Virus record (IMG/VR): IMGVR_UViG_3300045988_073964 | Span: 1 to 45,829 of that record | Direction: 5' to 3' (one strand) | DNA from: a virus | Length of the DNA: 45,829 nucleotides | Shown here: piece after piece, positions 1 to 45,829 of the stretch | Position numbering within the stretch: position 1 is the first letter of the stretch | Layout: each line of letters starts with the position of its first letter | Program-made: the position numbers and the translations under genes | Notes under the pieces: generated by a model | What the model was told of the DNA's origin: nothing | Database searches by the model: none | The model's input: the letters and a program-made list of their open reading frames with translations, nothing else

Positions 1-119
1 ATAACGCAAAAAGCGGACTGGTACTATGTCATGAATATGCTCTACTCCGACTACTCCGAGATTTACGGCAGCGACATTAATATGTATATCCGTGTAGCAA
101 AAGCCTATATGCGCGACCC
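1..119. repeat. Terminal direct repeat, identical to 45711..45829 (circular-contig overlap or terminal redundancy)
   Basis: Read base by base: 'ataacgcaaaaagcggactgg...gcgcgaccc' occurs at both ends of the window. Confidence 0.97.
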
Positions 120-174
120 CGACGCACCGGAAGGCAAGGTATTTGACTTGTGGCTTGCGCAGATGGAAGCATAA
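1..174 (+). CDS. 3' part of the wrap-around gene that starts at 45432 (conserved phage protein, unknown function)
   Basis: Position 1 (=45711) is codon-phase 0 of the ORF opened at 45432. It reads ITQKADWYYVMNMLYSDYSEIYGSDINMYIRVAKAYMRDPDAPEGKVFDLWLAQMEA and stops at TAA 172..174. Confidence 0.75.
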   Translation: MTQKADWYYVMNMLYSDYSEIYGSDINMYIRVAKAYMRDPDAPEGKVFDLWLAQMEA

Positions 175-216
175 ATGTAAACTATAAGGGCGCTGTGCGT
201 GCGTGAAAAATACAAC

Positions 217-238
217 GTATAAGTAACGCATAAGTAAC
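217..238. repeat. Two 11-bp-phased copies of (A)TAAGTAAC, a putative integrase arm-type site (P arm)
   Basis: 'gtataagtaac gcataagtaac' read directly. The same core is repeated at 424..467. Confidence 0.5.
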
Positions 239-241
239 AAA

Positions 242-273
242 AACGCCTAGAATCCGCATGAATCCTAGGCGTT
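242..273. other. Perfect 9-bp inverted repeat (aacgcctag / ctaggcgtt) with a 14-nt spacer; candidate attP core or hairpin
   Basis: Read directly. It lies between the two TAAGTAAC repeat clusters, and no T-run follows it. Confidence 0.35.
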
Positions 274-339
274 CAGTTCTGCAAGCGTTAACCAAACGTT
301 AATCGTTTTCAACGGGAACAAACAATCACAAAGTCGCTG

Positions 340-375
340 AATCCCTGCAACTGCAACGGTTGTGGGGATTTTTTA
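340..375 (+). terminator. Rho-independent terminator closing the late/terminal operon
   Basis: Stem aatccc..(caac/gttg)..gggatt followed by TTTTT. Confidence 0.6.
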
Positions 376-423
376 TATTATAAATTCGTCTGTAAATTGT
401 CCACCGTTCGTGGAAAATCACTA

Positions 424-467
424 GCGTAAGTAACAAGTAAGTAACGAGTAAGCAACAAGTAAGTAAC
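424..467. repeat. Four tandem 11-bp repeats NAGTAAG(T/C)AAC, a putative integrase arm-type site (P' arm)
   Basis: 'cgtaagtaac aagtaagtaac gagtaagcaac aagtaagtaac', immediately before the integrase stop codon (471). Confidence 0.5.
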
Positions 468-470
468 AAA

Positions 471-1571
471 TTAAATTTTGTTGATGGCTTCAAGCAGCTG
501 CTCAACGGTCTTGTGAGTGTAAACCTTTTCCGTCACATCGCTGCTCGCGTGGCCGAGAATCAATTTTTTTATCTTAGCATTTGTATCGTGATTGTCAAGC
601 ATGGTTGCGCAGGTGTGGCGGCCGTCGTGCGGCAGATGTTGCATATCTAATTCTTCCATTGCAACGTCCCATATATTGACTCTGTACCAGTCGTAATTGA
701 CAGGCCCGCCGTCCTCGTTGCTATATAAGTTGTCGCCTGTACTGTAATCGTAAGCGGCACGAACAAACGGCAGAATCTTATCTGCTAGAGGAATGATACG
801 GTTCTTGCCTGCGTCTGTTTTTATGCCGCCAAAGAACGTCTTTTGTTGAAAATCTACATCAGTCTTTTTGATTTCGCAAAGCTCCGTCGGGCGCAGACCA
901 GTATAGCAAAGTATAAGCACAGACTGTACATTGAAGTCGTGACTGTATCGCCACAGCTTCTCCATTTCTTCTGCGGTAAAAGGCTTATGCTTTTTGCTCT
1001 TAGGCTGCGGCGGCAGCTTCGCAAGTTCAACATAGTTCTTCTGTGCAATGTCGTTTGCAAGCGCGTATTTTGTTATCAGGTTGCAGACTATGCGGATAGC
1101 TTTCTTGCTGGCATAGCCTTTATCACAATCGTTTATAAGCTTCTGAAAGTCTGCGGTCTTTAATTCCGCAAAGGGAACGTTCCATATAGGCTCACAACGC
1201 GCGTAGGCTGCCTTGTATTGGTTAGATTGTTCTTTGCCGTCAACATAGGTTGCCGTCTCCCATCTGTCGTGTACCTGAGCAAATGTGAGCTTCATAGCGT
1301 CAACGTCGATGTGCTTGCCGCCGAGTGTCGCCAGGAACGCAAGTGCTTCTGTCCGCTTGGCGAAATAAGCAATAGGCTTTTGTATCTGCCTGCCCTCTGC
1401 GTCATAGCCGGTAGTTTTCCTGACCATAAACGGCCTGCGCCTGTTGCCGGATAGTTTTGTTATTGAGCCATAGCTGTTAGGTAATTTCAAATTATTCACA
1501 CTCCCTGTGTATAAACTGTGTATAGTGACTAACTGTACCGTCCACGCTCTTATTATTAACAGATTCGCCAT
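471..1571 (-). CDS. int: Tyrosine recombinase / phage integrase
   Basis: Motifs LRPTEL, HDGRHT and LGHASSDVTEKVYTH (R..HxxR..Y). N-terminal KLPNSYGSITKLSGNRRRPF is typical of phage integrases. The true start is probably TTG at 1490, which has GGGAG 9 nt upstream; the ATG at 1571 has no SD. Confidence 0.9.
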   Translation of the reverse strand: MANLLIIRAWTVQLVTIHSLYTGSVNNLKLPNSYGSITKLSGNRRRPFMVRKTTGYDAEGRQIQKPIAYFAKRTEALAFLATLGGKHIDVDAMKLTFAQVHDRWETATYVDGKEQSNQYKAAYARCEPIWNVPFAELKTADFQKLINDCDKGYASKKAIRIVCNLITKYALANDIAQKNYVELAKLPPQPKSKKHKPFTAEEMEKLWRYSHDFNVQSVLILCYTGLRPTELCEIKKTDVDFQQKTFFGGIKTDAGKNRIIPLADKILPFVRAAYDYSTGDNLYSNEDGGPVNYDWYRVNIWDVAMEELDMQHLPHDGRHTCATMLDNHDTNAKIKKLILGHASSDVTEKVYTHKTVEQLLEAINKI

Positions 1572-1754
1572 ATGGAAAATGATATAATAAAGACGTGGTT
1601 AAAAGGTTGGATACTCGTGTAAACGACAATCCCTAAAAAGTCCTAGCGGTGTCACGGCCGCTAGGCATCTGCCTAAAACCTACGAGAATTGTTGCTAACC
1701 AAAAGCGTTTTCAGTGTCACCTCCTTTCAAAGAATTAGAATAACAAGTTCGGAC

Positions 1755-1794
1755 GAAACAACCCCCACGCCTGGCATAACGTGGGGGTTGTTTC
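1755..1794 (-). terminator. 15-bp perfect hairpin terminator after the membrane-protein gene
   Basis: gaaacaacccccacg / cgtgggggttgtttc with a 10-nt loop, directly downstream of the stop at 1802. Confidence 0.6.
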
Positions 1795-1801
1795 TTTATA
1801 A

Positions 1802-2188
1802 TCAATAGCATTTTTTATGGTATAATTTTTCAGCGTACTCATAGTACATTGAATTGATGATAAAAATAACAGCCACGACAGCATCTATTATTTGCCAATC
1901 GCTTCGAGTAAGGCCAATATACTTAGAAAACAGAAGAAATATAGCTACGTGTAGTATTACCATTTTAAAATTATCAATTTTCCAATATTTCACACAAGCA
2001 TATATAGCATAAAACCATACTGACATTTTCATACAGTTATACGCCCCTCTATCCGGCAAGCCTACAATAGATGTAAATAGCAAGAGAATAGCCATATACC
2101 AAGAGAGCATTTTAAAATCTCCATCATAAGATTTCACTATCCAAAGCGGAATAGCAAACATAATTAAAATAGCAAGTAAAGCAAGCAT
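1802..2188 (-). CDS. Multi-pass membrane protein (lysogeny-module moron; possible superinfection exclusion)
   Basis: 128 aa with about 4 hydrophobic segments. The gene is strikingly AT-rich relative to its neighbours. SD 'aaaggga' lies before the ATG. Confidence 0.7.
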   Translation of the reverse strand: MLALLAILIMFAIPLWIVKSYDGDFKMLSWYMAILLLFTSIVGLPDRGAYNCMKMSVWFYAIYACVKYWKIDNFKMVILHVAIFLLFSKYIGLTRSDWQIIDAVVAVIFIINSMYYEYAEKLYHKKCY

Positions 2189-2226
2189 TATATTTCCCTT
2201 TCTTGATTAGTTTCCTCTGGGCAGTT

Positions 2227-2319
2227 TTACGCTGCCCACGCCGCGCCTCTTGATAATGGCATAGCGCATAATGTTGAATAGAAGTTCTTGACGCATAGGC
2301 AGTAGTTGCGTTCTGCCAT
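2227..2319 (-). CDS. Possible 30-aa leader peptide (MAERNYCLCVKNFYSTLCAMPLSRGAAWAA)
   Basis: GGGGGTGG SD 6 nt before the ATG at 2319. It sits downstream of the predicted promoter at 2352..2380, and its stop codon lies inside the hairpin tgggcag/ctgccca. Confidence 0.25.
   Translation of the reverse strand: MAERNYCLCVKNFYSTLCAMPLSRGAAWAA
2284..2298. repeat. 15-bp direct repeat gttcttgacgcatag (copy 1)
   Basis: Identical 15-mer at 2447..2461. The TTGACGCA core also occurs at the rightward promoter -35 (3157). Confidence 0.8.
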
Positions 2320-2351
2320 GTTGACCACCCCCTTCGTGTTTATCTGATTTA

Positions 2352-2380
2352 ATAATAGCACCTTCTCACAAAATGCACAA
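2352..2380 (-). promoter_or_regulatory. Sigma70-like promoter for the moron operon
   Basis: On the minus strand: TTGTGC, 17 nt, TATTAT. Confidence 0.35.
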
Positions 2381-2446
2381 GTTATTTTTAAAAAAGTCGC
2401 ACACGCACTTGCGCAACGCAGGACGATTCTAGTATACTTTAAGTAG

Positions 2447-2461
2447 GTTCTTGACGCATAG
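2447..2461. repeat. 15-bp direct repeat gttcttgacgcatag (copy 2)
   Basis: Identical to 2284..2298. Confidence 0.8.
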
Positions 2462-2490
2462 ACTCCGCTATATTGATGAGGGGAATAACT

Positions 2491-2601
2491 ATGCAAAATT
2501 TATTAAACGCCATACTTCAACTATTGCAAGAGATAGAGGACGAGAAAACGCTATCCATCATTTACAGTTTTGTCCTTGGTCTGACGCAACAAGATGAGTA
2601 G
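2491..2601 (+). CDS. Small hypothetical protein (36 aa), convergent with the repressor gene
   Basis: SD 'gagggg' 8 nt upstream. MQNLLNAILQLLQEIEDEKTLSIIYSFVLGLTQQDE. It ends before the bidirectional terminator. Confidence 0.3.
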   Translation: MQNLLNAILQLLQEIEDEKTLSIIYSFVLGLTQQDE

Positions 2602-2637
2602 GCAACTTCATTTGCTGCGCTGAGCTGAACAGTGTAG

Positions 2638-2677
2638 CAAAAATCCCGTAACCGTTATGGTTACGGGATTTTTTTAT
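2638..2677. terminator. Bidirectional rho-independent terminator
   Basis: 13-bp perfect stem aaatcccgtaacc/ggttacgggattt flanked by an A-run and a T-run. Confidence 0.8.
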
Positions 2678-2684
2678 TTGCCTG

Positions 2685-3053
2685 TTATTTGCCGGACTTC
2701 GCTAGGTTGTGAACAAAATCTTCAAATAAAGTTTTCATTTCGGGCGGCAGTTTGAGATATTCCAAAAATAGATTCTTGGTAAACTCATCATCTGTCTTTA
2801 GCAGCTTGCCAACTTGCAGTGCTAATTCTTCGTTGGTCGTGTTCCTGGCACGGAACATATTTCCTTCGCCAGTACGTAGCCAATCTTCATTAACATAGAA
2901 CACACGGCAAATATCACGAATTGACCTATCAGTTATATTGTAAGTACCGTTTTCATAGTTGGCAAGCGTGGACCGTCCTATTTGCATTTTCTCTGCGAAC
3001 TCCTGCTGATTTAGTTTTAAAGCTTTGCGCAATAGCTTTAAACGCTCATTCAT
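2685..3053 (-). CDS. Xre/CI-type HTH repressor
   Basis: LKLLRKALKLNQQEFAEKMQIGRSTLANYENG is a classic HTH_3 motif. The gene sits next to int and is divergent from the early operon. Confidence 0.85.
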   Translation of the reverse strand: MNERLKLLRKALKLNQQEFAEKMQIGRSTLANYENGTYNITDRSIRDICRVFYVNEDWLRTGEGNMFRARNTTNEELALQVGKLLKTDDEFTKNLFLEYLKLPPEMKTLFEDFVHNLAKSGK

Positions 3054-3098
3054 TACAAACCACTCCTTTCTAGTGTTGCCACCAAATATTACGTGCTT

Positions 3099-3127
3099 AT
3101 TTTAACATATAAAGAAAAAAAGTACAA
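3099..3127 (-). promoter_or_regulatory. Leftward (repressor) promoter
   Basis: On the minus strand: TTGTAC, 17 nt, TAAAAT. Confidence 0.45.
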
Positions 3128-3156
3128 GAAAAATGTTTGAAATAAGAAAATACATA

Positions 3157-3185
3157 TTGACGCAAACAGAAGAAGAGAGTATAAT
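3157..3185 (+). promoter_or_regulatory. Rightward early promoter (PR-like)
   Basis: TTGACG, 17 nt, TATAAT, read directly. It is back-to-back with the leftward promoter. Confidence 0.6.
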
Positions 3186-3281
3186 AAAACCATGATATGT
3201 TTGATGCAAGCTATAAAAGTTTGGATGAAACAAATTGCTGTATACTGTTTCTTGTATCTTACAAAAAAGGGGGTGCTTACC

Positions 3282-3404
3282 GTGGAATTTTTTCAATCTA
3301 ACTTTTTCCAGATATTCGTTCTTGTAACCAGCGGATTATTTTGTGGTTTCGCCCTGGTTCTGGTCTTTGCGTTCGTCGTTGGACTCGCTCGAGAATTGCT
3401 TTAA
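3282..3404 (+). CDS. Small hydrophobic protein (40 aa from the GTG; the ORF is open from ATG 3192)
   Basis: AAGGGGG SD 7 nt before GTG 3282. VEFFQSNFFQIFVLVTSGLFCGFALVLVFAFVVGLARELL. ATG 3192 lies about 7 nt after the -10 element, so a leaderless start is possible. Confidence 0.3.
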   Translation: MEFFQSNFFQIFVLVTSGLFCGFALVLVFAFVVGLARELL

Positions 3405-3447
3405 AGTAAACGAAAGGTGCAAAAGATAATGGACACAGCAATGTACA

Positions 3448-3936
3448 TCATCGGCGTTTACAACGGGCGAGCAATGGCAGGTGAGCCTGCCACCATTGAA
3501 GAGTGTATTGCCACCATGTTAGCAATGGTTTTTCTTCTTCTTTTTTTAGAGCTTCCCAGATTTTTTGAAGTTCGGAAAGAGCAGCGTCAAAGGATGTTGC
3601 GTCGGGAAGAAGAGGAGACAAAACGCCAACGCTTGAAAAATCGTCTTGATGGCTTTGAAGCTTGGCGAAATCGTAAACTAGCTGAGGAAAAAATTCAGCA
3701 AGGCGAGCTTGGTTCTGCTCCCACAAGGAAGAACGCCACGGAACAAGTGGCGTGTCAGACTGAAGGTGCTCCATGTAAGAAGTGACGGCAGCTTTAAACA
3801 AAACGGCGTAAGCGCGGCGCACTTCCTGCTTGCGGTATTCTTCTCTATTTACTGTTAGCCGGTGAGTAAAGTAAGAAGCTGCAAGCGCAGGAGCAGCAGC
3901 CTTAAATATGTCTAATAAAGATTCAATAATAATCAC
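3448..3936 (-). CDS. Hypothetical protein with an N-terminal hydrophobic segment
   Basis: 162-aa ORF whose sequence looks globular. It is antisense to the 3417..3785 plus-strand ORF. The start context is poor (GTG abuts GGAG). Confidence 0.45.
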   Translation of the reverse strand: MIIIESLLDIFKAAAPALAASYFTHRLTVNREEYRKQEVRRAYAVLFKAAVTSYMEHLQSDTPLVPWRSSLWEQNQARLAEFFPQLVYDFAKLQSHQDDFSSVGVLSPLLPDATSFDAALSELQKIWEALKKEEEKPLLTWWQYTLQWWQAHLPLLARCKRR

Positions 3937-3990
3937 CTCCGTTCTATTCTTTCATTATAACACGGAGAGTAAAGGGAAGGAGTGAAGAAA

Positions 3991-4158
3991 ATGGAAGTAA
4001 AGCCAAAAGATATACTCACCGAAAAACGTGTAAAGCGCGTTGCGGTTGATATGACTAAGCTTAAAGCTGACGGCCTTGCAATGGCAGCCAGCTATATGCA
4101 GGGCCTGCAAGCTGCCATTAAGGTATATGAGCAGCAGGCTGCTGCATCCAACCAATAA
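3991..4158 (+). CDS. Small early protein (55 aa)
   Basis: GAAGGAG SD 8 nt upstream. The ORF is below the track threshold and was translated by hand: MEVKPKDILTEKRVKRVAVDMTKLKADGLAMAASYMQGLQAAIKVYEQQAAASNQ. Confidence 0.5.
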   Translation: MEVKPKDILTEKRVKRVAVDMTKLKADGLAMAASYMQGLQAAIKVYEQQAAASNQ

Positions 4159-4174
4159 GAAGGAAGGTGGAAAC

Positions 4175-4417
4175 ATGACAATGAAACGCTTAGGCGCTGG
4201 CGAGGTTTACGGCTGGCATGGCAATGATGACATTATGCTTGCTGTTGCTTGTGATAAGAAGTTCCGCGAGGAACACGAGCAGCAGGCGAGCGGCGCAATG
4301 GCACGTATGCAAGCGCGTTGTGATAACGCACTCCGTTTTCTGCCGGAAGTGCAGGCGGTACGCCAGCGTAGAGAGATGGCAGAAGCAATGCTGAAGGGAG
4401 CTGAACAAGATGATTAG
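4175..4417 (+). CDS. Hypothetical early protein (80 aa)
   Basis: SD 'aaggtgg' before ATG 4175. The N-terminal extension to 4076 in the track overlaps the preceding gene. Confidence 0.55.
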   Translation: MTMKRLGAGEVYGWHGNDDIMLAVACDKKFREEHEQQASGAMARMQARCDNALRFLPEVQAVRQRREMAEAMLKGAEQDD

Positions 4418-4616
4418 AAACATTGCGGTCCAGCAGGCCGCAGAGCTTCTCGGCAAGCGTCCGCAGTTTATCCGCATCGGCTTGCAGCAGAACCGCTTGC
4501 CTATCGGCGTAGCGATTCGCGGCAGCGGCCGTTGGAGTTACCACATCAGTCCAGGTGCCCTTGCAAATTATATGGGCGTTAGTCCGAAGGAGTTGGAGGG
4601 TATGCTGAATGGTTAA
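4410..4616 (+). CDS. Excisionase-family / MerR-like HTH DNA-binding protein
   Basis: AAELLGKRPQFIRIGLQQNRLPIGVAIRGSGRWSYHIS matches the Xis/AlpA-type winged-HTH pattern. Confidence 0.65.
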   Translation: MIRNIAVQQAAELLGKRPQFIRIGLQQNRLPIGVAIRGSGRWSYHISPGALANYMGVSPKELEGMLNG

Positions 4617-4761
4617 GAAAAGGAAATGCGCTGTGTGCGGCAAGGACTTGTCGCATATGAACTACTCTAAAGTAGTAGACAAGGAAAGCGGCCAGCTCGT
4701 TACCGTGTGCAGCGGTGGCGAGTGCTGGCGAAAGATGATTATGAAAGGGTGGGGAAAATGA
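4609..4761 (+). CDS. Small CxxC...CxxxC zinc-ribbon-like protein (50 aa)
   Basis: Hand-translated: MVKKRKCAVCGKDLSHMNYSKVVDKESGQLVTVCSGGECWRKMIMKGWGK. It overlaps both neighbouring genes, consistent with translational coupling. Confidence 0.45.
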   Translation: MVKKRKCAVCGKDLSHMNYSKVVDKESGQLVTVCSGGECWRKMIMKGWGK

Positions 4762-5090
4762 GCAAGACTAAAGGCTTGATAAAAGCGTTCTTGATTACCG
4801 CTATGCTGCTTGCCGGTCTTATCTTTTTGACTGGCGGCGGTGCTGCGAAAGTGGCTGCTAAGGCTCACGGCTTTTTGTTCCCAGTCTATTCGCAGGTGAA
4901 TGTAATTCATCGCGTGGCTGACGGCGATACTCTTTATGGTATCGCCTACCAGTACTCAGACAAACAGAACAAATGGGACGACCTGCGCGGTGTTGTGTGT
5001 GACATCGAGGAAGCTAACAACCTCGGCAAAAACAGAAGCTACTTACATCCGGGACAACAAATTATTGTTCCGTTGTATAACAAAATCTAA
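4758..5090 (+). CDS. Membrane-anchored LysM-domain protein
   Basis: N-terminal TM segment (LIKAFLITAMLLAGLIFL) plus a LysM motif: HRVADGDTLYGIAYQY...LHPGQQIIVPL. Confidence 0.75.
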   Translation: MSKTKGLIKAFLITAMLLAGLIFLTGGGAAKVAAKAHGFLFPVYSQVNVIHRVADGDTLYGIAYQYSDKQNKWDDLRGVVCDIEEANNLGKNRSYLHPGQQIIVPLYNKI

Positions 5091-5118
5091 TTTTATTTTT
5101 TGAAAGGAAGATGATTTT

Positions 5119-5532
5119 ATGAACATCGAAGAAATTTTACGTATGAACACCGAAGAAATTTTACGCTTAATAATTAAAGATTTTATCCGCAATGGCGGCG
5201 TTGTGCTTGCCACTAACAACGACGGACAAACTTTCGTAGGTGCCAAAGGCTCTGTGGTGAACATCACCGAGAGTTTTACGAGAACGCTCGTTAAGCTGAG
5301 CTTGACTATTATCAAAGAAAACCCCAAGGATTTTAGAATTTTCACAGCCACTGTTATAACTCATCTGCTGGCTATTGCAGAAATTGCTGAAAGTGAGTTC
5401 GGCGTACCACAACTCTCCGAACAAACGGTGCGTCTCGTCGCGGCGGCATTGCATAATAAAGACGTGGCTCGTCATGCAGTGCTTTCTGTAAAACACATGA
5501 TGAAGGAACTGGAGGGAGGAGTAGAAGAATGA
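5119..5532 (+). CDS. Hypothetical early protein
   Basis: 137-aa ORF with an SD 'gaaaggaag'. The first 48 nt are a 24-bp tandem duplication. Confidence 0.65.
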   Translation: MNIEEILRMNTEEILRLIIKDFIRNGGVVLATNNDGQTFVGAKGSVVNITESFTRTLVKLSLTIIKENPKDFRIFTATVITHLLAIAEIAESEFGVPQLSEQTVRLVAAALHNKDVARHAVLSVKHMMKELEGGVEE

Positions 5533-6482
5533 AAGGCAAACTGATTATGACGGTTGAGCAGGCGGCTGACCGTGTGGCGTGGGAACGTGTCCGCAATGGC
5601 GGCATTGGCGGCAGTGATATTGCCTGCATCATGGGATTGAATCCGTGGAAAAGTGCTTTTGCCCTCTATGCTGAAAAGCACGGAGATGTAGAAGCAGAGG
5701 ACCTTTCCGATAACGAGTATGTTTATTGGGGTACGGTTCTGGAGCAGGCTGTAGCTGACAGATTCTGTGAGCTGACCGGCAAGAAAGTCCGCAAGTGCGG
5801 CACGCTGCAAGATGAAAGCTATGAGTTCATGCTTGCGAACGTCGATAGATTAGTAGTAGGCGAAGATGCGGGACTTGAATGCAAGACCGCCAACGGCTTT
5901 AAGGCAAGCGAGTGGGACGGTGACAACCTTCCGGACTCCTATTATTGCCAGTGCCAATGGTATATGGCTATTACTGGCTGCGAGAAGTGGTACATCGCCT
6001 GCCTTATCGGCGGTAATCATTTTGTGTGGAAAGAAATTCCGCGCAATGATGAGTTTATTGCAGATATGAGAACACAAGCTATTGTGTTCTGGAATAATCT
6101 GCAAAACAACGTAGCGCCGGAAGTCGACGGCAGCGAAAGCACAACGCAAACCGTCGACAAAATTGTCGCTAGTGTTGTCGGCGCTGATGAAATCGCGCTC
6201 GGCACACAGGCCGCGCCGTTCATTGCTCGTTATCATGAGCTTGTCAAAACAGAAAAGCTCGTGAAAGAGCAGAAGCAGCAGTGCCAAAATGCACTCGCTT
6301 TAATGCTGAACGGTGCAAAGTGCGGCACATATAATAACTACCAAGTTATTAACACGCCAGTCAAAGGCCATGAAGGCATTGACCGCAAGAAACTGATGAG
6401 AGATATGCCGGACGTATACGAGAAGTATAAGACGGTAGGTAAAGACGGTTTTAGGTTTTCCATTAAGGAGGTAAAAGAATAA
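5529..6482 (+). CDS. YqaJ-like (lambda Exo family) recombination exonuclease
   Basis: GGSDIACIMGLNPWKSAFALY and the E..D..K core, immediately upstream of recT. Confidence 0.88.
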   Translation: MKGKLIMTVEQAADRVAWERVRNGGIGGSDIACIMGLNPWKSAFALYAEKHGDVEAEDLSDNEYVYWGTVLEQAVADRFCELTGKKVRKCGTLQDESYEFMLANVDRLVVGEDAGLECKTANGFKASEWDGDNLPDSYYCQCQWYMAITGCEKWYIACLIGGNHFVWKEIPRNDEFIADMRTQAIVFWNNLQNNVAPEVDGSESTTQTVDKIVASVVGADEIALGTQAAPFIARYHELVKTEKLVKEQKQQCQNALALMLNGAKCGTYNNYQVINTPVKGHEGIDRKKLMRDMPDVYEKYKTVGKDGFRFSIKEVKE

Positions 6483-7318
6483 TGGCAACTATTAACGGTA
6501 TTCAAAAAAAGGAGAATAGTAGTGCGGTAAAAGCTCCGTCGGCTTTAAGTGTGGCAATCAACAGCGCAGCAGTGCAAAAACGCTTTGAAATGATGCTCGG
6601 CGAAAACGCAGGCAGCTTCCTTTCTAGCGTACTGACGGTATGCAACAACAGCAAATTGTTGCGCAAGGCAGATTATCGCACAGTCCTTGCAGCAGCGGCG
6701 ACGGCAGCAAGCCTTAAACTTTCGATAACTCCGGATTTAGGAGAAGCGTATATCGTTCCTTATGGCGGGCAGGCGTGCTATCAAACTGGCTACCGTGGTT
6801 TAATTCAACTGGCGCAGCGTAGCTGCCGCATGAAAAAAATCATCATGACACCTGTTCGCGAGGGGGAACTTCGTAATTGGTGCGTATTTGATGAATCATA
6901 TACCTTTGGCGAAAGAATCAGCAATAAGATTGTGGGTTATTTCGCTCGTATTGAAACAACGGAAGGCTTCGAAAAGTCTGCTTATTGGACTAAAGAAGAA
7001 GTCATCGAACACGCCAAGCGCTTTAGTAAAGCATATAAGAATGGCCCGTGGCAGACGGACTTCGACGCTATGGCCTGCAAAACGGTACTTATTCCCATTC
7101 TAAAAACCTATGCTCCGAAGTCTGTTGATTTAATAAAGGCGCTTGAGAATGAAAATAAAGTAGCTTCTATGGACGAGAATACTGGCGAAGCAGAATATAT
7201 CGACGTAGATGCAAATGACGCTCAGGAAGAAGCTCACGAGCTGTCAGAGGGTAGAAGCGTTGATGTTGAAACTGGCGAAATTTTCACGGCAGAAGAGATT
7301 GAAGCAAGCATGAAATAG
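6482..7318 (+). CDS. recT: RecT-family single-strand annealing protein
   Basis: LGEAYIVPYGG...GYRGLIQLAQRS...VGYFA pattern, paired with the YqaJ exonuclease. Confidence 0.88.
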   Translation: MATINGIQKKENSSAVKAPSALSVAINSAAVQKRFEMMLGENAGSFLSSVLTVCNNSKLLRKADYRTVLAAAATAASLKLSITPDLGEAYIVPYGGQACYQTGYRGLIQLAQRSCRMKKIIMTPVREGELRNWCVFDESYTFGERISNKIVGYFARIETTEGFEKSAYWTKEEVIEHAKRFSKAYKNGPWQTDFDAMACKTVLIPILKTYAPKSVDLIKALENENKVASMDENTGEAEYIDVDANDAQEEAHELSEGRSVDVETGEIFTAEEIEASMK

Positions 7319-7326
7319 GTGGTAGC

Positions 7327-8163
7327 ATGGCTGACGTTGGCTGGGTACGGCTTTCAACTAGAATGTTTGAAAACCGCAAAATAAAACATCTTCTCAGTCA
7401 GCCTAAAGGTGCGGATTTAACGTTGCTGTGGGTGCGCCTGCTGTGTTTGGCAGGCACCATTAACGACAACGGTAGAGTATACGTTACATCCAAAGTGACG
7501 TATACTCCCCAAACTTTAGCGGTTGATACTGGCGTTGCGCTGGCAGTGGTTAAGAAGGCGTGGGAATTATTTCAAGATTTAGAGATGATAGAGATTACCG
7601 AAGAAGGGTATATAGAGATTCTCGGCTGGGAGAAGCATCAAAATGTCACGGGACTAGAAAAGATTCGTGAACAAAATAGATTGAGAAAACAGAAGCAAAG
7701 ACAGTGTGACAAGTCACGCACTGTTGATGATGATATGTCACGTGACAGTCACGTGACAGAATGTGACAAGTCACGCACTGTCACGCAACAGAGAAGAGAA
7801 GAAAAGAAAAGAAAAGAAAATGAAGATGATTATCATCATCTTCATAACGACGACGACGCAAAATGTCACGCAAAATGTCACACGGAAATTTTTGCCTTGT
7901 GGGAAAAAAATATCATGCCACTTGTTCCGGTTGTCGCGGAAAAGCTGCAAGCTCTGCTGCAAGAGGTTGGTGAGGCAGCTGTTGAACATGGCATTATGGC
8001 AGCTGTCGAACACGGAGCCAGAAATTTCAGCTACGTGCAAACGGTGGCGAGAAATTACATGAGCGGCAAGAACAAGCCGCAAAAGCCGCAAGCAACGAAG
8101 AAGAATGACGTTGCAGCGGCGGCTGAGGCTGTCATAGCCGGACTTGATGAAATGGAGTGGTAG
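7327..8163 (+). CDS. Phage replisome organizer (N-terminal domain) with a DnaD-like C-terminal domain
   Basis: WVRLSTRMFENRKIKHLL...LLWVRLLCLAG at the N-terminus. C-terminal FALWEKNIMPL...RNFSYVQTVARNYMSG is DnaD/DnaB_2-like. Confidence 0.8.
   Translation: MADVGWVRLSTRMFENRKIKHLLSQPKGADLTLLWVRLLCLAGTINDNGRVYVTSKVTYTPQTLAVDTGVALAVVKKAWELFQDLEMIEITEEGYIEILGWEKHQNVTGLEKIREQNRLRKQKQRQCDKSRTVDDDMSRDSHVTECDKSRTVTQQRREEKKRKENEDDYHHLHNDDDAKCHAKCHTEIFALWEKNIMPLVPVVAEKLQALLQEVGEAAVEHGIMAAVEHGARNFSYVQTVARNYMSGKNKPQKPQATKKNDVAAAAEAVIAGLDEMEW
7705..7885. repeat. Iteron cluster / putative origin of replication inside the organizer gene
   Basis: 20-bp perfect direct repeat tgtgacaagtcacgcactgt (7705, 7762). 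Two gtcacgtgac palindromes (7738, 7748). Further GTCAC(G/A)C copies at 7781, 7865 and 7877. A purine/AT-rich tract lies at 7790..7850. Confidence 0.55.
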
Positions 8164-8165
8164 AC

Positions 8166-8729
8166 ATGGACAAGAAGCAGAACTGCATCGAGATAGCGAA
8201 GCACATGGCTGTGCTGTTCGGAGCTTATGGGCAGAGCGCTGACATTGACCGGCAGAAAATTTACGTCGCTGACTTGGCAGACTTTCCGGCAGAGCTTGTC
8301 GGAGCAGCGTGCAAGAAACTGCGCTATGAAGCGAAATTTTTGCCGACGATTAGCGAAATTGTGGACGCAACGAAAAGCCTTGTAGCTACGAGTACAGGCA
8401 AGCGTTTGCCGTCTTGGCTGGAAGCGCAGCAGGAAATCGAGAAGCAAATTTCGTGTGCTGGAATTTACAAAAAGCCGGAGTTTAGCTGCAAAGAAATCAG
8501 ACAGGCTGTACAGGCTTATGGCTGGCTCAACATCTGCATGAGCCGCACGTCAAATATGCCGACTGTGTGGGCACAGCTCAGAAAACTGTACGAAAACACT
8601 TGCAAGTATCAACGTAGTGAAGCAACTAACCGCTATGTGCTAAAGGATAAGCCGCAAGGCTATCTCGGATACTACGAAGCAAAGAACGACGGGCTGATGC
8701 TTATAGCAGGCTTTTTAGCAAAGGAGTGA
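8166..8729 (+). CDS. Replication protein, G39P-like helicase-loader candidate
   Basis: Its position after the organizer, and the pattern ...KIYVADLADFPAELVGAACKKLRYEAKFLPTISEI, resemble the loader/inhibitor of G40P. Assigned by eye only. Confidence 0.45.
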   Translation: MDKKQNCIEIAKHMAVLFGAYGQSADIDRQKIYVADLADFPAELVGAACKKLRYEAKFLPTISEIVDATKSLVATSTGKRLPSWLEAQQEIEKQISCAGIYKKPEFSCKEIRQAVQAYGWLNICMSRTSNMPTVWAQLRKLYENTCKYQRSEATNRYVLKDKPQGYLGYYEAKNDGLMLIAGFLAKE

Positions 8730-8735
8730 GGGCGG

Positions 8736-9218
8736 ATGGGCAAGAGAATTCTTGTTGCGGAGTTCCGCCTTGACAAATTCAAGGACCGGCCGGAAGAAGC
8801 GCCGCTGACCAAACGGCAAGAACAAGAGCGGTTCAAAAAGTATGGTCGTCTTACGGTGCTGCGCTTGCATCTGAAAAAGAAAGGACAAGCGCAGCAGGTA
8901 GATTGTCTTTGCGAATGTGGCCGCATCGTGACGAAGAATTGGTACGATGTGAAGCAGGGCAAAGAGCCGCGAAATTGCGGCAACCCGGAGTGCTTGTGGT
9001 CGAGGATAGATGCCGAGAAGAATATTGCTACGACTCCAGCTGTCATCTTGCAGCTTAAACCGAAATGGCGCTGCCGCAGACCTGACGCAGGCTGTGCCAG
9101 AAGCGAATTGTGCGGCATCTGCTGCTGTGAATGTGACAAGAAGAGTCGTTGCGAAATGGCTTGCAGGAATAATCCTGCTATGTGCGGCGGTAGTGAACGA
9201 AGGGAGAGAAGGTTTTGA
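8736..9218 (+). CDS. Cys-rich hypothetical protein
   Basis: YGRLTVL...CLCECGR...CGNPEC, then CGICCCECDKKSRCEMACRNNPAMCGG. This points to putative metal-binding modules. Confidence 0.55.
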   Translation: MGKRILVAEFRLDKFKDRPEEAPLTKRQEQERFKKYGRLTVLRLHLKKKGQAQQVDCLCECGRIVTKNWYDVKQGKEPRNCGNPECLWSRIDAEKNIATTPAVILQLKPKWRCRRPDAGCARSELCGICCCECDKKSRCEMACRNNPAMCGGSERRERRF

Positions 9219-9796
9219 AATTCGTAGATTTTTTTGCAGGAATCGGCGGCATTCGCTTAGGCTTAGAGCAAGCCGGGCATGAATGCGTCGGCTTTTGCGA
9301 GTGGGATAAATACGCACGAACGGCGTACAAAGCAATGTATAACACGGAAGGAGAGTGGGAAAACCACGATGTACGAACAGTTGGAGCTTGTGACGTACCC
9401 GACGCAGACCTCTGGTGTTTCGGCTTCCCATGCCAGGACATCAGCGTTGCAGGAAAACAAAAAGGCCTGCAAGAAGGTGAGCGAAGCGGATTGTTTTACG
9501 AAATTATGCGACTGCTTGCCGGCCGTAGGCAAGAAGATAGACCCCGATGGCTACTCGTTGAAAATGTTAAAAATCTACTTAGCATTGGAAACGGATTTGA
9601 CTTCGCGCGGCTGCTGCTTGAAGTGGGGGGTACGGGTACTCTCTCCAATGGCAAGTGCTTAACTCAAAAGATTTCGGCGTTCCCCAAAACAGGGAGCGCG
9701 TGTTCATTGTCGGCTATCTTGGAGACATCCGTGGACGAGAAGTATTTCCTCTCCGACGAACAGACGGCGAGAATCCTTGCGAACTCAAGGAGATAA
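9215..9796 (+). CDS. dcm: DNA (cytosine-5)-methyltransferase, N-terminal part (motifs I-VI), out of frame after 9630
   Basis: FFAGIGG (I), GFPCQDIS (IV), ENVKNL (VI). TTG start with an SD. The frame is lost at the G6 run 9625..9630. Confidence 0.85.
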   Translation: MKFVDFFAGIGGIRLGLEQAGHECVGFCEWDKYARTAYKAMYNTEGEWENHDVRTVGACDVPDADLWCFGFPCQDISVAGKQKGLQEGERSGLFYEIMRLLAGRRQEDRPRWLLVENVKNLLSIGNGFDFARLLLEVGGTGTLSNGKCLTQKISAFPKTGSACSLSAILETSVDEKYFLSDEQTARILANSRR

Positions 9797-10458
9797 CACA
9801 GGGTTTAAGCATGGCATATCGTGTGTATAATCCGGACGGAATAAGTAAAACGCTTGCTGCCGTTGGCGGTGGTGCTGGTGCTGGTGCTGGTGCTAAAACA
9901 GGCTTGTATGCTGTGCGATTTCGCTATGCTGAACGTGGCGAGAAAAGCAGAGAAAAGGGACGTATGGAGCCGGTGGATTGCGCCAGCGCCTTAACGTCAA
10001 AGCATTGTGGCGACCAAACGGCAGACTGTATTAATGGTGTATTAGTAGCTCCAGTTCTCACACCAGACCGTGCAGAGATGCGGCAGAACGGCAGACGCAT
10101 AAAAGAACCGGGAGAACCTAGCTTTACTTTGACAGCGCAGGATAGACACGGCGTAGCAATATACCAGCGTCCGCGCGGATACAACAAAGGCGGTATGCAC
10201 GATGTAGCTCCTGCGTTATCGATAAGCGCTTGGCAGGAAAACAATTTGTTGGCTGACAACATCCGTATCCGTCGCTTGACTCCGCGAGAGTGCTGGCGTT
10301 TACAAGGCTTCCCGGACGAATACTTTGACAAGGCAAGAGCAGCAGGCATAAGCGATACCCAATTGTATAAACAAGCTGGCAACGGCGTAACAGTGAGCGT
10401 GGCACGCGCTATCGGTGAAAGGCTGAAGGAGGTTGAAAAATGGAAATTAAAAGAGTGA
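9655..10458 (+). CDS. dcm: DNA (cytosine-5)-methyltransferase, C-terminal part (motifs VIII-X plus TRD)
   Basis: QNRERVFIVG (VIII), RRLTPRECWRLQGFPD (IX), YKQAGNGVTV (X). This frame is open back to 9622 and there encodes GYGYSLQWQVLNSKDFGVP. Confidence 0.85.
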   Translation: MLNSKDFGVPQNRERVFIVGYLGDIRGREVFPLRRTDGENPCELKEITQGLSMAYRVYNPDGISKTLAAVGGGAGAGAGAKTGLYAVRFRYAERGEKSREKGRMEPVDCASALTSKHCGDQTADCINGVLVAPVLTPDRAEMRQNGRRIKEPGEPSFTLTAQDRHGVAIYQRPRGYNKGGMHDVAPALSISAWQENNLLADNIRIRRLTPRECWRLQGFPDEYFDKARAAGISDTQLYKQAGNGVTVSVARAIGERLKEVEKWKLKE

Positions 10459-10640
10459 AATTGAAAGACTTGCTCTATAAAGAAAAAATCTTGCTTAGGC
10501 AGATAAGTGGCGTGACGGAATGGACACCGGAAACGGCACGAATTGCAACTGCACTTACTAAATTGCATGAACATCTTGACGGTGGCGTGTATGGAATTCC
10601 AGAGGATGAGTGGAAAGAATTAGAACGATTAACATACTAA
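10440..10640 (+). CDS. Hypothetical protein
   Basis: 66-aa ORF in the operon with an SD 'gaaggagg' upstream. Confidence 0.5.
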   Translation: MEIKRVKLKDLLYKEKILLRQISGVTEWTPETARIATALTKLHEHLDGGVYGIPEDEWKELERLTY

Positions 10641-10654
10641 GGAGGTTGAGGAAA

Positions 10655-10804
10655 ATGAATAGACAACGTGAAGAGGAACAACAGTATTTAGCCACGGCTG
10701 TTAATTTTAACTTAAATATGTGGCGTGATAGCGGTGAAGTTGATTACTTACACAAGGCAATTGCTAACATCAGAGCTGCGATTGAGAAGGAGGAGGGCAA
10801 ATGA
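10655..10804 (+). CDS. Hypothetical protein (49 aa)
   Basis: AAGGAGG SD 9 nt before ATG 10655. Confidence 0.5.
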   Translation: MNRQREEEQQYLATAVNFNLNMWRDSGEVDYLHKAIANIRAAIEKEEGK

Positions 10805-11145
10805 CGTTGAAGCGTAAAAAGTGGTGGGATAGCCTGCCAGCAACGCAAAAATATTTGCGTAGAGAAATTTCGAGTTTGAAGTACAAAAGAAGCGAAGAAA
10901 AACTTCGTGCGAGTAGAACGTGGAGCGTTACGATTAGAAAAGTAGCTATTATGCGTATCAATAATTACACAGCTCACATCCGTGCTTTAAAGCATGAGCT
11001 TGACCGTAAAACAAAGATGGTATACACGGGAAGCTATGAAGGAGTATCGCCTATTTATCGGTGTAAAAAGTGCGGCAGTGCAATTAAAGATATTGGGTGG
11101 TACTGCCCTTGGTGTGGTCGCAAGACGAGGGAGAGAAAAGAATGA
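10801..11145 (+). CDS. Hypothetical protein with a C-terminal zinc ribbon
   Basis: YRCKKCGSAIKDIGWYCPWCGRK. ATGA-type overlaps with both neighbours. Confidence 0.6.
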   Translation: MTLKRKKWWDSLPATQKYLRREISSLKYKRSEEKLRASRTWSVTIRKVAIMRINNYTAHIRALKHELDRKTKMVYTGSYEGVSPIYRCKKCGSAIKDIGWYCPWCGRKTRERKE

Positions 11146-11615
11146 ATAAATATCAAAACTATATTTTGACTGCTTTGGATGACCGCGAACTGCTGGAACA
11201 GCTTGCAGAAGAGGGTGCCGAAATGCAGCAGGCGGCCTTGAAGCTCATCCGCGCGGCCGGAATGAGCAACAATCCTACGCCGGTTAGCTTGCAGGAAGCG
11301 AAAGCCAACCTGCAAGAAGAAATCAGTGACGTGCTGGCGGTTATCAAGTTGTTGAAAGCGATGGGCACGATTGCTGATGCTGATTATGAGGATGACGAAA
11401 ATCCTAAGTGGCGCCGCTGGGCGGAGAGACTAGGCTATAAGGACGTTGAGCGCGACGAAAAAAGCGAACTGGCGAAAGCTGTTGATACTATAAAAGCTAA
11501 TTGCTTAAAGCGTCGGTCTTGCGAAGGTTGTCGTTTTTTCGGTTCTGACAAAGTTGGTTGTGAATTAATAAGAAACGCACCTTTTGCGTGGAAGGAGATT
11601 AAAGATGAAGCGTAA
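11142..11615 (+). CDS. MazG-like nucleotide pyrophosphohydrolase domain protein with a Cys-rich C-terminus
   Basis: LAEEGAEMQQAALKLIR...LQEEISDVLAVIKLL (EExxE...ExxD pattern). C-terminal CLKRRSCEGCRFFGSDKVGC. Confidence 0.5.
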   Translation: MNKYQNYILTALDDRELLEQLAEEGAEMQQAALKLIRAAGMSNNPTPVSLQEAKANLQEEISDVLAVIKLLKAMGTIADADYEDDENPKWRRWAERLGYKDVERDEKSELAKAVDTIKANCLKRRSCEGCRFFGSDKVGCELIRNAPFAWKEIKDEA

Positions 11616-11823
11616 GCAGCGAGAACGGCATGAACTGAAAATGTATCTCAAGACTCTGCGGTACGGCGCGAGATATGATGTTATAACCACGCCAGCCGTC
11701 CGCGAGCTGATTATCAATAAAAAGAAAAGACGTGGGCAGCAGATACTGCGATATTACAAGCGCTGCAAGGATAATGCTTACGCGTGGCTCAAGAAAGAAA
11801 TGGATAAAGGAAGAGGGAATTAA
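11605..11823 (+). CDS. Small basic hypothetical protein
   Basis: GGAAGGAG SD before ATG 11605. Confidence 0.5.
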   Translation: MKRKQRERHELKMYLKTLRYGARYDVITTPAVRELIINKKKRRGQQILRYYKRCKDNAYAWLKKEMDKGRGN

Positions 11824-11826
11824 TAG

Positions 11827-12228
11827 ATGAGTGTAACATTAAGTGATAAACGTAGAACCGTCGAATATGAATTTGGTTATGGTGCATTGCACCGCTATCG
11901 GTTGGCAGTTGCAGAAGCATACGGCGTTAAAGAAGCACTTATAGCTGCTATTATGCCACCTTTCTCAGATATAGATGAAGTATTTATAAAGAAAGTTGAA
12001 GAAAAAGTACCAGATGAAGTAGCTGATTTTCTCTTCGCTTGCGATTGTGGTGCTGAGTTTAATCAAAAACAATCTAGCGTAATTTATCATGCGTTGAAAG
12101 ATATTACATTGCCAAAGAATTATAATCCTGTAATTACTGCATATGGCAAGACATACGACCTGCATAAAGCATTTATAGAAGTTTTTGGCTTAGGCAGGTA
12201 CAAAAACAATGGTGTCCTGTGGGCATAG
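11827..12228 (+). CDS. Hypothetical protein
   Basis: 133-aa ORF in the operon. Confidence 0.6.
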   Translation: MSVTLSDKRRTVEYEFGYGALHRYRLAVAEAYGVKEALIAAIMPPFSDIDEVFIKKVEEKVPDEVADFLFACDCGAEFNQKQSSVIYHALKDITLPKNYNPVITAYGKTYDLHKAFIEVFGLGRYKNNGVLWA

Positions 12229-12242
12229 GAAGGAGAAATGCA

Positions 12243-12620
12243 ATGTTAATAAAGGTTGGCAATAAATGGGTAGCAGCAAGCGCTGTTACAGGCTTGGACT
12301 GGGTTTGCAACACTGTTCGCGACAAGAAGAGTTATGTTCTCTACATTTACAACGATGGAAGAGGTTGTTTTTGCGGCAGATACGACACAAAAGAAGGCGT
12401 TATTAAAGCTATGGATGAGGCTGCCGAAAAAATCAACGCGGCGCAAGGATGTAAGATTGCAGCAGAGGGAAAAGTTGTGATGAAATATGAGGAACATGGC
12501 GATGAACCTAACATTATTGGCGTGTACCGTTGCTCTCGCTGTAAAACAGTGATACGGGAGGAACACTCTTGGTATAAGTTTTGCCCCTGTTGCGGCAGAG
12601 AAATTGAAAGGTGGGAGTAA
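12243..12620 (+). CDS. Hypothetical protein with a C-terminal zinc ribbon
   Basis: AGGAAGGAG SD. YRCSRCKTVIREEHSWYKFCPCCGRE resembles the C-terminus of 10801..11145. Confidence 0.6.
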   Translation: MLIKVGNKWVAASAVTGLDWVCNTVRDKKSYVLYIYNDGRGCFCGRYDTKEGVIKAMDEAAEKINAAQGCKIAAEGKVVMKYEEHGDEPNIIGVYRCSRCKTVIREEHSWYKFCPCCGREIERWE

Positions 12621-12623
12621 ATT

Positions 12624-12815
12624 GTGACACCGAAAGAATTATATAAGCTGGCTAAGGCGGCTGGCGCAGAAGATTATAAACTCAAAGTATGTCATCATTA
12701 CGAAGACGGAGTTTGTTATCCGATGGGGTTTGACTATATTTCGCATGGCGCAAAAGTTGTAGTGCTAACTGATAATGAATGGCGCATTGAAAGGAGTGAT
12801 AACTATGACAATTAA
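12624..12815 (+). CDS. Small hypothetical protein (paralog of the next gene)
   Basis: TPKELYKLAKAAGAEDYKLKV compared with TIKELYEWAKERNAEEMTLHV in 12805..12966. GTG start. Confidence 0.5.
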   Translation: MTPKELYKLAKAAGAEDYKLKVCHHYEDGVCYPMGFDYISHGAKVVVLTDNEWRIERSDNYDN

Positions 12816-12966
12816 AGAACTTTACGAATGGGCGAAAGAACGAAACGCAGAAGAAATGACGCTACACGTATATACATGGGGTGAGGGTTGTAGTGCTTTG
12901 GTGGTTGAAGGTGAATTAGCAATCGTTGATGTAGACGGTACTAAACGTGTAGTTATTCAGAAATAA
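12805..12966 (+). CDS. Small hypothetical protein (paralog of the previous gene)
   Basis: AAAGGAG SD before ATG 12805. Confidence 0.5.
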   Translation: MTIKELYEWAKERNAEEMTLHVYTWGEGCSALVVEGELAIVDVDGTKRVVIQK

Positions 12967-12985
12967 AGGAGTGGAGGTAAAGAAA

Positions 12986-13396
12986 ATGGCTAAAAATTTA
13001 ATTCCTGAGATTGCCCGTATGCTCGGCGTGGAGTTGGGCGAAGTTTTTAAGTTAAAGGGCTATGAACACGATGAATATCGTATTTCGGAAAAGTATGGGC
13101 TTGCACGCAGACATAGAACTTTTCGGGAAGAATGGCAAATTGCGGAAACGGTGTTTAGAAATTTAATTTATGGGCGCGCCGAAATTGTCAAACTACCGTG
13201 GAAACCCACAATGTACGAGGAATACTGGACGTTTGGCAAATTGGGGAAAAAATGGATTGTGGGAACTCTCTCGTGGAAAGAACTCCCATATGAAATTCTT
13301 TTATTTGACAAGGGCTGGGTATATCGCACTCGTGCAGAAGCCGCAGCGGCATTACCTGCGGTGGCTGCGGAGTTGGGAGTAGAATATGAAATCTAA
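12986..13396 (+). CDS. Hypothetical protein
   Basis: SD 'ggaggtaaag' before ATG 12986. 136 aa. Confidence 0.6.
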   Translation: MAKNLIPEIARMLGVELGEVFKLKGYEHDEYRISEKYGLARRHRTFREEWQIAETVFRNLIYGRAEIVKLPWKPTMYEEYWTFGKLGKKWIVGTLSWKELPYEILLFDKGWVYRTRAEAAAALPAVAAELGVEYEI

Positions 13397-13727
13397 AGCA
13401 TATGTTTTCTCCAACGCCGCAGATTACGACGTTGACGACTTATCAGAAGAAGTAACATTTGCCGAGACGCCTGGCAAGGCGAAGCAAAATTTCAGCATGG
13501 AGAATGGCGTCCATTACAAGGATATTCGTGTTCAGCGTATGCCGTGGGCAGACAAATACGGGAGCGTTGATAAAATTCCTGTTAAGGAATGGTTTGACCA
13601 CGGCTGGCATTTCACTTGTAATATTTGTGGTGCAATGATAGAAGATGTGACAAATTTTTACATCAACGATGATGGATTCTGCTGCAAGAAGTGTTTTGAC
13701 GAATGGGCGGAAGAAAATGACAGTTGA
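13386..13727 (+). CDS. Hypothetical protein with a C-terminal Cys cluster
   Basis: CNICGAMIEDVTNFYINDDGFCCKKCFDEW. Confidence 0.6.
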   Translation: MKSKAYVFSNAADYDVDDLSEEVTFAETPGKAKQNFSMENGVHYKDIRVQRMPWADKYGSVDKIPVKEWFDHGWHFTCNICGAMIEDVTNFYINDDGFCCKKCFDEWAEENDS

Positions 13728-13881
13728 AGAACGCAAAATATTAGCCGTCTGCGACTTCTGCGGTGACACTGTGCCGCTTGAAGAAGTCTATATAGACCGC
13801 AAGGGTGTGACGTTCTGCCGTTCCTGCTACAAGGGAACGTTCGAGGACCTAGAACGAGAGGAGGACAACGAAGATGATTGA
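13717..13881 (+). CDS. Small zinc-ribbon protein
   Basis: CDFCGD...FCRSCY. ATGA overlap with the upstream gene. Confidence 0.5.
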   Translation: MTVEERKILAVCDFCGDTVPLEEVYIDRKGVTFCRSCYKGTFEDLEREEDNEDD

Positions 13882-14293
13882 GTTTACTGTGGCTGGCGAA
13901 CCGGTGGCGCAGGGCAGACCGCGCTTTTCTACTCGCGGCAGTTTTGTGAAAGCATATGACCCTGCTAAAAGCAAAGACTACAAGGCATATGTTAAGCTGG
14001 TAGCGGCGGCGGCTATGAATGAGCGTTCGCTTAAACCGCTTGGCGGTGCTATTTCGGTTAGCATTAAAGCTTTTGTCGGCGTTCCCAAAAGCAAAAGCAA
14101 AAGATTCCGTGAAGCAGCTTTAAGTTGGGAGATTCGCCCGACTAAAAAGCCAGACTGCGACAATATAGCAAAGATTTTGCTTGACGCTATGACGGGCATT
14201 GTCTACGAAGATGACAAACAAATAGTTAAACTGTCGGTTGAAAAATATTATGATGATGTTCCGAGAGTGGAGGTGGAAATAATCAATGAATAA
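13874..14293 (+). CDS. rusA: RusA-family Holliday-junction resolvase
   Basis: GEPVAQGRPRFS...KPDCDNIAKILLDAMTGIVYEDDKQIV. Confidence 0.88.
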   Translation: MIEFTVAGEPVAQGRPRFSTRGSFVKAYDPAKSKDYKAYVKLVAAAAMNERSLKPLGGAISVSIKAFVGVPKSKSKRFREAALSWEIRPTKKPDCDNIAKILLDAMTGIVYEDDKQIVKLSVEKYYDDVPRVEVEIINE

Positions 14294-14714
14294 GGTACTA
14301 ATCACCGGCTATATTTCTAAGAATTTGAAGGTCGAAACAACTTCTACCGGTCGCGAACGTATCCAATTTGATATAGCAACGCGGCGAGATTTTAAGAGCA
14401 GCGACGGAAAATATAAGTACGATTTTCCACACGTGCAGAGCTGGAACCCAGGTATCAATAAATTTATCAAGGCGTTTTGCGACGAGGGCGCACACGTCGA
14501 GATAGAAGGCCGCTGGCAGACCGACACGTATATGGGCAAGGACAACAAGAAAAAGAAGATTGACTATATAAACCTAGAATCTTTGCGCTGCTTAGATAGA
14601 AAAGGCCCCGTGAGAAGTGGTAAAACATCTCCGGCAGGCGCAGATTTCGCTTCCATGGGACAATCAGTGGACGGTGAAGGCGATTACTCGGACGTAGAAA
14701 ATCTCGACTGGTAG
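14286..14714 (+). CDS. ssb: Single-stranded DNA-binding protein (OB fold)
   Basis: MNKVLITGYISKNLKVE...VEIEGRWQTDTY plus an acidic C-terminal tail DYSDVENLDW. Confidence 0.65.
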   Translation: MNKVLITGYISKNLKVETTSTGRERIQFDIATRRDFKSSDGKYKYDFPHVQSWNPGINKFIKAFCDEGAHVEIEGRWQTDTYMGKDNKKKKIDYINLESLRCLDRKGPVRSGKTSPAGADFASMGQSVDGEGDYSDVENLDW

Positions 14715-14727
14715 AGGACGTGAGAAC

Positions 14728-15213
14728 ATGGCAGACGTATTTACATATAAGCAGGCAGAAGAATTCGTCGAACAGCTTGCTATCGCTCGTCGTTCCATTT
14801 CTGTTGCTGTTGATTCAGCTCGTTTACAGCAAAAAGCTGAACGCTTGGAGCTAGATTATAGGCTGCGTTACAAAGACCCCACGGCAAAATTAGTGATAAA
14901 CGATTTAACGCCGCTCGCCGTTGTGCGCTGCTTCCATGAAAATCAGCCGTTTATTGTTTACCAGCCTGAAAAATGGCTGAAGGTCATTCAAGAAGCGTTC
15001 AATCTTTTTCGCCAGCGATTCGGTGACGGGCCTTATATGATTATCAAGCATCGGTTTATACGCGGATGGTCGACAAAGCATATAATGGCCGTCGATGGCG
15101 TCTCGCTTCAAACATATTCGCTGCGGCGGCAGCAATTCCTTGCCGGACTTCTGGCGCTGGCTGCCCAGAACGGACTCATTAGAATTGACTCGTCGCTTCC
15201 AAAGGATAAATAA
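14728..15213 (+). CDS. Putative late-gene transcription regulator (sigma70 region-4-like / ArpU-RinA-like)
   Basis: It is the last gene of the early operon. C-terminal MIIKHRFIRGWSTKHIMAVDGVSLQTYSLRRQQFL looks like a region-4 HTH. Confidence 0.4.
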   Translation: MADVFTYKQAEEFVEQLAIARRSISVAVDSARLQQKAERLELDYRLRYKDPTAKLVINDLTPLAVVRCFHENQPFIVYQPEKWLKVIQEAFNLFRQRFGDGPYMIIKHRFIRGWSTKHIMAVDGVSLQTYSLRRQQFLAGLLALAAQNGLIRIDSSLPKDK

Positions 15214-15246
15214 AAAAGCCGGGGTTTCACCTCGGCTTTTTGTTTT
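15213..15246. terminator. Bidirectional terminator between the early operon and the inverted cassette
   Basis: A-run, then gccgggg/cctcggc stem, then T-run. Confidence 0.7.
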
Positions 15247-15255
15247 CGCTTCTCC

Positions 15256-15636
15256 TTAAAGTATCGGGCGGCTGTTTAACTCCGCTATTTTGTTTGCAAG
15301 CTCATCGCTCGCTATCCAGCGCCCCATCGGGGACTTTGCGTTTTTAACTTTCCTAACGGCATCAGCGACTAATTTATTATAAATCGCATCGGCCTGCCAA
15401 CGGTGCAACGGCGTGCGTTCTTTTAACGTGTTGCCGTTCCACTCAGCGGGCGGGTTCCAAAGCCGCTTGTAATTGTTCGGTAGCCCAATCCTTTGTTTTT
15501 TCCAGTAATTCAGCAGGGCAAGGCGAAAAACAACAATTTTCCAATTTAACAATTTGCGTCCGCGCTCATTGTTAAATTGAACATAAATTTTCTTTTGTTT
15601 TTTTATTTCGGCGTTCAAGCCGGAAAAGTTTTTCAT
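15256..15636 (-). CDS. Hypothetical basic protein (last gene of the inverted cassette)
   Basis: 126-aa ORF. No motif recognised. Confidence 0.6.
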   Translation of the reverse strand: MKNFSGLNAEIKKQKKIYVQFNNERGRKLLNWKIVVFRLALLNYWKKQRIGLPNNYKRLWNPPAEWNGNTLKERTPLHRWQADAIYNKLVADAVRKVKNAKSPMGRWIASDELANKIAELNSRPIL

Positions 15637-15656
15637 AATGTGCCTCCTTCAAGTTT

Positions 15657-15676
15657 AACCCGGCTTGCGCCGGGTT
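15657..15676. other. GC-rich hairpin aacccggc-ttgc-gccgggtt between cassette genes
   Basis: Read directly. The T-run follows only on the plus strand. Confidence 0.5.
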
Positions 15677-15685
15677 TTTCGCTTC

Positions 15686-15883
15686 TTACAGTTCGACCAC
15701 GTCCAGATATGCACGTTGCTGCTCTGAACCTTCGATGTAGGCACGGCAGCCTTGCGCGTCACGCTGATTCAGCACATCATCTTGGGTAAAGCCGTCGTAT
15801 TCGATAACCGGCAAGCCTGCGGCGTTGCTGAAAACGCTCGCGCCTTCCGGCAGCATGAAATAAACGCGGTCGCTCGCTTCGCT
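15686..15883 (-). other. In-frame continuation (65 codons) of the 15884..16195 ORF beyond its TAA
   Basis: 15883-15686+1 = 198 nt, in the same phase. It translates to SEASDRVYFMLPEGASVFSNAAGLPVIEYDGFTQDDVLNQRDAQGCRAYIEGSEQQRAYLDVVEL. There is no SD before the internal ATG at 15856. Confidence 0.5.
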
Positions 15884-16195
15884 TTAGGCAACGGGGGCGA
15901 TGGTGTAACTTTCGTTGTATCCGCGCTTCTGGTAGTCGCGCCAGCCGGGAATGAGAACGCGGGGCGCTTCTTCGTCGTAACCGATAGTTTCGTATTGGTC
16001 GGATTCTGCCAGATATACCATAATGGGGTAAAGCTTAACGGTTTCACCTTTGATAAGGTCGCCGCTTTCGGTGCAAGCGGTCGCTTCCCAATATTCGCCG
16101 TTCCAATCGCTTTCAAAAGCTGCGTAGCGGCGGCCGTCCTCGTCGGCTGCTACAAAAAGTGCGTTGTAAACGTTGTTTGTGATTTCCTTAAACAT
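15884..16195 (-). CDS. Acidic hypothetical protein (103 aa up to the TAA)
   Basis: AGGAG SD. 19 acidic against 9 basic residues, counted by hand. Confidence 0.6.
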   Translation of the reverse strand: MFKEITNNVYNALFVAADEDGRRYAAFESDWNGEYWEATACTESGDLIKGETVKLYPIMVYLAESDQYETIGYDEEAPRVLIPGWRDYQKRGYNESYTIAPVA

Positions 16196-16276
16196 AATGT
16201 AACTCCTAAAATTTCGCTTCTGCCGTTTATATTCGACGCTGGCGGCGGCATTCCTGCCAGCGTCAAGGGTTAATTC

Positions 16277-16432
16277 CTACAAAAGGCTGAATAGATGCAG
16301 CAAGCTTACGCTGTCCCAATAAACACACTGTTGGGCGTATGTTAGATTGTCAATGCCGCCTTTAGCGTGCCACAAGCAACGCAAGGCATTGGCAAGCTTT
16401 AAGTATTGATGTTTACGCTGCTTTTTCTTCAT
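16277..16432 (-). CDS. Small hypothetical protein (51 aa)
   Basis: ATGA overlap with the stop of 16429..16647. MKKKQRKHQYLKLANALRCLWHAKGGIDNLTYAQQCVYWDSVSLLHLFSLL. Confidence 0.35.
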   Translation of the reverse strand: MKKKQRKHQYLKLANALRCLWHAKGGIDNLTYAQQCVYWDSVSLLHLFSLL

Positions 16433-16647
16433 TTCGCTTCTATGCCCCTTTCGTCGCTGATTTCGTCCGGTGCTTCTTCTGCAATAAAAGCTTTCACCGC
16501 TTCCATATCTTCGCACCATTTGCCGTTTCCACAATAATATTGCGGGCCGCCGGGGTAAAGCTGCGTAAAGATTTTTACGTCTAGGCGCTTCCCGTGCTTC
16601 CACGCCGGGTGCTCGGGTGTCAATTTGTTTATAACGGCTATTTTCAT
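16429..16647 (-). CDS. Hypothetical protein (72 aa)
   Basis: ORF with an ATGA overlap to the upstream 59-aa gene. Confidence 0.6.
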   Translation of the reverse strand: MKIAVINKLTPEHPAWKHGKRLDVKIFTQLYPGGPQYYCGNGKWCEDMEAVKAFIAEEAPDEISDERGIEAK

Positions 16648-16823
16648 TTTTGGGGCTCCTTAATTTCTGCGGTCCATTCGTTCCGGCTTTTAAAGCCTGC
16701 GGCTTCCGCTACCATAGCGGCAATGATACGGCAAGTAATATCATGTTCCGCTTCATTCATCGCCGGTTGCTTCCGGTACGCTTCAATTTTCTGCAATAAA
16801 TTTAACGCTTCTTTACGTTCCAT
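16644..16823 (-). CDS. Hypothetical protein (59 aa, below the track threshold)
   Basis: AAGGAGG SD 8 nt before ATG 16823. MERKEALNLLQKIEAYRKQPAMNEAEHDITCRIIAAMVAEAAGFKSRNEWTAEIKEPQK. Confidence 0.55.
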   Translation of the reverse strand: MERKEALNLLQKIEAYRKQPAMNEAEHDITCRIIAAMVAEAAGFKSRNEWTAEIKEPQK

Positions 16824-16927
16824 TTTATATCCTCCTTTTAAATTTTCAAGGTTTATTGGCCTGCCTCGTCAGTACCCGGGCGGCCAGTCCCGGATATACG
16901 CCGCTTTGGCGGCGTTTCGGCTATTTA

Positions 16928-17872
16928 TTATTGCAGCAGCATTGTTTCCGGGCGGTATTTCAGAAATTCGCTGCCGTGCAGGTCGCGGATTTGGTCCATG
17001 GTCAAGGTTTTGCGGATTTTCTTCACCCACTCCCCGGCGTGCCAGTACCAGAGTTTTTTCTTGTTGGCCCATTTACAGCCAGCGGCCTTTAATGTGTCCT
17101 TGACGGCTTTTGTTTCGCCGCCTATCCATAACCAGCTACCACAAATTTCGATGTCAAGGCCTTGCAAGCCCATCAGCACGGCCAGAATCTCGGTAAATTC
17201 TGCTTGCTCTGCCAGAATTTCAGCGGCGGTTTTGTATGTGCCGTCCGCTTTTTTGTTGCGCTGCCACTCTTGGCGGCTCTCTGCTTCTGCAATTTCGGCG
17301 GCGCGTTTGTCGTGCGCTGCGGTCATTGCCTTAAAGTCGGCGGCCGTGCCGCCTTTGTCCGGGTGACATTGCATACAAGCTTTTTTAAACGCTTTCTTTA
17401 ACTCCTCTATAGTCTCGCAAGCTGCGAAAAGTTTTTGCCAGTCCATTTTTTTGTCCTCCTTTTTGGGTTCCGGGTTGTATTTTTGTTGTAGCTCCTCAAA
17501 TTTTTCTTTGGTGACGCGTGCCACGTATTGCACAAATTTTCTTGTGCTGTCCCACGTGTCATAGATAACGCCGCCAACAATTGCAACGGCGTGGCCAGCG
17601 GAAAACACGATGTAGTTAGCGTCCTTGTCACAGTGTTTGGAGTAGCTGTTGACGGTTTCGCGCTGGGCGGTCGTCATTGTAACACCCAGCTCGGACAACG
17701 CAACGCGGATATTAGCGATAGAGTTCCACGGTGCGCGGCTTTCGAATACTTTGGCTTCCAGCAAGCATTTAGCCTGCTGATAGGTTAACGGGGTTGCGGT
17801 GGAGATTGCTCTAATGATACAATCTCCGATGTTCTTTCCCTCGGGGTTAGCGTTGAATTTTTGATATGCCAT
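16928..17872 (-). CDS. Fusion protein: papain-like Cys/His peptidase-like domain, J domain (HPD), and a W-rich C-terminal domain
   Basis: NIGDCIIRAIS...SAGHAVAIVGGVIYDTWDS (Cys-His-Asp arrangement). KKAFKKACMQCHPDKGG (J-domain HPD). GSWLWIGGETKAVKDTLKAAGCKWANKKKLWYWH. Confidence 0.8.
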   Translation of the reverse strand: MAYQKFNANPEGKNIGDCIIRAISTATPLTYQQAKCLLEAKVFESRAPWNSIANIRVALSELGVTMTTAQRETVNSYSKHCDKDANYIVFSAGHAVAIVGGVIYDTWDSTRKFVQYVARVTKEKFEELQQKYNPEPKKEDKKMDWQKLFAACETIEELKKAFKKACMQCHPDKGGTAADFKAMTAAHDKRAAEIAEAESRQEWQRNKKADGTYKTAAEILAEQAEFTEILAVLMGLQGLDIEICGSWLWIGGETKAVKDTLKAAGCKWANKKKLWYWHAGEWVKKIRKTLTMDQIRDLHGSEFLKYRPETMLLQ

Positions 17873-17961
17873 AATAGATTACTCTCCTTTCAATCGCTGC
17901 GGCTAGGGCTTCGGACCTTCTGCCAGGCAGCTTTACGGCCCTTGATGGGCCGCCGTCAGCT

Positions 17962-18099
17962 TTAAAAAATCAGATATACGATGTTGGTCGCGTATTGGTA
18001 GATTTCTTGCTGTGTGTCGCTCATTGCCGGATAACGGTTCATGAGCTTTGCAACCTTCAGTAATTGTTTGATTCGCAGATTCTTAATTTTCATTTTCAT
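17962..18099 (-). CDS. Possible small protein (45 aa)
   Basis: AAGGAGAG SD. MKMKIKNLRIKQLLKVAKLMNRYPAMSDTQQEIYQYATNIVYLIF. Confidence 0.3.
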   Translation of the reverse strand: MKMKIKNLRIKQLLKVAKLMNRYPAMSDTQQEIYQYATNIVYLIF

Positions 18100-18105
18100 C
18101 TCTCC

Positions 18106-18219
18106 TTATAATGCTTTGATAACGTCCGTTAGATATTGCTCTAACGTGTAATTGGGGCTTGCGGCCTCGCAAATAAGGCTGCAAGCAATGTAGATGGTGA
18201 TGATGGTTAATTTAATCAT
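18106..18219 (-). CDS. Possible small hydrophobic protein (37 aa)
   Basis: SD 'aggagatg'. MIKLTIITIYIACSLICEAASPNYTLEQYLTDVIKAL. Confidence 0.3.
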   Translation of the reverse strand: MIKLTIITIYIACSLICEAASPNYTLEQYLTDVIKAL

Positions 18220-18233
18220 TGTTGCATCTCCTA

Positions 18234-18452
18234 TTAGTATTTTTGTACGCTTGCGCCGCCGTATTCATCTAGGACAATGCCATAAAAGTGACCTTTGATT
18301 TCCAACCTAATATTTTTGACGTGGCCCGGGAATTCCGGAAAGTCTACATTCATCAGGATTTCAATGTCTTTTCGGCACGGCTGAAAACCGTATTCGCGGA
18401 ACAATGCGAGTTGTACAGTTTTGATAATGCTTGCTTTTTCAATTTTGCTCAT
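18234..18452 (-). CDS. Hypothetical protein (72 aa), first gene of the inverted cassette
   Basis: AGGAGG SD 8 nt before ATG 18452. The upstream ATG at 18515 would lie upstream of the predicted -10 element. Confidence 0.6.
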   Translation of the reverse strand: MSKIEKASIIKTVQLALFREYGFQPCRKDIEILMNVDFPEFPGHVKNIRLEIKGHFYGIVLDEYGGASVQKY

Positions 18453-18503
18453 TTTGTTACCTCCTAAACTCTTTGCGAGTTGTTTTATTGCTTTGTTGTG
18501 TCT

Positions 18504-18532
18504 ATTGTAACTCATATTGGGTTACTTGTTAA
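18504..18532 (-). promoter_or_regulatory. Leftward promoter of the cassette operon
   Basis: On the minus strand: TTAACA, 17 nt, TACAAT. The spacer contains the box aactcatattgggt (18509..18522). Confidence 0.5.
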
Positions 18533-18566
18533 TACCCTAAATTAGTTATTTTTAATTTTTTTTGCG

Positions 18567-18595
18567 TTGCTAAAAACTCACATTGGGTATATAAT
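18567..18595 (+). promoter_or_regulatory. Rightward promoter of the Xre-type regulator
   Basis: TTGCTA, 17 nt, TATAAT. The spacer contains the box aactcacattgggt (18575..18588). Confidence 0.55.
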
Positions 18596-18623
18596 GTAGA
18601 TGAGTAATTCCGGAGGTGATTAT

Positions 18624-18878
18624 ATGATTAGTAACACAATCAAAGCTATGGCTGGTCTTGCTGGATTGTCACGACAGCAGATAGCGGATAGTTTAGGCCT
18701 TGCGCGTCCGCAGGCCGTAACCAACAAGCTGGGGCGCGATAGCTGGACGGCGCAGGATGTCAATAAGATAGCGGCGTTGGCAGGCTACAAGCTAGCGTTT
18801 GTCGATGACGCTGGACGCGCCGTGTTGACGTTCCCAGCGCCAGAGCAACCAGCGCAAGCGCAGGACAAACAACAATAA
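18624..18878 (+). CDS. Xre-family HTH regulator of the cassette
   Basis: GGAGGTG SD. LAGLSRQQIADSLGLARPQAVTNKLG is an HTH motif. Confidence 0.75.
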   Translation: MISNTIKAMAGLAGLSRQQIADSLGLARPQAVTNKLGRDSWTAQDVNKIAALAGYKLAFVDDAGRAVLTFPAPEQPAQAQDKQQ

Positions 18879-18889
18879 TATAATGATTT

Positions 18890-18930
18890 GACCATTGCAG
18901 GCAGATAAGGCCTTGCAATGGTCTTTTTTT
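18890..18930 (+). terminator. Rho-independent terminator
   Basis: gaccattgca/tgcaatggtc stem followed by T7. Confidence 0.8.
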
Positions 18931-19073
18931 ATTTGTCCATAGCGGCACGCTAACAGCCGCAAATTAACCTTATTTTATTGTTTACCAAAAAATCACAATT
19001 TATCATTGATACAGTGCGTTTTTCTGACAATTATAATTATATATAAGATAATCATTTCAATCATGATTCGGTG

Positions 19074-19106
19074 GACTTAATCATAATACAGATTAAGTCT
19101 TTTTTA
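19074..19106 (+). terminator. Second rho-independent terminator in the AT-rich spacer
   Basis: gacttaatc/gattaagtc stem followed by TTTTTT. Confidence 0.6.
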
Positions 19107-19225
19107 TTTTTCCCTTATTTATATTATTACATTTGTTTATTTATTATTTTATGGTTAATTCTTAAGATGTTATTATATTGTTATTATACTAATTATGATT
19201 ATTATATTAAATGTAGGTGATTGTA

Positions 19226-19603
19226 ATGTTTAAGCCAAAGGTATTGACAATGGAGAGAGAGGGCAAGCGCGGCAGAGGACGACCGCCAAAAGCTGCAAGC
19301 GATGGTGTTATGACTCTAGCAGAGTGTGCAGCCCTATTAAAGCAGCAAGGCGCTGCCGTTGCAATAATGGCCGTGCAGGACCTACAAGCTTATTGGTTAC
19401 GTATCATGCTGGACGACAAGAGCAGCAACAAGGACAAGTTGACGGCTAGCAAGCTGTATGCAGAGTCTATAGGGGCATTTGACAAGCAAGAGGATAGCAA
19501 TAAGCGTCCTGCCGTGTATGTCTGGGGCGCTAACACTGAGGACGCAGCAGAGGCAGAGATAGCAAACGATAGTTTGGATAATGACGATAAAGAGCAAACA
19601 TAA
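19226..19603 (+). CDS. terS: Putative terminase small subunit
   Basis: AGGTGA SD. GRGRPPK is a DNA-binding-like N-terminus. DKLTASKLYAESIGAFDKQED resembles the Terminase_2 'RLKA.ELLGK..G.F' motif. It lies upstream of terL. Confidence 0.55.
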   Translation: MFKPKVLTMEREGKRGRGRPPKAASDGVMTLAECAALLKQQGAAVAIMAVQDLQAYWLRIMLDDKSSNKDKLTASKLYAESIGAFDKQEDSNKRPAVYVWGANTEDAAEAEIANDSLDNDDKEQT

Positions 19604-19911
19604 ATAGAGCTTTTAACATAATCGTTATTATCGGACGTAAAATAGTTATGCTGTTGCGGCTGATGAGCTGGCTTGTTCAGCCTACCAGCAGAGATGAGCC
19701 ACTCACCACGGTTCTTGTTGGTTGGCGCTGCTGCTGCTTTTGTTCCTGCTGGCGTTGGCGTTTTCGTTCGTCGGCGTGGTGATTGTGTTGTTTTGGCGTT
19801 GCCTTCGTTTTTCTGGCGCTTGGGTGGGGGGTGGGTCCCCCATTCCTGACGAGCCTTCGGGGGCCCCACGGTCCAAAAATTACTAAACCGAAATTTTTCA
19901 AGGGGGTAATC
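19604..19911 (+). other. 308-bp non-coding spacer, G+T-rich on the plus strand, between terS and terL (candidate pac / structured RNA)
   Basis: No ORF with an SD. GGCG(T/C)(T/G) occurs at 19724, 19751, 19757, 19773, 19795 and 19815. G/C-run hairpin at 19824..19843 and ggggcccc palindrome at 19860..19867. Confidence 0.5.
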
Positions 19912-21273
19912 ATGGAATACGAAAAAATCATAATGCCATATTCTCCCTTCCCAATATGGAGGGACGTATTGCACAAAGAGCTAGACGCTCATAGATTTGC
20001 GGTAGTCGTTGCACACCGTCGTTTTGGTAAAACGATAGGCATGGTGAATCACTTGATTAAGGATGCACTAAGCAGCGATAGAATAGCTCCTATGTTCGCA
20101 ATAGTCGGCCCTTGGGCGGCGCAGATGGAAAAGGTTGCATGGGGACCGCTCAAATACTATTCACACGTAATTGACGGTGTGAAGGTGAATGAGACTAAGC
20201 ACTATGTAGAGTTTCCGTCGAAGATAGAGGGCGCTCAGGGTGCGAGGATATATGTTATCGGTGCAAACAATCCTGATAATGCGCGTGGTACTTATTGGGA
20301 CGGCGTGGTACTGGATGAGTTTAGTGACATGAAGCCTTTCATGTGGTCTGAGATTATCCGTCCTGCGATAACGAATAAGAACCGTAAAGGGTATTGTTAC
20401 TTTATCGGCACTCCTAAAGGGCAGAATGCTTTTTACGAGATGTATAAGAAAGCCTGCTCCGATGAGCGCTGGTTTGCGTATCTGTCGGATGTAAAGACTA
20501 GTGGCGTTATTGACGCGAAGGAAATAGAGGACCTGCAAAAGGATATGTCCGATGTAGAGTTCCGTCAAGAGTATATGTGTGACTTCGGCGTTAAGGCTAT
20601 CAATGAGCTGTTCAGCCTAGAGGAATTGGACGCTGCTTTTGACAGAGGTCTGAAGGAAGAGGACGTTCCTTGGGATATGCCCGTTATTCAAGGCGTGGAT
20701 ATTGCGCGTTACGGCGACGATAGAAGCACGATATGGAAGCGTAAGGGCCTTATGGTGTATGCGCGGCCTAGAGTTTATAAGCATCTAAATACCATGGAGA
20801 TGGCCGATAAGATAGCTCAGGCTATGGGAGATAACGATGCAGACATGACTTTTATAGATGCTGGCAACATGGGTGCTGGCGCGATTGATAGACTTAGACA
20901 AATGGGATATACGGCACTGAGAGAGATACCGTTTCAGGCTAAAGCGCTTGACCATGACAGGTACGAGAATATCAGAGCCGAGATGTATTTCAAACTTAAA
21001 GAGTGGATTGCTGCCGGTGGTGCGCTGCCGAACGAAGAAGGCCTGCGCGATGAACTGGCGATAGTGCAATATAAATTCAGCAAGACAGGGCGTTTGATGC
21101 TGACTCCTAAAGATGAGATTAAAGAAAAGCTCGGACGTTCTCCTGACCTTGCGGACGGCCTAGTCTTGACCTTTGCCAGAAAAGTACCGCTACGGCAAAG
21201 AATATCAGACGATGGCTTGAAACCAAAAATTCCTATGTGTAACACGGAGTATTCAGTGATGGAGGCGATTTAA
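19912..21273 (+). CDS. terL: Terminase large subunit
   Basis: Walker A-like AHRRFGKTIG. DEFSDM (Walker B). C-terminal nuclease-like GVDIARYGDD. SD 'aaggggg' before ATG 19912. Confidence 0.88.
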   Translation: MEYEKIIMPYSPFPIWRDVLHKELDAHRFAVVVAHRRFGKTIGMVNHLIKDALSSDRIAPMFAIVGPWAAQMEKVAWGPLKYYSHVIDGVKVNETKHYVEFPSKIEGAQGARIYVIGANNPDNARGTYWDGVVLDEFSDMKPFMWSEIIRPAITNKNRKGYCYFIGTPKGQNAFYEMYKKACSDERWFAYLSDVKTSGVIDAKEIEDLQKDMSDVEFRQEYMCDFGVKAINELFSLEELDAAFDRGLKEEDVPWDMPVIQGVDIARYGDDRSTIWKRKGLMVYARPRVYKHLNTMEMADKIAQAMGDNDADMTFIDAGNMGAGAIDRLRQMGYTALREIPFQAKALDHDRYENIRAEMYFKLKEWIAAGGALPNEEGLRDELAIVQYKFSKTGRLMLTPKDEIKEKLGRSPDLADGLVLTFARKVPLRQRISDDGLKPKIPMCNTEYSVMEAI

Positions 21274-21276
21274 AAA

Positions 21277-21504
21277 ATGGGCGCAGTAAAAAAAGTATTT
21301 AAAAGTGTTGGTAGCCTTTTCGGTATTGGTGGGCAGGATATGCCGACGGTAGAGAAGGCTGACCCTACGCCGACTAGCGCGAATAGCAGTGATGTGTCCG
21401 GCGATACTGGCTCGAACGGCACGAAAAAGAAGCGTCGCGGCTTTGCCAGCACACAGACTAGCTTGGCAAGCAGCGAGGGCGGTACGCGTAATACTCTTGG
21501 CTAA
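21277..21504 (+). CDS. Small Ser/Thr/Gly-rich hypothetical protein
   Basis: 75-aa ORF between terL and the portal gene. Confidence 0.55.
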   Translation: MGAVKKVFKSVGSLFGIGGQDMPTVEKADPTPTSANSSDVSGDTGSNGTKKKRRGFASTQTSLASSEGGTRNTLG

Positions 21505-21518
21505 GAGAGGTAACGGCT

Positions 21519-23294
21519 ATGGAAATTAGAACTCTTGCGGCAACGGAGACAGCGGCAGGGACAATGCCTGCTGACAGTCTGCCGCTAAAGAGAAAACTAC
21601 CCGACAGGCAGAAGCTTGCTCGGAAATTGAAAATCCTTTTTGAAGAGCGCCGAGAATGGGAGCCGCGCTGGAAGGCTATCCGTGATTATCAATTGCCGTT
21701 TATTGGCGAATTTGACGATACAGAGGATAGAACGAATCCTGCACGCAGACGCGACTTGAAAATAGCGCACGGCGTAGCATGGAGAGCAGCGCAGGTATTT
21801 GCTGCCGGTGTGATGAGCGGACTGACACCGCCCAGCCGCCAGTGGTTCAGATTTGCGTATCGCAGGCCTGACCTAAACTCTAACGTGGAAGCTATGCGAG
21901 TGTTAGACATAAGGCAAGAGATTGTATCTATGACGCTTGCAAAAAGCAATTTTTATAATAGCGTGCATAGCGTGTACCTGGAACTTCCCTTCGGACAGTG
22001 CCCTATGGCGATATTTGCAGATGCGGTGAACGGTGTGCGGTTTCAGACCATGACAATCGGCACATATGCGCTTGGTGTTGACGGCTTCGGCAAGGTGCAG
22101 ACCTTTGCCAGAAAGTACGAAATGACCTTGCAGCAGATTGTAGATTGCTTTGGCAAGGATGCTATCCCGGAGCGCATGAAGGGGCTGCTGACTAATGATG
22201 CGGCTTTAAGCAAGAAATTTACCGTAAACTGGCTCGTTGAACCAAACGACGATAGACTGCCCGGCAAGGTTGATAGGCTGAATATGCCGTTCAAGTCTGT
22301 GTACTGGCTGGATAATTCTAATCAGGATGAATATTTATACGTCGGTGGTTTTGAAGAACAAGCTATTCCGGTAGCACGATACTTAGTCAATGGCCTTGAT
22401 GCTTATGCTAAAGGTCCCGGCTGGTTTGCTGAGGGCGATAGCAAGATGTTGCAGCTCTTGAAAAAAGACTACATGACAGCGGTTGAGCTGAGTATCAAGC
22501 CGCCGATGAAAGGCCCTGCCGGACTCATGAACAATGGCGGCATTAACCTTATACCGGGCGGACTGACTGCGGTAGACGACCAGACGCAGGAAATTGTGCA
22601 GCCACTTTTCAATGTCAATCTTGACCTTAACCATGCGCAGGAAGAAATCATTCGCGTAGAGGACGCTATCAAGCGCGAGTATAGCGCAGATTTGTTCCTG
22701 ATGCTAGATAGCCTAGACAACAGCCGCATGACTGCTAGAGAGGTTATGGAGCGCACGCAGGAGAAGTTGCAGCAGCTTGGCCCGGTGGTTGAACGTCTGC
22801 AAGATGAATTTTTAACACTGGTTATTCAGCGAGTGTATAACATCATCGAGCGCAGCGGCGGCTTTCCACCTATTCCTGAGGAATTGCAAGATATTATCGG
22901 TGAAGCTGATATCGAGGTTGATTATATCTCCCCGCTGGCGCAAGCGCAGAAAATGAGCGGTTTGGTAAACATCGAGCAAGCTATTGCGCAGACCGCTCAG
23001 ATGGCACAGATTTGGCCAGAGGTTAAGAAAAAGATAGACCCCTTGGGAGCTATCGCGAAATATTTTGAGATGCTTGGCGTGCCTGCTGCGGCGCTCAGAA
23101 GTGATGAAGCGGTTGAGCAGATACTTAAAGCTGAACAAGAAGAAGCGCAGCGTCAGCAGCAGATGCAGGAAGGCTTGGCGGTCGCACAGGCGACAGCGCC
23201 GGTTGCAGATGCGGCGAAGAACTTGACGGCTGCGGCGAACGACGCTAACCCGGCTATCAGTAGCTGGATGGGCATTCCCGGAGGTTGGGACTGA
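21519..23294 (+). CDS. Portal (head-to-tail connector, T7 gp8-like)
   Basis: 591 aa, positioned after terL. Its overall pattern matches podovirus connector proteins (assigned by eye). Confidence 0.8.
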   Translation: MEIRTLAATETAAGTMPADSLPLKRKLPDRQKLARKLKILFEERREWEPRWKAIRDYQLPFIGEFDDTEDRTNPARRRDLKIAHGVAWRAAQVFAAGVMSGLTPPSRQWFRFAYRRPDLNSNVEAMRVLDIRQEIVSMTLAKSNFYNSVHSVYLELPFGQCPMAIFADAVNGVRFQTMTIGTYALGVDGFGKVQTFARKYEMTLQQIVDCFGKDAIPERMKGLLTNDAALSKKFTVNWLVEPNDDRLPGKVDRLNMPFKSVYWLDNSNQDEYLYVGGFEEQAIPVARYLVNGLDAYAKGPGWFAEGDSKMLQLLKKDYMTAVELSIKPPMKGPAGLMNNGGINLIPGGLTAVDDQTQEIVQPLFNVNLDLNHAQEEIIRVEDAIKREYSADLFLMLDSLDNSRMTAREVMERTQEKLQQLGPVVERLQDEFLTLVIQRVYNIIERSGGFPPIPEELQDIIGEADIEVDYISPLAQAQKMSGLVNIEQAIAQTAQMAQIWPEVKKKIDPLGAIAKYFEMLGVPAAALRSDEAVEQILKAEQEEAQRQQQMQEGLAVAQATAPVADAAKNLTAAANDANPAISSWMGIPGGWD

Positions 23295-23689
23295 TGAATG
23301 ATAGAGAGAAAGTAAAGCGATATAAGACTAACACTGGCGACGATGAACGCCAGCAGGAGCTATCTCGCTACATGACTATGGAAATCAACAGACGCGACCA
23401 CGAGGCGCTTACTGAACTGCTTTCCACGAAATGTGGCAGATGGTTTCTGATGCGGCTGCTGGATGCTACAAAGGTGAACTCGATATGCTTCACGGGCAAC
23501 AGCAAAACGTTCTACAATGAGGGCCGCCGCGACGTTGGCTTAAGCATTTTGGCTGATATTGCCGCGCTTGGTATCGACGGTATCAAGCGTAAGCAGCAGG
23601 CCGAAATGGAGTATATAGAGTTTCAAGAAAAGGCTAGGGAACTAGCCACCGAATATGTGGATAGCAAGGAGGCTATGAACTATGAATGA
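23294..23689 (+). CDS. Hypothetical head-module protein
   Basis: ATG overlaps the portal TGA (TGATG). GGAGG SD. Confidence 0.6.
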   Translation: MNDREKVKRYKTNTGDDERQQELSRYMTMEINRRDHEALTELLSTKCGRWFLMRLLDATKVNSICFTGNSKTFYNEGRRDVGLSILADIAALGIDGIKRKQQAEMEYIEFQEKARELATEYVDSKEAMNYE

Positions 23690-24356
23690 CGACCAGACAA
23701 CTACTCAGACCACGACTGAGCCTGCGGGACAACAAGGCGCAGGCTCGCAGCAACAACAACAGCAGCAGACTACTGAGCCTGCTGCAAATACTACGACTAC
23801 AGCTAATCAAGGAGCTGCCCCCACCACTACAGGAGAAGGGGCGCAAGGGCAACAGCAAGCTAATCCGCCCGGCTCTATTAGTTATAATTTCGAGGGTGTG
23901 CAAATGCCCGAAGGTATTGTGCTGAATCCGGAAGAAAGTGCCAGATTTATCGACGTTATCAAGGACATGGGCCTGAACAACGAGCAGGCAAGCGCTATCG
24001 TGAAGTACGGCGGCGAGTATGCAGACCGAATCGCTGAGCAGATTTTTGAAGCTCATGCGCAAGAGGTTAAAGGCTGGCGCGACGAGACAGAAAAAGCTCT
24101 CGGCGCAGACCTGCAAAAAACTGTCGGCTTATGCGACGTGGCCTGCCGCAAGCTGAACATTCCCGGACTGCGAGAAGCGCTGAATGAAACTGGCGCAGGC
24201 AACAAATTGCCCATTGTACGAGCATTCGCCAGACTTGGTGAACTACTTAGCGAGGACCCGGGCAAGGCTGCCGGTGTGAGCGGCGCTGCTACTAATGGCG
24301 GCGGCGATATTTTCACGGCGATGTTCCCTAACACGGACTTTAGCAAATACAAATAA
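23682..24356 (+). CDS. Scaffolding protein
   Basis: Q/T-rich N-terminus and a helical body. It sits immediately upstream of the capsid gene. Confidence 0.65.
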   Translation: MNDDQTTTQTTTEPAGQQGAGSQQQQQQQTTEPAANTTTTANQGAAPTTTGEGAQGQQQANPPGSISYNFEGVQMPEGIVLNPEESARFIDVIKDMGLNNEQASAIVKYGGEYADRIAEQIFEAHAQEVKGWRDETEKALGADLQKTVGLCDVACRKLNIPGLREALNETGAGNKLPIVRAFARLGELLSEDPGKAAGVSGAATNGGGDIFTAMFPNTDFSKYK

Positions 24357-24381
24357 TTTATGATGAAAGGATTGAAAATCA

Positions 24382-25386
24382 ATGGCTACAATTGGCTTGG
24401 CTCATACTTTGAGCGACTTGCGTAAACAATTAACCCCTGATGGCGCGATTGACCACGTAATGGAAGTGCTGAATGAAAGCAATCCGATTATGGAAGACGT
24501 CCGCTGGATGGAAGGCGACCTTCCTATCGGCAATAAAACTACCGTGCGTGCGTCTTTGCCGTCTCCGTCTATCCGTCGTATTAACCGTGGTACTGCGGCA
24601 ACCAAAGGTACCGTAAAGCAAATCATTGATGTTTGCATGAACTTGGAGGACCGCTCCTGCGTTGATATTGAACTGCTGGCGGGCAAACCGAACCCGGCAC
24701 AATACCGTCTGTCCGAGGCAGATGCGCACATTGAAGGCATGGGCCAGTATGTTGCACGTCAGCTCTTGTACGGCGACCTGAACGCCGACCCCGACACTTT
24801 CAACGGCATTATGACTCGTTATAATACTTTGAGGGGCGGCAAGGGTACTCCCGGCTATCAGGTAATCCCTGCCGGTACTCCCGGCACTAACACCAACACT
24901 TCTATCTACTTTGTAGACTGGGGCGACCGTCGTGTTACCGGCATTTATCCGAAGGGCACTACCGCAGGCCTGACTCACCGCGACCTGGGCGAAGGTGACG
25001 TGTACGACGAGAACGGCAAGCCGTTCCGTGCTGTGCAGGACCTGTACACTTGGAAGCTTGGCCTTGCTGTGTACAATGTTCGTTCTATTGCGCGCGTCTG
25101 CAACATCGACGCAACTAAGCTGAACACTCTTACTGATGCTGCTCAGCGTGAGCTGATGAATAAGTTCATCATGGCGAAGAATCTTCTGCAAAACCCGGTT
25201 AACCCGATTGCGTATGTTTCCGAAAGCCTGTACTCGTACCTTGAGTGCTACCTGAACAACAAAAACAACGTTCATGTAACTCGTCAAGACTTCATGAACG
25301 CGCCGCCGAAACTGTATCTGGCAGGCATCCAGATTAAGAAAATGGATTGCCAGTCTGACACTGAAGCTGCGGTAACTGAGGACTAA
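24382..25386 (+). CDS. Major capsid protein (HK97 fold)
   Basis: 334 aa with strongly biased (cgt/ggc/acc) codon usage. Its position and the motif IYFVDWGDRRVTGIYPKG are typical of epsilon15/BPP-1-like coat proteins. Confidence 0.85.
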   Translation: MATIGLAHTLSDLRKQLTPDGAIDHVMEVLNESNPIMEDVRWMEGDLPIGNKTTVRASLPSPSIRRINRGTAATKGTVKQIIDVCMNLEDRSCVDIELLAGKPNPAQYRLSEADAHIEGMGQYVARQLLYGDLNADPDTFNGIMTRYNTLRGGKGTPGYQVIPAGTPGTNTNTSIYFVDWGDRRVTGIYPKGTTAGLTHRDLGEGDVYDENGKPFRAVQDLYTWKLGLAVYNVRSIARVCNIDATKLNTLTDAAQRELMNKFIMAKNLLQNPVNPIAYVSESLYSYLECYLNNKNNVHVTRQDFMNAPPKLYLAGIQIKKMDCQSDTEAAVTED

Positions 25387-25403
25387 GGAAGGAGGGTAAC
25401 ATC

Positions 25404-25754
25404 ATGATTTTTGACCAGCAAAATATGTATATGGACAAAAGCCTGACCAGTAATGTTATTGCGAATGTTGGCGGCGGCGACGCTGCTGACCCGCTCTTTC
25501 TGGTTGTGTTTGCGGATACCGCCCTGACTGCGGCAAGCGGTGCGACCGCAGCACTCGAAGTATCCGACAACGAGAACTTCTCTACGAAAGTAACTTTAGC
25601 AACCTTCACTCTGGCTGCTAGCAAGAAAGGTATTCTCGTAGCTGCTAAACTGCCGTATGGCATGAAGAAATACTCCAGACTGACTGTGACCGGCGCAACC
25701 GCAGGCACTCTGACTGCCGGCCTTACCGAGACTGTTCCGAATTGGCCAGGTTGA
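25404..25754 (+). CDS. Putative capsid decoration / cement protein
   Basis: 116-aa beta-rich protein directly after the capsid gene. Confidence 0.4.
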   Translation: MIFDQQNMYMDKSLTSNVIANVGGGDAADPLFLVVFADTALTAASGATAALEVSDNENFSTKVTLATFTLAASKKGILVAAKLPYGMKKYSRLTVTGATAGTLTAGLTETVPNWPG

Positions 25755-25759
25755 TAACT

Positions 25760-25891
25760 ATGGACAAAAGCGAATACGACGACTATAAGCTGCTCAGTAT
25801 GAATGATTTGCGAATCCTGCTTTATGACGCAGGCGTTGATTGGCCTGACGACGCAAGCCGTGAGGACTTAATCAAACTGTACAAAAAATAG
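25760..25891 (+). CDS. Small HeH/SAP-like protein (43 aa)
   Basis: Hand-translated: MDKSEYDDYKLLSMNDLRILLYDAGVDWPDDASREDLIKLYKK (LS..DLR...G......REDLI). Confidence 0.5.
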   Translation: MDKSEYDDYKLLSMNDLRILLYDAGVDWPDDASREDLIKLYKK

Positions 25892-25910
25892 AGAAGCAAT
25901 GGTGAGCGAA

Positions 25911-25940
25911 GAAGGGCACGACTTGTGCCCTTCTTTTTTT
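25911..25940 (+). terminator. Rho-independent terminator after the head module
   Basis: gaagggcac/gtgcccttc stem followed by T7. Confidence 0.8.
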
Positions 25941-25954
25941 ACAAGGAGGCAATA

Positions 25955-26557
25955 ATGAATATTACAGATGTTTGCAACATAGCGTTAGCTCATATTGCAA
26001 AAGCAAAGATAGCGAGCATTGACGAAGCGTCAGAACAGGCACGTCAATGCAAACTGTTTTATGACAGCACTAAAAAGCAATTGCTGCGTGCGTATACATG
26101 GGGCTTTGCTAAAAGAGTCAGCAAGCTTGCGGAGTTGACGGTAGAGAGTCCGTACTGGAAACACGTATATGCTTATCCGCAAAAGTGTATTGCGGTGCGA
26201 AAAATCTTCGACTCCGAAAGCGGCGCAATGATAAGGGCAGGAGAGCAGGAACAGGAGGACTGGGACTTATATATGGCGAGTGACCACGTTCTTGGTATTG
26301 GGTGCAACATCCCGCAGGCGTGGCTTGAATACACCTATGATGTGGACGACGTAGAATTGTTTTCTAGCGATTTTTTAGAAGCCTTTACACATATGCTTGC
26401 GTTTAACATATGCGTGCAGCTGACGGGCAACAGCGCCTTGCAGCAGACGCAATATCAGCTTGCACAAGCTGCATTATTAAGAGCGAAATATACCACGGCC
26501 AGCGAGAAGAAGGATAAGCTGGAATATCCTACACGATACTTTGACGGGAGGGCATAA
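25955..26557 (+). CDS. Tail tubular protein A-like (adaptor/nozzle)
   Basis: AAGGAGG SD before ATG 25955. 200 aa, immediately upstream of the tubular-B-like gene. Confidence 0.55.
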   Translation: MNITDVCNIALAHIAKAKIASIDEASEQARQCKLFYDSTKKQLLRAYTWGFAKRVSKLAELTVESPYWKHVYAYPQKCIAVRKIFDSESGAMIRAGEQEQEDWDLYMASDHVLGIGCNIPQAWLEYTYDVDDVELFSSDFLEAFTHMLAFNICVQLTGNSALQQTQYQLAQAALLRAKYTTASEKKDKLEYPTRYFDGRA

Positions 26558-26559
26558 AC

Positions 26560-29295
26560 ATGGCGAACGGACTGCAACCGTATTACCTGCTGCAAAGCGC
26601 ATTTACTGGCGGTGAAATATCTGCCGAAGTGGCAAACCGCGTGGATTTGGACAAGTATCAGTTTGCTGTGCTGCAAGCCAGGAACTGTCTTGTAAAGCCG
26701 CACGGTCCTATTTATCGCCGCCCGGGAATGATGTATGTAAGCAGGACAAAATACAACGACAAGAAAAGCATTGCCGTTGCTTTCAATGGAACTGACAACA
26801 ACGACTATTTATTGGAAATAGGCGATAAATATATAAGAGTTTTTAGAAAAGGCGAATATTTGGGAGTAGAAATAATTACTCCGTTTACGGAAGATACATT
26901 ACAGGATTTGAGATTTATTCAAAGCGCAGATACTATGTTTATTGCCAGCGGCAAATATCCAGTGAAGCAGCTTGCGAGATACTCGGACACGGATTGGCGC
27001 TTTAGTGATTTTGAAATTATGGATATGTATTTCAATGAGAGGGAAGATTTTGCGAATGAATACAAAGAGTACAAAACAGCAGGGACGTATTCTTTCAAAC
27101 CTGCTATAAGCGGAGAGTATCGGGTAGAACTTGCCGGGGCCGGCGGCGGTGGTAACGGTGGAATGCTTAAAGAGAATGTTTTTATGCCGCTTATTTATGG
27201 CGGTGCTGGTGGCCGCGGTGAGCTAGTGTCGCAACGCGTGACGTTAGATAGCAGCACAACTTACTCTATAACCGTCGGAACTGGCGGCAAAAAAGGTATA
27301 AGTTATTTGCAACCCGATGGAGACGGAAACTCTACACTTGTGTTTGTGAATGGCGAAGATGGTGGAGCTAGTACAGGCTTTAGCATTACAGCAAGAGGCG
27401 GCGGAGGCGCAACTAAGCAGAACGGCATAAGCTATGGTAACGGCGGCTTGGGTGGACGAAAAGGCAGCCGTAAAGTTTCTCCGGGGGACGGCGCTGACGG
27501 CTGGGTTAAAATTTCTTACACGGGCAACACAGAGCTTACACCGTCAGGCATAGCTGGAGAAATTACGTTGACCAGCAATAAGGAAACGTTTACCAGTGAG
27601 CGCAAGGGCGCGAAACTGAAATTGCGGCAAGAGATAGCAGCTAAGACTGTATCAGCATCTAATGCCACAACAGAGAATGTCAAAGTTGGCACTAACTGGA
27701 AAGTTATTTCTCATGGCACATGGTCCGGCAAACTGACGATAGAAAAAAGCAACGACGGCGAAAGCTGGAAAAAGTACCGTGAGTATACGTCAAAGGACGA
27801 TTATAACCCATCGGAAAGCGGTAGTGTGACCGAGGAAATGTGGCTGCGTGCAGTGTGTAGCGTTACCAGCGGCACTTGCAACGTTGACCTAACCGCTATG
27901 CCTTATACGGCGGAAGGTGTTGTTACAATAACCGAATGCGTGAGCGGCACGCAGGCTAAAGCTCACGTGGATAAAGAGTTGGCGAATACCGATAAAACGT
28001 CCAACTTTTCCTGGGGCGCGTGGAGTGAAGAATTTGGCTATCCGCAGACTCTTTGCTTTTTCCAAGACAGGTTGTGTTTTGGTGGCACGAAGAGACAGCC
28101 TTATGTTGTGTGGATGAGCAGAACCGGTGACTATTCTAATTTCAGCGTAGAAAAAGCCAGCGGAACAGTCACGGACGATAGCGCGATTGCTGCAAGCTTT
28201 ATCAGCCGCAAGCAGTTTAAGATTCTACACTTGATTGCAAGTACGGATTTAGTTGTTTTGACGGTTGGTAACGAATGGACAGTCAGTGGCAGCGATACTG
28301 TGACTCCTGCAAAAATAAATCCGAAGATGCAGGCGACACGCGGCTGCAGCAAGACTGAGCCGCTCATGATTGGCAACAGAATTGTGTTTGTACAGGGACG
28401 TGGCAGCACGGTACGCGATATGGCGTATAGCTATGAAACTGACAGCTATGACGGTAACGACTTGACGCTACTTGCAAAGCATATTGTAGACGGATGCGAG
28501 ATTATTGACAGCTGCTACAAGCAAGAACCTGACAGCACGCTTTATTTCGTGCGTAGCGACGGAACTGTAGCTTGTCTTGCGTATATTCTGGACCAAAAAG
28601 TTTACGCGTGGAGTACGATAGAAACAGACGGCGAGATAGAAGCTATTGCTGCGTTGCAGGAGGGTGAGCAGGATGTTATCTATGCTATCGTAAAACGCAC
28701 GATTAACGGCGTGACGGTGCGCAACATTGAGTATTTCCGCAACAATCCGACCAGAAGCGCAGAGCCTCACGACTATGTAATGCTTGACGCAGCTGTGGAG
28801 TTTGGCAATGTCGGCAAGGCTGCGGCTGAAACGACGTTCCAAGTGCCGGAGCTGGCGGGCTGCACGGTTGACGTTTTGGGCGACGGCAGAATGTTTAAGG
28901 GATTACTCGTTGATGCAGACGGCGCTGTGACGCTGCCAGCGCCTGTACAGCGAGCTATTATAGGCTTGCCCTATACAAGTATCGTGGAACTGCCAAACGT
29001 CGAAATTAAGACGGGTGACGGCACTATGCAGGGACGTAAAAAGCAGATTAGTAACTGCGTGCTGCGCCTGCAAAATTCACTAGGCGGCGAGGTTGGCCCG
29101 GATAAAAATACCATGGATATTATCAACTATGACGAAACTAGCGCGGTGAGCGACATCCAATTGTTCACCGGCGACAAAGAAATGACGCTGCCTATCGGTG
29201 GCTTTAATAACGACGGCAGAATATATATCAAGACGGATTCACCATATCCGTTTACTTTGCTAGCGGCAATTAGGGAGGTGTCTTTCGGTGGCTAA
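26560..29295 (+). CDS. Tail tubular protein B-like, with an inserted glycine-rich domain
   Basis: 911 aa. The N-terminus LQPYYLLQSAFTGGEIS...YRRPG is typical of this family. The Gly-rich insert spans 27118..27520. Confidence 0.65.
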   Translation: MANGLQPYYLLQSAFTGGEISAEVANRVDLDKYQFAVLQARNCLVKPHGPIYRRPGMMYVSRTKYNDKKSIAVAFNGTDNNDYLLEIGDKYIRVFRKGEYLGVEIITPFTEDTLQDLRFIQSADTMFIASGKYPVKQLARYSDTDWRFSDFEIMDMYFNEREDFANEYKEYKTAGTYSFKPAISGEYRVELAGAGGGGNGGMLKENVFMPLIYGGAGGRGELVSQRVTLDSSTTYSITVGTGGKKGISYLQPDGDGNSTLVFVNGEDGGASTGFSITARGGGGATKQNGISYGNGGLGGRKGSRKVSPGDGADGWVKISYTGNTELTPSGIAGEITLTSNKETFTSERKGAKLKLRQEIAAKTVSASNATTENVKVGTNWKVISHGTWSGKLTIEKSNDGESWKKYREYTSKDDYNPSESGSVTEEMWLRAVCSVTSGTCNVDLTAMPYTAEGVVTITECVSGTQAKAHVDKELANTDKTSNFSWGAWSEEFGYPQTLCFFQDRLCFGGTKRQPYVVWMSRTGDYSNFSVEKASGTVTDDSAIAASFISRKQFKILHLIASTDLVVLTVGNEWTVSGSDTVTPAKINPKMQATRGCSKTEPLMIGNRIVFVQGRGSTVRDMAYSYETDSYDGNDLTLLAKHIVDGCEIIDSCYKQEPDSTLYFVRSDGTVACLAYILDQKVYAWSTIETDGEIEAIAALQEGEQDVIYAIVKRTINGVTVRNIEYFRNNPTRSAEPHDYVMLDAAVEFGNVGKAAAETTFQVPELAGCTVDVLGDGRMFKGLLVDADGAVTLPAPVQRAIIGLPYTSIVELPNVEIKTGDGTMQGRKKQISNCVLRLQNSLGGEVGPDKNTMDIINYDETSAVSDIQLFTGDKEMTLPIGGFNNDGRIYIKTDSPYPFTLLAAIREVSFGG

Positions 29296-29785
29296 GGAAT
29301 TTACGTGTGAGATTATTACAAGCGAGGACAAAGAGAGTGTTACTCCGTTAGTCGAAGAATTATTATCGGACATAAGACCGCAGGACATGGAAGATTTGGA
29401 GGCCTGCGGTCACGACGTAACTTTCGTTATTATCGGCAGCATTAAGACGAGCGACGAAACAAGAATTTATCGCGGCGAGGACGGCAAGCTATTATGTTTG
29501 TTTGGTAAAGGGTGGCCGTCATGGGAAGCACCTGGCCGCCAGATTTGGATGCTGGGCACGAACGAGCTTTATAAAGGGTACGTGAAAAGCGTACTCTTTA
29601 CAGAAGCACGGCGAGTGTTGAAAAAATGGGTAATGCAACACGGCATTGTCCATAACGTCGTGTATGAGAAAAATAAGACAAGCGTAAAGTATTTGTCCAG
29701 ACTCGGGGCACGTTGGTGCCCTGAGTGCCTGAAGAATAACGGCAAGAGATTTTTTGAGTTCTTCATCACGGAGGTAAGGGAATAA
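29288..29785 (+). CDS. T7 Gp13-like (DUF2833-like) internal virion protein
   Basis: IWMLGTNELYKG...VHNVVYEKNKTSVKYLSRLGARW...GKRFFEFF pattern. GTG start overlapping the upstream stop. Confidence 0.45.
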   Translation: MAKEFTCEIITSEDKESVTPLVEELLSDIRPQDMEDLEACGHDVTFVIIGSIKTSDETRIYRGEDGKLLCLFGKGWPSWEAPGRQIWMLGTNELYKGYVKSVLFTEARRVLKKWVMQHGIVHNVVYEKNKTSVKYLSRLGARWCPECLKNNGKRFFEFFITEVRE

Positions 29786-30435
29786 TGGGTATTGAAGCGG
29801 CATTGTTGGGCGTACAGATGGCAACGCAGCTAATGGGCCAGCGCCAGCAATATAAGCAACAACAGCGTATGTATGAAGCGCAGGCGCAGGCAGCACAGCA
29901 GAATGCAGCTATCATCAGCAAACAGCGCGAGCAGCAGGCAGAAGCCTACGCGCAGAAGCAAAGGCAGCTTAACGATAGATTTAGACTTGCACGTGGTCAG
30001 GCTAGAGCAGAAGCAGGCGCGAGTGGCTTGACTGCCGACGGAAGTGTAGCGGATATTCTTTCGAGCAGCGAGGATGCTTACAAGCAGGATAGTATCAACC
30101 TTTTGCAGAATCAGCGTAATGATTCGTGGAGCAGCTATGTAAACGAGGTCAATTATCGTAATCAGGCGAACGCCTATAATACTGCTGCAAGCAATGCCAG
30201 AAAGCAGGGACATCAAAAGATGTTTGCTACGCTTATTGGTGATGCTGCTAATATTTATTCTAAAGGCATGGACAAAGGCTGGTTTGGCAGCAAGGAGACG
30301 AGCTGGGCAGATGCTAACTCTAGCTTAGGCCTGCCGACTAGCAACAATATTCAAGGCTATAATCTTTATAATCAAGCCAAAAAGAATAACCCCTATTTAA
30401 ATTTTAACGGCAATTTATTTACAACAGGCTATTAA
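29785..30435 (+). CDS. Internal virion protein (Gln-rich)
   Basis: 216 aa with a coiled Q-rich N-terminal half. Its position is equivalent to T7 gp14. Confidence 0.5.
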   Translation: MGIEAALLGVQMATQLMGQRQQYKQQQRMYEAQAQAAQQNAAIISKQREQQAEAYAQKQRQLNDRFRLARGQARAEAGASGLTADGSVADILSSSEDAYKQDSINLLQNQRNDSWSSYVNEVNYRNQANAYNTAASNARKQGHQKMFATLIGDAANIYSKGMDKGWFGSKETSWADANSSLGLPTSNNIQGYNLYNQAKKNNPYLNFNGNLFTTGY

Positions 30436-30447
30436 GGAGAACGACGA

Positions 30448-32553
30448 ATGAAAATTACAGGCTATCAGCAGAGTATAGATACAGGCGGCACAGCGCAGGC
30501 GACTGTAAAAACCGTTGGCAATACGCTTGCCTATGGAACTGACGGCAGCGGTCTTACCGCTATGTCAAAGGCCGCAGGACAATGGGCAGCGGCTATTGAA
30601 CAGCAGCATGAGAACGAGGACAAAGAAAATATACTGAACGCTATGGACATTTTCAATAAGAGCCGCTATAACATCATGTACAACGAGGAAAGCGGCTTGA
30701 TGAATACGAAGCTGGAAGGCAGCGCCGGTATTGGGCAGAGCTATTCTGAGCAGATTGACAAGGCACGCGCGGACGTGCTGGGTAATATCAAATTGCATAG
30801 CAGAAAGAATCAGCTTGCGCTTGACCATCTCATGTATAACAGTGCGCGTGAAGGCTTTCAGACCGTCGACCGCTGGCAGACCAAACAGCATGAGGCGGTA
30901 ATTGATTTGCGGTATGGCAATAATATGCAGAATTACACGGAGTTTGCACAAAAGAATTGGAGTGACGGGCAATTACTGGATAATGCTATTCAAGGAGCAA
31001 AGCTTACTACTGATATGATTTACGGCAAGCGCGGTAAGGAATTTGTCGAAGCGAAAACCAGAGAAAGTGTGGGCGCTATTGTAGCTGGCGCGGTGGACGC
31101 AAGTATTACGCACGGTGATTACAATAATTCGCGAAAGCTGTTAGACCAATACGGTAGTTTGTTAAATGCTAATCAACGTGCGGCGTTTGAAAAAGCGATT
31201 TACACAAAAGAAGAAGGAGCTTTTGAAAGCGACTTAGCAAAAAGACTAGCTGGGCAATACGGTGACGATGAAGAAGCAGTTCGGGCGGCACTTGCAAAAG
31301 AATATGCTTATTCCGGCAATGAGGGTAACGGCAACATTGAACAGCAAGCGGAAGGTACAAGCTGGGTGCGCAACAGCGGCGTATCTTTCGAGGGTGTTAA
31401 GCCACAGGTGACAACGGGCCTTTCGGATATAGCGAAGCAATTTCAGGATATGAGCGGCACACAGCTTATCGTTACCAGCGGCACGGATAGCACAAATATT
31501 CATGCGGCAGGAGCGCACAGTCACGGTGCAGGCGTAAAGCTTGATGTTGCAGCGGACTGGCTAGAGAACGCAGACAACCGCAGAAAATACATTTCTTATC
31601 TGGAAAGCAAAGGTATAAAAGTGTTAGACGAATATTCTAATCCGTCGCCGAACTCTACAGGCGGACATCTTGATTTAGATTTCACAGATTACAAAGGTGG
31701 CGGCGGCGCACAGAAAAGGCTTTTGAATCACGACGAGCAGGAGCGTATTCTCCAAGATTACAGGCGCGAGGTTGCGGCTAACAAACGAATTAAGCAGTAT
31801 CAGGAGACACAGCTTTATAATACTATTAAGCAGGATATTTTCGGTATGCTGCAAAACGGCACAAGTTTAAGTGATGCTATAGCGTGGGCAGAAGCGCAGG
31901 CAGGAAGTGACGTTGACAGGTATGTCAGCTATACGAACGCCGTAAAATCTATCTATGGCGCAGGCGGCAACAGCACAAGCGGCAGCAGAGGTGAAAAACT
32001 GGGGTCTATTGGCAAAGATGCACTTTTAGATATGCTGGGTTCTGGTGCTTTTACGGGCAAGAACAAAGCGTATTTTATGGCATATGCTGCTAATCACGGC
32101 GCAACAAACAAGGAAATGGACGCACTAGATAAAGGCTGGGATGACTGGTTGAACGGTGCAGGACAGTTTGCTTATAACTGGAATAACCTTGCAAAGTCTG
32201 TAATGGGCAAAAATAACGACGCAAATATAAAAGCAGGATTGATAAAAGGCGGCAAGAATTTTGTGCGCGTTTATCGCGAGCAGCACAAAGGAATGAATCC
32301 TGACGAATCATTGATTTTGGAGCAAATGAACAAAGACATTACGGACAAAGTTTGGGGCAGTTATTCCCAACATCGCGACTGGCTGCCTGATATTAATTTC
32401 CAGATAAAGGGCAATAATGCTTTAATGTATGCGGCTGGTATCGCTAGTGTCGAAAAGGTTGGCGACGATTGGTATCACGTAGTCTGGGCAGATGGCACGG
32501 ACGGCAATATCAACGGCGGTTATTTAGACGAACTGATTAACGGGGGACATTGA
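30448..32553 (+). CDS. Internal virion/ejection protein with a peptidase M15-like (zinc D-Ala-D-Ala carboxypeptidase fold) domain
   Basis: TSGTDSTNIHAAGAHSHGAGVKLDV ... GGHLDLDF (H..D...H metal-ligand pattern). Confidence 0.6.
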   Translation: MKITGYQQSIDTGGTAQATVKTVGNTLAYGTDGSGLTAMSKAAGQWAAAIEQQHENEDKENILNAMDIFNKSRYNIMYNEESGLMNTKLEGSAGIGQSYSEQIDKARADVLGNIKLHSRKNQLALDHLMYNSAREGFQTVDRWQTKQHEAVIDLRYGNNMQNYTEFAQKNWSDGQLLDNAIQGAKLTTDMIYGKRGKEFVEAKTRESVGAIVAGAVDASITHGDYNNSRKLLDQYGSLLNANQRAAFEKAIYTKEEGAFESDLAKRLAGQYGDDEEAVRAALAKEYAYSGNEGNGNIEQQAEGTSWVRNSGVSFEGVKPQVTTGLSDIAKQFQDMSGTQLIVTSGTDSTNIHAAGAHSHGAGVKLDVAADWLENADNRRKYISYLESKGIKVLDEYSNPSPNSTGGHLDLDFTDYKGGGGAQKRLLNHDEQERILQDYRREVAANKRIKQYQETQLYNTIKQDIFGMLQNGTSLSDAIAWAEAQAGSDVDRYVSYTNAVKSIYGAGGNSTSGSRGEKLGSIGKDALLDMLGSGAFTGKNKAYFMAYAANHGATNKEMDALDKGWDDWLNGAGQFAYNWNNLAKSVMGKNNDANIKAGLIKGGKNFVRVYREQHKGMNPDESLILEQMNKDITDKVWGSYSQHRDWLPDINFQIKGNNALMYAAGIASVEKVGDDWYHVVWADGTDGNINGGYLDELINGGH

Positions 32554-32554
32554 T

Positions 32555-35500
32555 ATGGAACTAGCAGAATTAGATAAAGAATTTAATCAAAGAGTACAAG
32601 AAAAGCAAAATTGGTATAATGGCGGGTACGCAAGAGACGTACAGAGCAATTTAACACCGCCGGAAGTGTTTGGCTTTATTGAAGAGCAAAAAACGGCTCA
32701 GCAGGAAGCAGCAGAAACACGAGGTTTTGGCACAGCGATGCTGAACGGTGTAAAAGGCAGTGTTCGCGGACTTTTAGGCGCTGCTAAGGCATTGGTAGAT
32801 TCTAATATCGCGGAGCATGAAAGGGAAGACCCTAACTACCGTCCATACGGAGATTTCAGCGGCACTTTGCAGACTGGCATAGATTACTTACAGCGCGAAG
32901 AAGTGAAGGCTGACAGCGCTGCAGGGCAGCTCGTGTATGACTTGACGGAGGGCGCAGTGCAGCTTGCGATGCAGGCGGCAGTAACAGCCGCTACGGGCGG
33001 CACAGCTGGCGCTGTATATATGGGCGCTAATATTGCCGGCGACCAATATATAGAGCTACGTAAAGAGGGTGTTGACGCAGAGAGGGCTGCGCTAGCAGGC
33101 TTGATGAACGCTCCTTTTCAGGCCGCACTTGAAAAAATTGGTATGGGCAAAATCATGGCGAAGCTGCCAGCAGGCTCAGGATTAAAAAAGAAGCTGGGCG
33201 AAGTCTTAAAAGCTAGTCTTGAAGAAGGCGTTACCGAAGGCCTGCAAGAATTACCGGAACAGGTTACAAATATCTGGGCGAAGGACAAAAATGCCACGGC
33301 GGAAAGCATGGCGGCGAAATGGGGCGAGAACTGGGAGCAGAATGTCAAAGAAGCAGGGTATAGTGCGTTGCTTGGCGGCATTCTTGGCGGCAGCGCTAAG
33401 GGATTGCATATAATAGCTAATAGTGTTGGGCGTAAGGTTGGCGAAAAAGTAACCGAAGTAAAAAAAGAGCAGCTTGTAGCTGATGCAGAGCGCGTAGCTA
33501 AGAGCGGAGTGAACCCTGAATACGCCGCTGCGCTCATTGATGCTAATAGTCAAGGCGAGACTGTAACCGTGCAGGCTGCTGACCTGAACGCATTTAAACA
33601 GCAGACCAACGGTGCGAAGTTGATGGAAACGCTGGGCGTGACGGAAGAACAGATTGAGCAGGCGACCGAGAACGGGCAGGATATTGATATTAGCAGAGGA
33701 CGCTTTACTGCCGCTATGGTTGAACATAAGGGCCTGTATGAAGCGACTAAGGATAGCATGATTTTCGACATTGACGGCGACCTGTCTACAAATGCCGCAG
33801 AGAATTTCAAGACGCTGAAAGCTGATACGAAAGTATCGGATGAGCAGATGCAACAGTTGGATTTAGAGGTTAAGAATGTTGTTGATAGCGCGATTGCCGC
33901 AGGCATGAACAAGGCTCACGCCGAGAATTTGCAGCTCATGCTTGAAAGCAGGGCGATTATTGCTAGTCCTGAAAATCCTGCTGCGTGGCTGCAAAAAAAC
34001 AAACTGCGGTTTGAAAATGGTGGAAAGAAGCCACTTAAAAGCGGTTGGTTTAGCCAAAGCGGTAAGCTGAATACCGACAAATTTTTTACTACTCAAATTA
34101 CAGGTAATGAATTGGGTAGTTATCGTGATTTAAAAGATTTGCGTTCTAAAGCGATAAATTGGTATAGAACAAATTTGCAGGGGCAGAAAGTAAAAAATAG
34201 CGTATTAGGTGAAATTAGAATAGGCAAGGGTTTTTCTGAAAATGACGTTGGACTTACTGGCAGCGGCAGACGCAAAATGTCTTCTACCAGCGCTAAGGCT
34301 GAAAAACTGCTTGCTGTGCGTTACCTTAAAGAAATTATTGAGGGCGGCAATTTTGTAACTGAAGCTGCTGCGCATAAAGAAAAACATTCAGGAGAGAATT
34401 TTTATTATATTCATTCTCTACTGAATGTGAATGGCGAAAATCGTTATGTAGTTGTAACCGTGAGAGAATTAAACAATAAAGAGCTTGTTTATTACAATCA
34501 CAATGTGTTTACTGAAAATGAGTATAAAAAAACAGAGGACGCGCTTAGGCCCTCGGATTCTGCAATTTCAAATGCGGGCCAGTATCCTAAGCAACAATCC
34601 TCTTTTAAAGATAGTGTAACACAAAAAGCGGACGTTTACAAGTCGCAAACGATAATAAACGGCACACTAAAGGATAAAGGCATGATTTCTCCGATGGAAA
34701 ACGGAGACTATATTATCACTTTATTCAAGGACGCAGACGCAAGTACGGTTATCCACGAGACAGGTCATTACTTTGTCGATACAATGATTAACGAGGCTAT
34801 TGCAGACCCTAGTAATACTAGATTGGTTAAAGACGCAAAAATACTGTTAGAGTACGGCGGTATGACGCTGGAACAATGGAAGAGTTCTAGTCTTGAAGAA
34901 AAGCGCGCTGCCCACGAGAAACTTGCAGAAGGCTTTGAAACCTACATCATGGAGGGTAAAGCGCCTAGCGCTGGACTGCGCAAGGCCTTTCAACGATTTG
35001 CAAAATGGCTGACGGCTATTTACTCTAAAATTGCACGCAACGAAAATGCTGCGGACATCAACGACGATGTGCGTGGAGTATTCGACCGTATGCTAGCAAG
35101 TCAAGAAGAAATAGAGATGCAGGCTAAGTTAAACGGTATGTTTAACGAATTGCCGTCGGAACTTACTAGCAAGCTGCCGCCAGAAGCTAAAAATGCCTTG
35201 CTGGATAAAATAAGCAAGGCGAAGGATAAGGCTGTAGATATTCTCACAAGGGAGATGATGAAAAATTTCAACGCAGAGCGCAGGGCCGCCAAGGCTGCGT
35301 ATATTGCAGAAATTACGCCTGAGATTGAAGAGCTTATTCATCGCGATAAGGTTAATCAAGGCAGGGACTTATTGGCGTACCATTTCGGCGGGGAAAAGGA
35401 AAAGAACAATCCGTATTTTAAAGATGAGAACGGCAAAGCTCATGCTAACAAGCCTATTAAAGTACACAGAGATGCCAATCCATCTATCATTGCGCGTAAA

Positions 35501-38500
35501 TACCGCCACGCTATTGGCAGCGTCTTGCCCAACTACAACGACGTGCTGCAAGATACCAGAGCAGCTATCAATGACAGGCTGAATCCCATTATCGAAGATT
35601 TGAAAAATAGCATTGTTGAATACAACGAAAGTCTTAGAGACGCGTGGGCGCAGGGTGGTGCAGAAGGATACTGGACGCTTGAAGGCAAAAGCATAGACCC
35701 TACAATCATCAAAGACTATGTGAAAGCTAACGGCGGAAAGTACGATGATAACGTTAGGGCAAAACTTGAAAGAGACGGCTATGTGTTTCATCCGGCAGAC
35801 GAAGAAGTGTCGGGCGGCAACTGGTACAGGAATTATGTAGAGGAAAACGGTAAAAAGAAACTTTCAAACAAAGAACTCGAAAGAATTGCACGAGATATTT
35901 ATTCTGGCAATGATTATTATGAGTATGACCCCGAAGCAAAAATGTATGAGGGAAACCCAGAATACGAAGCAGAGATACAAAACAAAAAGGCCGAACTGGA
36001 TGAACTGTATAGACTCAAAGAGAAGCTTGAAAAAACGCCCGAAGGTGTAGACCTTGTGGAGATGTCCAAGCGCAGCGCTTTGTCCGATGAGCAACGTGTA
36101 CTGTTTGAAACCATTGCTGAGGAAGTCGGGTATTCCAGCGGTGATGAAATGGCGCAGGATATTTTAAGTAAACCGTCAGAACGTCAGATGGTGCGTAACT
36201 TTGTCAACGAAGCAGTACAGGCACGTTTTCCTGATATTTACGCAGAGCGTGCGCTGACGGAAGAGAAAGCGCGTGAAGCATTGTACAACGACGAAAGCGG
36301 CGAGGTTATTGCGCTTGAGCAGCAGCTTATCGAAAGCTACTTAGATGAAGCCGTTGGCCGTCAGGAGCGCAAGCAGGAACGCATGAATATGGCTAAAGCT
36401 ATGAAGCAAAGAGCAGAGGTTGCTGCTAAAAATATTATTCAAAGTATGACTGTTGATGATATTATTAAAGGCAATGGCAGGAAGTTTATGCTGGCTGAAC
36501 GCAGGGCAGCGGCGAACGCCGTTAAAGCTATCAAAGACGGTGATATGGATGCAGCTATGGAATATAAGCGCCAGCAGCTTATTAACCATGAGTTGTACCG
36601 TCAAGCTTTGCAAGTGCGCGGAAAAGTTAAAAGTGCGCAGCGTTTTATTCGGAAAATGGCCAACATGAAGAAAGAAAATTTCGGAACGCAGCAGCATTTC
36701 AACCAGATAGCAAGTCTTTTGGAGCGCATGGGTATTAAACGCAGAGGCTACGACAGAGCAGGAGATAATCAGTTCTTGCTAGCCTATGTCGAAGAAATGC
36801 GTAGCAAATGCGGTGAAATTGTCGATATTCCGGAGTTCGTGCTGAATGAAAGCAATGACATATCCAGTCCGTCGAATCTGCTTTTCTCGCAGTATCAGGA
36901 CGTTATCAACGCTATGAAGAATATTTATGCTATTGCCAAATATGACACGAGAATGAGCAAGATGAGCAAAGAGCAAACCTTTGCTGAAACTAAGCGCGAC
37001 ATTATGGAGCATCTGCGAGAGCTTGACGACGTATATACTCCGCGTATGGGCGGCGATAGGAAGAAAGGCTTTATTAAAGGCTTTACAGACAGCATAAAGG
37101 ACTATAGAAATGTTTTGCGAAACGCTGACAACTTCTACCTTGCTATGGATAATTGGACGGACGGATATTTCACGAAAAACTGGTACGACACACTCAGCCA
37201 TTGCGCGGATGCAGAAGCTACTATGACGTTGGAATATCAGGACAAATTAGCTACAGCCTTGAAGAAATGGGAGCCGGATAAAGCGACGGCAAAAGCGCAT
37301 GACGCTGATGTGTATTACGAAGAACTCGGAACCAGTACCGACAAAAATACACTTGTCACTATGCTTTGCAATTTGGGCAATGAGGGCAATAAGAATCGCT
37401 TGTGCAGCACGCCGCCAGAGGGAGCAAAAAACTCTAAGTTGTGGGTTAAGGAGTCAGCGCTTGTCTCTAAAGAGCAGGCTATCGAAATGACACACCAGAA
37501 CATTGTAGAGTTTTTGAGCAAATATTTGACTAAGGCTGATGTTGAATATGCGCAGGCGCGTATAGATGCAGCAAATGCCTACTATCCGCAAATCAGGGAT
37601 TTAAATATCCGCGCTAAAGGCTTTGCCCCACCGGCAGTAGATGCTACGCCGATGACGATGAAGCTTGCTGACGGAAGTGTGGTTTTGTTCAAAGGCGGCT
37701 ATTTCCCACTCGTGCGCGACAGCAGAATGGGCAGTGCGCCGAACGGACAGAACAGGCTCAGCGCTACGGATGAATATCCGGGCGCAGGTATTAGCACGAT
37801 GCGGACAGATGCTGCCAGCAGCAAGGGACGTATTGGCGGCAACTATCCGGTTAAATTAGACCGTGGCTGTGAGATTACGCCTATTATGGATACTATCCAT
37901 GATATTTGCTATCGTGAAGCTATGATGGACTTCCGCAAGATTTTGAACGATGCAGAGATTTTTGCAGAGCTTAAAACTAAGCTTGGTGAGCAGAATGTGC
38001 GTCTGCTGCGTGAACAACTGGAAGCGTGCGCTAATCCGTACAGCAACAAGCAGGCTGCGCAGGCCGAAAAAATATTCTCTAAGACAGCGGACATCTTGCG
38101 CAGGACGGCTACGAACGGCGCTATCATGTTAAACTTAAAGACCGCGGCGCAGAACTTCAGCAACATCTTGCTATACGGAAACAGCGTTGAAGGATTTACG
38201 CACGCAGATGCTTTCCGCGCTATGTCACGTGCGTTCAGCGTACAGGGCAGAGCTGATGTTGATGCTATCTGCCGCAAGAGCGCCTTTATGCGTGAGCGCA
38301 TGGAAACGCCAGACGTGGCCTTGAATGACATAAAGAACCGCAAGGATTTGAATGTTGTTGAACGCAACACGTTGAAGTACGGCGCTAGGCTGCTTGGCTA
38401 CACTGATATGCTGACAGCGAAGCCGGTATTCGCAGAGGCCTACATGAAGAAAATCAACGAAGGTGCAAGCGAACAGGCAGCAATAGACTTTGCTAACCGT

Positions 38501-39196
38501 GTTGTTCGTCGCACGCTGGGCAGCAGCAGAATGCAGGACGTATCAAGCTTGCAGCGTGGCAGCAAATTGTTTAGACTCTTTACGATGTTTCAGGGCTTCT
38601 TCAATACGCAGTTTAACCAGTGGGATAGAGAATATCACATCGTGCGTAAGCTGTGGAACGACGGCGAAAAGAAAGAGATGATAGAACGCCTAATAGCTTT
38701 TGTCAGCGCTAAATTCTTGGGCGCGTGCCTGATGAACGTTGCGATAGCAGAGCTTTCCTTAACAGCGCCTTTTGAAAAGGATAAGGACGGCTATCGTAAA
38801 ATCAGCAAAGAGCTGCTTAACTATCCTATTTCTATGGGTGGACCTATCGGACAATTCTCGAACGTTGCCTTGCAGAATTTGCTCGGCATGAGAAACTACG
38901 GCTATCGCCTGACAGCTACACAAGGTCTGTTAGATAAAGGCCTAACGGTTGCACATCGTGCTGGCGACGCTGCTAGAGGCGAGAAGGACGCAAGCACTTT
39001 GCTTGAGCCTGCTGCTTATACGATTGGCGCGGCATTCGGCGTTCCGGGCGGCGTATTTAACCTGATATTCAACGGCATTGATATTTACGACGGTACTATG
39101 GATGCAGAACTTGCGGACATTATGGGCCGTCGTCCGAAGAATGAGCGCAAGCCAGAAGAACAGCTTGAACTTGAAAAGGAGAGAGAAAAATACTAA
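32555..39196 (+). CDS. Giant (2213 aa) internal virion / DNA-ejection polyvalent protein with a zincin HExxH motif
   Basis: Single uninterrupted ORF. VIHETGHYF at 34754..34768. The N-terminus is Ala/Gly-rich and helical. Its position is equivalent to T7 gp16. Confidence 0.8.
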   Translation: MELAELDKEFNQRVQEKQNWYNGGYARDVQSNLTPPEVFGFIEEQKTAQQEAAETRGFGTAMLNGVKGSVRGLLGAAKALVDSNIAEHEREDPNYRPYGDFSGTLQTGIDYLQREEVKADSAAGQLVYDLTEGAVQLAMQAAVTAATGGTAGAVYMGANIAGDQYIELRKEGVDAERAALAGLMNAPFQAALEKIGMGKIMAKLPAGSGLKKKLGEVLKASLEEGVTEGLQELPEQVTNIWAKDKNATAESMAAKWGENWEQNVKEAGYSALLGGILGGSAKGLHIIANSVGRKVGEKVTEVKKEQLVADAERVAKSGVNPEYAAALIDANSQGETVTVQAADLNAFKQQTNGAKLMETLGVTEEQIEQATENGQDIDISRGRFTAAMVEHKGLYEATKDSMIFDIDGDLSTNAAENFKTLKADTKVSDEQMQQLDLEVKNVVDSAIAAGMNKAHAENLQLMLESRAIIASPENPAAWLQKNKLRFENGGKKPLKSGWFSQSGKLNTDKFFTTQITGNELGSYRDLKDLRSKAINWYRTNLQGQKVKNSVLGEIRIGKGFSENDVGLTGSGRRKMSSTSAKAEKLLAVRYLKEIIEGGNFVTEAAAHKEKHSGENFYYIHSLLNVNGENRYVVVTVRELNNKELVYYNHNVFTENEYKKTEDALRPSDSAISNAGQYPKQQSSFKDSVTQKADVYKSQTIINGTLKDKGMISPMENGDYIITLFKDADASTVIHETGHYFVDTMINEAIADPSNTRLVKDAKILLEYGGMTLEQWKSSSLEEKRAAHEKLAEGFETYIMEGKAPSAGLRKAFQRFAKWLTAIYSKIARNENAADINDDVRGVFDRMLASQEEIEMQAKLNGMFNELPSELTSKLPPEAKNALLDKISKAKDKAVDILTREMMKNFNAERRAAKAAYIAEITPEIEELIHRDKVNQGRDLLAYHFGGEKEKNNPYFKDENGKAHANKPIKVHRDANPSIIARKYRHAIGSVLPNYNDVLQDTRAAINDRLNPIIEDLKNSIVEYNESLRDAWAQGGAEGYWTLEGKSIDPTIIKDYVKANGGKYDDNVRAKLERDGYVFHPADEEVSGGNWYRNYVEENGKKKLSNKELERIARDIYSGNDYYEYDPEAKMYEGNPEYEAEIQNKKAELDELYRLKEKLEKTPEGVDLVEMSKRSALSDEQRVLFETIAEEVGYSSGDEMAQDILSKPSERQMVRNFVNEAVQARFPDIYAERALTEEKAREALYNDESGEVIALEQQLIESYLDEAVGRQERKQERMNMAKAMKQRAEVAAKNIIQSMTVDDIIKGNGRKFMLAERRAAANAVKAIKDGDMDAAMEYKRQQLINHELYRQALQVRGKVKSAQRFIRKMANMKKENFGTQQHFNQIASLLERMGIKRRGYDRAGDNQFLLAYVEEMRSKCGEIVDIPEFVLNESNDISSPSNLLFSQYQDVINAMKNIYAIAKYDTRMSKMSKEQTFAETKRDIMEHLRELDDVYTPRMGGDRKKGFIKGFTDSIKDYRNVLRNADNFYLAMDNWTDGYFTKNWYDTLSHCADAEATMTLEYQDKLATALKKWEPDKATAKAHDADVYYEELGTSTDKNTLVTMLCNLGNEGNKNRLCSTPPEGAKNSKLWVKESALVSKEQAIEMTHQNIVEFLSKYLTKADVEYAQARIDAANAYYPQIRDLNIRAKGFAPPAVDATPMTMKLADGSVVLFKGGYFPLVRDSRMGSAPNGQNRLSATDEYPGAGISTMRTDAASSKGRIGGNYPVKLDRGCEITPIMDTIHDICYREAMMDFRKILNDAEIFAELKTKLGEQNVRLLREQLEACANPYSNKQAAQAEKIFSKTADILRRTATNGAIMLNLKTAAQNFSNILLYGNSVEGFTHADAFRAMSRAFSVQGRADVDAICRKSAFMRERMETPDVALNDIKNRKDLNVVERNTLKYGARLLGYTDMLTAKPVFAEAYMKKINEGASEQAAIDFANRVVRRTLGSSRMQDVSSLQRGSKLFRLFTMFQGFFNTQFNQWDREYHIVRKLWNDGEKKEMIERLIAFVSAKFLGACLMNVAIAELSLTAPFEKDKDGYRKISKELLNYPISMGGPIGQFSNVALQNLLGMRNYGYRLTATQGLLDKGLTVAHRAGDAARGEKDASTLLEPAAYTIGAAFGVPGGVFNLIFNGIDIYDGTMDAELADIMGRRPKNERKPEEQLELEKEREKY

Positions 39197-39266
39197 AAGA
39201 TTTCACAAATACTCATTGATAAAGTGAGCAAAATTATGTGCTAAAATTAAAGAAAGTAAATCATTT

Positions 39267-39302
39267 AACGTCTATCTTTTTTTAGATAGACGTTTTCTTT
39301 TT
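39267..39302 (+). terminator. Rho-independent terminator
   Basis: aacgtctatc/gatagacgtt stem followed by a T-rich run. Confidence 0.75.
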
Positions 39303-39328
39303 ATGAATCAATGAAAGGGGCTGTTATT

Positions 39329-41269
39329 ATGATTAGCAGCAGCGAGAACCGCGTATCGTATGACGGCGACGGTTTGGCTAAAGAGTTTGCCTACCAGTTT
39401 AAGATTCTGGAAAAGAGCGACATTAAAGTTATACTGGTAAAGCCTGATGGCAGTACGCAGATTTTAAACAAAGATTATTATGTTGACGCAGAAAAGAGCG
39501 TTGCTATTTACCCCGGTTATGCTCCTGGTGCAGAAATTCCCGAAAGTGAAAGACCGCCTATTCTACCGACAGGCTGGCGACTGGTGCTTTATAGAGAAGT
39601 ACCTATTACGCAGCTTAGCAAGCTTCTTGAACAATGGCCGTTTAACATTATAGAGGACGGACTAGATAAATTAACAATTATTTGCCAACAGCTCAAAGAT
39701 GAACTTATGCGTTCGCTGCATATTGATGAGAGCCACGCTAGTGATGTCGATACTACTGTCCCTTGGCAGCCTGGCAAGTCCTTCCGCATAGCAGACGACG
39801 GCAAAAAGCTGGAAACGACAGAAGACCCGGCAAAGGTAATACCAACAGTAAATAGTATCTACAATAAAACAGTTGCTGACGCTAATAATATTTTGGCGCA
39901 GGCAAAGGCGCAGGCGAACAGTGCGGCGGATAGCGCAAGTGCTTCCGCGAACAGTGTTGCGGAAGCAGACGCAACGCTAGCTAACATCAAAAGCGAAGCA
40001 GCGAAGGCTGAAGCGACGCTGACAGGTATTGCGGCAGATGCAAAGGAAAGTGCTTATAGTGCGGCGGGGAGTGCGGATAAAGCGCAGGGGTATATAGACA
40101 AAGCAGATTATGGTTTTATAAAGCGAAACACAGCATACGCCGTAGGAGACATAGCGTATAGTACGCAGCTTCCTGCAGGTTATTACCTAGAGTGCGTAAC
40201 AGCAGGTACTACGGGGAATACTGAACCTAGCATTAGCGTGGAATCGGAAAGTGTTAGTGACGGTACAGTAAAGTGGGGCGTAAAAAATTTACAAGACGCT
40301 AGCAAATTAGGCTTGCCTGTTGGCTTTGAAGCATTTACAACAAATCCAAACCTGCAAGCTGGGTGGTTACCCTTGCTAGGTGGAGAATATAGTCGTACCA
40401 CTTACGCTGACCTTTGGGCGTGGGTGCAGACACAGGCAGGCTATCTGATTGAAGAATCAGCATGGCAAGCTAAGGCTGCTGCTAATGGTGGCAATGTACC
40501 TTTTTACAGTAAGGGCGATGGCACTACCACGTTCCGTGTGCCTGCGCTGAAATGCTGGGTACGTGGTGCTGGTAGTATTAGTGAGATTGGTGGCTATTTG
40601 ACTGCTGGATTGCCGAATATTGAGGGTGAAGCAGGTGAACAACTTTGTGCTAAAACAGAACTGAGTTGCACAGGTGCTCTGTATCAAAGCCTTGTATCAG
40701 CAGGTGGTGAAGCTAATGGTAATTATAAATATGTAAGTTTAGGATTTGATGCATCTCTATCCAATCCCATCTACGGCTCATCTAACACAGTACAACCTCC
40801 ATCCATCGTTGGTTTATGGTGCGTAAAAGCATATGGCACTATTACAAATGTTGGCAGCACGGATGTTGCTAATATTAGTACAGGATTGACACAAGCAGAA
40901 ATGCGTATTAGCCTGTTGGAAACCAGCAAAGTTGATAAAGAAGGTGCTGCATGGGTTGTAGAATCCTATCGCAATGACACTGAATGGTATAGAGTATGGT
41001 CTGATGGATGGTTGGAACAAGGTGGGCAAATCACAGATAATAGAGCAGCACTAACTTTTCTGAAACCATTTGTAAATGCAAACTATTATATAAATGCATT
41101 ACCAACCCAAAAAGGTAAGTGGGGTGGTTTGAGCTTTCAAGTTGTAAATATGACGGCAACGTCTGCTGAACTATGGAGTACTATATCCAATAGCGGGGTA
41201 GCTATTAATAATTGGCAACATAATAACATTATGAATCCTGTTTGGTACGCCTGTGGACAAGGAGCGTGA
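39329..41269 (+). CDS. Tail fibre / receptor-binding protein with a tail-collar-type motif
   Basis: N-terminus VSYDGDGLAKEFAYQF. Ala-rich coiled coil. LPVGFEAFTTNPNLQAGWLPLLGGEYSRTTYADLWAW is a phage tail collar pattern. Confidence 0.8.
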   Translation: MISSSENRVSYDGDGLAKEFAYQFKILEKSDIKVILVKPDGSTQILNKDYYVDAEKSVAIYPGYAPGAEIPESERPPILPTGWRLVLYREVPITQLSKLLEQWPFNIIEDGLDKLTIICQQLKDELMRSLHIDESHASDVDTTVPWQPGKSFRIADDGKKLETTEDPAKVIPTVNSIYNKTVADANNILAQAKAQANSAADSASASANSVAEADATLANIKSEAAKAEATLTGIAADAKESAYSAAGSADKAQGYIDKADYGFIKRNTAYAVGDIAYSTQLPAGYYLECVTAGTTGNTEPSISVESESVSDGTVKWGVKNLQDASKLGLPVGFEAFTTNPNLQAGWLPLLGGEYSRTTYADLWAWVQTQAGYLIEESAWQAKAAANGGNVPFYSKGDGTTTFRVPALKCWVRGAGSISEIGGYLTAGLPNIEGEAGEQLCAKTELSCTGALYQSLVSAGGEANGNYKYVSLGFDASLSNPIYGSSNTVQPPSIVGLWCVKAYGTITNVGSTDVANISTGLTQAEMRISLLETSKVDKEGAAWVVESYRNDTEWYRVWSDGWLEQGGQITDNRAALTFLKPFVNANYYINALPTQKGKWGGLSFQVVNMTATSAELWSTISNSGVAINNWQHNNIMNPVWYACGQGA

Positions 41270-41273
41270 TTAA

Positions 41274-41753
41274 ATGTTGGGTACAAAAATCTATAAAACA
41301 GACATGAGCAATTACACTGATTGTGCTATTTGGTGTAATCAAAACAAAGCTACTATTGAGGATAAAGGTGCATATTACGAAGTGGTAACCTTACCACTGC
41401 CGACGTTGGAGGAAATCAAGCAACGTAAAATCGCAGAGCTTAAAGCTCAGCGTGATGTATCAGATGTAGAGCCTATTATCTACCAAGGCTACTCTTTTGA
41501 CTATGATAGCAAGACAAGAGAGCGTATAAATGCTGCCATAATCGCTCTTGAAGTTGCAGGTGCTTCCGCCACCCTCACATGGACTACCGCAGATGATAAA
41601 GATGTAAAAGTAACTGCATCTGACCTGCGTGGCATTATTGCACAGGTAGCATTGAGAAGCGACAAGCTCCACACAGCTTATAGAAAAGCTAAAGAGAAAG
41701 TGGAAACTGCTACAACCAAAGAGGAAGTAGAATCTGTTGAATTAGAAGTTTAA
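41274..41753 (+). CDS. DUF4376-like protein (tail fibre assembly/chaperone candidate)
   Basis: IAELKAQRD...YQGYSFDYDSKTRERINAAI...LRGIIAQVALRSDKLHTAYRKAK. Confidence 0.55.
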   Translation: MLGTKIYKTDMSNYTDCAIWCNQNKATIEDKGAYYEVVTLPLPTLEEIKQRKIAELKAQRDVSDVEPIIYQGYSFDYDSKTRERINAAIIALEVAGASATLTWTTADDKDVKVTASDLRGIIAQVALRSDKLHTAYRKAKEKVETATTKEEVESVELEV

Positions 41754-41789
41754 ATATCAGCGACAAAACAAATAGGAATGAGGTGTTTT

Positions 41790-42104
41790 ATGATTGAATC
41801 AACTGTACAAACTGTAATAAATATTATTGCTGGTGCTGTTATCTCTTATCTTTTTGCTTTGTATCGCCAGAAGAAAAAAGAGAATGACGCATTAAAGGCA
41901 GGCTTACAAGCGTTGCTGAGGGACAGAATTATCCAGGCGTACAACCATTACTGCGACGATAAGAAGTGGATTCCCATTTACGCTTTAGAAAGCATCAACG
42001 CTTGCTACAAGAGCTATGAAGCTCTTGGCGAGAACGGAGTTATAAACGGCTTAATGGAACAGCTTAACGACCTGCCTAACTATGAGCCGCATCAGAAAGG
42101 ATAA
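41790..42104 (+). CDS. Membrane-anchored protein (holin/lysis-associated candidate)
   Basis: GAGGTG SD before ATG 41790. Single N-terminal TM segment INIIAGAVISYLFALY. Confidence 0.4.
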   Translation: MIESTVQTVINIIAGAVISYLFALYRQKKKENDALKAGLQALLRDRIIQAYNHYCDDKKWIPIYALESINACYKSYEALGENGVINGLMEQLNDLPNYEPHQKG

Positions 42105-42108
42105 GCAA

Positions 42109-42342
42109 ATGAAGAAGCTATTAAATATGCTAAAGAAGGACGAGAACACGTTGAGCATCGGCAGACTGTGTGCTGTGTTGGCGTTTATCTTGTTCTGCGT
42201 AATTTCTCTTTACCTTGCGTTTTTTGTAAAAACGTGGGGCAATTATGAAGCCTTTGCTATGGCTTGCGTATCTTTTATGCTTGCGCAGCTTGGCAACAAG
42301 TATGTAGAGACTAAAGCCATGAAAGTGAAGAACGACGAGTAA
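42109..42342 (+). CDS. Two-TM holin-like protein
   Basis: 77 aa with two hydrophobic helices and a charged C-terminus. Confidence 0.45.
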   Translation: MKKLLNMLKKDENTLSIGRLCAVLAFILFCVISLYLAFFVKTWGNYEAFAMACVSFMLAQLGNKYVETKAMKVKNDE

Positions 42343-42356
42343 ATTTTGAGTAACGC

Positions 42357-42466
42357 CACTTGACTTTTTTACAAAAATGCACTTGACTAATTTTCACTAA
42401 AAACGCTGAAAGCTAGATGCAGCAAGGGTTTTGAGGTGTAATGATGTTGTTGCAAAAAGTCAAGTG
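42357..42466. repeat. CACTTGAC boxes: direct copies at 42357 and 42380, inverted copy at 42459 (the outer pair is a 13-bp inverted repeat)
   Basis: cacttgacttttt (42357..42369) and aaaaagtcaagtg (42454..42466), read directly. Confidence 0.7.
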
Positions 42467-42561
42467 ACACATATTTAACACACATTTTAGAAGATAAGCA
42501 ACAACTTAACAAAACAACTAAAATGTGAAATCAAGAAGTGAAAATCAAAGGAGTGATAATA

Positions 42562-42852
42562 ATGATTATTACAGGTATGGCGCATTTTGAATCCGTATGT
42601 AAAAACAAATTAGTGGAGTGGTATAACCAATCTCCCAACATCCATAATGGCCCGAATGACGTTCAGCCCATCACATTAGAGAATGTCTATGTGGTTTGGG
42701 CGTGCAAGACGTTGCAGAACTACAAGGCGTTGTTATCAACTACCGTGAGCGGTGATGGCATTTATGTCGAATATACCTATAACGGCGACAAGCAAGAAAT
42801 GTATGAGGACGTATACAAGAAGGTTTCTAACCGTTGCTTAAAAAGCGAGTGA
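42562..42852 (+). CDS. Hypothetical protein
   Basis: AAAGGAG SD before ATG 42562. 96 aa. Confidence 0.55.
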   Translation: MIITGMAHFESVCKNKLVEWYNQSPNIHNGPNDVQPITLENVYVVWACKTLQNYKALLSTTVSGDGIYVEYTYNGDKQEMYEDVYKKVSNRCLKSE

Positions 42853-42862
42853 GGTGATAGCT

Positions 42863-43480
42863 ATGGACTGGAATAAAGCATTAGCAAGAGAAATTGCTAA
42901 AGGTATTATCGCGACAGGAATCGAGGGCGACTTTGACAGCGTGGCAAAAAGCACCGCCTACGCCTATCCGTCAATCGGTGTGAGCCAATGGGAAGGCAAC
43001 AGAGCCGATGCGCTTTTAAGAGCTATTCCAGGCGGTGAAGAATTTGTTGGACGAACATACATCGACATTAAGGCAAGCGGCGAGTTGCCGATGCTGAAAG
43101 AGCTGCTTAGAAGCGACGCAGGTAAACAGGCAGCACTTGACCAGCTTTCTCGCGATTGTTTGCAGTACGTCGAAGTCTTGCAGCAAGTACCGACGTTAGA
43201 CGACACACGCTGCATTATTTATGCCGGTATGTGGTGTCCTACGTCAACCTACGTCGTAAAGCGTTTTCTGGAGAATCGCTTTGAGCGCGTAGACTTGCGT
43301 AGCCTTGAAGCGTTGAACAAACTGTTCAAACATTATTACTTTATTGCTGCAGACGTTGGCGAGATGTATAGAGCTGGTTATGCCAACAGAGCGGACAATA
43401 CATATCAGTATGTTGCTGGTATTGATTTGACTACACCATACGGCGTACCTGCTTATGGCTATGCTGGTAATGGAAGATAA
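42863..43480 (+). CDS. Possible endolysin (lysozyme-like), weakly supported
   Basis: Its position in the lysis region, plus an early acidic motif GIEGDFDSV...SIGVSQWEGNRA. No canonical family motif recognised. Confidence 0.3.
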   Translation: MDWNKALAREIAKGIIATGIEGDFDSVAKSTAYAYPSIGVSQWEGNRADALLRAIPGGEEFVGRTYIDIKASGELPMLKELLRSDAGKQAALDQLSRDCLQYVEVLQQVPTLDDTRCIIYAGMWCPTSTYVVKRFLENRFERVDLRSLEALNKLFKHYYFIAADVGEMYRAGYANRADNTYQYVAGIDLTTPYGVPAYGYAGNGR

Positions 43481-43493
43481 GGAGGAAATCAAA

Positions 43494-43751
43494 ATGAAAA
43501 AGTATATTGGTTGCAAATGTGTAGAAGCAGAACCGTGTAAAGCATGGAAAGAAATGGGCACTCACAAAATCGGGGAAGACGGCTATAAGGTTGCTTATCC
43601 CGACGGCTATGTTACATGGTCTCCGAAAGATGTTTTTGAAGCGGCATATGTTGAAACTCCCGAGAGTGTTGCACAAGATGTTTTGCGTGATTGTACGAAG
43701 CAGATTGTTTTAGGAGTGGTAGTTGCCGGGGCCTTAGAAAACTTGAAATAA
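43494..43751 (+). CDS. Hypothetical protein with a C-terminal hydrophobic segment
   Basis: AAGGAGG SD. EDGYKVAYPDGYVTWSPKDVFEAAY is a conserved phage motif of unknown function. Confidence 0.55.
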   Translation: MKKYIGCKCVEAEPCKAWKEMGTHKIGEDGYKVAYPDGYVTWSPKDVFEAAYVETPESVAQDVLRDCTKQIVLGVVVAGALENLK

Positions 43752-43764
43752 TGGAGGAATTATC

Positions 43765-43863
43765 ATGGAAAAATTAAAAGCATTTGTTGCTGATAAGAGA
43801 TTTTTAGTAGGTCTTGTTTTAGGCTTTATTTTAGGTGCGTTGCACCATTTTTACGGCTTATAA
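43765..43863 (+). CDS. Small single-TM protein (32 aa)
   Basis: GGAGG SD 8 nt upstream. MEKLKAFVADKRFLVGLVLGFILGALHHFYGL. Confidence 0.45.
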   Translation: MEKLKAFVADKRFLVGLVLGFILGALHHFYGL

Positions 43864-43874
43864 TCGAGGTAAAA

Positions 43875-44285
43875 ATGACAAATGAGACGAGACGTAAAAT
43901 TGACAAGGCTGTTAAAATCAGCCTTATTATTGCTGGCCTTTTACTTATCTGCAATGACGTGTACTGGCGTTGGCACAGCGGAAGCAGCTCCGCAGCAGAT
44001 AACAATGTCACTAGCACAGTGGAATCAATTCAAAGAGCAAACGAATCTGCTAGAAGCGAAATTGAGTCTGGTAGACGAGAAGTTGAAGCAGCAAAAGAGC
44101 ACGTCAAAAGAGCTGCTGACGCAGTTGGACGAAGCACAGAAGCAGCTCAGGCTAACGCAAGAAGCACTGACGAACTCCAATCGCTCATTAGCGAATGTCA
44201 GGGAATCGTTGAAGCGCAGCGAGGACTTATACAAGACATTGACCAGGAAAATGGAATCGGAGAACAGGAAGAACCGCAGGGTTAA
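43875..44285 (+). CDS. i-spanin-like protein (N-terminal TM plus periplasmic coiled coil)
   Basis: ISLIIAGLLLICNDVYW TM segment followed by a helical, charged domain. GAGG SD 5 nt upstream. Confidence 0.5.
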   Translation: MTNETRRKIDKAVKISLIIAGLLLICNDVYWRWHSGSSSAADNNVTSTVESIQRANESARSEIESGRREVEAAKEHVKRAADAVGRSTEAAQANARSTDELQSLISECQGIVEAQRGLIQDIDQENGIGEQEEPQG

Positions 44286-44349
44286 GTACCAGCGTAATAT
44301 TTACGCAGGATGTGCGATATTTGCTATTGCGTATGCTGTTGCAAAATAA
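43882..44349 (+). CDS. Overlapping +1-frame ORF: signal peptide, coiled coil, C-terminal TM (spanin-like)
   Basis: LLKSALLLLAFYLSAMTCTGVGTAEA-AP is signal-like. The body has Leu heptads. C-terminal IYAGCAIFAIAYAVAK. It uses many AGG codons, which are rare elsewhere in the genome. Confidence 0.4.
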   Translation: MRRDVKLTRLLKSALLLLAFYLSAMTCTGVGTAEAAPQQITMSLAQWNQFKEQTNLLEAKLSLVDEKLKQQKSTSKELLTQLDEAQKQLRLTQEALTNSNRSLANVRESLKRSEDLYKTLTRKMESENRKNRRVKYQRNIYAGCAIFAIAYAVAK

Positions 44350-44356
44350 AACACGG

Positions 44357-44512
44357 ATGACGGATGGTGGAATGATGGAAGAAAAGGAACTAGTCCCCGC
44401 TGGTCTAGTAACAATGCTGCTGACCGGCTATCTTAGAACAATTTATATTATGGCAGCAGGCTGGGTGTTGACCACAGTTGCGCTGCTTGGGTACATATTT
44501 TTGAGTAGGTGA
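44357..44512 (+). CDS. Small membrane protein
   Basis: Two hydrophobic segments. The start is uncertain (ATG at 44357, 44372 or 44375). Confidence 0.35.
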   Translation: MTDGGMMEEKELVPAGLVTMLLTGYLRTIYIMAAGWVLTTVALLGYIFLSR

Positions 44513-44519
44513 TAACAAC

Positions 44520-44759
44520 ATGAATGAGATGCTACGAAAGACGCGCGAATGGCTGAACTGTTCAACGCGACGGTCTTTCAGTGCGGTTCTCCATGAAGCA
44601 AAAATTACGCCGCGCCAGACGCAGATTTGTGAGCTAAAATTTGTAAAAGGCTTGACCAATTACCAGATAGCAGCAGAGCTGAATGTATCTGACAAGACGA
44701 TAGAAAAGGAATTAAACCGTGCTTATAAAAGCATTACAAATGTTTTAAAATCCCTCTAA
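44520..44759 (+). CDS. Sigma70 region-4 / LuxR-type HTH protein
   Basis: ITPRQTQICELKFVKGLTNYQIAAELNVSDKTIEKELNRA. Confidence 0.65.
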   Translation: MNEMLRKTREWLNCSTRRSFSAVLHEAKITPRQTQICELKFVKGLTNYQIAAELNVSDKTIEKELNRAYKSITNVLKSL

Positions 44760-44774
44760 TCAGCACGGCGGCAC

Positions 44775-44806
44775 AGGGGACGGAGTAATCTGTCCCCTTT
44801 CTTCTT
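44775..44806 (+). terminator. Terminator-like hairpin
   Basis: aggggac/gtcccct stem followed by a T-rich run. Confidence 0.5.
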
Positions 44807-44828
44807 ATACGTGCGGAGGTATAGCGAT

Positions 44829-45011
44829 ATGAAGCGAGACGAATCTAATCTTGTTAGTTTGCTTATTGGTATAGGCATAGGCTGGCTAGGCTTTACCGCA
44901 GACGGCCAGCAAGTAGTGCGGAACGTACTGCACACAGTAAAAACGAAGTATCAAGTAGTTGACGTTAACGAAAAGAAAGAAGGGAACGAAGATGTTAAAA
45001 AATCCGAATAA
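44829..45011 (+). CDS. Small single-TM protein
   Basis: GGAGG SD before ATG 44829. LVSLLIGIGIGWLGF. Confidence 0.5.
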   Translation: MKRDESNLVSLLIGIGIGWLGFTADGQQVVRNVLHTVKTKYQVVDVNEKKEGNEDVKKSE

Positions 45012-45417
45012 CTGTCATTATAAATCTAGTCTTGATGTGGCTGCTACTAATCAAGCAATTTTAGCTGACGGCCTTATCAATTTTGATATTATCAATACCA
45101 ATACTGGCGTGAGCATCGACTATTCTACAGGCAAGGTTGTAACCTTAAAGCAACCTGGACTGTATCACGTTGACCTGCAAGCCACGGTTGAGCCGACGGC
45201 GGCAGGACTGGTTACAATGAATCTGCTGAAAGGCGGCGTCGTTATCCCCGGCAAGAATCCTGCTGCGGCAGCGGCAGCGGCAGGCAGCGCCGTAAGCTTG
45301 ACGACTGCAGCCGATATTTATATTCCGTGCTGCGGCGTTCCCGCTGCAATCAGCGCACAGATTGATGTAGCAGGAACGGTTGCTAGTGCGACTATGGTAG
45401 TTACTAAAATGGCGTAA
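44992..45417 (+). CDS. C1q/TNF-like (BclA C-terminal-domain-like) beta-sandwich protein
   Basis: INFDIINTNTGVSIDYSTGKVVTLKQPGLYHVDLQATVEP...VTMNLLKGGVVIPG...ATMVVTKM resembles the BclA-CTD pattern (assigned by eye). Confidence 0.5.
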   Translation: MLKNPNNCHYKSSLDVAATNQAILADGLINFDIINTNTGVSIDYSTGKVVTLKQPGLYHVDLQATVEPTAAGLVTMNLLKGGVVIPGKNPAAAAAAAGSAVSLTTAADIYIPCCGVPAAISAQIDVAGTVASATMVVTKMA

Positions 45418-45431
45418 GGCGGTGAGCTACT

Positions 45432-45829
45432 ATGCACAAGAGGTTTAAACATTACTGGGAAGAGGCGCAGGGCAGCGACGTTAAAGAGCAAGAGCTGACA
45501 GATATTGTCTGCGACGCACTGGATGAACTGCGAATGCACTGCCCACGGCTGTACTGGGACACTATGTATAAGATGCACTGCGCTGTGTATGGCCCGCATT
45601 TTGACGAGCATTTAGCAAAGAAAGCTGTTGCTAGGATGAAGAATGTTGACGGTACCTGCGGCGAGCATTGGACGTATGAGCAGACCAGCCAGCTTGCAGA
45701 CCAGCAAGGTATAACGCAAAAAGCGGACTGGTACTATGTCATGAATATGCTCTACTCCGACTACTCCGAGATTTACGGCAGCGACATTAATATGTATATC
45801 CGTGTAGCAAAAGCCTATATGCGCGACCC
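45432..45829 (+). CDS. 5' part of the wrap-around gene (150 aa in the circular form), conserved phage protein of unknown function
   Basis: ATG 45432. The frame stays open to the window end and continues in phase at 120..174. Confidence 0.75.
   Translation, partial: MHKRFKHYWEEAQGSDVKEQELTDIVCDALDELRMHCPRLYWDTMYKMHCAVYGPHFDEHLAKKAVARMKNVDGTCGEHWTYEQTSQLADQQGITQKADWYYVMNMLYSDYSEIYGSDINMYIRVAKAYMRD
45711..45829. repeat. Terminal direct repeat identical to 1..119
   Basis: See feature 1..119. Confidence 0.97.

Follow-up and report, generated by a model that had tools for sequence, protein, structure and literature searches.

The window analysed here, a 45,829-nt stretch of viral DNA (IMG/VR record IMGVR_UViG_3300045988_073964), derives from a temperate podophage, a prophage of a gut bacterium, that carries its integrase and main CI-type repressor (2685-3053) away from the locus under study; Phascolarctobacterium is the host genus of related podophages. 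From about 4 kb onward the genome is otherwise plus-stranded, with the exception, noted in the initial annotation and borne out by a reversal of both AT and GC skew, of a contiguous minus-strand coding block at 15256-18515, which is accompanied by a divergent regulator gene on the plus strand (18624-18878). The block is flanked by the early module (RecT, replication organiser, RusA, and SSB) on one side and the packaging module on the other. At its distal end lies a bidirectional intrinsic terminator (15213-15241; a 13-bp stem and a T-run on each strand) that closes the early plus-strand operon and the cassette alike, and 3' of the regulator gene is a plus-strand intrinsic terminator (18890-18931) in which two perfectly complementary 10-nt arms precede a T-run. 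Both had been predicted, as had a further terminator beyond them, for which we recovered a hairpin followed by Ts (19073-19100), though a weaker, A+T-rich one. Inverted repeats flanking the block comprise only the A/T tails of these terminators, and the cassette in this window holds no recombinase gene.

The block had been thought richer in G+C than its surroundings, but at 0.477 versus 0.463 for the genome it is matched or exceeded by 32% of equal-length windows, and it is therefore not a G+C island. Codon usage, proposed as a check at the same time, did set it apart: third-position C and T reach 0.33 and 0.18 in the block versus 0.23 and 0.29 in other genes, minus-strand lysogeny genes included, and its RSCU distance of 1.34 exceeds the largest null value, 0.93. 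The same NNC-leaning bias is seen in relatives with different cargo. Rather than about 10 ORFs, we count eight genes and one doubtful ORF of 51 aa; all except this ORF are preceded by a Shine-Dalgarno (SD) sequence, and the balance of synonymous to nonsynonymous codon differences shows purifying selection in the small genes tested.

Transcription of the block appears to be controlled by a switch at its proximal end, in keeping with the earlier description of an autonomous unit with its own Xre-type regulator. This helix-turn-helix (HTH) regulator, with its start corrected to 18624 and its length to 84 aa, matches phrog_2328 (annotated as a transcriptional repressor); the window's own copy falls below the Pfam threshold, and its Xre/CI-type assignment comes through orthologues (41-85% identical), three of five of which match Phage_CI_repr (best E = 3.6e-06) and which also match HTH_26. 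The back-to-back promoters suggested earlier are indeed present and near the sigma-70 consensus—TTAACA-17-TACAAT for the cassette (18504-18532, minus strand) and TTGCTA-17-TATAAT for the regulator (18567-18595, plus strand). The 13-mer ACTCAYATTGGGT has two exact matches in the whole window, one in the spacer of each promoter, which we designate putative operators O1 (ACTCATATTGGGT, 18510-18522) and O2 (ACTCACATTGGGT, 18576-18588). Relatives retain the scaffold TTGACA-17-TATAAT with locus-specific spacer sequences, and in L001 the regulator and operator region have been swapped as a unit.

The first cassette gene occupies a variable slot (18234-18452, minus strand, as are all genes and RNA features of the block below), which here encodes a 72-aa protein. 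It had been annotated with a 93-aa frame, the start of which lies upstream of the predicted transcription start; the ATG at 18452 is instead preceded by AGGAGG, and orthologues in L009, L094, and L097 are 72-73 aa long. Other relatives carry unrelated small genes in this slot, often encoding membrane proteins. There follow a gene for a 37-aa hydrophobic peptide (18106-18219, SD present; 10 synonymous and two nonsynonymous codon differences from L007) and one for a conserved basic 43-aa protein (17962-18093), the latter 83-100% identical in L001, L007, L009, L014, and L015, with 10-13 synonymous versus 3-6 nonsynonymous codon differences. In most relatives the 43-aa gene sits directly upstream of a twister ribozyme and the J gene.

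The J gene (16928-17872) encodes a 314-aa protein composed of a papain-like domain, a J domain, and a C-terminal domain (AlphaFold pLDDT 83.7). The J domain, recognized at the outset, is confirmed: all 23 homologues share the HPD motif (residues 170-172) without variation, and a profile of the family hits J domains of solved structure with E = 2e-10. The N-terminal region is tentatively papain-like, given the placement of Cys18, His94, and Asp105 and weak fold matches in the PDB to Josephin-2, staphopain, and C39 peptidases (best E = 0.068), while the C-terminal domain carries a conserved E-x-C-G-x-W-x-W...G-x-T...W signature. The protein is matched over its full length by phrog_15863 and resembles many uncharacterised phage proteins in BFVD. 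In distant prophages, the J gene has a divergently transcribed HTH gene beside it at 14 of 77 loci and small serine recombinases at 15. Within L096, the J region is only 72% identical between flanks of 86-98% identity, such that the J allele has been exchanged independently of its surroundings.

Two self-cleaving ribozymes bracket this gene and are the only Rfam matches in the 45.8 kb. Upstream, a type P5 twister (17904-17961; RF02684) immediately follows the stop codon that closes the 43-aa gene and ends 31 nt before the J start codon, with predicted cleavage between 17935 and 17934; its score of 40.3 bits is 2.7 bits above the gathering score of 37.6, and relatives score up to 56.9. Downstream, a type II hammerhead (16855-16922; RF02276, 47.9 bits versus a gathering score of 37) begins 5 nt after the J stop codon, retains an intact core (CUGACGA, GAAA, GUA), and has a predicted cleavage site between 16897 and 16896. 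Both folds are maintained among relatives: 92.2% of alignment cells are paired for the twister and 98.7% for the hammerhead, with compensatory changes in 10 of 14 and 9 of 16 pairs, and none of 500 shuffles equalled the observed covariation on four (twister) and all (hammerhead) of the five measures. The hammerhead pseudoknot between loop I and the 3' tail (UGGCC/GGCCA) is replaced in L016 by GUCC/GGAC. The bracket around the J gene recurs in at least 11 relatives, and one ribozyme class can stand in for another at homologous sites—in L016 a hammerhead takes the place of the twister, L010 shows the order hammerhead-gene-twister, and in L010 and L011 the ribozymes enclose other genes or gene pairs. 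Across IMG/VR, the same hammerhead subtype lies 1-8 nt downstream of the end of a J gene in about 37 of the 119 stretches that contain it, and distant J genes in L046, L030, and L017 are followed by a hammerhead or a twister-P1; near the J gene in most distant prophages carrying the family, no ribozyme was detected. Taken with the gene they surround, we consider the twister and hammerhead the most informative features of the block.

Beyond the hammerhead are genes for proteins of 59, 72, 169, and 126 aa, all lineage-restricted ORFans. The 59-aa gene (16644-16823; SD AGGAGG) is called in all close relatives and is joined to the 72-aa gene (16429-16647; SD present; eight synonymous and two nonsynonymous codon differences from L096) by an ATGA overlap. 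This overlap, one of two interpreted as translational couplings, joins genuine genes; the other (16429-16432) leads into the 51-aa ORF (16277-16432), which has no SD, gives no indication of coding constraint (three nonsynonymous and one synonymous difference from L096), and is uncalled by gene callers in full-length relatives. In this window a TAC>TAA nonsense change (15884-15886) splits the acidic 169-aa gene (net charge -18; 15686-16195) into the ORFs of 103 and 56 aa that had been counted separately; in near-identical contigs the gene reads through. Its protein has 55 homologue clusters, mostly of 169 aa, and a low-scoring AlphaFold model (pLDDT 38.5). In its leader, a 9-bp hairpin (16235-16264) persists ahead of the gene in divergent relatives; it shows three compensatory pairs between two clades and has no Rfam match at E<=1. 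The last gene (15256-15636; SD GGAGG) encodes a basic 126-aa protein (net +17) without a match in Pfam, PHROG, NCBIfam, PADLOC, or PDB, and with 18 homologue clusters, all in Phascolarctobacterium-type prophage contigs.

The distal genes are punctuated by a short motif, GAAGCGAAA, with minus-strand copies at the end of the 72-aa gene (16432-16440), upstream of the 169-aa gene (16212-16220), and just after the 169-aa (15677-15685) and 126-aa (15244-15252) genes. It occurs nine times in the window versus 1.05 expected, a count reached in none of 100 shuffles. Neither this motif nor the ribozymes figured in the initial annotation. Relative L007 lacks the DNA between the copies at 15677-15685 and 16212-16220, and with it the 169-aa gene, a gap that looks like a deletion by recombination between two copies.

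The cassette occupies the same junction in every relative examined. In the Phascolarctobacterium podophages fetched, the regulator, 43-aa gene, J gene, and ribozymes lie at exactly this site, and relative L101 keeps the cassette without the J gene; the core is fixed in position among them, not the mobile unit of unrelated phages that had been anticipated. Cargo, meanwhile, is reshuffled between relatives, mosaic breakpoints coincide with module borders, and the chimeric proteins P0079 and P0082 fuse parts of different cassette genes. L009, L015, and L016 lack the distal cargo and, given that either this or the J gene can be missing, no single component is indispensable to the phage. Such variation, together with the mostly ORFan products, indicates an accessory-hotspot layout. 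It had been allowed that these might be ordinary replication or nin-region genes conserved in position; the position is conserved, but no homology to such genes was found for the block ORFs.

On balance, we think it probable that the block is a repressor-gated, self-processing accessory operon of a temperate Phascolarctobacterium podophage, conserved in one phage lineage and assembled from parts that are individually of known kinds. The 84-aa regulator is predicted to bind the 13-bp site in each promoter spacer, and would therefore restrict its own production along with that of the cassette; once the phage infects or is induced, transcription from the near-consensus cassette promoter would proceed until repressor builds up. 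The polycistronic transcript would then cut itself at the twister and the hammerhead into three RNAs—an upstream RNA encoding the small proteins, a J mRNA of 1,038 nt with a 5'-OH and a 2',3'-cyclic phosphate, and a distal cargo mRNA—leaving a ribozyme hairpin at the end of each product, and thus uncoupling the stability and translation of the J gene from its neighbours. Prophage ribozymes that flank one gene or a short block of genes have been proposed to process long phage transcripts (PMC3088659; PMC6765202). Through its HPD motif the J protein would recruit host DnaK (Hsp70), with the C-terminal domain selecting the client or site and the fused Cys/His papain-like domain possibly contributing in this phage, such that a host chaperone would be redirected; Rki, a phage J protein, offers a precedent, being an early product that binds DnaK and, expressed by itself, is toxic (PMC3486835). 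The distal ORFans would be interchangeable cargo, swapped via recombination at GAAGCGAAA. We infer a biological pay-off for the cassette, including some function beyond DnaK recruitment and mRNA self-processing, and the parts of the cassette taken together, among them a J gene bracketed by two self-cutting RNAs, offer a way to test the purpose of bacterial self-cleaving ribozymes.

Possible, but in our judgement unlikely, is a moron or defence island active in the prophage, with the regulator setting its expression at a steady low level in the lysogen and with the J protein and the membrane or ORFan cargo blocking superinfecting phages by exclusion or abortive infection. Independent promoters and terminators are the classic moron layout, a fixed hotspot carries hypervariable cargo, small hydrophobic or membrane proteins are frequent products of the proximal slot region (the 37-aa peptide here, 57 aa in L001, 79 aa in L010), and an NNC preference unlike the rest of the phage could reflect expression in a growing host. 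On the contrary, an operator within a near-consensus promoter spacer suggests tight repression instead of constitutive expression, and the one phage J protein to have been characterised functions at an early stage of lytic growth (PMC3486835). The block products showed no homology to defence or anti-defence systems, with one marginal partial match to PADLOC models and no convincing one; hence the defence or anti-defence role favoured in the initial annotation stays conjecture. We regard as improbable a further immunity region comparable to immI of P22, in which the divergent 84-aa regulator would take the part of Mnt and a cassette product would be an antirepressor or induction modulator of the main CI-type repressor, perhaps inactivating it by means of DnaK or the Cys/His domain. 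A temperate podophage that encodes an integrase and, separately, a CI-type repressor is a fitting setting, as are a small divergent repressor and strong promoter outside the main immunity region, the exchange of regulator, operators, and first gene as one unit between near-identical phages, and the HTH neighbours of 14 of 77 distant J loci; yet no cassette product belongs to the Ant, KilA, Bro, or Arc/Mnt families (Pfam, PHROGs), the operator 13-mer is absent from the main immunity region, and a first gene that varies among unrelated proteins fits poorly with an Arc-like co-regulator.

Two further readings concern the J unit and the whole block, respectively. That the J gene and its ribozymes form a semi-autonomous RNA or DNA cassette, either ligated by an RtcB-type enzyme into circular RNA or mobile with the ribozymes as borders, would accord with ribozymes beginning 0-5 nt after upstream stop codons, with the independent swap of the J allele in L096, with the many IMG/VR contigs in which a J gene is followed by the same hammerhead subtype, and with the serine recombinases beside 15 of 77 distant loci. 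We nonetheless deem it very improbable: circular or spliced products were sought for prophage hammerhead clusters and not found (PMC3088659), the cassette here has neither a recombinase nor flanking repeats other than terminator tails, and the ribozymes of L010 and L011 bracket other genes or gene pairs. Least credible is a remnant now in decay and without present function, as might be read from the nonsense mutation in the 169-aa gene and the loss of the J gene or distal cargo in some relatives. Against decay stand purifying selection on the small genes, compensatory changes that maintain the ribozyme helices, near-consensus promoters across divergent relatives, and a cassette that is 98% identical in several independent metagenomes.

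Beyond about 4 kb the window carries its long ORFs on the plus strand, with the exception of the interval 15256-18515, where AT skew and GC skew both switch sign. The edges of this inverted block are marked by terminators, as the initial annotation had proposed: on the left a hairpin readable on both strands (15213-15241; a 13-bp stem with T-runs on either side), and on the right a plus-strand terminator after the regulator gene (18890-18923; 10-nt perfectly complementary arms plus a T-run) and a weaker A+T-rich hairpin (19073-19100). All three hairpins share the tail CTTTTTTATTT(A/G/T)TCC (15201-15218, 18923-18938, and 19099-19116), of which one copy is inverted and two are direct; it is the sole repeat flanking the block and probably reflects a shared terminator design. 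An invertible segment was considered and set aside, since the flanking inverted repeats are the A/T tails of the terminators only and the cassette encodes no recombinase.

We revised the ORF list against gut metagenome and genome contigs that are near-identical or related to the window. Two starts and one split gene were corrected and one ORF was judged doubtful, giving products of 72, 37, 43, 314, 59, 72, 169 (broken in the window), and 126 aa in transcription order. The first gene begins at 18452 behind an AGGAGG Shine-Dalgarno sequence and encodes 72 aa, with 72-73-aa orthologues called in relatives, and the divergent regulator gene begins at 18624 and encodes 84 aa. Two ORFs of 103 and 56 aa are a single 169-aa gene, interrupted by TAA in the window where 99%-identical relatives have TAC (15884-15886, minus strand); one related locus (L014) retains a full-length copy that is 78% identical. 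Several database entries for this protein family are also shortened, at 95-119 aa. The ATGA overlap at 16429-16432, once read as a sign of translational coupling, depends on a 51-aa ORF that lacks a Shine-Dalgarno sequence, shows three nonsynonymous differences to one synonymous, and is not called in full-length relatives. Every other cassette gene is preceded by a Shine-Dalgarno sequence, and synonymous differences outnumber nonsynonymous ones in the 37-aa gene (10:2), the 43-aa gene (10:3 to 13:6), and the 72-aa gene (8:2).

Composition separates the block from the rest of the genome in one respect and not in another. Its supposed G+C richness did not survive measurement—47.7% against 46.3% for the window, with 32% of equal-length windows at least as rich—and a G+C island is thereby ruled out. 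Codon usage, by comparison, is distinct: the RSCU distance between the block and the rest of the genome is 1.34, against a null maximum of 0.93 for equal-sized contiguous blocks of reference codons, and at third codon positions C makes up 33% and T 18% in the block, compared with 23% and 29% in other phage genes. Strand bias does not account for this difference, as the minus-strand lysogeny genes have the same third-position C and T frequencies as the other phage genes. Recent horizontal transfer is an unlikely cause, because the preference for C over T recurs in the cassettes of four relatives (L007, L009, L010, and L011) whose cargo differs and is strongest in the conserved J gene. The bias is thus a standing property of the module and not the trace of a recent import; translational selection or a different expression regime are candidate causes.

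Between the regulator and the cassette lie two near-consensus sigma-70 promoters, back to back. Exactly two copies of the 13-mer ACTCAYATTGGGT are present in the 45.8-kb window, one in each promoter spacer (18510-18522 and 18576-18588). Five relatives keep the promoter scaffold (TTGACA-17-TATAAT on one side and TATAAT/TTGCTA on the other), and the spacer sequences vary with the regulator allele. In one relative (L001) that is 98-99% identical on either side, a non-alignable allele takes the place of the segment 18221-18845, which contains the first gene together with the regulator and the operators, and three others (L094, L095, and L097) carry the same allele of this region as the window. From its position, the 84-aa regulator is a putative autoregulated repressor that would occlude both promoters. 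The autonomous Xre-type switch described previously holds up, with divergent promoters and putative operators, but the regulator of the window alone has no Pfam match above threshold, and its CI-type assignment comes through orthologues at the same position (41-85% identical), three of five of which match Phage_CI_repr (best E = 3.6e-06) and two of five HTH_26 (Cro/C1-type HTH).

This arrangement has a counterpart in the immI region of phage P22 (mnt / arc-ant), a second regulatory cassette that lies outside the main immunity region of a temperate podophage and in which a small repressor diverges from a strong promoter driving a short operon. The layout of the cassette—divergent repressor, strong promoter, short operon—resembles that of immI, whereas its payload is a J-domain protein with variable cargo, and no relatives of Ant, Arc, or Mnt were found among its products (Pfam and PHROG families).

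The most distinctive features of the cassette were missing from the initial annotation and came from an Rfam scan of the whole window at gathering thresholds, which returned two matches, both on the coding strand of the cassette, in the gaps flanking the J gene (16928..17872, minus strand). Upstream is a twister ribozyme of type P5 (RF02684; 17904-17961, minus strand; 40.3 bits against a gathering score of 37.6), whose first base directly follows the 43-aa gene's stop codon and which ends 31 nt ahead of the J start; downstream is a type II hammerhead ribozyme (RF02276; 16855-16922, minus strand; 47.9 bits against 37), which starts 5 nt past the J stop codon and ends 31 nt ahead of the 59-aa gene. 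Orthologues score 39.8-56.9 bits for the twister and 45.5-63.5 bits for the hammerhead. The conserved UAA cleavage loop and GGUCC.AAGCCC loop are visible in the twister alignment, and the hammerhead core reads as intact, with CUGACGA, CGAAAC (GAAA), and the cleavage triplet GUA. Pairing between loop I and the 3' tail of the hammerhead is UGGCC/GGCCA in the window and GUCC/GGAC in the related locus L016, a compensatory change in a UGCC-type pseudoknot of the kind described for type II hammerheads (PMC3088659).

Covariation was measured on model-based alignments of all copies found of each ribozyme. For the twister, 92.2% of cells are paired and 10 of 14 pairs, in helices P1, P2, and P4, are compensatory; the alignment beat all 500 shuffles on three of five measures and exceeded all slid registers. 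For the hammerhead, 98.7% of cells are paired, 9 of 16 pairs have changed on both sides, none of 500 shuffles reached the observed value on any measure, and all slid registers were exceeded, although this supports stems I and III only because stem II never varies. Family consensus places the predicted cleavage sites at 17935|17934 (twister) and 16897|16896 (hammerhead), so that the two cuts would release a J mRNA of 1,038 nt.

The same bracket—twister, J gene, hammerhead—is found in further loci of the lineage (L001, L007, L014, L015, L094-L097, L099, and L102), and other relatives provide natural variants. A hammerhead occupies the site of the twister in L016; the order is hammerhead, 212-aa gene, twister in L010 and twister, J gene, 51-aa gene, hammerhead in L011; L009 has a twister alone, and L101 has kept the twister and lost the J gene. 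Some distant J genes beyond the lineage also have a ribozyme just downstream, a type II hammerhead in L046 and type P1 twisters in L030 and L017, and about 37 of the 119 IMG/VR stretches with this hammerhead subtype have a J gene ending 1-8 nt upstream, a fraction biased upward because the search pattern was derived from the lineage of the window. No ribozyme was found near the J gene in most distant prophages, and an enrichment of ribozyme-like motifs near J genes in those prophages was set aside as weak, a crude motif scan giving 4 near and 9 far.

Clusters of small self-cleaving ribozymes in the gaps of prophage operons, bracketing one gene or a short block, were reported in 2011 and are among the closest known parallels to this arrangement; their suggested role is to divide a long phage transcript into mRNAs of gene length, and twisters and hammerheads share common gene neighbourhoods and are apparently interchangeable (PMC3088659; PMC6765202). 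The cassette differs from these clusters in that its pair is mixed, with a twister upstream and a type II hammerhead downstream, in that, throughout a large phage lineage, it is consistently a J-domain gene that lies between the ribozymes, and in that a repressor, operators, and promoter are defined for the operon.

The assignment of a J domain to the 314-aa product was borne out. The domain spans residues ~145-200, with HPD at 170-172; H170, P171, and D172 are invariant in 23 homologues, and helices 155-169 and 177-199 flank the HPD in an AlphaFold model (pLDDT 83.7). The single sequence scores 24.6 bits against Pfam PF00226, under the 27.8 cut-off, whereas a profile of the family reaches solved J domains in the PDB at E values down to 2.3e-10 (DNAJA1, DnaJ, and polyomavirus T antigens). 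A conserved C-terminal domain (residues ~215-305; E-x-C-G-x-W-x-W...G-x-T...K...G...K..W) is always found together with the J domain of this family, and proteins of ~180 aa that consist of these two domains alone are widespread. We confirmed 242 such loci by tblastn in a species-representative genome collection, mostly in Oscillospiraceae and other Clostridia, and thereby define a widespread, uncharacterised family of phage J-domain proteins of gut Bacillota.

The N-terminal domain (residues 1-135), by comparison, is an add-on present in part of the lineage only. C18, H94, and D105 are invariant in six homologues, and in the same model C18 and H94 stand at the start of helix 18-26 and strand 94-99, respectively, and D105 at the end of strand 102-105, which is a papain-like arrangement. 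The papain-like reading offered previously is accordingly plausible as to modelled geometry, but the domain has no Pfam or PDB sequence match, and Foldseek against the PDB gave weak fold matches (Josephin-2, E = 0.068, probability 0.77; staphopain, E = 0.12; ComA C39 domain, E = 0.56); its good structural matches are exclusively uncharacterised phage proteins of 120-150 aa, of which there are many.

One phage J protein has been characterised, Rki of the T4-like phage RB43, which likewise combines an HPD-bearing J domain with otherwise orphan sequence; it is an early protein that binds host DnaK and aids phage growth, and its expression alone is toxic (PMC3486835). The cassette family differs from Rki in its conserved C-terminal domain and, in this phage, its Cys/His domain, and in its setting in temperate phages of gut Bacillota, where it is repressor-controlled and ribozyme-flanked. 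Among 77 loci in distant prophages, the J-family gene adjoins a small resolvase/invertase-type serine recombinase in 15 and a divergent 68-aa HTH gene in 14 (loci with one or the other neighbour include L018, L019, L024, L025, L033, L036-L038, L045, L047, L063, L066, L067, L071, and L086). One of these, the unrelated Clostridia contig L066, has two SAM riboswitches near the J-family gene (3065-3154 and 5643-5730), which probably belong to host genes flanking the element.

Downstream of the bracket, gene content is far less stable. The relatives L007, L010, and L011 carry cargo genes of 211, 107, and 57 aa, of 212, 165, 63, and 134 aa, and of 51, 107, 263, and 98 aa, respectively, and cargo is absent from L009, L015, and L016. 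The 9-mer GAAGCGAAA is present in nine copies in the window against 1.05 expected, approximately a nine-fold excess, and marks every distal gene boundary (16432-16440, 16212-16220, 15677-15685, and 15244-15252, all minus strand); the other copies are at 14645-14653 (minus strand) and at four plus-strand positions. The alignment of L007 with the window runs as far as the copy at 16212 and picks up again at the copy at 15677, so that L007 corresponds to the window minus the 169-aa gene. The motif may thus be a recombination joint for cassette exchange, L007 resembling a deletion between two copies. Two homologues of the 169-aa protein, P0079 and P0082, are chimeric: each keeps the C-terminal two-thirds of that protein, preceded in one case by the N-terminus of the 59-aa gene and in the other by that of the 72-aa first gene. 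They are evidence of illegitimate recombination within the cassette. Given the varying cargo, the motif at gene boundaries, the L007 junction, and the chimeras, the distal part acts as a series of interchangeable gene cassettes.

The leader of the 169-aa gene contains a conserved hairpin (16235-16264, minus strand) of 9 bp, with three compensatory pairs between two clades and an invariant GAAUAU..GGCAGAAGCGA downstream. It has no Rfam match, and a pseudoknot considered for it drew no covariation support when the aligned sequences were read; lying in the same operon as two ribozymes, it could be a further RNA-processing element of an undescribed class.

Pfam, PHROGs, NCBIfam, and PADLOC were empty for eight of the ten cassette products, and the 59-, 72-, 169-, and 126-aa products had no match in these databases (beyond noise in PHROGs), in PDB sequence profiles, or among INPHARED phages. 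There was likewise no DNA similarity to INPHARED phages, tblastn of the 169- and 126-aa proteins against phages was empty, and profile searches against the PDB were empty for the 169-aa family, the 126-aa family, the N-terminal domain, and the 161-aa neighbour. The AlphaFold model of the 169-aa protein is too low in confidence to use (pLDDT 38.5).

The initial annotation took the layout of the block for that of an anti-defence, host-takeover, or prophage-encoded defence island. A parallel can be drawn with anti-CRISPR (acr-aca) and other repressor-limited accessory operons of phages, in which a strong promoter is restrained by a small locus-encoded HTH protein and small, fast-evolving ORFans are shuffled at a fixed position. 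The cassette likewise has an HTH-restrained promoter and ORFan cargo shuffled at a fixed site, but its regulator is divergent and not the last gene of the operon, its conserved core is a co-chaperone and not an inhibitor, and no Acr or other anti-defence homology was found among its products. The single PADLOC-DB 2.0 hit, between the J region and PtuB (E = 1.4e-4, 19.5 bits), is marginal and partial, and none was obtained for the other nine products. The early operons of two relatives, by comparison, contain genes of 66-67 aa matching the Acb2/Tad1 hairpin family of anti-defence 'sponge' proteins (L009 11189-11392 and L100 11022-11222), so the recognisable counter-defence genes of the lineage are there and not in the cassette.

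A unit moving between unrelated phages was not supported. Homologues of the 169- and 126-aa proteins form 55 and 18 clusters, respectively, every contig examined for them carried the prophage lineage of the window, and the cassette holds one position within that lineage. The block is an ancestral, fixed-position module and not a foreign island, with a conserved core of the regulator, the 43-aa gene, and the ribozyme-bracketed J gene, plus two variable slots. Phascolarctobacterium is the host; P. succinatutens CAG:287 and an uncultured Phascolarctobacterium hold the closest genomic copies, and P. succinatutens is the named source of one 169-aa-protein homologue.

The best-supported account of how this ancestral module works has three steps. 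Its promoter and operator anatomy suggests that a repressor-limited promoter drives the cassette. Family membership and covariation suggest that the transcript would then cut itself into three mRNAs, each ending in ribozyme hairpins, for which there is a precedent in prophage hammerhead clusters, shown to cleave both in vitro and in E. coli (PMC3088659). Finally, the HPD signature and the example of Rki suggest that the J protein recruits host DnaK. A more ambitious reading, to which we assign a low probability, goes further: the ribozyme pair would be a dosage or timing device for a toxic, chaperone-hijacking J protein, and the cassette an undescribed host-takeover or counter-defence module. 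Were it correct, the 1,038-nt J mRNA would have 5'-OH and 2',3'-cyclic-phosphate ends and, once released, would be spared 5'-end-dependent decay or closed into a circle by an RtcB-type ligase; a J protein with a fused Cys/His hydrolase would redirect DnaK; and the distal genes would be exchanged via the 9-nt junction motif.

Both ribozyme families, ribozyme-flanked prophage genes (2011), and one characterised phage J protein are already known. What appears to be new is a twister and a hammerhead that consistently flank a J-domain gene, the placement of this pairing inside a defined repressor-controlled operon, natural swaps of ribozyme class at one site, and a cargo array driven by a junction motif; a full-text search, whose scope stopped short of the supplementary gene tables published with the discovery of twister and with the 2015 ribozyme work, returned no literature linking twister ribozyme, hammerhead, and DnaJ. 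The role of small self-cleaving ribozymes in bacteria and phages has been open since hammerheads and twisters were shown in shared, unexplained gene neighbourhoods (PMC6765202). The lineage is an unusually clean case, with one identifiable DnaK co-chaperone gene between two ribozymes, and the recognisable repressor, operators, and promoter of the operon add to its value, as do the natural variants in which the twister is swapped for a hammerhead, the bracket has moved to a neighbouring gene, or the J gene is lost. Since cultured isolates of Phascolarctobacterium exist and prophages of the lineage are present in its genome assemblies, ribozyme-dead and HPD mutants could test whether self-cleavage sets the level or timing of the J protein, and the long-standing question of what bacterial self-cleaving ribozymes are for becomes directly testable.

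Outside the cassette, the 161-aa gene upstream was considered as a late activator and dropped, the signal being just a weak HTH match in one orthologue. The early operon of the relative L098 encodes an 801-aa DNA cytosine methylase (4543-6948) interrupted by an intein (Pfam Hint_2 / intein splicing), its orthologues in other relatives being 361-442 aa. In the window, the structural module of this podophage includes a single ORF of 2,213 aa (32555-39196, plus strand).

What the first reader, a model, noticed from the sequence alone, without database searches (positions are those of the whole stretch)
16928..17872. Papain-like peptidase-like domain fused to a J domain, with an internal SD+ATG that could also yield a stand-alone J protein
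- Residues 1-120 carry GDCIIRAIS ... GHAVAIVGGVIYDTWDS, a Cys...His...Asp arrangement typical of papain-fold peptidases or amidases.
- Residues from about 143 carry a J domain with the diagnostic HPD (CHPDKGG).
- The tail is a Trp-rich module (WLWIGGETK...KKKLWYWH) that I recognise from stand-alone phage J proteins.
- Exactly at the domain junction the DNA contains AAGGAGG (complement of 17456-17462) 9 nt upstream of the in-frame ATG at 17446.

So either two genes were fused, or the locus produces both the fusion and the J-only protein. A J domain recruits host DnaK. Tethering it to a peptidase suggests chaperone-targeted proteolysis or deamidation. I do not know this architecture as characterised.
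Basis: partly seen in the sequence, partly recalled or inferred. Interest (0 to 1): 0.72.

Follow-up and report, generated by a model that had tools for sequence, protein, structure and literature searches.

The report
Ribozyme-flanked phage peptidase-like J-domain gene
A gut prophage gene fuses a small papain-like enzyme domain to a DnaK-recruiting J-domain protein, keeps a working-looking second start site at the junction, and is bracketed by two self-cleaving ribozymes; all the parts are of known kinds, but this combination has not been described.

Summary
ORF 16928-17872 (-) encodes 314 aa with three parts:
- a roughly 120-aa domain with invariant Cys18/His94/Asp105/Asp108; the AF2 model (pLDDT 95) best resembles papain-fold enzymes, though only weakly;
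- a J domain with an invariant HPD motif;
- a Trp-rich C module that almost always follows this J domain in phages.

Syntenic phages (L042/L043) lack the N domain and start their J gene at the equivalent Met behind the same kind of RBS. The junction RBS is therefore the old J-gene start, now translated as linker. It is kept in every fusion lineage despite saturated synonymous sites. Codon 143 is always ATG or GTG. An independent fusion (P0022) keeps the same signal. Two products are likely but unproven.

Both are conserved and show covariation. Distant J+C genes sit next to hammerhead, twister or pistol ribozymes.

Chaperone-targeted proteolysis remains speculation: the two modules are not neighbours elsewhere. 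Verdict: a new variant of known kinds, of moderate interest.

The parts
17904..17961 (-). Twister-P5 self-cleaving ribozyme. It starts directly after the stop of the upstream 45-aa ORF and ends 32 nt before the gene's ATG. Predicted cleavage is between U17935 and A17934.
   Evidence: Rfam RF02684 scores 40.3 bits against a gathering score of 37.6. The ribozyme sits at the same place in fusion lineages and in J-only L042/L043. P1 and P2 covary and the core is invariant. The cleavage site is inferred from the consensus U|AA step and was not tested.
17882..17890 (-). Ribosome-binding site (AAAGGAGAG) of the full-length protein, upstream of the ATG at 17872.
   Evidence: Read from the sequence. 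Equivalent GAAAGGAGAG or AAGGAGG elements precede the start in all fusion lineages.
16928..17872 (-). Fusion ORF of 314 aa, with stop TAA at 16928-16930.
   Evidence: It matches phrog_15863 over its full length at E=1.8e-129. The frame is open in 38 of 40 IMG/VR loci and in 6 further lineages. dN/dS is 0.04-0.2 in the N, J and C domains.
17510..17872 (-). N-terminal minimal papain-like Cys-His-Asp domain, residues 1-121. Codons: C18 at 17819-17821, H94 at 17591-17593, D105 at 17558-17560, D108 at 17549-17551.
   Evidence: It matches phrog_3754 at E=4.7e-17. The family has more than 2732 clusters, mostly stand-alone proteins of about 138 aa. The AF2 model has pLDDT 95.3. The six best Foldseek PDB hits are all papain-fold enzymes at E=0.06-0.11. 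BFVD gives 21 phage proteins at E<1e-3.
17447..17509 (-). Helix plus Lys/Glu-rich linker, residues 122-142. This is former intergenic or RBS sequence that is now translated.
   Evidence: AF2 places a helix at residues 122-129. Linker residues vary between lineages. The stretch lies inside the 477-nt segment (17407-17883) that has no BLAST counterpart in L042/L043.
17455..17461 (-). Internal Shine-Dalgarno sequence AAGGAGG, encoded by Lys-Glu-Asp codons.
   Evidence: A GGAGG or GAGGAG core is kept 7-11 nt before the start in all fusion lineages. Synonymous resampling gives P=0.01-0.16 per lineage, and the motif uses the minor Glu codon GAG (27%). The surrounding RNA is unstructured, z=+0.93.
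17444..17446 (-). In-frame internal start codon (Met143). It would give a 172-aa J+C protein.
   Evidence: The codon is ATG in 39 and GTG in 6 of 45 distinct fusion genes, and never a non-start codon. It is equivalent to the start of the stand-alone J gene in L042/L043.
17258..17446 (-). J domain, residues 143 to about 205, with HPD at 17357-17365.
   Evidence: Pfam DnaJ scores E=2.7e-5 and 24.6 bits, below the gathering score of 27.8. The family profile against PDB J domains gives E=1.7e-11. All 26 relatives hit PF00226. HPD is invariant.
16958..17209 (-). Trp-rich C-terminal module, residues 222-305 (IEICGSWLWIGGETK...KKKLWYWH...MDQIRDLHGS).
   Evidence: The module has 1879 representative clusters and almost always follows a J domain. 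The AF2 model has pLDDT 78 and an alpha/beta fold. There is no PDB fold match; the best E is 0.2. Five of 26 relatives hit DUF5710 weakly.
16855..16922 (-). Type II hammerhead self-cleaving ribozyme. It starts 6 nt after the stop codon and ends 31 nt before the next ATG (16823). Predicted cleavage is after A16897.
   Evidence: Rfam RF02276 scores 47.9 bits against a gathering score of 37. It is present in all related loci. The core is invariant. Stem I and the pseudoknot between loop I and the 3' tail covary in 15 of 15 sequences. The cleavage site is inferred from the consensus.
15256..18515 (-). Minus-strand accessory operon of small unknown genes that contains the cassette. It lies between the replication/recombination module and the terminase genes and ends at the bidirectional terminator 15213-15241.
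   Evidence: ORFs are listed. Flanking genes have no PHROG function. Promoter-like sites at 18532-18504 (-) and the terminator are.

Best explanation
The locus is a ribozyme-delimited accessory gene of a temperate phage from the human gut.

Its ancestral form is a widespread phage class C J-domain protein: a J domain with HPD followed by a conserved Trp-rich C module. In this clade, a normally stand-alone phage gene for a minimal papain-like Cys-His-Asp domain was inserted between the upstream twister ribozyme and the J gene's ribosome-binding site, and it reads through into the J gene. The old RBS (AAGGAGG, 8 nt, ATG) now encodes part of a Lys/Glu-rich linker.

Expected behaviour:
1. The operon transcript is cut by the twister (5' side) and the hammerhead (3' side). 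This releases an mRNA of about 1.04 kb with a 5'-OH and a 2',3'-cyclic phosphate, and a hairpin close to each end.
2. Ribosomes start at both RBSs. They make the 314-aa fusion and a 172-aa J+C protein.
3. The J domain docks on ATP-bound host DnaK through HPD. The C module supplies target specificity. In the long form, the thiol-hydrolase-like domain is brought to DnaK or to its client.

Shown here: the anatomy, the origin of the fusion, purifying selection on each part, conservation of the RBS and start codon, and the authenticity of both ribozymes by covariation.

Inferred: ribozyme cleavage in vivo, production of two proteins, DnaK binding, and any catalysis.
For: Architecture:
- Searches support the three parts.
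- The triad and HPD are invariant in 45 distinct fusion genes.
- dN/dS is 0.04-0.2 in every domain, with dS about 1.

Origin of the fusion:
- L042/L043 are syntenic (86% identity upstream, 73% from the J domain onward).
- They lack the 477-nt segment, and their J gene starts at the Met143 equivalent behind AAAGGAGG.
- Stand-alone J+C is the common form.

Internal start:
- Eleven of 12 AAGGAGG motifs in the window precede an ATG at start-site spacing, and ten of those mark ordinary gene starts.
- The SD core is kept in all lineages while linker residues change.
- Synonymous resampling gives P=0.01-0.16 per lineage.
- Codon 143 is only ATG or GTG.
- The site is unstructured.
- The independent fusion P0022 keeps AAGGAGG, 9 nt, ATG at the start of its J domain.

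Ribozymes:
- Both score above the Rfam gathering scores.
- Both are conserved in related loci, and distant J+C loci also carry self-cleaving ribozymes.
- Both show covariation.
- The predicted processed ends fold into hairpins.

Precedents:
- Phage RB43 Rki is a J-domain protein that binds DnaK. Its gene is fused in frame to the neighbouring gene in RB16 (PMC3486835).
- Hammerheads flank single prophage genes (PMC3088659).
Against: - There are no expression or protein data.
- Lys/Glu linkers are purine-rich, so an SD-like string arises by chance in about 10-15% of synonymous resamples per lineage. The lineages are also not fully independent.
- The N domain's fold matches to solved papain-fold enzymes are individually non-significant (E=0.06-0.11, TM 0.42-0.52).
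- No Pfam, NCBIfam or PDB sequence match exists for the N domain.
- I could not inspect model coordinates to confirm that C18, H94 and D105 are adjacent.
- The N-domain and J+C families are not neighbours elsewhere (0 of 36 distant stand-alone J+C loci). Functional coupling therefore rests on the fusion alone.
- Many truncated or deleted alleles exist, so the gene is dispensable.
- Only 9 of 37 distant J+C loci have a recognised ribozyme within 2 kb.
Confidence: 0.6

Rival explanations
1. The fusion is mechanistically neutral. Two independent accessory functions happen to sit on one ribozyme-delimited mRNA: a thiol hydrolase with its own target, and a DnaK-hijacking J protein. Loss of a stop codon joined them without creating a new joint activity. 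The conserved internal start exists because the J+C protein is still needed in its free form.
For: - The two families are not linked elsewhere. No N-domain motif lies within +/-4 kb of 36 distant stand-alone J+C genes, and the stand-alone N-domain locus L090 has no J gene or ribozyme.
- The linker is variable and charged.
- The internal RBS is at least as strong as the first one.
- The J+C module has picked up other unrelated N-terminal domains (P0022, P0182, P0190, P0278).
Against: - The fusion has stayed open in all lineages examined, across saturated synonymous divergence, with no reversion to two genes.
- A clade-specific second Cys next to HPD (CxxCHPD) co-occurs with the N domain.
- Recurrent N-terminal captures by J+C fit the usual logic of class C J proteins, in which a variable domain gives the J domain its task.
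Confidence: 0.35
2. The internal AAGGAGG-ATG is only a relic or a by-product of Lys/Glu codons. A single 314-aa protein is made.
For: - Purine-rich linkers give SD-like strings in 10-16% of synonymous resamples.
- Met to Val (ATG to GTG) is also a conservative amino-acid change.
Against: - In this genome a perfect AAGGAGG followed by ATG at 5-10 nt marks a real gene start in the 10 other cases.
- The motif uses the minor GAG codon in every lineage, and P=0.01 in L084.
- The independent P0022 fusion keeps the same signal.
- The region is unstructured.
- From general knowledge, an exposed strong SD with an ATG at this spacing normally initiates translation in bacteria. Examples are T7 gene 4A/4B, ClpB and IF2.
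Confidence: 0.3
3. The N domain is a cis-acting leader protease that cuts itself off at the linker to release the J+C protein, as papain-like leader proteases of RNA viruses do.
For: - It is an N-terminal papain-like domain followed by a flexible linker.
- Its nearest structural neighbours include C39 leader-peptide peptidases.
Against: - The family is normally a stand-alone protein of about 138 aa with nothing to release.
- The linker sequence is not conserved and has no Gly-Gly or other conserved cleavage motif.
- The conserved internal start already provides a J-only product.
Confidence: 0.05
4. The N domain is not a peptidase. It could be another kind of thiol enzyme of the same fold (deamidase, deubiquitinase-like isopeptidase, acyltransferase, thioesterase) or a non-catalytic binding domain.
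For: - The fold cannot discriminate chemistry. The hits span Josephin DUB, staphopain, C39, pseudomurein isopeptidase and tegument-like DUBs.
- One BFVD neighbour is named 'thioesterase domain-containing'.
- No characterised member exists. GenBank phages annotate it 'hypothetical', and a few 'peptidase'.
Against: - The invariant Cys/His/Asp set plus the invariant N-A-N-P upstream (a possible oxyanion-hole Asn) in more than 80 diverse members argues for catalysis rather than binding only.
- This is a refinement of the best explanation rather than a contradiction of it.
Confidence: 0.4

Closest known systems
Rki (gene 057w) of T4-like phage RB43, the first characterised phage J-domain protein (Perrody et al. 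2012, PMC3486835)
   Same: [quoted passage not shown]
- It is non-essential and acts on host DnaK.
- In RB16 and KP15 its gene is fused in frame with a neighbouring gene through loss of the stop codon.
   Different: - Rki's J domain is N-terminal and the fusion partner lies downstream. Here the partner is upstream and the old start site is retained.
- Rki comes from a lytic phage of Proteobacteria. This is a temperate gut phage.
- Rki has no peptidase-like domain and no ribozymes are reported for it.
- Sequence relatedness of the C domains was not tested.
Stand-alone phage J + Trp-rich-module proteins (uncharacterised; about 160-185 aa; for example 'molecular chaperone' of Fusobacterium phage Fnu1 and Enterococcus phage Efs 1-1-1)
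   Same: Residues 143-314 belong to this family, at 27-61% identity to the aligned stand-alone members and 87% to the fragment P0007. The shared invariant residues are HPD, G..W.W..G.T, K..W and I-R..GS.
   Different: These proteins lack the N-terminal papain-like domain. The family has no described function.
phrog_3754 family of small phage proteins (Bacillus Tsamsa-like phages, Geobacillus GBK2, Butyrivibrio Ceridwen; annotated hypothetical or 'putative peptidase')
   Same: Residues 1-121 match the family profile (E=4.7e-17) and share its invariant N-A-N-P, D-C, R, H and D-T-W-D-S positions.
   Different: Family members are stand-alone proteins of about 138 aa with a conserved C-terminal GCIGNYW tail. 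The fusion clade is a divergent branch (27-38% identity) whose tail is replaced by a strand, a helix and the linker.
Minimal papain-fold enzymes with an N-terminal catalytic Cys: C39 bacteriocin-leader peptidase domain (ComA 5xe8, PCAT1 8vpb), Josephin deubiquitinases (6pgv), staphopain (1y4h)
   Same: - The residue order is the same: Cys at the start of the first long helix, then His at the start of a strand, then Asp after the next strand.
- The size is similar, and these are the top structural neighbours.
   Different: - There is no sequence-level relationship.
- Foldseek E-values are only 0.06-0.3 and TM-scores 0.42-0.52.
- Substrate and chemistry are unknown.
Ribozyme-flanked genes in prophages (Perreault et al. 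2011, PMC3088659) and 'ribozyme-associated genes' (Weinberg et al. 2015, as summarised in PMC6765202 and PMC4604425)
   Same: Self-cleaving ribozymes on the coding strand directly flank a single prophage gene, which implies processing of a polycistronic RNA into a single-gene mRNA. Different ribozyme classes occupy the same gene neighbourhood.
   Different: - Here the bracket is a mixed pair (twister-P5 on the 5' side, hammerhead II on the 3' side).
- The bracketed gene is a J-domain protein.
- I could not check whether J-domain genes are on the published list of ribozyme-associated genes. No held paper links the two.
In-frame nested genes with an internal start (T7 gene 4A/4B, E. coli ClpB and IF2, lambda C/Nu3); cited from general knowledge
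   Same: An SD and start codon lie inside a longer ORF in the same frame. This gives a full-length protein and an N-terminally shortened one that share a C-terminal part.
   Different: Those cases are proven experimentally. Here the internal start is demonstrably the ancestral gene start left in place by a fusion, and its use is inferred.

Membership tests
J-domain proteins (Pfam PF00226 DnaJ; class C / type III) | An invariant His-Pro-Asp tripeptide between helices II and III | tested here: met
   HPD is at residues 170-172. It is invariant in 26 relatives and in 45 fusion genes.
J-domain proteins (Pfam PF00226 DnaJ; class C / type III) | Significant sequence match to the J-domain model or to solved J domains | tested here: met
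   The window protein alone scores 24.6 bits, below the Pfam gathering score of 27.8. The family profile hits the DNAJA1 J domain at E=1.7e-11 and 75 further PDB sequences at E<=0.01, almost all J-domain proteins. All 26 relatives hit PF00226, best E=5.9e-11.
J-domain proteins (Pfam PF00226 DnaJ; class C / type III) | Stimulates the ATPase of its partner Hsp70/DnaK in an HPD-dependent way | not testable with these tools
   This needs a biochemical assay with the host DnaK and an H170Q control.
Papain-like (clan CA type) cysteine peptidase fold | A catalytic Cys at the N-terminus of a helix, followed in sequence by His at a beta-strand and then Asp/Asn, all conserved | tested here: met
   C18 starts helix 18-26, H94 starts strand 94-99, and D105 ends strand 102-105 in the AF2 model. 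C18, H94 and D105 are invariant across 87 family members and D108 is nearly so. All four are invariant in 45 fusion genes.
Papain-like (clan CA type) cysteine peptidase fold | Significant structural similarity to solved members | tested here: inconclusive
   The six best PDB matches are all papain-fold enzymes: Josephin-2, staphopain (two entries), ComA C39, PeiR and a tegument-like DUB. Their E-values are 0.06-0.11 and TMq 0.36-0.52, and no hit reaches E<=1e-3. More distant BFVD hits include C39, Josephin and OTU proteins.
Named peptidase families (Pfam Peptidase_C39, Josephin, NlpC/P60, CHAP and others) | A sequence match to the family model | tested here: not met
   There is no Pfam hit at E<=1 for the window domain, and no peptidase family for any of 16 members. 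NCBIfam gives none. PDB sequence and profile searches give none.
PHROG families phrog_15863 (full-length fusion) and phrog_3754 (N domain) | A profile match over the full model | tested here: met
   phrog_15863 matches at E=1.8e-129 over 1-312 of 312 positions. phrog_3754 matches at E=4.7e-17 over 8-143 of 145 positions. Both are annotated 'unknown function'.
Twister ribozyme, type P5 (Rfam RF02684) | A score at or above the curated gathering score with the conserved core nucleotides | tested here: met
   The score is 40.3 bits against 37.6, over the full model 1-58. The core GA...G...GUAA.GC...GGUC..AA.CCC is kept. Related loci score 39.8-53.2 bits.
Twister ribozyme, type P5 (Rfam RF02684) | Helices supported by compensatory changes | tested here: met
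   The P1 hairpin takes four forms: CGGCCC/GGGCCG, CAAGGG/CCCTTG, CGGCGGG/CCCGCCG and CCGACC/GGTCGG. P2 takes two forms: AGCU/AGCU and CGCA/UGCG.
Twister ribozyme, type P5 (Rfam RF02684) | Self-cleavage | not testable with these tools
   This needs an in vitro transcription and cleavage assay.
Hammerhead ribozyme, type II (Rfam RF02276) | A score at or above the gathering score with an intact catalytic core (CUGANGA, GAAA, cleavage triplet) | tested here: met
   The score is 47.9 bits against 37. CUGACGA, CGAAAC and GUA are present. The core is invariant in 15 aligned representatives and present in all 23 unique variants collected.
Hammerhead ribozyme, type II (Rfam RF02276) | The pseudoknot between loop I and the 3' tail that is typical of type II, and stems supported by covariation | tested here: met
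   The tail 4-mers GGCC, GACC, GGGC, GGAC and GGCG each have their complement in loop I in 15 of 15 sequences. Stem I takes at least 5 compensated forms.
In-frame internal translation initiation (nested gene) | An SD 5-10 nt before an in-frame start codon, conserved beyond what the protein sequence requires | tested here: met
   The spacing is 8 nt. The signal is conserved in 7 lineages with variable linker residues. Resampling gives P=0.01-0.16 per lineage. The start is always ATG or GTG. The strength of this evidence is modest.
In-frame internal translation initiation (nested gene) | Two protein products observed | not testable with these tools
   This needs a western blot, N-terminal proteomics, or ribosome profiling of initiation sites.
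DUF5710 (Pfam PF18974), considered for the C module | A match to the family model at the gathering score | tested here: not met
   The window scores E=0.1 and 12.7 bits against a gathering score of 26.5. Five of 26 relatives hit weakly, best E=0.0013. This is a lead only.

The most novel reading that the evidence does not exclude
The twister-ORF-hammerhead cassette is a self-excising expression unit. The two ribozymes release an mRNA with 5'-OH and 2',3'-cyclic-phosphate ends. That mRNA is unusually stable, or is even circularised by a host RtcB-type ligase. Two proteins are made from it in a fixed ratio. The long one tethers a new type of thiol hydrolase to host DnaK, so that it cleaves or modifies DnaK itself or a DnaK-bound client such as a defence or stress-response factor. 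The short J+C form competes for, or primes, the same site. On this reading J-domain genes would be a principal 'ribozyme-associated gene', and the long-unexplained link between self-cleaving ribozymes and particular phage genes would gain a concrete, testable model.
Probability: 0.1. Interest if true: 0.85.

Novelty: new variant of a known kind. Interest (0 to 1): 0.55.

Why it matters
- **J-domain proteins in phages.** Only one phage J-domain protein (Rki) has been studied experimentally. The J+C family seen here has about 1,900 sequence clusters and no known role. The papain-like N-domain family has more than 2,700 clusters and is equally unstudied. A natural fusion of the two gives a handle on both, because C18A and H170Q mutants of one polypeptide can test whether a hydrolase is being aimed at the DnaK system.
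- **How phage domain fusions arise.** The locus is a clean example. An upstream gene reads through the downstream gene's ribosome-binding site, and that site survives as a linker and probably as a second start.
- **Ribozyme biology.** Why twister, hammerhead and pistol ribozymes cluster around particular phage genes has been an open question since 2011-2015 (PMC3088659, PMC6765202). Here a single, well-defined gene is bracketed by two classes. Its relatives sit next to three classes. This is a compact system for testing whether the ribozymes insulate, stabilise or circularise the mRNA.

Tried and rejected
- **Natural J-only gene at high identity.** P0007 (172 aa, 87% identity) looked like one. 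Its gene starts at nt 14 of a 1152-nt contig, so it is a truncation artefact.
- **Stop codon at the junction in homologues.** None was found. All 45 distinct fusion genes are open.
- **N-domain gene next to stand-alone J genes.** No motif lies within +/-4 kb in 36 distant stand-alone J+C loci.
- **Named family for the N domain.** Pfam, NCBIfam, PADLOC and PDB sequence and profile searches all gave nothing. The NprR/TPR hits at E=0.17-0.68 are noise.
- **Fold of the C module.** Foldseek against PDB gave only weak matches at E>=0.2, led by trehalose-phosphatase entries. I rejected them as meaningless.
- **Weak hits on the full protein.**
  - The cytochrome c Pfam hits come from the CMQCH string overlapping HPD. 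The protein is cytoplasmic with no signal peptide, so I rejected them.
  - The PADLOC PtuB hit (E=1.4e-4, residues 133-202) falls on the charged linker and J helix. I rejected it.
- **P0298.** This 1096-aa protein gave 15 matched stretches to the C module. It is a low-complexity repeat protein and the match is spurious.
- **Close relatives among GenBank phages.** Megablast of 15 kb found none. tblastn gave only distant partial hits.
- **Sub-threshold ribozymes beside 8 distant J genes with 85-200-nt gaps.** None was found at E<=0.05.
- **Host.** Two GTDB bins disagree: a Bacilli MAG and Phascolarctobacterium succinatutens CAG:287. The question is unresolved.
- **Literature.**
  - Barriot 2020, Roth 2014 and Weinberg 2015 are not held.
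  - I could therefore not check published lists of phage J-protein architectures or of ribozyme-associated genes.
Full report
**1. The observation**

It is 8 nt upstream of the in-frame ATG at 17446.

This is more than chance. The window has 12 perfect AAGGAGG motifs against 4.2 +/- 1.9 in shuffles. Eleven are followed by an ATG at 5-10 nt. Ten of those open ordinary genes with at most 21 open codons upstream. Only this one sits 144 codons inside an ORF.

**2. The three protein parts**

*(a) N domain, residues 1 to about 121.*
- They match phrog_3754, of unknown function, at E=4.7e-17.
- A profile of the domain finds more than 2,732 protein clusters, nearly all stand-alone proteins of about 138 aa with no Pfam domain.
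- The family occurs in cultured Firmicute phages (Bacillus Tsamsa-like, Geobacillus GBK2, Butyrivibrio Ceridwen). Those records annotate it 'hypothetical', occasionally 'peptidase'.
- N7, N9, P10, D17, C18, R21, H94, D105 and W107 are invariant in 87 sequences. D108 and S109 are nearly invariant.
- No Pfam, NCBIfam, PADLOC or PDB sequence relative exists.
- AlphaFold2 with this alignment gives a confident model (pLDDT 95.3, pTM 0.90). C18 is at the N-terminus of the first long helix, H94 at the start of a strand, and D105 at the end of the next strand.
- Foldseek against the PDB has no hit below E=1e-3. The six best are nevertheless all papain-fold thiol enzymes: Josephin-2, staphopain (two entries), the ComA C39 domain, pseudomurein isopeptidase PeiR, and a tegument-like DUB (E=0.06-0.11, TMq 0.36-0.52).
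- Against BFVD, 21 uncharacterised phage proteins match at E<1e-3. C39, Josephin and OTU proteins appear further down the list.
- Conclusion: a minimal papain-like Cys-His-Asp fold is well supported. Membership of any named peptidase family is not, and the chemistry is open.

*(b) J domain, residues 143 to about 205.*
- The single sequence is just below Pfam's gathering score (24.6 against 27.8 bits).
- The family profile hits solved J domains at E=1.7e-11.
- All 26 relatives hit PF00226.
- HPD (residues 170-172) is invariant.

*(c) C module, residues about 222-305.*
- It has 1,879 representative clusters. In nearly all of them it sits directly behind a J domain in proteins of 155-185 aa.
- Its model is alpha/beta with pLDDT 78 and has no solved structural neighbour.
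- Weak DUF5710 hits are only a lead.

**3. Is it a fusion, and how did it arise?**

The full-length architecture is already a PHROG family (phrog_15863, E=1.8e-129).

It is found in 38 intact copies among 40 closely related IMG/VR contigs. It is also found in more divergent lineages: L082, L083, L084, L086, L087 and L088, with overall protein identity to the window down to 60% and N-domain identity down to 44%.

All three parts are under purifying selection (dN/dS 0.04-0.2), with synonymous sites near saturation. The triad and HPD are invariant in 45 distinct genes. The open frame is therefore not an assembly error.

No homologue has a stop codon at the junction. Instead, two syntenic phages (L042, L043) share the upstream region (86% identity to 18108-17884) and everything from the J domain onward (73% to 17406-16660). 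They lack the intervening 477 nt. Their J gene starts at the Met equivalent to Met143, 9 nt after AAAGGAGG.

Their J+C protein is more distant (56%) than that of any fusion, and J-only is by far the commoner form. The N-domain cassette was therefore most likely inserted ahead of the J gene. The old ribosome-binding site became the Lys/Glu linker.

The apparent stand-alone 172-aa protein P0007 is a truncated contig.

A second, unrelated N-terminal domain has been captured in the same way in P0022/P0182/P0190. Its DNA also retains AAGGAGG, 9 nt, ATG at the start of the J domain.

**4. Is the internal start used?**

This cannot be shown here, but four lines of evidence point the same way.
- In this genome the signal is otherwise specific for real starts.
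- The GGAGG/GAGGAG core is kept 7-11 nt from the start in seven lineages while the linker residues change (KKEDKK, KKEEKK, NKEERKT, EKEEEKK, NERGEQK). It relies on GAG, the minor Glu codon (27%). Synonymous resampling reproduces an equally good SD in only 1-16% of trials per lineage.
- Codon 143 is ATG in 39 and GTG in 6 distinct genes, and never a non-start codon.
- The surrounding RNA is A-rich and no more structured than shuffles (z=+0.93).

I rate two products at about 0.6.

**5.

An Rfam scan of the whole window returns exactly two hits. Both are on the minus strand and both touch this gene.
- A twister-P5 ribozyme lies at 17904-17961. It starts right after the stop of the upstream 45-aa ORF and ends 32 nt before the ATG.
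- A type II hammerhead lies at 16855-16922. It starts 6 nt after the stop codon.

The pair is present in every fusion lineage with enough flank, and also around the J-only gene of L042/L043.

Both are authentic by covariation.
- The hammerhead core is invariant in 15 aligned representatives and is present in all 23 unique variants collected. Stem I takes at least five compensated forms.
- The type II pseudoknot between loop I and the 3' tail is complementary in 15 of 15 sequences, through five different 4-mer pairs.
- Twister P1 and P2 show full compensatory replacements.

Among 37 more distant stand-alone J+C loci, nine have a self-cleaving ribozyme on the same strand.
- A pistol lies directly upstream in L059.
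- A hammerhead lies directly upstream in L044 and L068.
- A hammerhead lies 240-400 nt downstream in L047 and L069.
- A twister lies 1.1-1.9 kb downstream in L076, L077, L080 and L081.

The rest have none, even at relaxed thresholds.

From the consensus cleavage sites (an inference), the processed mRNA would run from A17934 to A16897. It would have a stem-loop 3 nt from the 5'-OH end and a -13 kcal/mol hairpin at the 3' end.

Ribozymes flanking single prophage genes have been described, and their purpose is still unknown (PMC3088659; PMC6765202; PMC4604425).

**6. Context**

The window is a temperate siphovirus-like genome. It carries an integrase (471-1571), a repressor-like HTH protein, RecE/RecT, a DnaD-like replisome organiser, a methyltransferase and a large terminase subunit (19783-21273).

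The gene lies in a minus-strand cassette of small unknown genes (18515 to 15256). The cassette is transcribed against the rest of the genome and ends at a bidirectional terminator (15213-15241).

Many truncated or deleted alleles of the gene circulate, so it is an accessory gene.

The host is unresolved: a Bacilli MAG or Phascolarctobacterium, both human-gut sources.

**7. Mechanism**

The best-supported reading is a ribozyme-insulated gene that makes a DnaK-directed class C J protein in two forms, the longer one carrying a thiol-hydrolase-like domain.
- DnaK engagement follows from the established role of HPD J domains and from the Rki precedent (PMC3486835).
- That the hydrolase acts on DnaK or on its clients is an attractive but untested inference.
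- The two families are not otherwise linked, and the retained internal start suggests the free J+C form is still required.
- A neutral fusion of two independent functions is therefore a serious rival.

**8. Verdict**

The parts are of known kinds: a phage J-domain protein, a papain-like fold, an in-frame internal start, and ribozyme-flanked prophage genes. Their combination appears undescribed. The novelty class is 'new variant of a known kind' and the interest score is 0.55.

Noticed in passing
window 17904-17961 (-) and 16855-16922 (-): A twister-P5 ribozyme and a type II hammerhead ribozyme bracket the fusion gene. They are the only two Rfam gathering-score hits in the 45.8-kb window. Both are conserved and covary in related loci.
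   Followed up: yes
L059 3899-3963; L044 3903-3970; L068 3915-3979; L047 1226-1288; L069 4722-4786; L076, L077, L080 and L081 at about 5577-6465: Distant stand-alone J+C genes sit next to self-cleaving ribozymes of three classes (pistol, hammerhead II, twister-P5), always on the coding strand. This suggests the J+C family is a recurrent 'ribozyme-associated gene'.
   Followed up: partly
window 16928-17872 (-); proteins P0008-P0010, P0018, P0040-P0050, P0172; loci L014, L040, L045: An unusual number of truncated or deleted alleles exists, with at least 14 different breakpoints. All share the same N-terminus and then diverge. Examples: an in-frame deletion joining DTWDS to KKKLWYWH (P0041), a join to the downstream 72-aa gene (P0047), and a join of the upstream 93-aa gene to the C module (P0172/L045). 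The region seems prone to deletion, or the gene is often lost.
   Followed up: partly
window 17357-17380 (-), residues 165-172: The string C-M-Q-C-H-P-D forms a CxxCH motif that overlaps HPD. The second Cys (C168) is present in the fusion proteins inspected (the window and P0002-P0006) and is Leu in most stand-alone J+C relatives. This explains the spurious cytochrome c Pfam hits. Its significance is unknown.
   Followed up: no
L007, L013, L022, L024, L033, L038 (codon equivalent to window 17444-17446): The internal start codon is GTG (Val) instead of ATG in six loci. They fall into two sequence groups, which may mean two independent ATG-to-GTG changes that keep start potential.
   Followed up: partly
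P0022/P0182/P0190 (L094 1636-2985), P0278, P0296, P0318: The J+C module has captured other, unrelated N-terminal domains of 100-290 aa through Lys/Glu/Gln-rich linkers. P0296 and P0318 have H-T-D in place of HPD.
   Followed up: partly
window 15213-15241: A strong hairpin of 13 pairs, flanked by an A run and a T run, looks like a bidirectional terminator. It lies where the plus-strand replication module and the minus-strand accessory operon converge.
   Followed up: no
window 15540-15624 (-): A sub-threshold match to TD-2 RNA (31 bits against a gathering score of 48.7, E=0.081) overlaps the start of the 126-aa ORF. It is probably chance.
   Followed up: no
window 19000-19230: An AT-rich intergenic stretch between the HTH-like gene and the small-terminase-like ORF is crowded with promoter-like hexamer pairs on both strands and has a terminator-like hairpin at 19073-19100.
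   Followed up: no
L048, L052, L057, L058, L060, L061, L063-L068, L071, L073, L074, L078, L079 (about 500-1700, - strand): A 'gut-2 RNA' (RF02990, 47-49 bits) recurs about 2.3-3.5 kb upstream of the J+C gene, on the opposite strand, in one group of gut phages.
   Followed up: no
window 32555-39196 (+): A very long ORF of 2213 aa lies in the tail region. It was not examined.
   Followed up: no
L082 and L083: The only GTDB genome hits assign near-identical prophage contigs to different taxa: a Bacilli MAG and Phascolarctobacterium succinatutens CAG:287 (an 84.5-kb contig). At least one assignment is probably a binning artefact, and the host remains open.
   Followed up: no

Follow-up and report, generated by a model that had tools for sequence, protein, structure and literature searches.

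The window, the whole stretch of DNA analysed here (45,829 nucleotides), represents a complete viral record of 45.8 kb that has direct terminal repeats. Its genes follow the order terminase, portal, protease/scaffold, capsid, tail tube A, tail tube B, gp13-like protein, gp14 family protein, gp15-position protein, a 2213-aa ORF and tail fibre (Table 1). The ORF list and the translation bear out the uninterrupted 6.6-kb ORF reported in the first-pass annotation: it is a single reading frame starting with ATG at 32555 and ending with TAA at 39194–39196. The start codon lies 1 nt past the TGA that ends the preceding 701-aa ORF, and a GGGGG Shine–Dalgarno-like run is found about 10 nt upstream of it. 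With gp13-, gp14- and gp15-like genes before it and a tail fibre gene after it, the ORF occupies the T7 gp16 slot, in keeping with its earlier placement as the largest podoviral internal core protein; BPP-1, AF and CP2 have the same gene order. For the 701-aa protein at the gp15 position, a weak match to an endolysin family was obtained (E 5e-6); the equivalent in BPP-1, bbp11, includes a transglycosylase.

Table 1. Features of the 2213-aa ORF and its neighbourhood; positions are counted from the first nucleotide of the window.
Feature	Residues (aa)	Position (nt)	Strand	Basis
gp13-like gene, presumed ejection module		29288–29785	+	PHROG internal virion protein families
T7 gp14 family gene, presumed ejection module		29785–30435	+	PHROG; Pfam T7_gp14, E 1.2e-11
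701-aa gp15-position protein gene, presumed ejection module		30448–32553	+	PHROG internal virion protein families
Whole ORF, Bbp10-type (PHROG 9880) giant protein, putative internal virion/ejection protein	1–2213	32555–39196	+	phrog_9880, tblastn to Bbp10
N-terminal conserved helical Ala/Gly-rich module	1–493	32555–34033	+	Identity in remote clade members, composition
Uncharged Gly/Ala stretch	133–162	32951–33040	+	Composition, uncharged runs
Uncharged Gly/Ala stretch	269–291	33359–33427	+	Composition, uncharged runs
Cargo slot, LPD3 cassette inside	494–706	34034–34672	+	Alignment with close relatives
Pfam LPD3 (PF18798)	525–646	34127–34492	+	E 1.2e-19 / 1e-21
Low-confidence linker, cargo to HExxH module	669–693	34559–34633	+	AF2 pLDDT <50, model residues 165–189
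Zincin-like HExxH module (predicted)	694–865	34634–35149	+	Invariant columns, AF2, profile matches
HETGH motif	734–738	34754–34768	+	Translation
Clade-specific expansion	approximately 925–1139	35327–35971	+	MAFFT alignment, BLAST HSP boundaries
C-terminal conserved all-alpha body (~1070 aa)	1140–2213	35972–39193	+	AF2, BFVD, invariant columns, hydropathy
Hydrophobic helix	2042–2064	38678–38746	+	Hydropathy
Hydrophobic helix	2152–2175	39008–39079	+	Hydropathy
Terminator-like hairpin (11 pairs + T run) between the 2213-aa gene and the tail-fibre gene		39267–39294	+	

Relationship to the Bbp10 family

Judged by sequence similarity, the 2213-aa protein belongs to the family of Bordetella phage BPP-1 Bbp10 (PHROG 9880). 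The phrog_9880 profile matches it over aa 669–2172 at E 1e-148, and tblastn to Bbp10 gives E 2e-40. The tblastn search matched 50 phage records (E 1e-16 to 1e-43), with about 25% identity across aa ~690–2175 to Bbp10, SR18 gp40, AF gp16, CP2 ORF24 and others. Collinear, significant similarity of the Bbp10 type, covering the HExxH module and the C-terminal body, was found in 565 viral contigs. The protein is an ordinary member of an already known, very large and little-studied family of giant proteins of short-tailed phages. Its named members include Pseudomonas phage AF gp16, Xanthomonas phage CP2 ORF24, Caulobacter phage SR18 gp40 and a protein of Vibrio phage MZH0603; members are frequently annotated as ‘crystallin beta/gamma motif-containing protein’. 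According to Hardies et al. [quoted passage not shown]

The 2213-aa protein and the Bbp10 family have in common the gene position, an HExxH module with identical invariant residues and a collinear C-terminal body of ~1000–1100 aa (22–25% identity, E 1e-40 or better); the N-terminal module is also similar, weakly. Unlike the Bbp10 relatives, the protein has no LPD22 at the N-terminus and possesses an additional expansion of ~200 aa (aa ~925–1139). Its cargo is LPD3, whereas the named relatives carry PBECR1, ART-PolyVal or LPD23. The likely hosts of this gut phage are Negativicutes (a lead only), as against Proteobacteria for the Bbp10 relatives.

N-terminal module and cargo slot

An Ala/Gly-rich N-terminus had been noted earlier, and the A+G content is indeed 20–33% per 100 aa across aa 1–400. 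Remote clade members are 30–39% identical to the protein across aa 5–506, and weak matches of the module extend to Bbp10 aa 246–333 (E 0.004) and to L073/L081 (E 1e-4). The two uncharged stretches, aa 133–162 and 269–291, are candidate membrane-inserting segments by analogy with the N-terminal domain (NTD) of phage N4 gp50 (PMC13434306).

The cargo slot is anchored by NKLRFENGGKKP on one side and DKGMISP on the other. LPD3 is the one recognisable cargo domain beside the HExxH module; its predicted structure has helices and, after them, an antiparallel sheet of four strands (AF2, sheet pLDDT ~75), and the LPD3 region also gives a sub-threshold PBECR1 match (E 0.09). The linker that follows, with which the slot closes, is probably disordered, as its low model confidence suggests.

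Slot contents are swapped among near-identical relatives. In the 106 close relatives compared, the identical anchors enclose at least five different slot states: LPD3 is present in 56 (plus one remnant), the slot is empty in 37, and unannotated cassettes of 192, 164 and 382 aa are found in nine, two and one, respectively. The relative P0006 is 100% identical to the 2213-aa protein over aa 1–345, yet carries a different slot cassette. GC content is 0.36–0.39 over the slot cassette versus 0.45–0.55 across most of the remaining gene. A short peptide of the [KR]-x-G-W-x-Q type borders the cassette at both ends; in empty-slot relatives, two copies of this flank peptide abut (KRGWLQKAW-NKRGWKQ).

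More distant relatives have ART, PBECR, GGDEF or MuF_C domains on the N-terminal side of HExxH, and the last N-terminal domain ends 43–83 residues short of HExxH in Bbp10, SR18 gp40 and AF gp16. Polyvalent-type Pfam families number nine among 33 homologues, whose N-terminal parts contain LPD22 (21), ART-PolyVal (8), PBECR5 (5), MuF_C (3), GGDEF (2), PBECR1 (1) and LPD23 (1). Together with the LPD3 match (E 1e-19 to 1e-21), these domains uphold the first-pass description of a polyvalent protein, and the sequence evidence supports a polyvalent type as Iyer et al. 2017 (PMC5512222) use the term.

HExxH module

The HExxH signature reported previously is present as HETGH, the sole HExxH in the protein; the interval 34754–34768, quoted for the nine-residue VIHETGHYF, spans HETGH alone. 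Taken by itself the motif is weak evidence, because at least one HExxH appears in 2.6% of composition-preserving shuffles; it is the conservation that carries weight. Across 39 diverse sequences (26–70% identity), residues H734, E735, H738, E788, A791 and E795 never vary. The motif is retained in at least 148 of 149 representatives, and three relatives have an HExxxH variant with both His retained. The first-pass annotation had made its reading depend on such conservation, and the motif proved conserved in all homologues examined. A profile of the module matches 12,084 protein clusters; the place of the module is invariably the junction of the variable and constant parts, with 240–1960 aa before it and a median of 1240 aa after it.

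In the AF2 model, strands at aa 695–701, 704–713 and 719–723 are followed by a helix (aa 729–750, pLDDT >80) bearing H734-E735-x-x-H738 and a helix (aa 780–799) bearing E788 (nt 34916–34918) and E795 (nt 34937–34939); pLDDT is 77–97 across these strands and both helices. This topology of three strands, HExxH helix and Glu-bearing helix fits the definition in PMC5512222, and the model predicts a zincin-like module. The module was not detected by Pfam MPTase-PolyVal or the other Pfam peptidase models; all peptidase matches in a per-member Pfam search of the 39 sequences were sub-threshold (Peptidase_M3 at 4.7e-4 in one of the 39). A PDB profile search gave nothing significant (best TraO, E 0.096; penicillin G acylase, E 0.28; Spartan, E 0.66; neurolysin, E 1.6), and Foldseek against PDB with the two-domain LPD3 and HExxH model gave 0 matches at E ≤ 1e-3. 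The conserved motif, the two invariant downstream Glu and the predicted topology agree with the earlier assignment as a putative zincin; no profile or fold match to a known metallopeptidase was significant. No report of packaging, ejection, zinc binding or cleavage was found in the literature for any Bbp10-type family member; we infer protease activity for the module.

It is possible, if rather doubtful, that the module is not a protease but a conserved metal-binding or structural/regulatory subdomain, the cargo staying tethered to a membrane-anchored full-length protein. The model for such an arrangement is the N4 gp50 virion RNA polymerase, which is composed of a membrane-inserting helical NTD, cargo, an HExxH subdomain C1 and a mostly alpha-helical C2 of ~110 kDa (PMC13434306). 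The order of parts is the same, and C1 is noted solely for its HExxH, described without protease activity; cleavage of the polymerase is not described (PMC13434306). The missing peptidase similarity points the same way, as does the retention of the module in empty-slot relatives: because 37 of the 106 close relatives keep it beside an empty slot, cargo release cannot be its sole role. However, the general-base Glu is as invariant as both His, and two downstream Glu are invariant as well; such a complete signature of the catalytic type would be superfluous in a site with a purely structural task. The constant location of the module at the boundary of cargo and chassis, adjoining the probably disordered linker, also argues for a protease, and homology to the C-terminal domain (CTD) of N4 gp50 could not be demonstrated.

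A role as a cell-wall peptidase, cutting periplasmic peptidoglycan cross-links for passage of the ejection conduit, appears improbable. Such a role is proposed in a phi24B preprint for the MuF-C metallopeptidase domain of the giant ejection protein gp47, and muralytic domains are found in many IVP proteins as well as in T7 gp16 (PMC4819975). Yet Pfam and PDB searches linked the module neither to M15 or M23 nor to any other family of peptidoglycan peptidases, and the domains N-terminal of the module in homologues (ART, GGDEF, RNase-like PBECR) act in the cytoplasm. In addition, the muralytic role is probably already met by the 701-aa protein at the gp15 position, given its weak endolysin-family match and the transglycosylase of bbp11.

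Region following the HExxH module

The motif is followed by 1475 residues in which the first-pass annotation had recognised no motif and in which no family is recognised at threshold by Pfam or NCBIfam. The first part includes the clade-specific expansion, which is missing from distant homologues in the MAFFT alignment; according to BLAST HSP boundaries, 235 aa separate two conserved blocks in the 2213-aa protein versus 63 aa in Bbp10. The expansion includes a module duplicated in 2478-aa relatives.

Residues 1140–2213 constitute one conserved body common to many giant phage proteins and not hidden effectors. AF2 predicts a single, almost entirely alpha-helical body (pLDDT 80.8, pTM 0.73). It contains an invariant GGYxP motif (aa 1714–1718) and the invariant polar residues E1255, Y1716, R1759 and S1909. 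A search of BFVD gave 94 matches at E ≤ 1e-3 (best E 2.5e-35), which are fragments of giant proteins named for many different cargos; a PDB fold search with the model of the body yielded no match and no enzyme fold.

The first-pass annotation had envisaged uncharacterised effectors in the C-terminal two-thirds. That the ~1475 residues form a string of further effector or enzyme domains is now very improbable: the region has no family annotation, and it includes the expansion of ~200 aa and the few invariant polar residues, but all family members, whichever cargo they carry, share aa 1140–2213 as a conserved, collinear stretch. The C-terminal length is close to constant, the prediction is of one mostly helical body, and matches are limited to the corresponding regions of other giant proteins from phages. 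The effectors lie N-terminal of HExxH, in the slot.

Proposed function

The explanation that we consider probable, including the steps of its mechanism, is that of a Bbp10-type polyvalent protein with a fixed chassis and one exchangeable slot, which a BPP-1/epsilon15-like gut podovirus would have as its largest internal virion (ejection) protein. The protein would enter the virion together with the gp14- and gp15-like proteins and be ejected before the DNA is; delivery into the host is suggested by the gene position and the family assignment to IVP-D (PMC4819975). The N- and C-terminal hydrophobic parts may help to build or anchor a trans-envelope conduit, and the slot cargo would end up exposed to the cytoplasm. 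The HExxH module would bind zinc and cleave the protein chain, most probably at the linker or junction adjoining the cargo, and this cut would free the cargo. Peptidase-driven release of cargo in polyvalent proteins is a role proposed by Iyer et al. (PMC5512222).

A more specific version is speculative and, in our estimation, unlikely to hold in full: the module would be a self-processing protease cutting at the [KR]-x-G-W-x-Q-type peptides, these peptides would double as a recombination joint at which cassettes are exchanged, and host defence or RNA would be the target of LPD3 and the three unannotated cassettes, acting as injected effectors.

Comparison with known systems

T7 gp16 (IVP-D) and the 2213-aa protein both follow gp14 and gp15, are large and helical and have a presumed inner-ejectosome role. 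T7 gp16 possesses a lytic transglycosylase domain, absent from the 2213-aa protein, which in turn has an HExxH module and a cargo slot, neither of them present in T7 gp16. No significant sequence or fold match was found between the two; in a non-significant hhalign match, GGYxPxxYD of the family aligns with HKGTYVPHVYD of T7 gp16 (aa 660–670). Comparisons of the family with T7 gp16, epsilon15 gp17 and the N4 gp50 CTD gave E 0.065–0.19 and a probability <1% with shallow alignments (E 0.07–0.19 for the N4 gp50 CTD).

N4 gp50 (PDB 9PNQ and others) resembles the 2213-aa protein in the order of parts, and both are podoviral and internal, ejection of the 2213-aa protein being presumed. The C-terminal helical domain of gp50, like the body described here, is without known structural relatives; the cargo of gp50 is an RNA polymerase of 1100 aa, compared with LPD3 in the 2213-aa protein. 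N4 chains are not among the Foldseek matches from a library cut at 2026-04-08, which may not include them. Hardies et al. 2016 (PMC4819975), using custom podovirus-only HMMs, assigned Bbp10 and the C-terminus of gp50 to a single extended family of IVP-D.

Compared with the polyvalent proteins described by Iyer, Burroughs, Anand, de Souza and Aravind (2017; PMC5512222), the 2213-aa protein differs in that its HExxH module is missed by Pfam MPTase-PolyVal and in that this member has one recognisable cargo domain. Like them, it is a giant, multidomain phage protein of the virion module, and it combines an LPD domain with an HExxH module whose predicted topology is the one described for them. The HExxxH variant found in relatives and the swapping of cargo between relatives likewise correspond to what is known of polyvalent proteins (PMC5512222).

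Gene context of the 2213-aa protein

The complete 45,829-bp viral record has direct terminal repeats, and its genes run in the order terminase, portal, protease/scaffold, major capsid, tail tubular A, tail tubular B, gp13-like, a T7_gp14-family gene (E 1.2e-11), a 701-aa protein in the gp15 position, the 2213-aa ORF and a tail fibre. The first-pass annotation had placed the ORF in the gp16 position, which is right from this order, and its basic observation, a single long ORF with an HETGH motif, was confirmed by the ORF coordinates, the translation and the position of the motif. A tape-measure or repeat-protein reading was rejected, since the phage has tail-tube A/B genes of the podovirus type and, beside the ORF, gp13/gp14 genes like those of T7. 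A terminator-like hairpin follows the giant gene, so the tail fibre may be transcribed separately or via read-through.

Features of the 2213-aa protein and its gene (aa numbering of the protein; nt numbering of the window)
Feature	aa	nt	Remarks
ORF	1-2213	32555-39196 (+)	no interruption; ATG 1 base past the stop of the 701-aa ORF; GGGGG run upstream
N-terminal module	1-493		conserved clade-wide
Uncharged Gly/Ala-rich stretches	133-162, 269-291
Upstream slot anchor	482-493		NKLRFENGGKKP
Cargo slot	494-706	34034-34672	LPD3 cassette
LPD3 (Pfam)	525-646	34127-34492	predicted helices and four-stranded antiparallel sheet
Linker	669-693		predicted disordered (AlphaFold2)
HExxH module	694-865
Strands before HExxH helix	695-701, 704-713, 719-723		predicted (AlphaFold2)
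Downstream slot anchor	707-		DKGMISP
HExxH helix	729-750		predicted (AlphaFold2)
HETGH	734-738	34754-34768	sole HExxH in the protein
Glu-bearing helix	780-799		E788 and E795; predicted (AlphaFold2)
Clade-specific expansion	~925-1139	35327-35971	not present in distant homologues
C-terminal body	1140-2213
GGYFP	1714-1718	37694-37708
Hydrophobic helices	2042-2064, 2152-2175		near the C-terminus
Terminator-like hairpin		39267-39294	11 pairs and a T run; between giant gene and tail-fibre gene

Exchangeable cargo slot

LPD3 (E 1e-19 to 1e-21) was the sole Pfam family found over eight tiles of the protein at E<=10, with PafC-HTH, M32 and PBECR1 sub-threshold; NCBIfam gave no match. Below threshold (E 0.09), the C-terminal half of the PBECR1 RNase family matches LPD3, which could be a diverged member of the BECR fold.

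Within the clade of the protein, both slot anchors were found in 106 cluster representatives. LPD3 fills the slot in 56 of them, plus one deletion remnant, and the slot is empty in 37; unannotated cassettes of 192, 164 and 382 aa occupy it in nine, two and one, respectively. Two of these alternative cassettes were scanned with Pfam without a match. By its appearance (FHGT...GWGLYF...VVYDD), the 382-aa cassette might, at a guess, be ART-like. Homologue P0006 is 100% identical to the 2213-aa protein over aa 1-345, yet it carries the 192-aa cassette in place of LPD3. The GC content is 0.36-0.39 over nt 33950-34700, as against 0.45-0.55 across most of the remaining gene.

A [KR]xGWxQ-like peptide is present on both cassette borders: KSGWFSQ upstream in the protein described here and KNWYKQQ, DGWQQN or KRGWKQN downstream in its relatives (P0004, P0006, P0015 and P0100). 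Relatives with an empty slot have two copies of this peptide side by side (KRGWLQKAWNKRGWKQ). The border peptide could serve as a joint for recombination or as a site of cleavage.

The domains that precede the HExxH module are also diverse in 33 distant homologues, comprising LPD22 (21/33), ART-PolyVal (8), PBECR5 (5), LPD3 (3), MuF_C (3) and GGDEF (2), as well as DUF7178, LPD23 or PBECR1. In 125 full-length representatives, the motif is preceded by 240-1960 aa; the median length after it is 1240 aa, mostly 1165-1420 aa. The earlier description of a polyvalent protein was thus right in kind, given LPD3 and the varied cargo of the relatives; the layout differs, with the cargo lying before the HExxH module and a constant chassis after it.

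The five-state slot in near-identical gut phages is the most useful outcome of the analysis. This clade represents a clean natural experiment, where near-identical proteins differ solely in the filling of the slot (LPD3, one of three cassettes or nothing), and such variation makes it testable whether the cassettes are injected effectors and whether they are released by the HExxH module.

HExxH module

At least one HExxH arises in 2.6% of composition-preserving shuffles of the protein, so the motif by itself is suggestive at most. Conservation was assessed in 39 non-redundant sequences with 26-70% identity to the protein; the invariant columns of the module are H734, E735, H738, E788, A791, E795, P804, W818, Y823, R845 and A848. 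All seven named phage homologues have the signature D-[LA]-S-T-x-x-H-E-x-G-H, followed after ~50-70 residues by [HQ]E[QKT][FWL]A[RE][GA][FN]ExY..EG[KRN][AS]PS. Three relatives have an HExxxH variant (HESIGH, HEALGH and HETLGH) that keeps both histidines; the same variant was described in peptidases of polyvalent proteins (Iyer et al., PMC5512222). Some loci were retrieved with a motif-containing pattern, and that sample is biased toward the motif. In a less biased HMM search of 1.84 billion representatives, the profile of which was itself built on the motif, the motif was kept in at least 148 of the 149 top matches.

A second, different HExxH is located in the variable N-terminal part of six homologues: L005 (phage AF gp16, aa 807), L006 (CP2 ORF24, aa 926), L026 (aa 626), L031 (aa 1473), L034 (aa 629) and L075 (aa 64), examples being VVMHEVQHAIQ and STLVHEVAHIIQ. 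To go by the motif, these homologues may hold two metallopeptidase-like modules.

An AlphaFold2 model of aa 505-905, built on a 44-row alignment, has a pLDDT of 77-97 over aa ~705-815. The two glutamates of the Glu-bearing helix are seven residues apart and, therefore, lie on the same helix face. The predicted topology is that of the zincin-like core as given in PMC5512222. The stretch inserted between the two helices varies; it reaches ~190 aa in L076, L080 and L087, three relatives from the Vibrio-phage-like clade, which shows that the loop tolerates insertion.

Searches against solved structures gave no sequence match for the whole protein and no significant profile match for aa 687-2213 or aa 690-880. 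The best zincins in a PDB profile search of the module were Spartan (E 0.66) and neurolysin (E 1.6), both non-significant, and Pfam gave sub-threshold M3, M78, Mx and M32 matches in a few members. Foldseek with the two-domain LPD3 and HExxH model found nothing in the PDB at E<=1e-3; the top matches, DcrB, PsbP, EagT6, CdiI and cystatin/NTF2-like proteins (E 0.015-0.4), have small folds of a sheet plus helices that probably reflect the LPD3 sheet, and are uninterpretable. The module, then, combines a zincin signature and predicted zincin topology with no formal fold match. The main rival explanation is that the module binds metal or has a regulatory role without proteolysis, as may be the case in N4. 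Protease function is the best-supported reading, and we infer that the module would act as a zincin-like metallopeptidase.

N-terminal module and C-terminal body

The N-terminal module retains 30-39% identity in remote members and has a weak match to aa 246-333 of Bbp10 (E 0.004). The clade-specific expansion, which has no Pfam match, contains a module (…DE.G.AHAN…ANP.IIARKYRH…NYN..L.DT…LNPI…) present in one copy in this protein and in two tandem copies in 2478-aa relatives of the P0071 type.

The C-terminal body is predicted to be nearly all helical (AlphaFold2, 40-row alignment, pLDDT 80.8, pTM 0.73). Foldseek found no relative of this model in the PDB (best E 0.49, TM<=0.1, transporter-like helical noise). 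In BFVD it had 94 matches at E<=1e-3, the best with E 2.5e-35, and TMq values of up to 0.71. Each of the 50 matches listed is a fragment, usually the second or third, of a large protein from an uncultured phage, and the names follow diverse N-terminal domains (LPD, ART-PolyVal, MuF_C, nuclease, N-acetyltransferase and 'crystallin beta/gamma'). Taken together, the helical model, the missing PDB relative and the matches across proteins with diverse cargo indicate that this part is a common chassis and not a series of cryptic effector domains; the effector domains that the first-pass annotation had thought possible in the C-terminal two-thirds are not supported.

Family size and possible hosts

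The protein matches PHROG 9880 (function unknown) over aa 669-2172 (E 1e-148), and tblastn detected ~25% identity across aa ~690-2175 in 50 phage records, among them BPP-1 Bbp10, Caulobacter SR18 gp40, Vibrio MZH0603, Pseudomonas AF gp16, Xanthomonas CP2 ORF24, Nostoc JY18 and Cobetia Carin1; in all the named phage homologues the gene position is identical. Near-identical phage DNA was not found by megablast against 50,697 phage records. In IMG/VR, at least 565 contigs carry a relative, and 12,084 clusters (50% identity) matched the HExxH-module profile at E<=1e-3, 10,371 of them at E<=1e-10. This scale, more than 12,000 clusters, contrasts with the accessible literature, which holds no family member with demonstrated activity, solved structure or proven packaging; usable virion-proteomics literature on the family was likewise not found. 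The protein is an otherwise ordinary representative of a protein type that was reported in 2016-2017.

A search of 185,579 species genomes matched only two: one from uncultured Phascolarctobacterium, with a 44%-identical homologue (L092) on a 104-kb contig, and a MAG binned under 'Bacilli bacterium', with a 57%-identical one (L091) on a contig of 47.7 kb. As a lead only, these matches make Negativicutes candidate hosts for the phage group; a two-membrane host of this kind would fit a T7-type ejection module.

Comparison with T7 gp16 and N4 gp50

Hardies et al. 2016 (PMC4819975) list Bbp10 as the homologue, in the epsilon15 group, of T7 internal virion protein D (gp16), and note that proteins of this type host cytoplasm-destined domains. 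When family profiles were compared by hhalign with T7 gp16, epsilon15 gp17, the N4 gp50 C-terminal domain (CTD) alone and a seven-sequence N4-like CTD alignment, E-values were 0.065-0.19, all non-significant. N4 gp50 chains are present in the PDB sequence copy and were not among the Foldseek matches; the fold library, which ends at 2026-04-08, may not hold them.

In the GGYFP motif of the body, G1714 and Y1716 are invariant, while G1715 and P1718 occur in at least 90% of sequences. Both single-sequence hhalign runs, non-significant and not counted as evidence, picked this GGYxP region in T7 gp16 (HKGTYVPHVYD) and N4 gp50 (FKGYIPVE). GGYxP could represent a vestigial signature of the internal virion protein D superfamily.

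N4 gp50 begins with a membrane-inserting helical N-terminal domain, whose predicted spanning helices (residues 224-278) insert into nanodiscs; the RNA polymerase comes next, then CTD subdomain C1 with a conserved HExxH, and subdomain C2, which is ~110 kDa, alpha-helical and without structural relatives (2026 study, PMC13434306). Since homology was not shown by hhalign, the comparison suggests a protein that works like N4 gp50 rather than one that is a member of its family. Both proteins arrange their parts in the same order, with LPD3 in the place where N4 has the polymerase.

Follow-up and report, generated by a model that had tools for sequence, protein, structure and literature searches.

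Two-component spanins such as lambda Rz/Rz1 and P2 LysB/LysC are the closest described counterparts of the locus analyzed here. Their o-spanin is a lipoprotein of the outer membrane, characterized by a lipobox with an invariant Cys, periplasmic Cys residues for intermolecular disulfides are described as ubiquitous, and about 70% of embedded o-spanins start at 0.4–0.5 of the i-spanin length (Kongari 2018; PMC6139136). In the 45,829-nt viral sequence IMGVR_UViG_3300045988_073964 (analyzed over its whole length and referred to below as the window), two overlapping open reading frames, A and B, share several traits with lambda Rz/Rz1 and P2 LysB/LysC: they close the lysis cassette, behind the endolysin; they specify two putative envelope proteins from one stretch of DNA, the second being read +1 to the first; the first product (A) is a predicted type II inner-membrane protein whose periplasmic part is a coiled coil; and they belong to phages of hosts with an outer membrane. 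Unlike in lambda Rz/Rz1, the second gene is the longer one, and unlike Rz1, B is not a lipoprotein and is neither short nor Pro-rich, but consists largely of a predicted 120-residue coiled coil and a C-terminal hydrophobic segment. T1 gp11 resembles B in its length (about 150 aa), N-terminal export signal, C-terminal hydrophobic anchor and place at the end of the lysis cassette, but gp11 needs its lipobox Cys, has a periplasmic domain predicted to be mainly beta-sheet and acts alone, whereas the Cys of B is not conserved, the protein is predicted to be all-helical (AF2), and it is always accompanied by A in the other frame. As described, phiKT gp28 is a lone cationic antimicrobial peptide with which a spanin-less phage disrupts the outer membrane (bioRxiv 10.1101/515445); A and B may likewise take the place of canonical spanins in the last lysis step, differing from that one peptide in being two anchored coiled-coil proteins.

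ORF A (43,875..44,285, + strand, ATG start, 136 aa) and ORF B (43,882..44,349, + strand, ATG start, 155 aa, +1 relative to A) were taken from the open reading frame listing and together occupy 475 bases. Their overlap of 404 nt amounts to 98% of A and 86% of B, and only B continues past the A stop, in a tail at 44,286..44,349 (+). A Shine-Dalgarno-like GAGG common to both frames was read directly from the sequence at 43,866..43,869 (+), 5 nt from ATG-A and 12 nt from ATG-B. This layout agrees in all coordinates with the original prediction, which had also judged the overlap unusually long for embedded spanins; with B starting within a few bases of A, that judgment stands. The G+C content of the A/B region is 45.5% and that of the window 46.3%.

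The start region is shared by relatives of the pair. In a close group of 62 loci (40 unique sequences, 66–99.8% nucleotide identity), the two ATGs were 7 nt apart and both frames were open in 62/62. Across lineages the offset between the A and B starts ranged from −8 to +34 nt, with the starts in different frames, and in L116 and L136 they overlapped as ATGTG; a purine-rich motif preceded the first of the two starts in 15/15 lineages. As in lambda S105/S107, two close starts behind one ribosome-binding site may set the ratio of two lysis proteins, but the S starts share a frame and yield near-identical products, whereas A and B lie in different frames and are unrelated in sequence.

The reality of B had been doubted earlier on the ground that AGG codons, rare elsewhere in the genome, are frequent in it. 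The observation itself is sound (AGG makes up 6 of the 12 Arg codons of B, vs. 34 of 326 in ten long genes of the window), but we interpret it as a cost of the overlap and thus not as evidence against B; purifying selection proved clearest in B, and its non-overlapping tail codes ordinarily. The codon-adaptation score of B is nevertheless lower than that of A (0.70 vs. 0.74) and gene callers favor A (412 database proteins are relatives of A, 61 of B), as would be expected if A were the only protein and B a chance open frame. Gene callers pick just one frame of the two, which is also why B lacks its own PHROG family.

Long alternative frames of this kind were thought improbable by chance, and simulations agreed. 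With the B protein fixed and the phage's own codon usage, about 10 stops were expected in frame A, and about 7 in frame B with the A protein fixed, where the window has zero; no trial, among 2000 and, in a second run, 1000, left either frame open. Permuting the pair's own synonymous codons gave probabilities of 0.0005 for an open A and 0.04 for an open B. The third frame was closed throughout, with at most 34 open codons in the A/B region of the window and at most 46 across lineages. Both frames were full-length in all 61 untruncated close relatives (of 62), with A shortened in three; stops in one of the frames of relatives, named in the original prediction as the sign that would speak against dual coding, were limited to these three loci, in which A is cut by its last 8 residues, to 128 aa. 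The natural stop at A codon 129 corresponds to a C-to-T change that is synonymous in B. At greater distances both frames were open at full length in approximately 15 lineages, at identities down to 22% (A) and 23% (B). Per-lineage simulation led us to expect 4.7–14 other-frame stops in every lineage (probability of an open frame ≤0.003): 6–14 in A given B in each of 14 lineages, and 4.7–12.5 in B given A. None were seen in either frame.

Substitution patterns point to selection on both products. In the close group, dNN/dNS for B was about 0.35 along the whole length, with bootstrap P < 0.001 in every segment. Past the A stop, variability by codon position followed the classical coding pattern (B3 0.92 > B1 0.51 > B2 0.31) and the hydrophobic end of the protein is conserved. 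Synonymous change in B, which the original prediction had singled out as informative, was suppressed in the overlap (pS 0.29) relative to the non-overlapping tail (0.485). Taken with the missing stops and with conservation of B at about twice the level expected of a passive by-product of A (below), these results already contradict the notion of B as a chance frame or passive shadow of A, to which we assign practically no probability.

Selection specific to A was strongest in the anchor region (nt 9–120), where dNN/dSN was 0.17 and variability followed the A frame (A3 0.50 > A1 0.36 > A2 0.11). In the helical part of A, the OLGenie-like dNN/dSN ratios in the close group were 1.05 and 0.70, not significant, and no purifying selection was detected there. 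Such ratios near 1, the natural stop that takes off the last 8 residues of A, and a hydrophobic pattern of A that is partly set by the Leu codons of B are what one would see if B alone were a protein and A stayed open passively through the coiled-coil composition of B, the A family being its shadow. We compared conservation with a shadow expectation, defined as the conservation that arises as a passive by-product of the other frame. In 10 distant comparisons each frame was conserved at about twice its shadow expectation (z = 2.4–8.3), and the A helix alone had an identity of 0.30 where 0.15 was expected (z = 3.0–6.1). The conserved A start codon and its conserved spacing from the Shine-Dalgarno motif, the A-type variability of the anchor region, the suppressed synonymous sites of B in the overlap and the stops expected in A but never found also argue against a passive A, which we reject as highly improbable. 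Judged by these sequence comparisons, both frames are almost certainly genuine genes, with the dual coding itself under selection.

In phiX174 D/E, too, one strand specifies two functional proteins in different frames, of which one acts in lysis, and the codon-usage cost and suppressed synonymous change of A/B are shared with the overlapping genes of small viruses. A and B are, unlike D and E, similar in size and overlap almost entirely; they also differ from small-virus overlaps in that no structured protein is paired with a disordered one, both being predicted structured coiled coils, and their genome is that of a 45-kb tailed phage, not obviously short of space.

Protein A has a single hydrophobic window (residues 11–31; Kyte-Doolittle mean up to 2.56). 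Hydropathy, AF2 and the selection pattern place a predicted transmembrane segment at residues 12–31 (AVKISLIIAGLLLICNDVYW; 43,908..43,967, +), preceded by the basic RRKIDK, and helix 2–34 of the AF2 model spans this region. Residues 44–125 (44,004..44,249, +) are predicted to form one long helix with 3–4 hydrophobic spacing that includes Cys108, based on AF2 (pLDDT about 50–60 for this helix) and on the distant comparisons. As a whole, the AF2 models of A and B are elongated long helices of low confidence (pLDDT 59 and 64, respectively). An N-terminal transmembrane domain and a largely coiled-coil periplasmic domain, the defining features of i-spanins, are thus both predicted for A, and modeling supports the i-spanin architecture put forward in the original prediction. 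The variable extreme C terminus of A also appears to be dispensable, as in i-spanins (PMC6139136).

A profile search with A recovered 106 representative clusters at 50% identity, nearly all of 120–150 aa, and the predicted N-terminal anchor plus periplasmic helix was repeated in 92 members of the family. Of these, 58 matched phrog_18860, which includes A. The only recurrent annotated matches of the family were to "Rz-like spanin" PHROGs (phrog_89 in 11 members, phrog_312 in 10, phrog_214 in 8 and phrog_739 in 6; best match 4.3e-08, to phrog_312), and these weak matches may reflect just the "anchor plus coiled coil" architecture. The A protein of the window had no spanin match in Pfam, PHROGs or NCBIfam (TIGR03495 LysB at E = 0.77), and in Pfam the A family matched generic coiled-coil families alone and no Rz family. 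For the pair there was no significant match to the Pfam Rz families, and the weak Rz-like PHROG matches were confined to relatives of A. Pfam and NCBIfam matches of both A and B were weak coiled-coil matches, all below cut-offs; the names "Peptidoglycan endopeptidase," "EnvC" and "ATP synthase b" carried by relatives of the pair in the source databases were discarded as coiled-coil noise.

Hydropathy analysis of B gave two hydrophobic windows, at residues 10–30 and 139–154. Residues 1–35 (43,882..43,986, +) resemble a Sec-type signal peptide with a basic n-region, a Leu-rich core and a cleavage-like site (AEA/AP), and are modeled by AF2 as helix 4–27 followed by a loop. The predicted coiled coil at residues 44–133 (44,011..44,280, +) is based on invariant columns and on AF2 helices 44–70 and 76–154; it carries a Q(W/Y)NxLK motif, Leu at heptad positions 61/68/82/89/96/103/110, a hinge at QKSTS (71–75) and a basic cluster ahead of the C-terminal anchor. 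Residues 140–154 (44,299..44,343, +) form a short Gly/Ala-rich hydrophobic segment (IYAGCAIFAIAYAVA; hydropathy 2.05) with a Lys end. A counterpart of this C-terminal segment occurs in every complete lineage; in nearly all of them it measures 14–17 residues, and the one or few residues after it mostly finish with Lys or Arg. The overall architecture of B was retained in 14 lineages. Sequence and hydropathy therefore agree with the cleavable-looking signal, Leu-heptad coiled coil and C-terminal hydrophobic segment described at the outset.

The proposal that the Cys of B ("…SAMTC") marks a lipobox did not survive comparison with relatives. The window has this residue (Cys27, in AMTC), but in alignment L003, L013, L014 and L039 have Phe in its place, L117 has Ser and L137 has Ala, and L136 and L067 have no Cys near it; in lineages that do have a Cys, the preceding residue is often aromatic, off the consensus [LVI][ASTVI][GAS]C. 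We accordingly rejected B as a lipoprotein. Because the Cys is not conserved, B is neither a canonical o-spanin, for which a lipobox with an invariant Cys is defining, nor a canonical unimolecular spanin. Of the unimolecular-spanin topology suggested earlier, the C-terminal transmembrane domain is matched by the hydrophobic segment, short and Gly/Ala-rich as it is, whereas the N-terminal lipoprotein signal is replaced by one that looks like a signal peptidase I type and a helical fold is predicted instead of the beta-sheet domain. Periplasmic Cys residues were found in A in the window group (Cys108) and in A, B or both in other lineages, while L118 and L135 have no Cys in either ectodomain.

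The lack of a conserved lipobox can be set beside the biology of the hosts. These were identified for five lineages, as Phascolarctobacterium succinatutens, P. faecium, uncultured Phascolarctobacterium and Megasphaera elsdenii, all of them Negativicutes; a tblastn search with the DnaE of L139 was uninformative as to host (matches of ≤34% identity across unrelated hosts). No Negativicutes genome was found to carry a homologue of LolA or LolB (PMC5007114), so a textbook lipoprotein o-spanin would have no known route to the outer membrane. A search of the literature turned up no relevant work on spanins in Negativicutes, and a 2025 survey of lytic proteins filtered o-spanins by lipobox and never mentioned Negativicutes hosts.

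The genes around the pair point to lysis. Two small membrane proteins of 108 and 86 aa (41,778..42,342, +) are holin candidates, the former matching phrog_4105 and, weakly, a holin family, and counterparts of both occur in distant loci too. The endolysin slot is occupied by g208 (42,863..43,480, +), a conserved 205-aa protein of no known family that had no significant match in Pfam, PHROGs, NCBIfam, PDB sequences or PADLOC. A 32-aa single-pass membrane peptide (43,765..43,863, +) adjoins the pair upstream in 62/62 close loci. Downstream lie a 46-aa membrane peptide and a 79-aa sigma-70 region 4/GerE-type regulator (44,372..44,759, +; Pfam Sigma70_r4_2, 3.4e-08), an arrangement that recurs in L113 and L137. 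In relatives, the gene just before the pair is either g208 or a 171–212-aa single-domain peptidoglycan hydrolase from one of four known families (GH25, Amidase_2, Amidase_3 or VgrG3-like lysozyme). The pair keeps its place while the hydrolase family changes four times, and it also occurs in 70-kb phages with a quite different backbone; its assignment to the lysis region is borne out by this recurrent position directly after hydrolases. Like spanins, it combines a location in the lysis cassette with an outer-membrane host. The alignment of all distant A relatives was too divergent for contig scanning and was divided into sub-groups. In GenBank phages, tblastn with A, B and two distant A relatives gave no matches, and the DNA search returned a single short DUF6275 match.

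Both proteins could also be real and serve outside lysis, for example in superinfection exclusion or another envelope function of lysogenic conversion. The window is a temperate phage (integrase at 471–1571), genes neighboring the lysis/lysogeny junction are often accessory, and the pair evolves faster than the adjacent g208 (56–100% vs. 83–94% identity). Its persistence behind the hydrolase through the four family changes, also on the different backbone of the 70-kb phages, is hard to reconcile with such a function, and a defence-system library gave no significant matches to the pair, only coiled-coil noise. We regard a non-lysis function as improbable and a role of A and B in lysis as likely.

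Within lysis, the pair may act from the inner membrane, in which A would be anchored N-terminally and B C-terminally, helping or regulating the holin or endolysin. Possible roles would include an antiholin-like timer, a membrane-lesion helper like PBSX XhlA, or a factor that detaches the OmpM tether from the wall. A protein that is exported by Sec and has a hydrophobic segment at its C terminus normally stays in the inner membrane, and by this logic the C-terminal segment of B would be expected there, which counts against a role at the outer membrane. A further point against that role is the basic cluster, which lies on the periplasmic side of this segment and runs against the positive-inside rule. 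Mature B also has the architecture of XhlA, a coiled coil plus a C-terminal anchor, one relative of B hit a PHROG with the annotation "hemolysin," a conserved lipobox is missing from B, and several more small membrane proteins of the cassette have no assigned role. Against this, every lineage already has two holin candidates ahead of the endolysin, the pair lies where spanins do, as the last module after the endolysin, all known hosts have an outer membrane, the recurrent annotated matches of A are Rz-like spanins, and Pfam gave no match to XhlA. We consider action from the inner membrane unlikely, if less so than a function outside lysis.

The explanation that overall fits best, and that we hold to be probable by a modest margin, is a dual-coded, lipoprotein-independent, spanin-like A/B pair. 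Position, topology and host suggest spanin function, and we also infer translation of both frames, an A–B complex and action at the outer membrane; a spanin-like role at that membrane has, in our estimate, slightly less than an even chance. The cassette would run from the holin candidates through the endolysin to A/B as its last module. One ribosome-binding site would serve two nearby starts in different frames, yielding two envelope proteins from the same 404 nt. A would be a type II inner-membrane protein, with an N-terminal anchor followed by an approximately 80-residue periplasmic helix, and B would be exported via its cleavable signal peptide as a hinged Leu-zipper coiled coil with a weakly hydrophobic Gly/Ala-rich end. 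Once the wall is cut, A in the role of the i-spanin and B as a substitute for the lipoprotein partner would form a periplasm-spanning complex that disrupts the outer membrane.

The codon register suggests how overlap over the whole length could be feasible. B codon k falls on positions 2–3 of A codon k+2, so that NTT-type hydrophobic codons of A coincide with TTR Leu codons of B, and one 21-nt periodicity writes the heptads of both coiled coils. With heptads matched in this way, A and B could zip into a heteromeric coiled coil. Given that the anchor of A is N-terminal and that of B C-terminal, parallel pairing would put the anchors at opposite ends of a rod of about 12 nm. Of the anchors, one would lie in the inner membrane, the weakly hydrophobic Gly/Ala-rich end of B would be free to enter the outer membrane in the manner of a fusion peptide, and the rod would then collapse, fusing or rupturing the membranes, with co-translation from one ribosome-binding site fixing the A:B stoichiometry. 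This most specific version, a lipoprotein-independent spanin of double-membraned Firmicutes whose subunits are both encoded over their whole length by the same DNA and rupture membranes as a zipped heteromer, is tentative, and we think it rather doubtful as a whole.

The locus is an extreme case of dual coding, with two proteins of 130–170 aa kept in almost complete overlap down to about 22% identity, and it illustrates how two coiled coils can use one periodic DNA template. Negativicutes, including Veillonella, Megasphaera, Phascolarctobacterium and relatives, are common in the human gut and mouth, and we found no description in the literature of how their phages exit through the outer membrane. 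For this step A and B provide a concrete, testable candidate, and they are the best candidates so far for outer-membrane breakage by phages of double-membraned Firmicutes.

Two open reading frames of the window share 404 nt on the plus strand: ORF A (43875..44285, 136 aa) and, in its +1 frame, ORF B (43882..44349, 155 aa), each opening with ATG. A single GAGG motif (43866-43869, plus strand) lies 5 nt 5′ of A's ATG and 12 nt 5′ of B's, and G+C content is 46%. When the protein of one frame was held fixed and synonymous codons were resampled according to their usage in ten long genes of this phage, about 10 stops were expected in frame A (B fixed) and about 7 in frame B (A fixed), and the other frame was open in none of 2000 trials. 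Shuffling the codons of the pair itself, in which the overlap bias is already present, gave probabilities of an open frame of 0.0005 for A and 0.04 for B. The two open frames are not explained by chance. The original prediction had remarked on the many AGG codons of frame B, and AGG does account for six of B's 12 Arg codons compared with 10% elsewhere, an excess that reflects the cost of the overlap. Within the overlap, codon adaptation scored 0.74 in A and 0.69 in B, compared with 0.78 in B's non-overlapping tail.

For A, protein searches returned 412 relatives, with a uniform length of 136 aa among the best 120; for B they returned 61, mostly 155 aa. Gene callers evidently choose A on some contigs and B on others and, given the imbalance in calls, one gene is absent from essentially every annotated copy. 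The locus itself is present on 62 related viral contigs, with the two ATGs 7 nt apart in every case. Stops in one frame of related phages would have spoken against dual coding; these close loci keep both frames, the sole exception being the last eight residues of A. B is 155 aa in each complete copy (156 aa in one, with a 3-nt insertion), and A is 136 aa in all but three contigs (L027, L033, and L037), where a CGA-to-TGA change at position 3385-3387 (A codon 129) leaves 128 aa. This change is synonymous in B (TAC to TAT) and falls right behind a conserved ANGI motif, indicating that A's variable acidic tail is dispensable.

Among 40 unique sequences of this close group (66–99.8% nucleotide identity), variability by codon position followed the frame A pattern over nt 9-120 (A3 0.50 > A1 0.36 > A2 0.11), the frame B pattern from nt 120 (B3 about 0.6 > B1 and B2 about 0.35), and a textbook B coding pattern past A's stop (0.92 > 0.51 > 0.31). 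Selection ratios were obtained with our own site-class analysis modelled on OLGenie, with bootstrap. For B, dNN/dNS was about 0.35 in all segments, with no bootstrap replicate as high as 1; for A, dNN/dSN was 0.17 in the anchor region, whereas the helix gave 1.05 and 0.70 (not significant). Synonymous sites, a check proposed with the original prediction, came out in its favor: the synonymous difference of B was 0.29 in the overlap (CI 0.24–0.34) vs. 0.485 in its 20-codon tail (CI 0.37–0.61), the suppression expected if frame A matters.

A search of 1.84 billion representative proteins with a profile of A (E < 0.001) matched 106 clusters, nearly all of 120–150 aa and with most of the length covered, which marks A as a real and wide family; it also matches phrog_18860. 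DNA was retrieved for sub-groups of this family, and in every one of the about 15 lineages examined the +1 frame holds a full-length B-like ORF of 147–176 aa (one cut at a contig end). Identity to the window ranges from 59% down to 22% for A and from 69% to 23% for B. The B-like ORFs share one build, namely a signal peptide followed by a T(I/V)xMxxxQ(W/Y)NxLK motif, heptad-spaced Leu residues, a basic RQR(N/D) cluster, and a short Gly/Ala-rich hydrophobic end. The third frame has at most 46 open codons in every lineage. Synonymous-codon simulation in 14 lineages gave 6–14 expected stops in A given B and 4.7–12.5 in B given A, with P(open) ≤ 0.003. The offset between the two starts varies from −8 to +34 nt, and ATG, GTG, and TTG starts are all found. 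In two lineages the starts themselves overlap as ATGTG (L136:9999-10003 and L116:1966-1970), the ATG of B lying 2 nt from the GTG of A and a single GGAGG or GGGGG motif preceding both; such an arrangement would mean that the choice of frame must fall to a single initiating ribosome. Separately, a 22-nt deletion in L070 (3456-3938, compared with L068:3486-3905) switches frames mid-gene, yielding a truncated B and a product that joins the N-terminal half of A to the C-terminal half of B with a hydrophobic anchor at each end. Either misassembly or a naturally fused variant could account for this chimera.

Because one conserved protein forces some conservation in the other frame, homology alone proves nothing, and either ORF might be a mere shadow of its partner. 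In simulations that kept two observed proteins of one frame and redrew all synonymous codons (synonymous sites assumed saturated, codon usage that of the window), identity in the other frame was read over the same aligned columns. Against 10 distant lineages, the window showed roughly double the identity expected from a shadow, whichever frame was held fixed (z = 2.4–8.3; the comparisons are non-independent, the window sequence being common to all ten), and we reject the shadow explanation for both frames. The A helix alone (residues 44-126) gave an identity of 0.30 vs. 0.15 (z = 3.0–6.1 in 10 of 10) and is thus constrained over deep time, although the within-group ratio could not show so. Dual coding by A and B has as much support as sequence comparison can provide.

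From its basic N terminus, A continues into a hydrophobic segment (residues 12-31), a short loop, a single helix predicted over residues 44-125, in which hydrophobic or small side chains recur at 3–4 spacing and one Cys (residue 108) is present, and a variable, acidic C-terminal tail. B has a basic n-region, a Leu-rich core, and an AEA/AP site, followed in the AF2 model by helices 44-70 and 76-154 with a conserved QKSTS between them; heptad Leu residues stand at 61, 68, 82, 89, 96, 103, and 110, and the C-terminal end reads IYAGCAIFAIAYAVAK. AF2 confidence was low (pLDDT 59 and 64 for the two models), the usual outcome for coiled coils modelled in isolation. B codon k consists of positions 2-3 of A codon k+2 and position 1 of A codon k+3, so that B's TTR Leu codons coincide with A's NTT hydrophobic codons (e.g., B L61, L68, L103, and L110 on A I63, V70, I105, and V112), and both heptad patterns are encoded by one 21-nt periodicity. 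This shared periodicity probably explains how so long an overlap can be sustained.

The window phage, of 45 kb, is temperate and tailed; its genes include those for an integrase, a portal of T7 type (PF12236), and a capsid protein of GP7 type. It also encodes a protein of 2213 aa (32555-39196, plus strand) that carries an LPD3 domain. In L137 and L138 the equivalent position is taken by a protein of some 4840 aa, which combines SLT, helicase, and LPD38 domains. The pair lies 3′ of the tail genes; in Firmicute-type phages, Negativicutes ones included, the lysis module sits after the tail genes (bioRxiv 10.1101/606087). The conserved gene preceding the pair, g208 (42863-43480, plus strand, 205 aa), is 83–94% identical in 60 related loci, had no significant match in Pfam, PHROGs, NCBIfam, PDB sequences, or PADLOC, and may be an endolysin of an undescribed family. 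Its N-terminal IEGDF...YPSIGVSQWEG presumably bears a loose resemblance to lysozyme-like catalytic motifs. In other lineages this slot, directly 5′ of the pair, holds GH25 (L116, L118, L125/L139, L136/L142), Amidase_3 (L068, L137), Amidase_2 (L126), or a VgrG3-like lysozyme (PF21277; L067, L117, L135), all single-domain enzymes of 171–212 aa without a wall-binding domain, and two small membrane proteins are encoded 5′ of the hydrolase gene. The pair therefore holds the cassette's last place through at least four enzyme swaps, and on the basis of this position its role in lysis is well supported.

Several further genes of the window, all on the plus strand, accompany the pair. It is flanked by a 32-aa single-pass membrane peptide (43765-43863; 62 of 62 close loci) and a membrane peptide of 46 aa containing two hydrophobic stretches (44372-44512; 53 of 62). 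A 79-aa protein (44520-44759) matches sigma-70 region 4/GerE-type helix-turn-helix domains (3.4e-08) and, weakly, phage antiterminator Q (1.3e-04); in L113 and L137, too, a similar small regulator lies 3′ of the lysis cassette. A DUF6275 gene (42538-42852; 31 of 62 related loci) and an 85-aa gene (43494-43751; 9 of 62) are mosaic insertions among the holin candidates, g208, and the pair. Larger phages, represented by L139 and L136/L142 (contigs of 68–137 kb), carry the pair as well. They encode a DNA polymerase III alpha subunit of their own, together with Rad52 and a primase-helicase, so the pair travels across very different phage backbones; an HNH endonuclease gene splits the polymerase gene in L136 and L142.

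Compared with known spanins, A fits the i-spanin definition of Kongari et al. (2018; PMC6139136). Within the A family (92 members), annotated PHROG matches recur for just four families, each labelled "Rz-like spanin" and each matched weakly (best E 4.3e-08). Pfam gave generic coiled-coil matches only, and we therefore treat homology to Rz as no more than possible. B does not look like the lipoproteins that o- and u-spanins are by definition (Kongari et al., 2018; PMC6139136): its Cys, once considered for a lipobox, is replaced or absent in several lineages. A periplasmic Cys is found in most lineages, not all. The prediction for B (AF2) is helical, that for T1 gp11 beta-rich. In contrast to all catalogued spanin architectures, the second gene here begins at the start of the first and is the longer one. 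PHROGs holds no family of B's own, and the labels "Peptidoglycan endopeptidase" or "EnvC" on a few named copies were dismissed as coiled-coil similarity. Our literature search found no paper on this pair, nor on any spanin in Negativicutes phages.

Hosts were assigned for five lineages, a minority of those examined: Phascolarctobacterium succinatutens (the window group and the L067 group), an uncultured Phascolarctobacterium sp. (L137), P. faecium (L126), and Megasphaera elsdenii (L136). All are Negativicutes, from two orders, and none of these hosts is single-membraned. Four genome-collection records contain the locus, two of them under the titles Bacilli bacterium (a MAG) and Escherichia coli (a metagenome-bin contig of 7 kb); we regard both as mis-binned phage contigs. 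LolA and LolB were found in no Negativicutes genome (Antunes et al.; PMC5007114).

We infer a spanin-like, outer-membrane role as the best available mechanism, in which B's short Gly/Ala-rich C-terminal segment would be the candidate outer-membrane contact. Its weak point is that it does not explain how B, without a lipid anchor, engages the outer membrane. By standard Sec logic this segment would be left in the inner membrane, which favors the main rival, a lysis function of the pair confined to the inner membrane. Overall, we rate the pair as overlapping, putatively spanin-type lysis genes.
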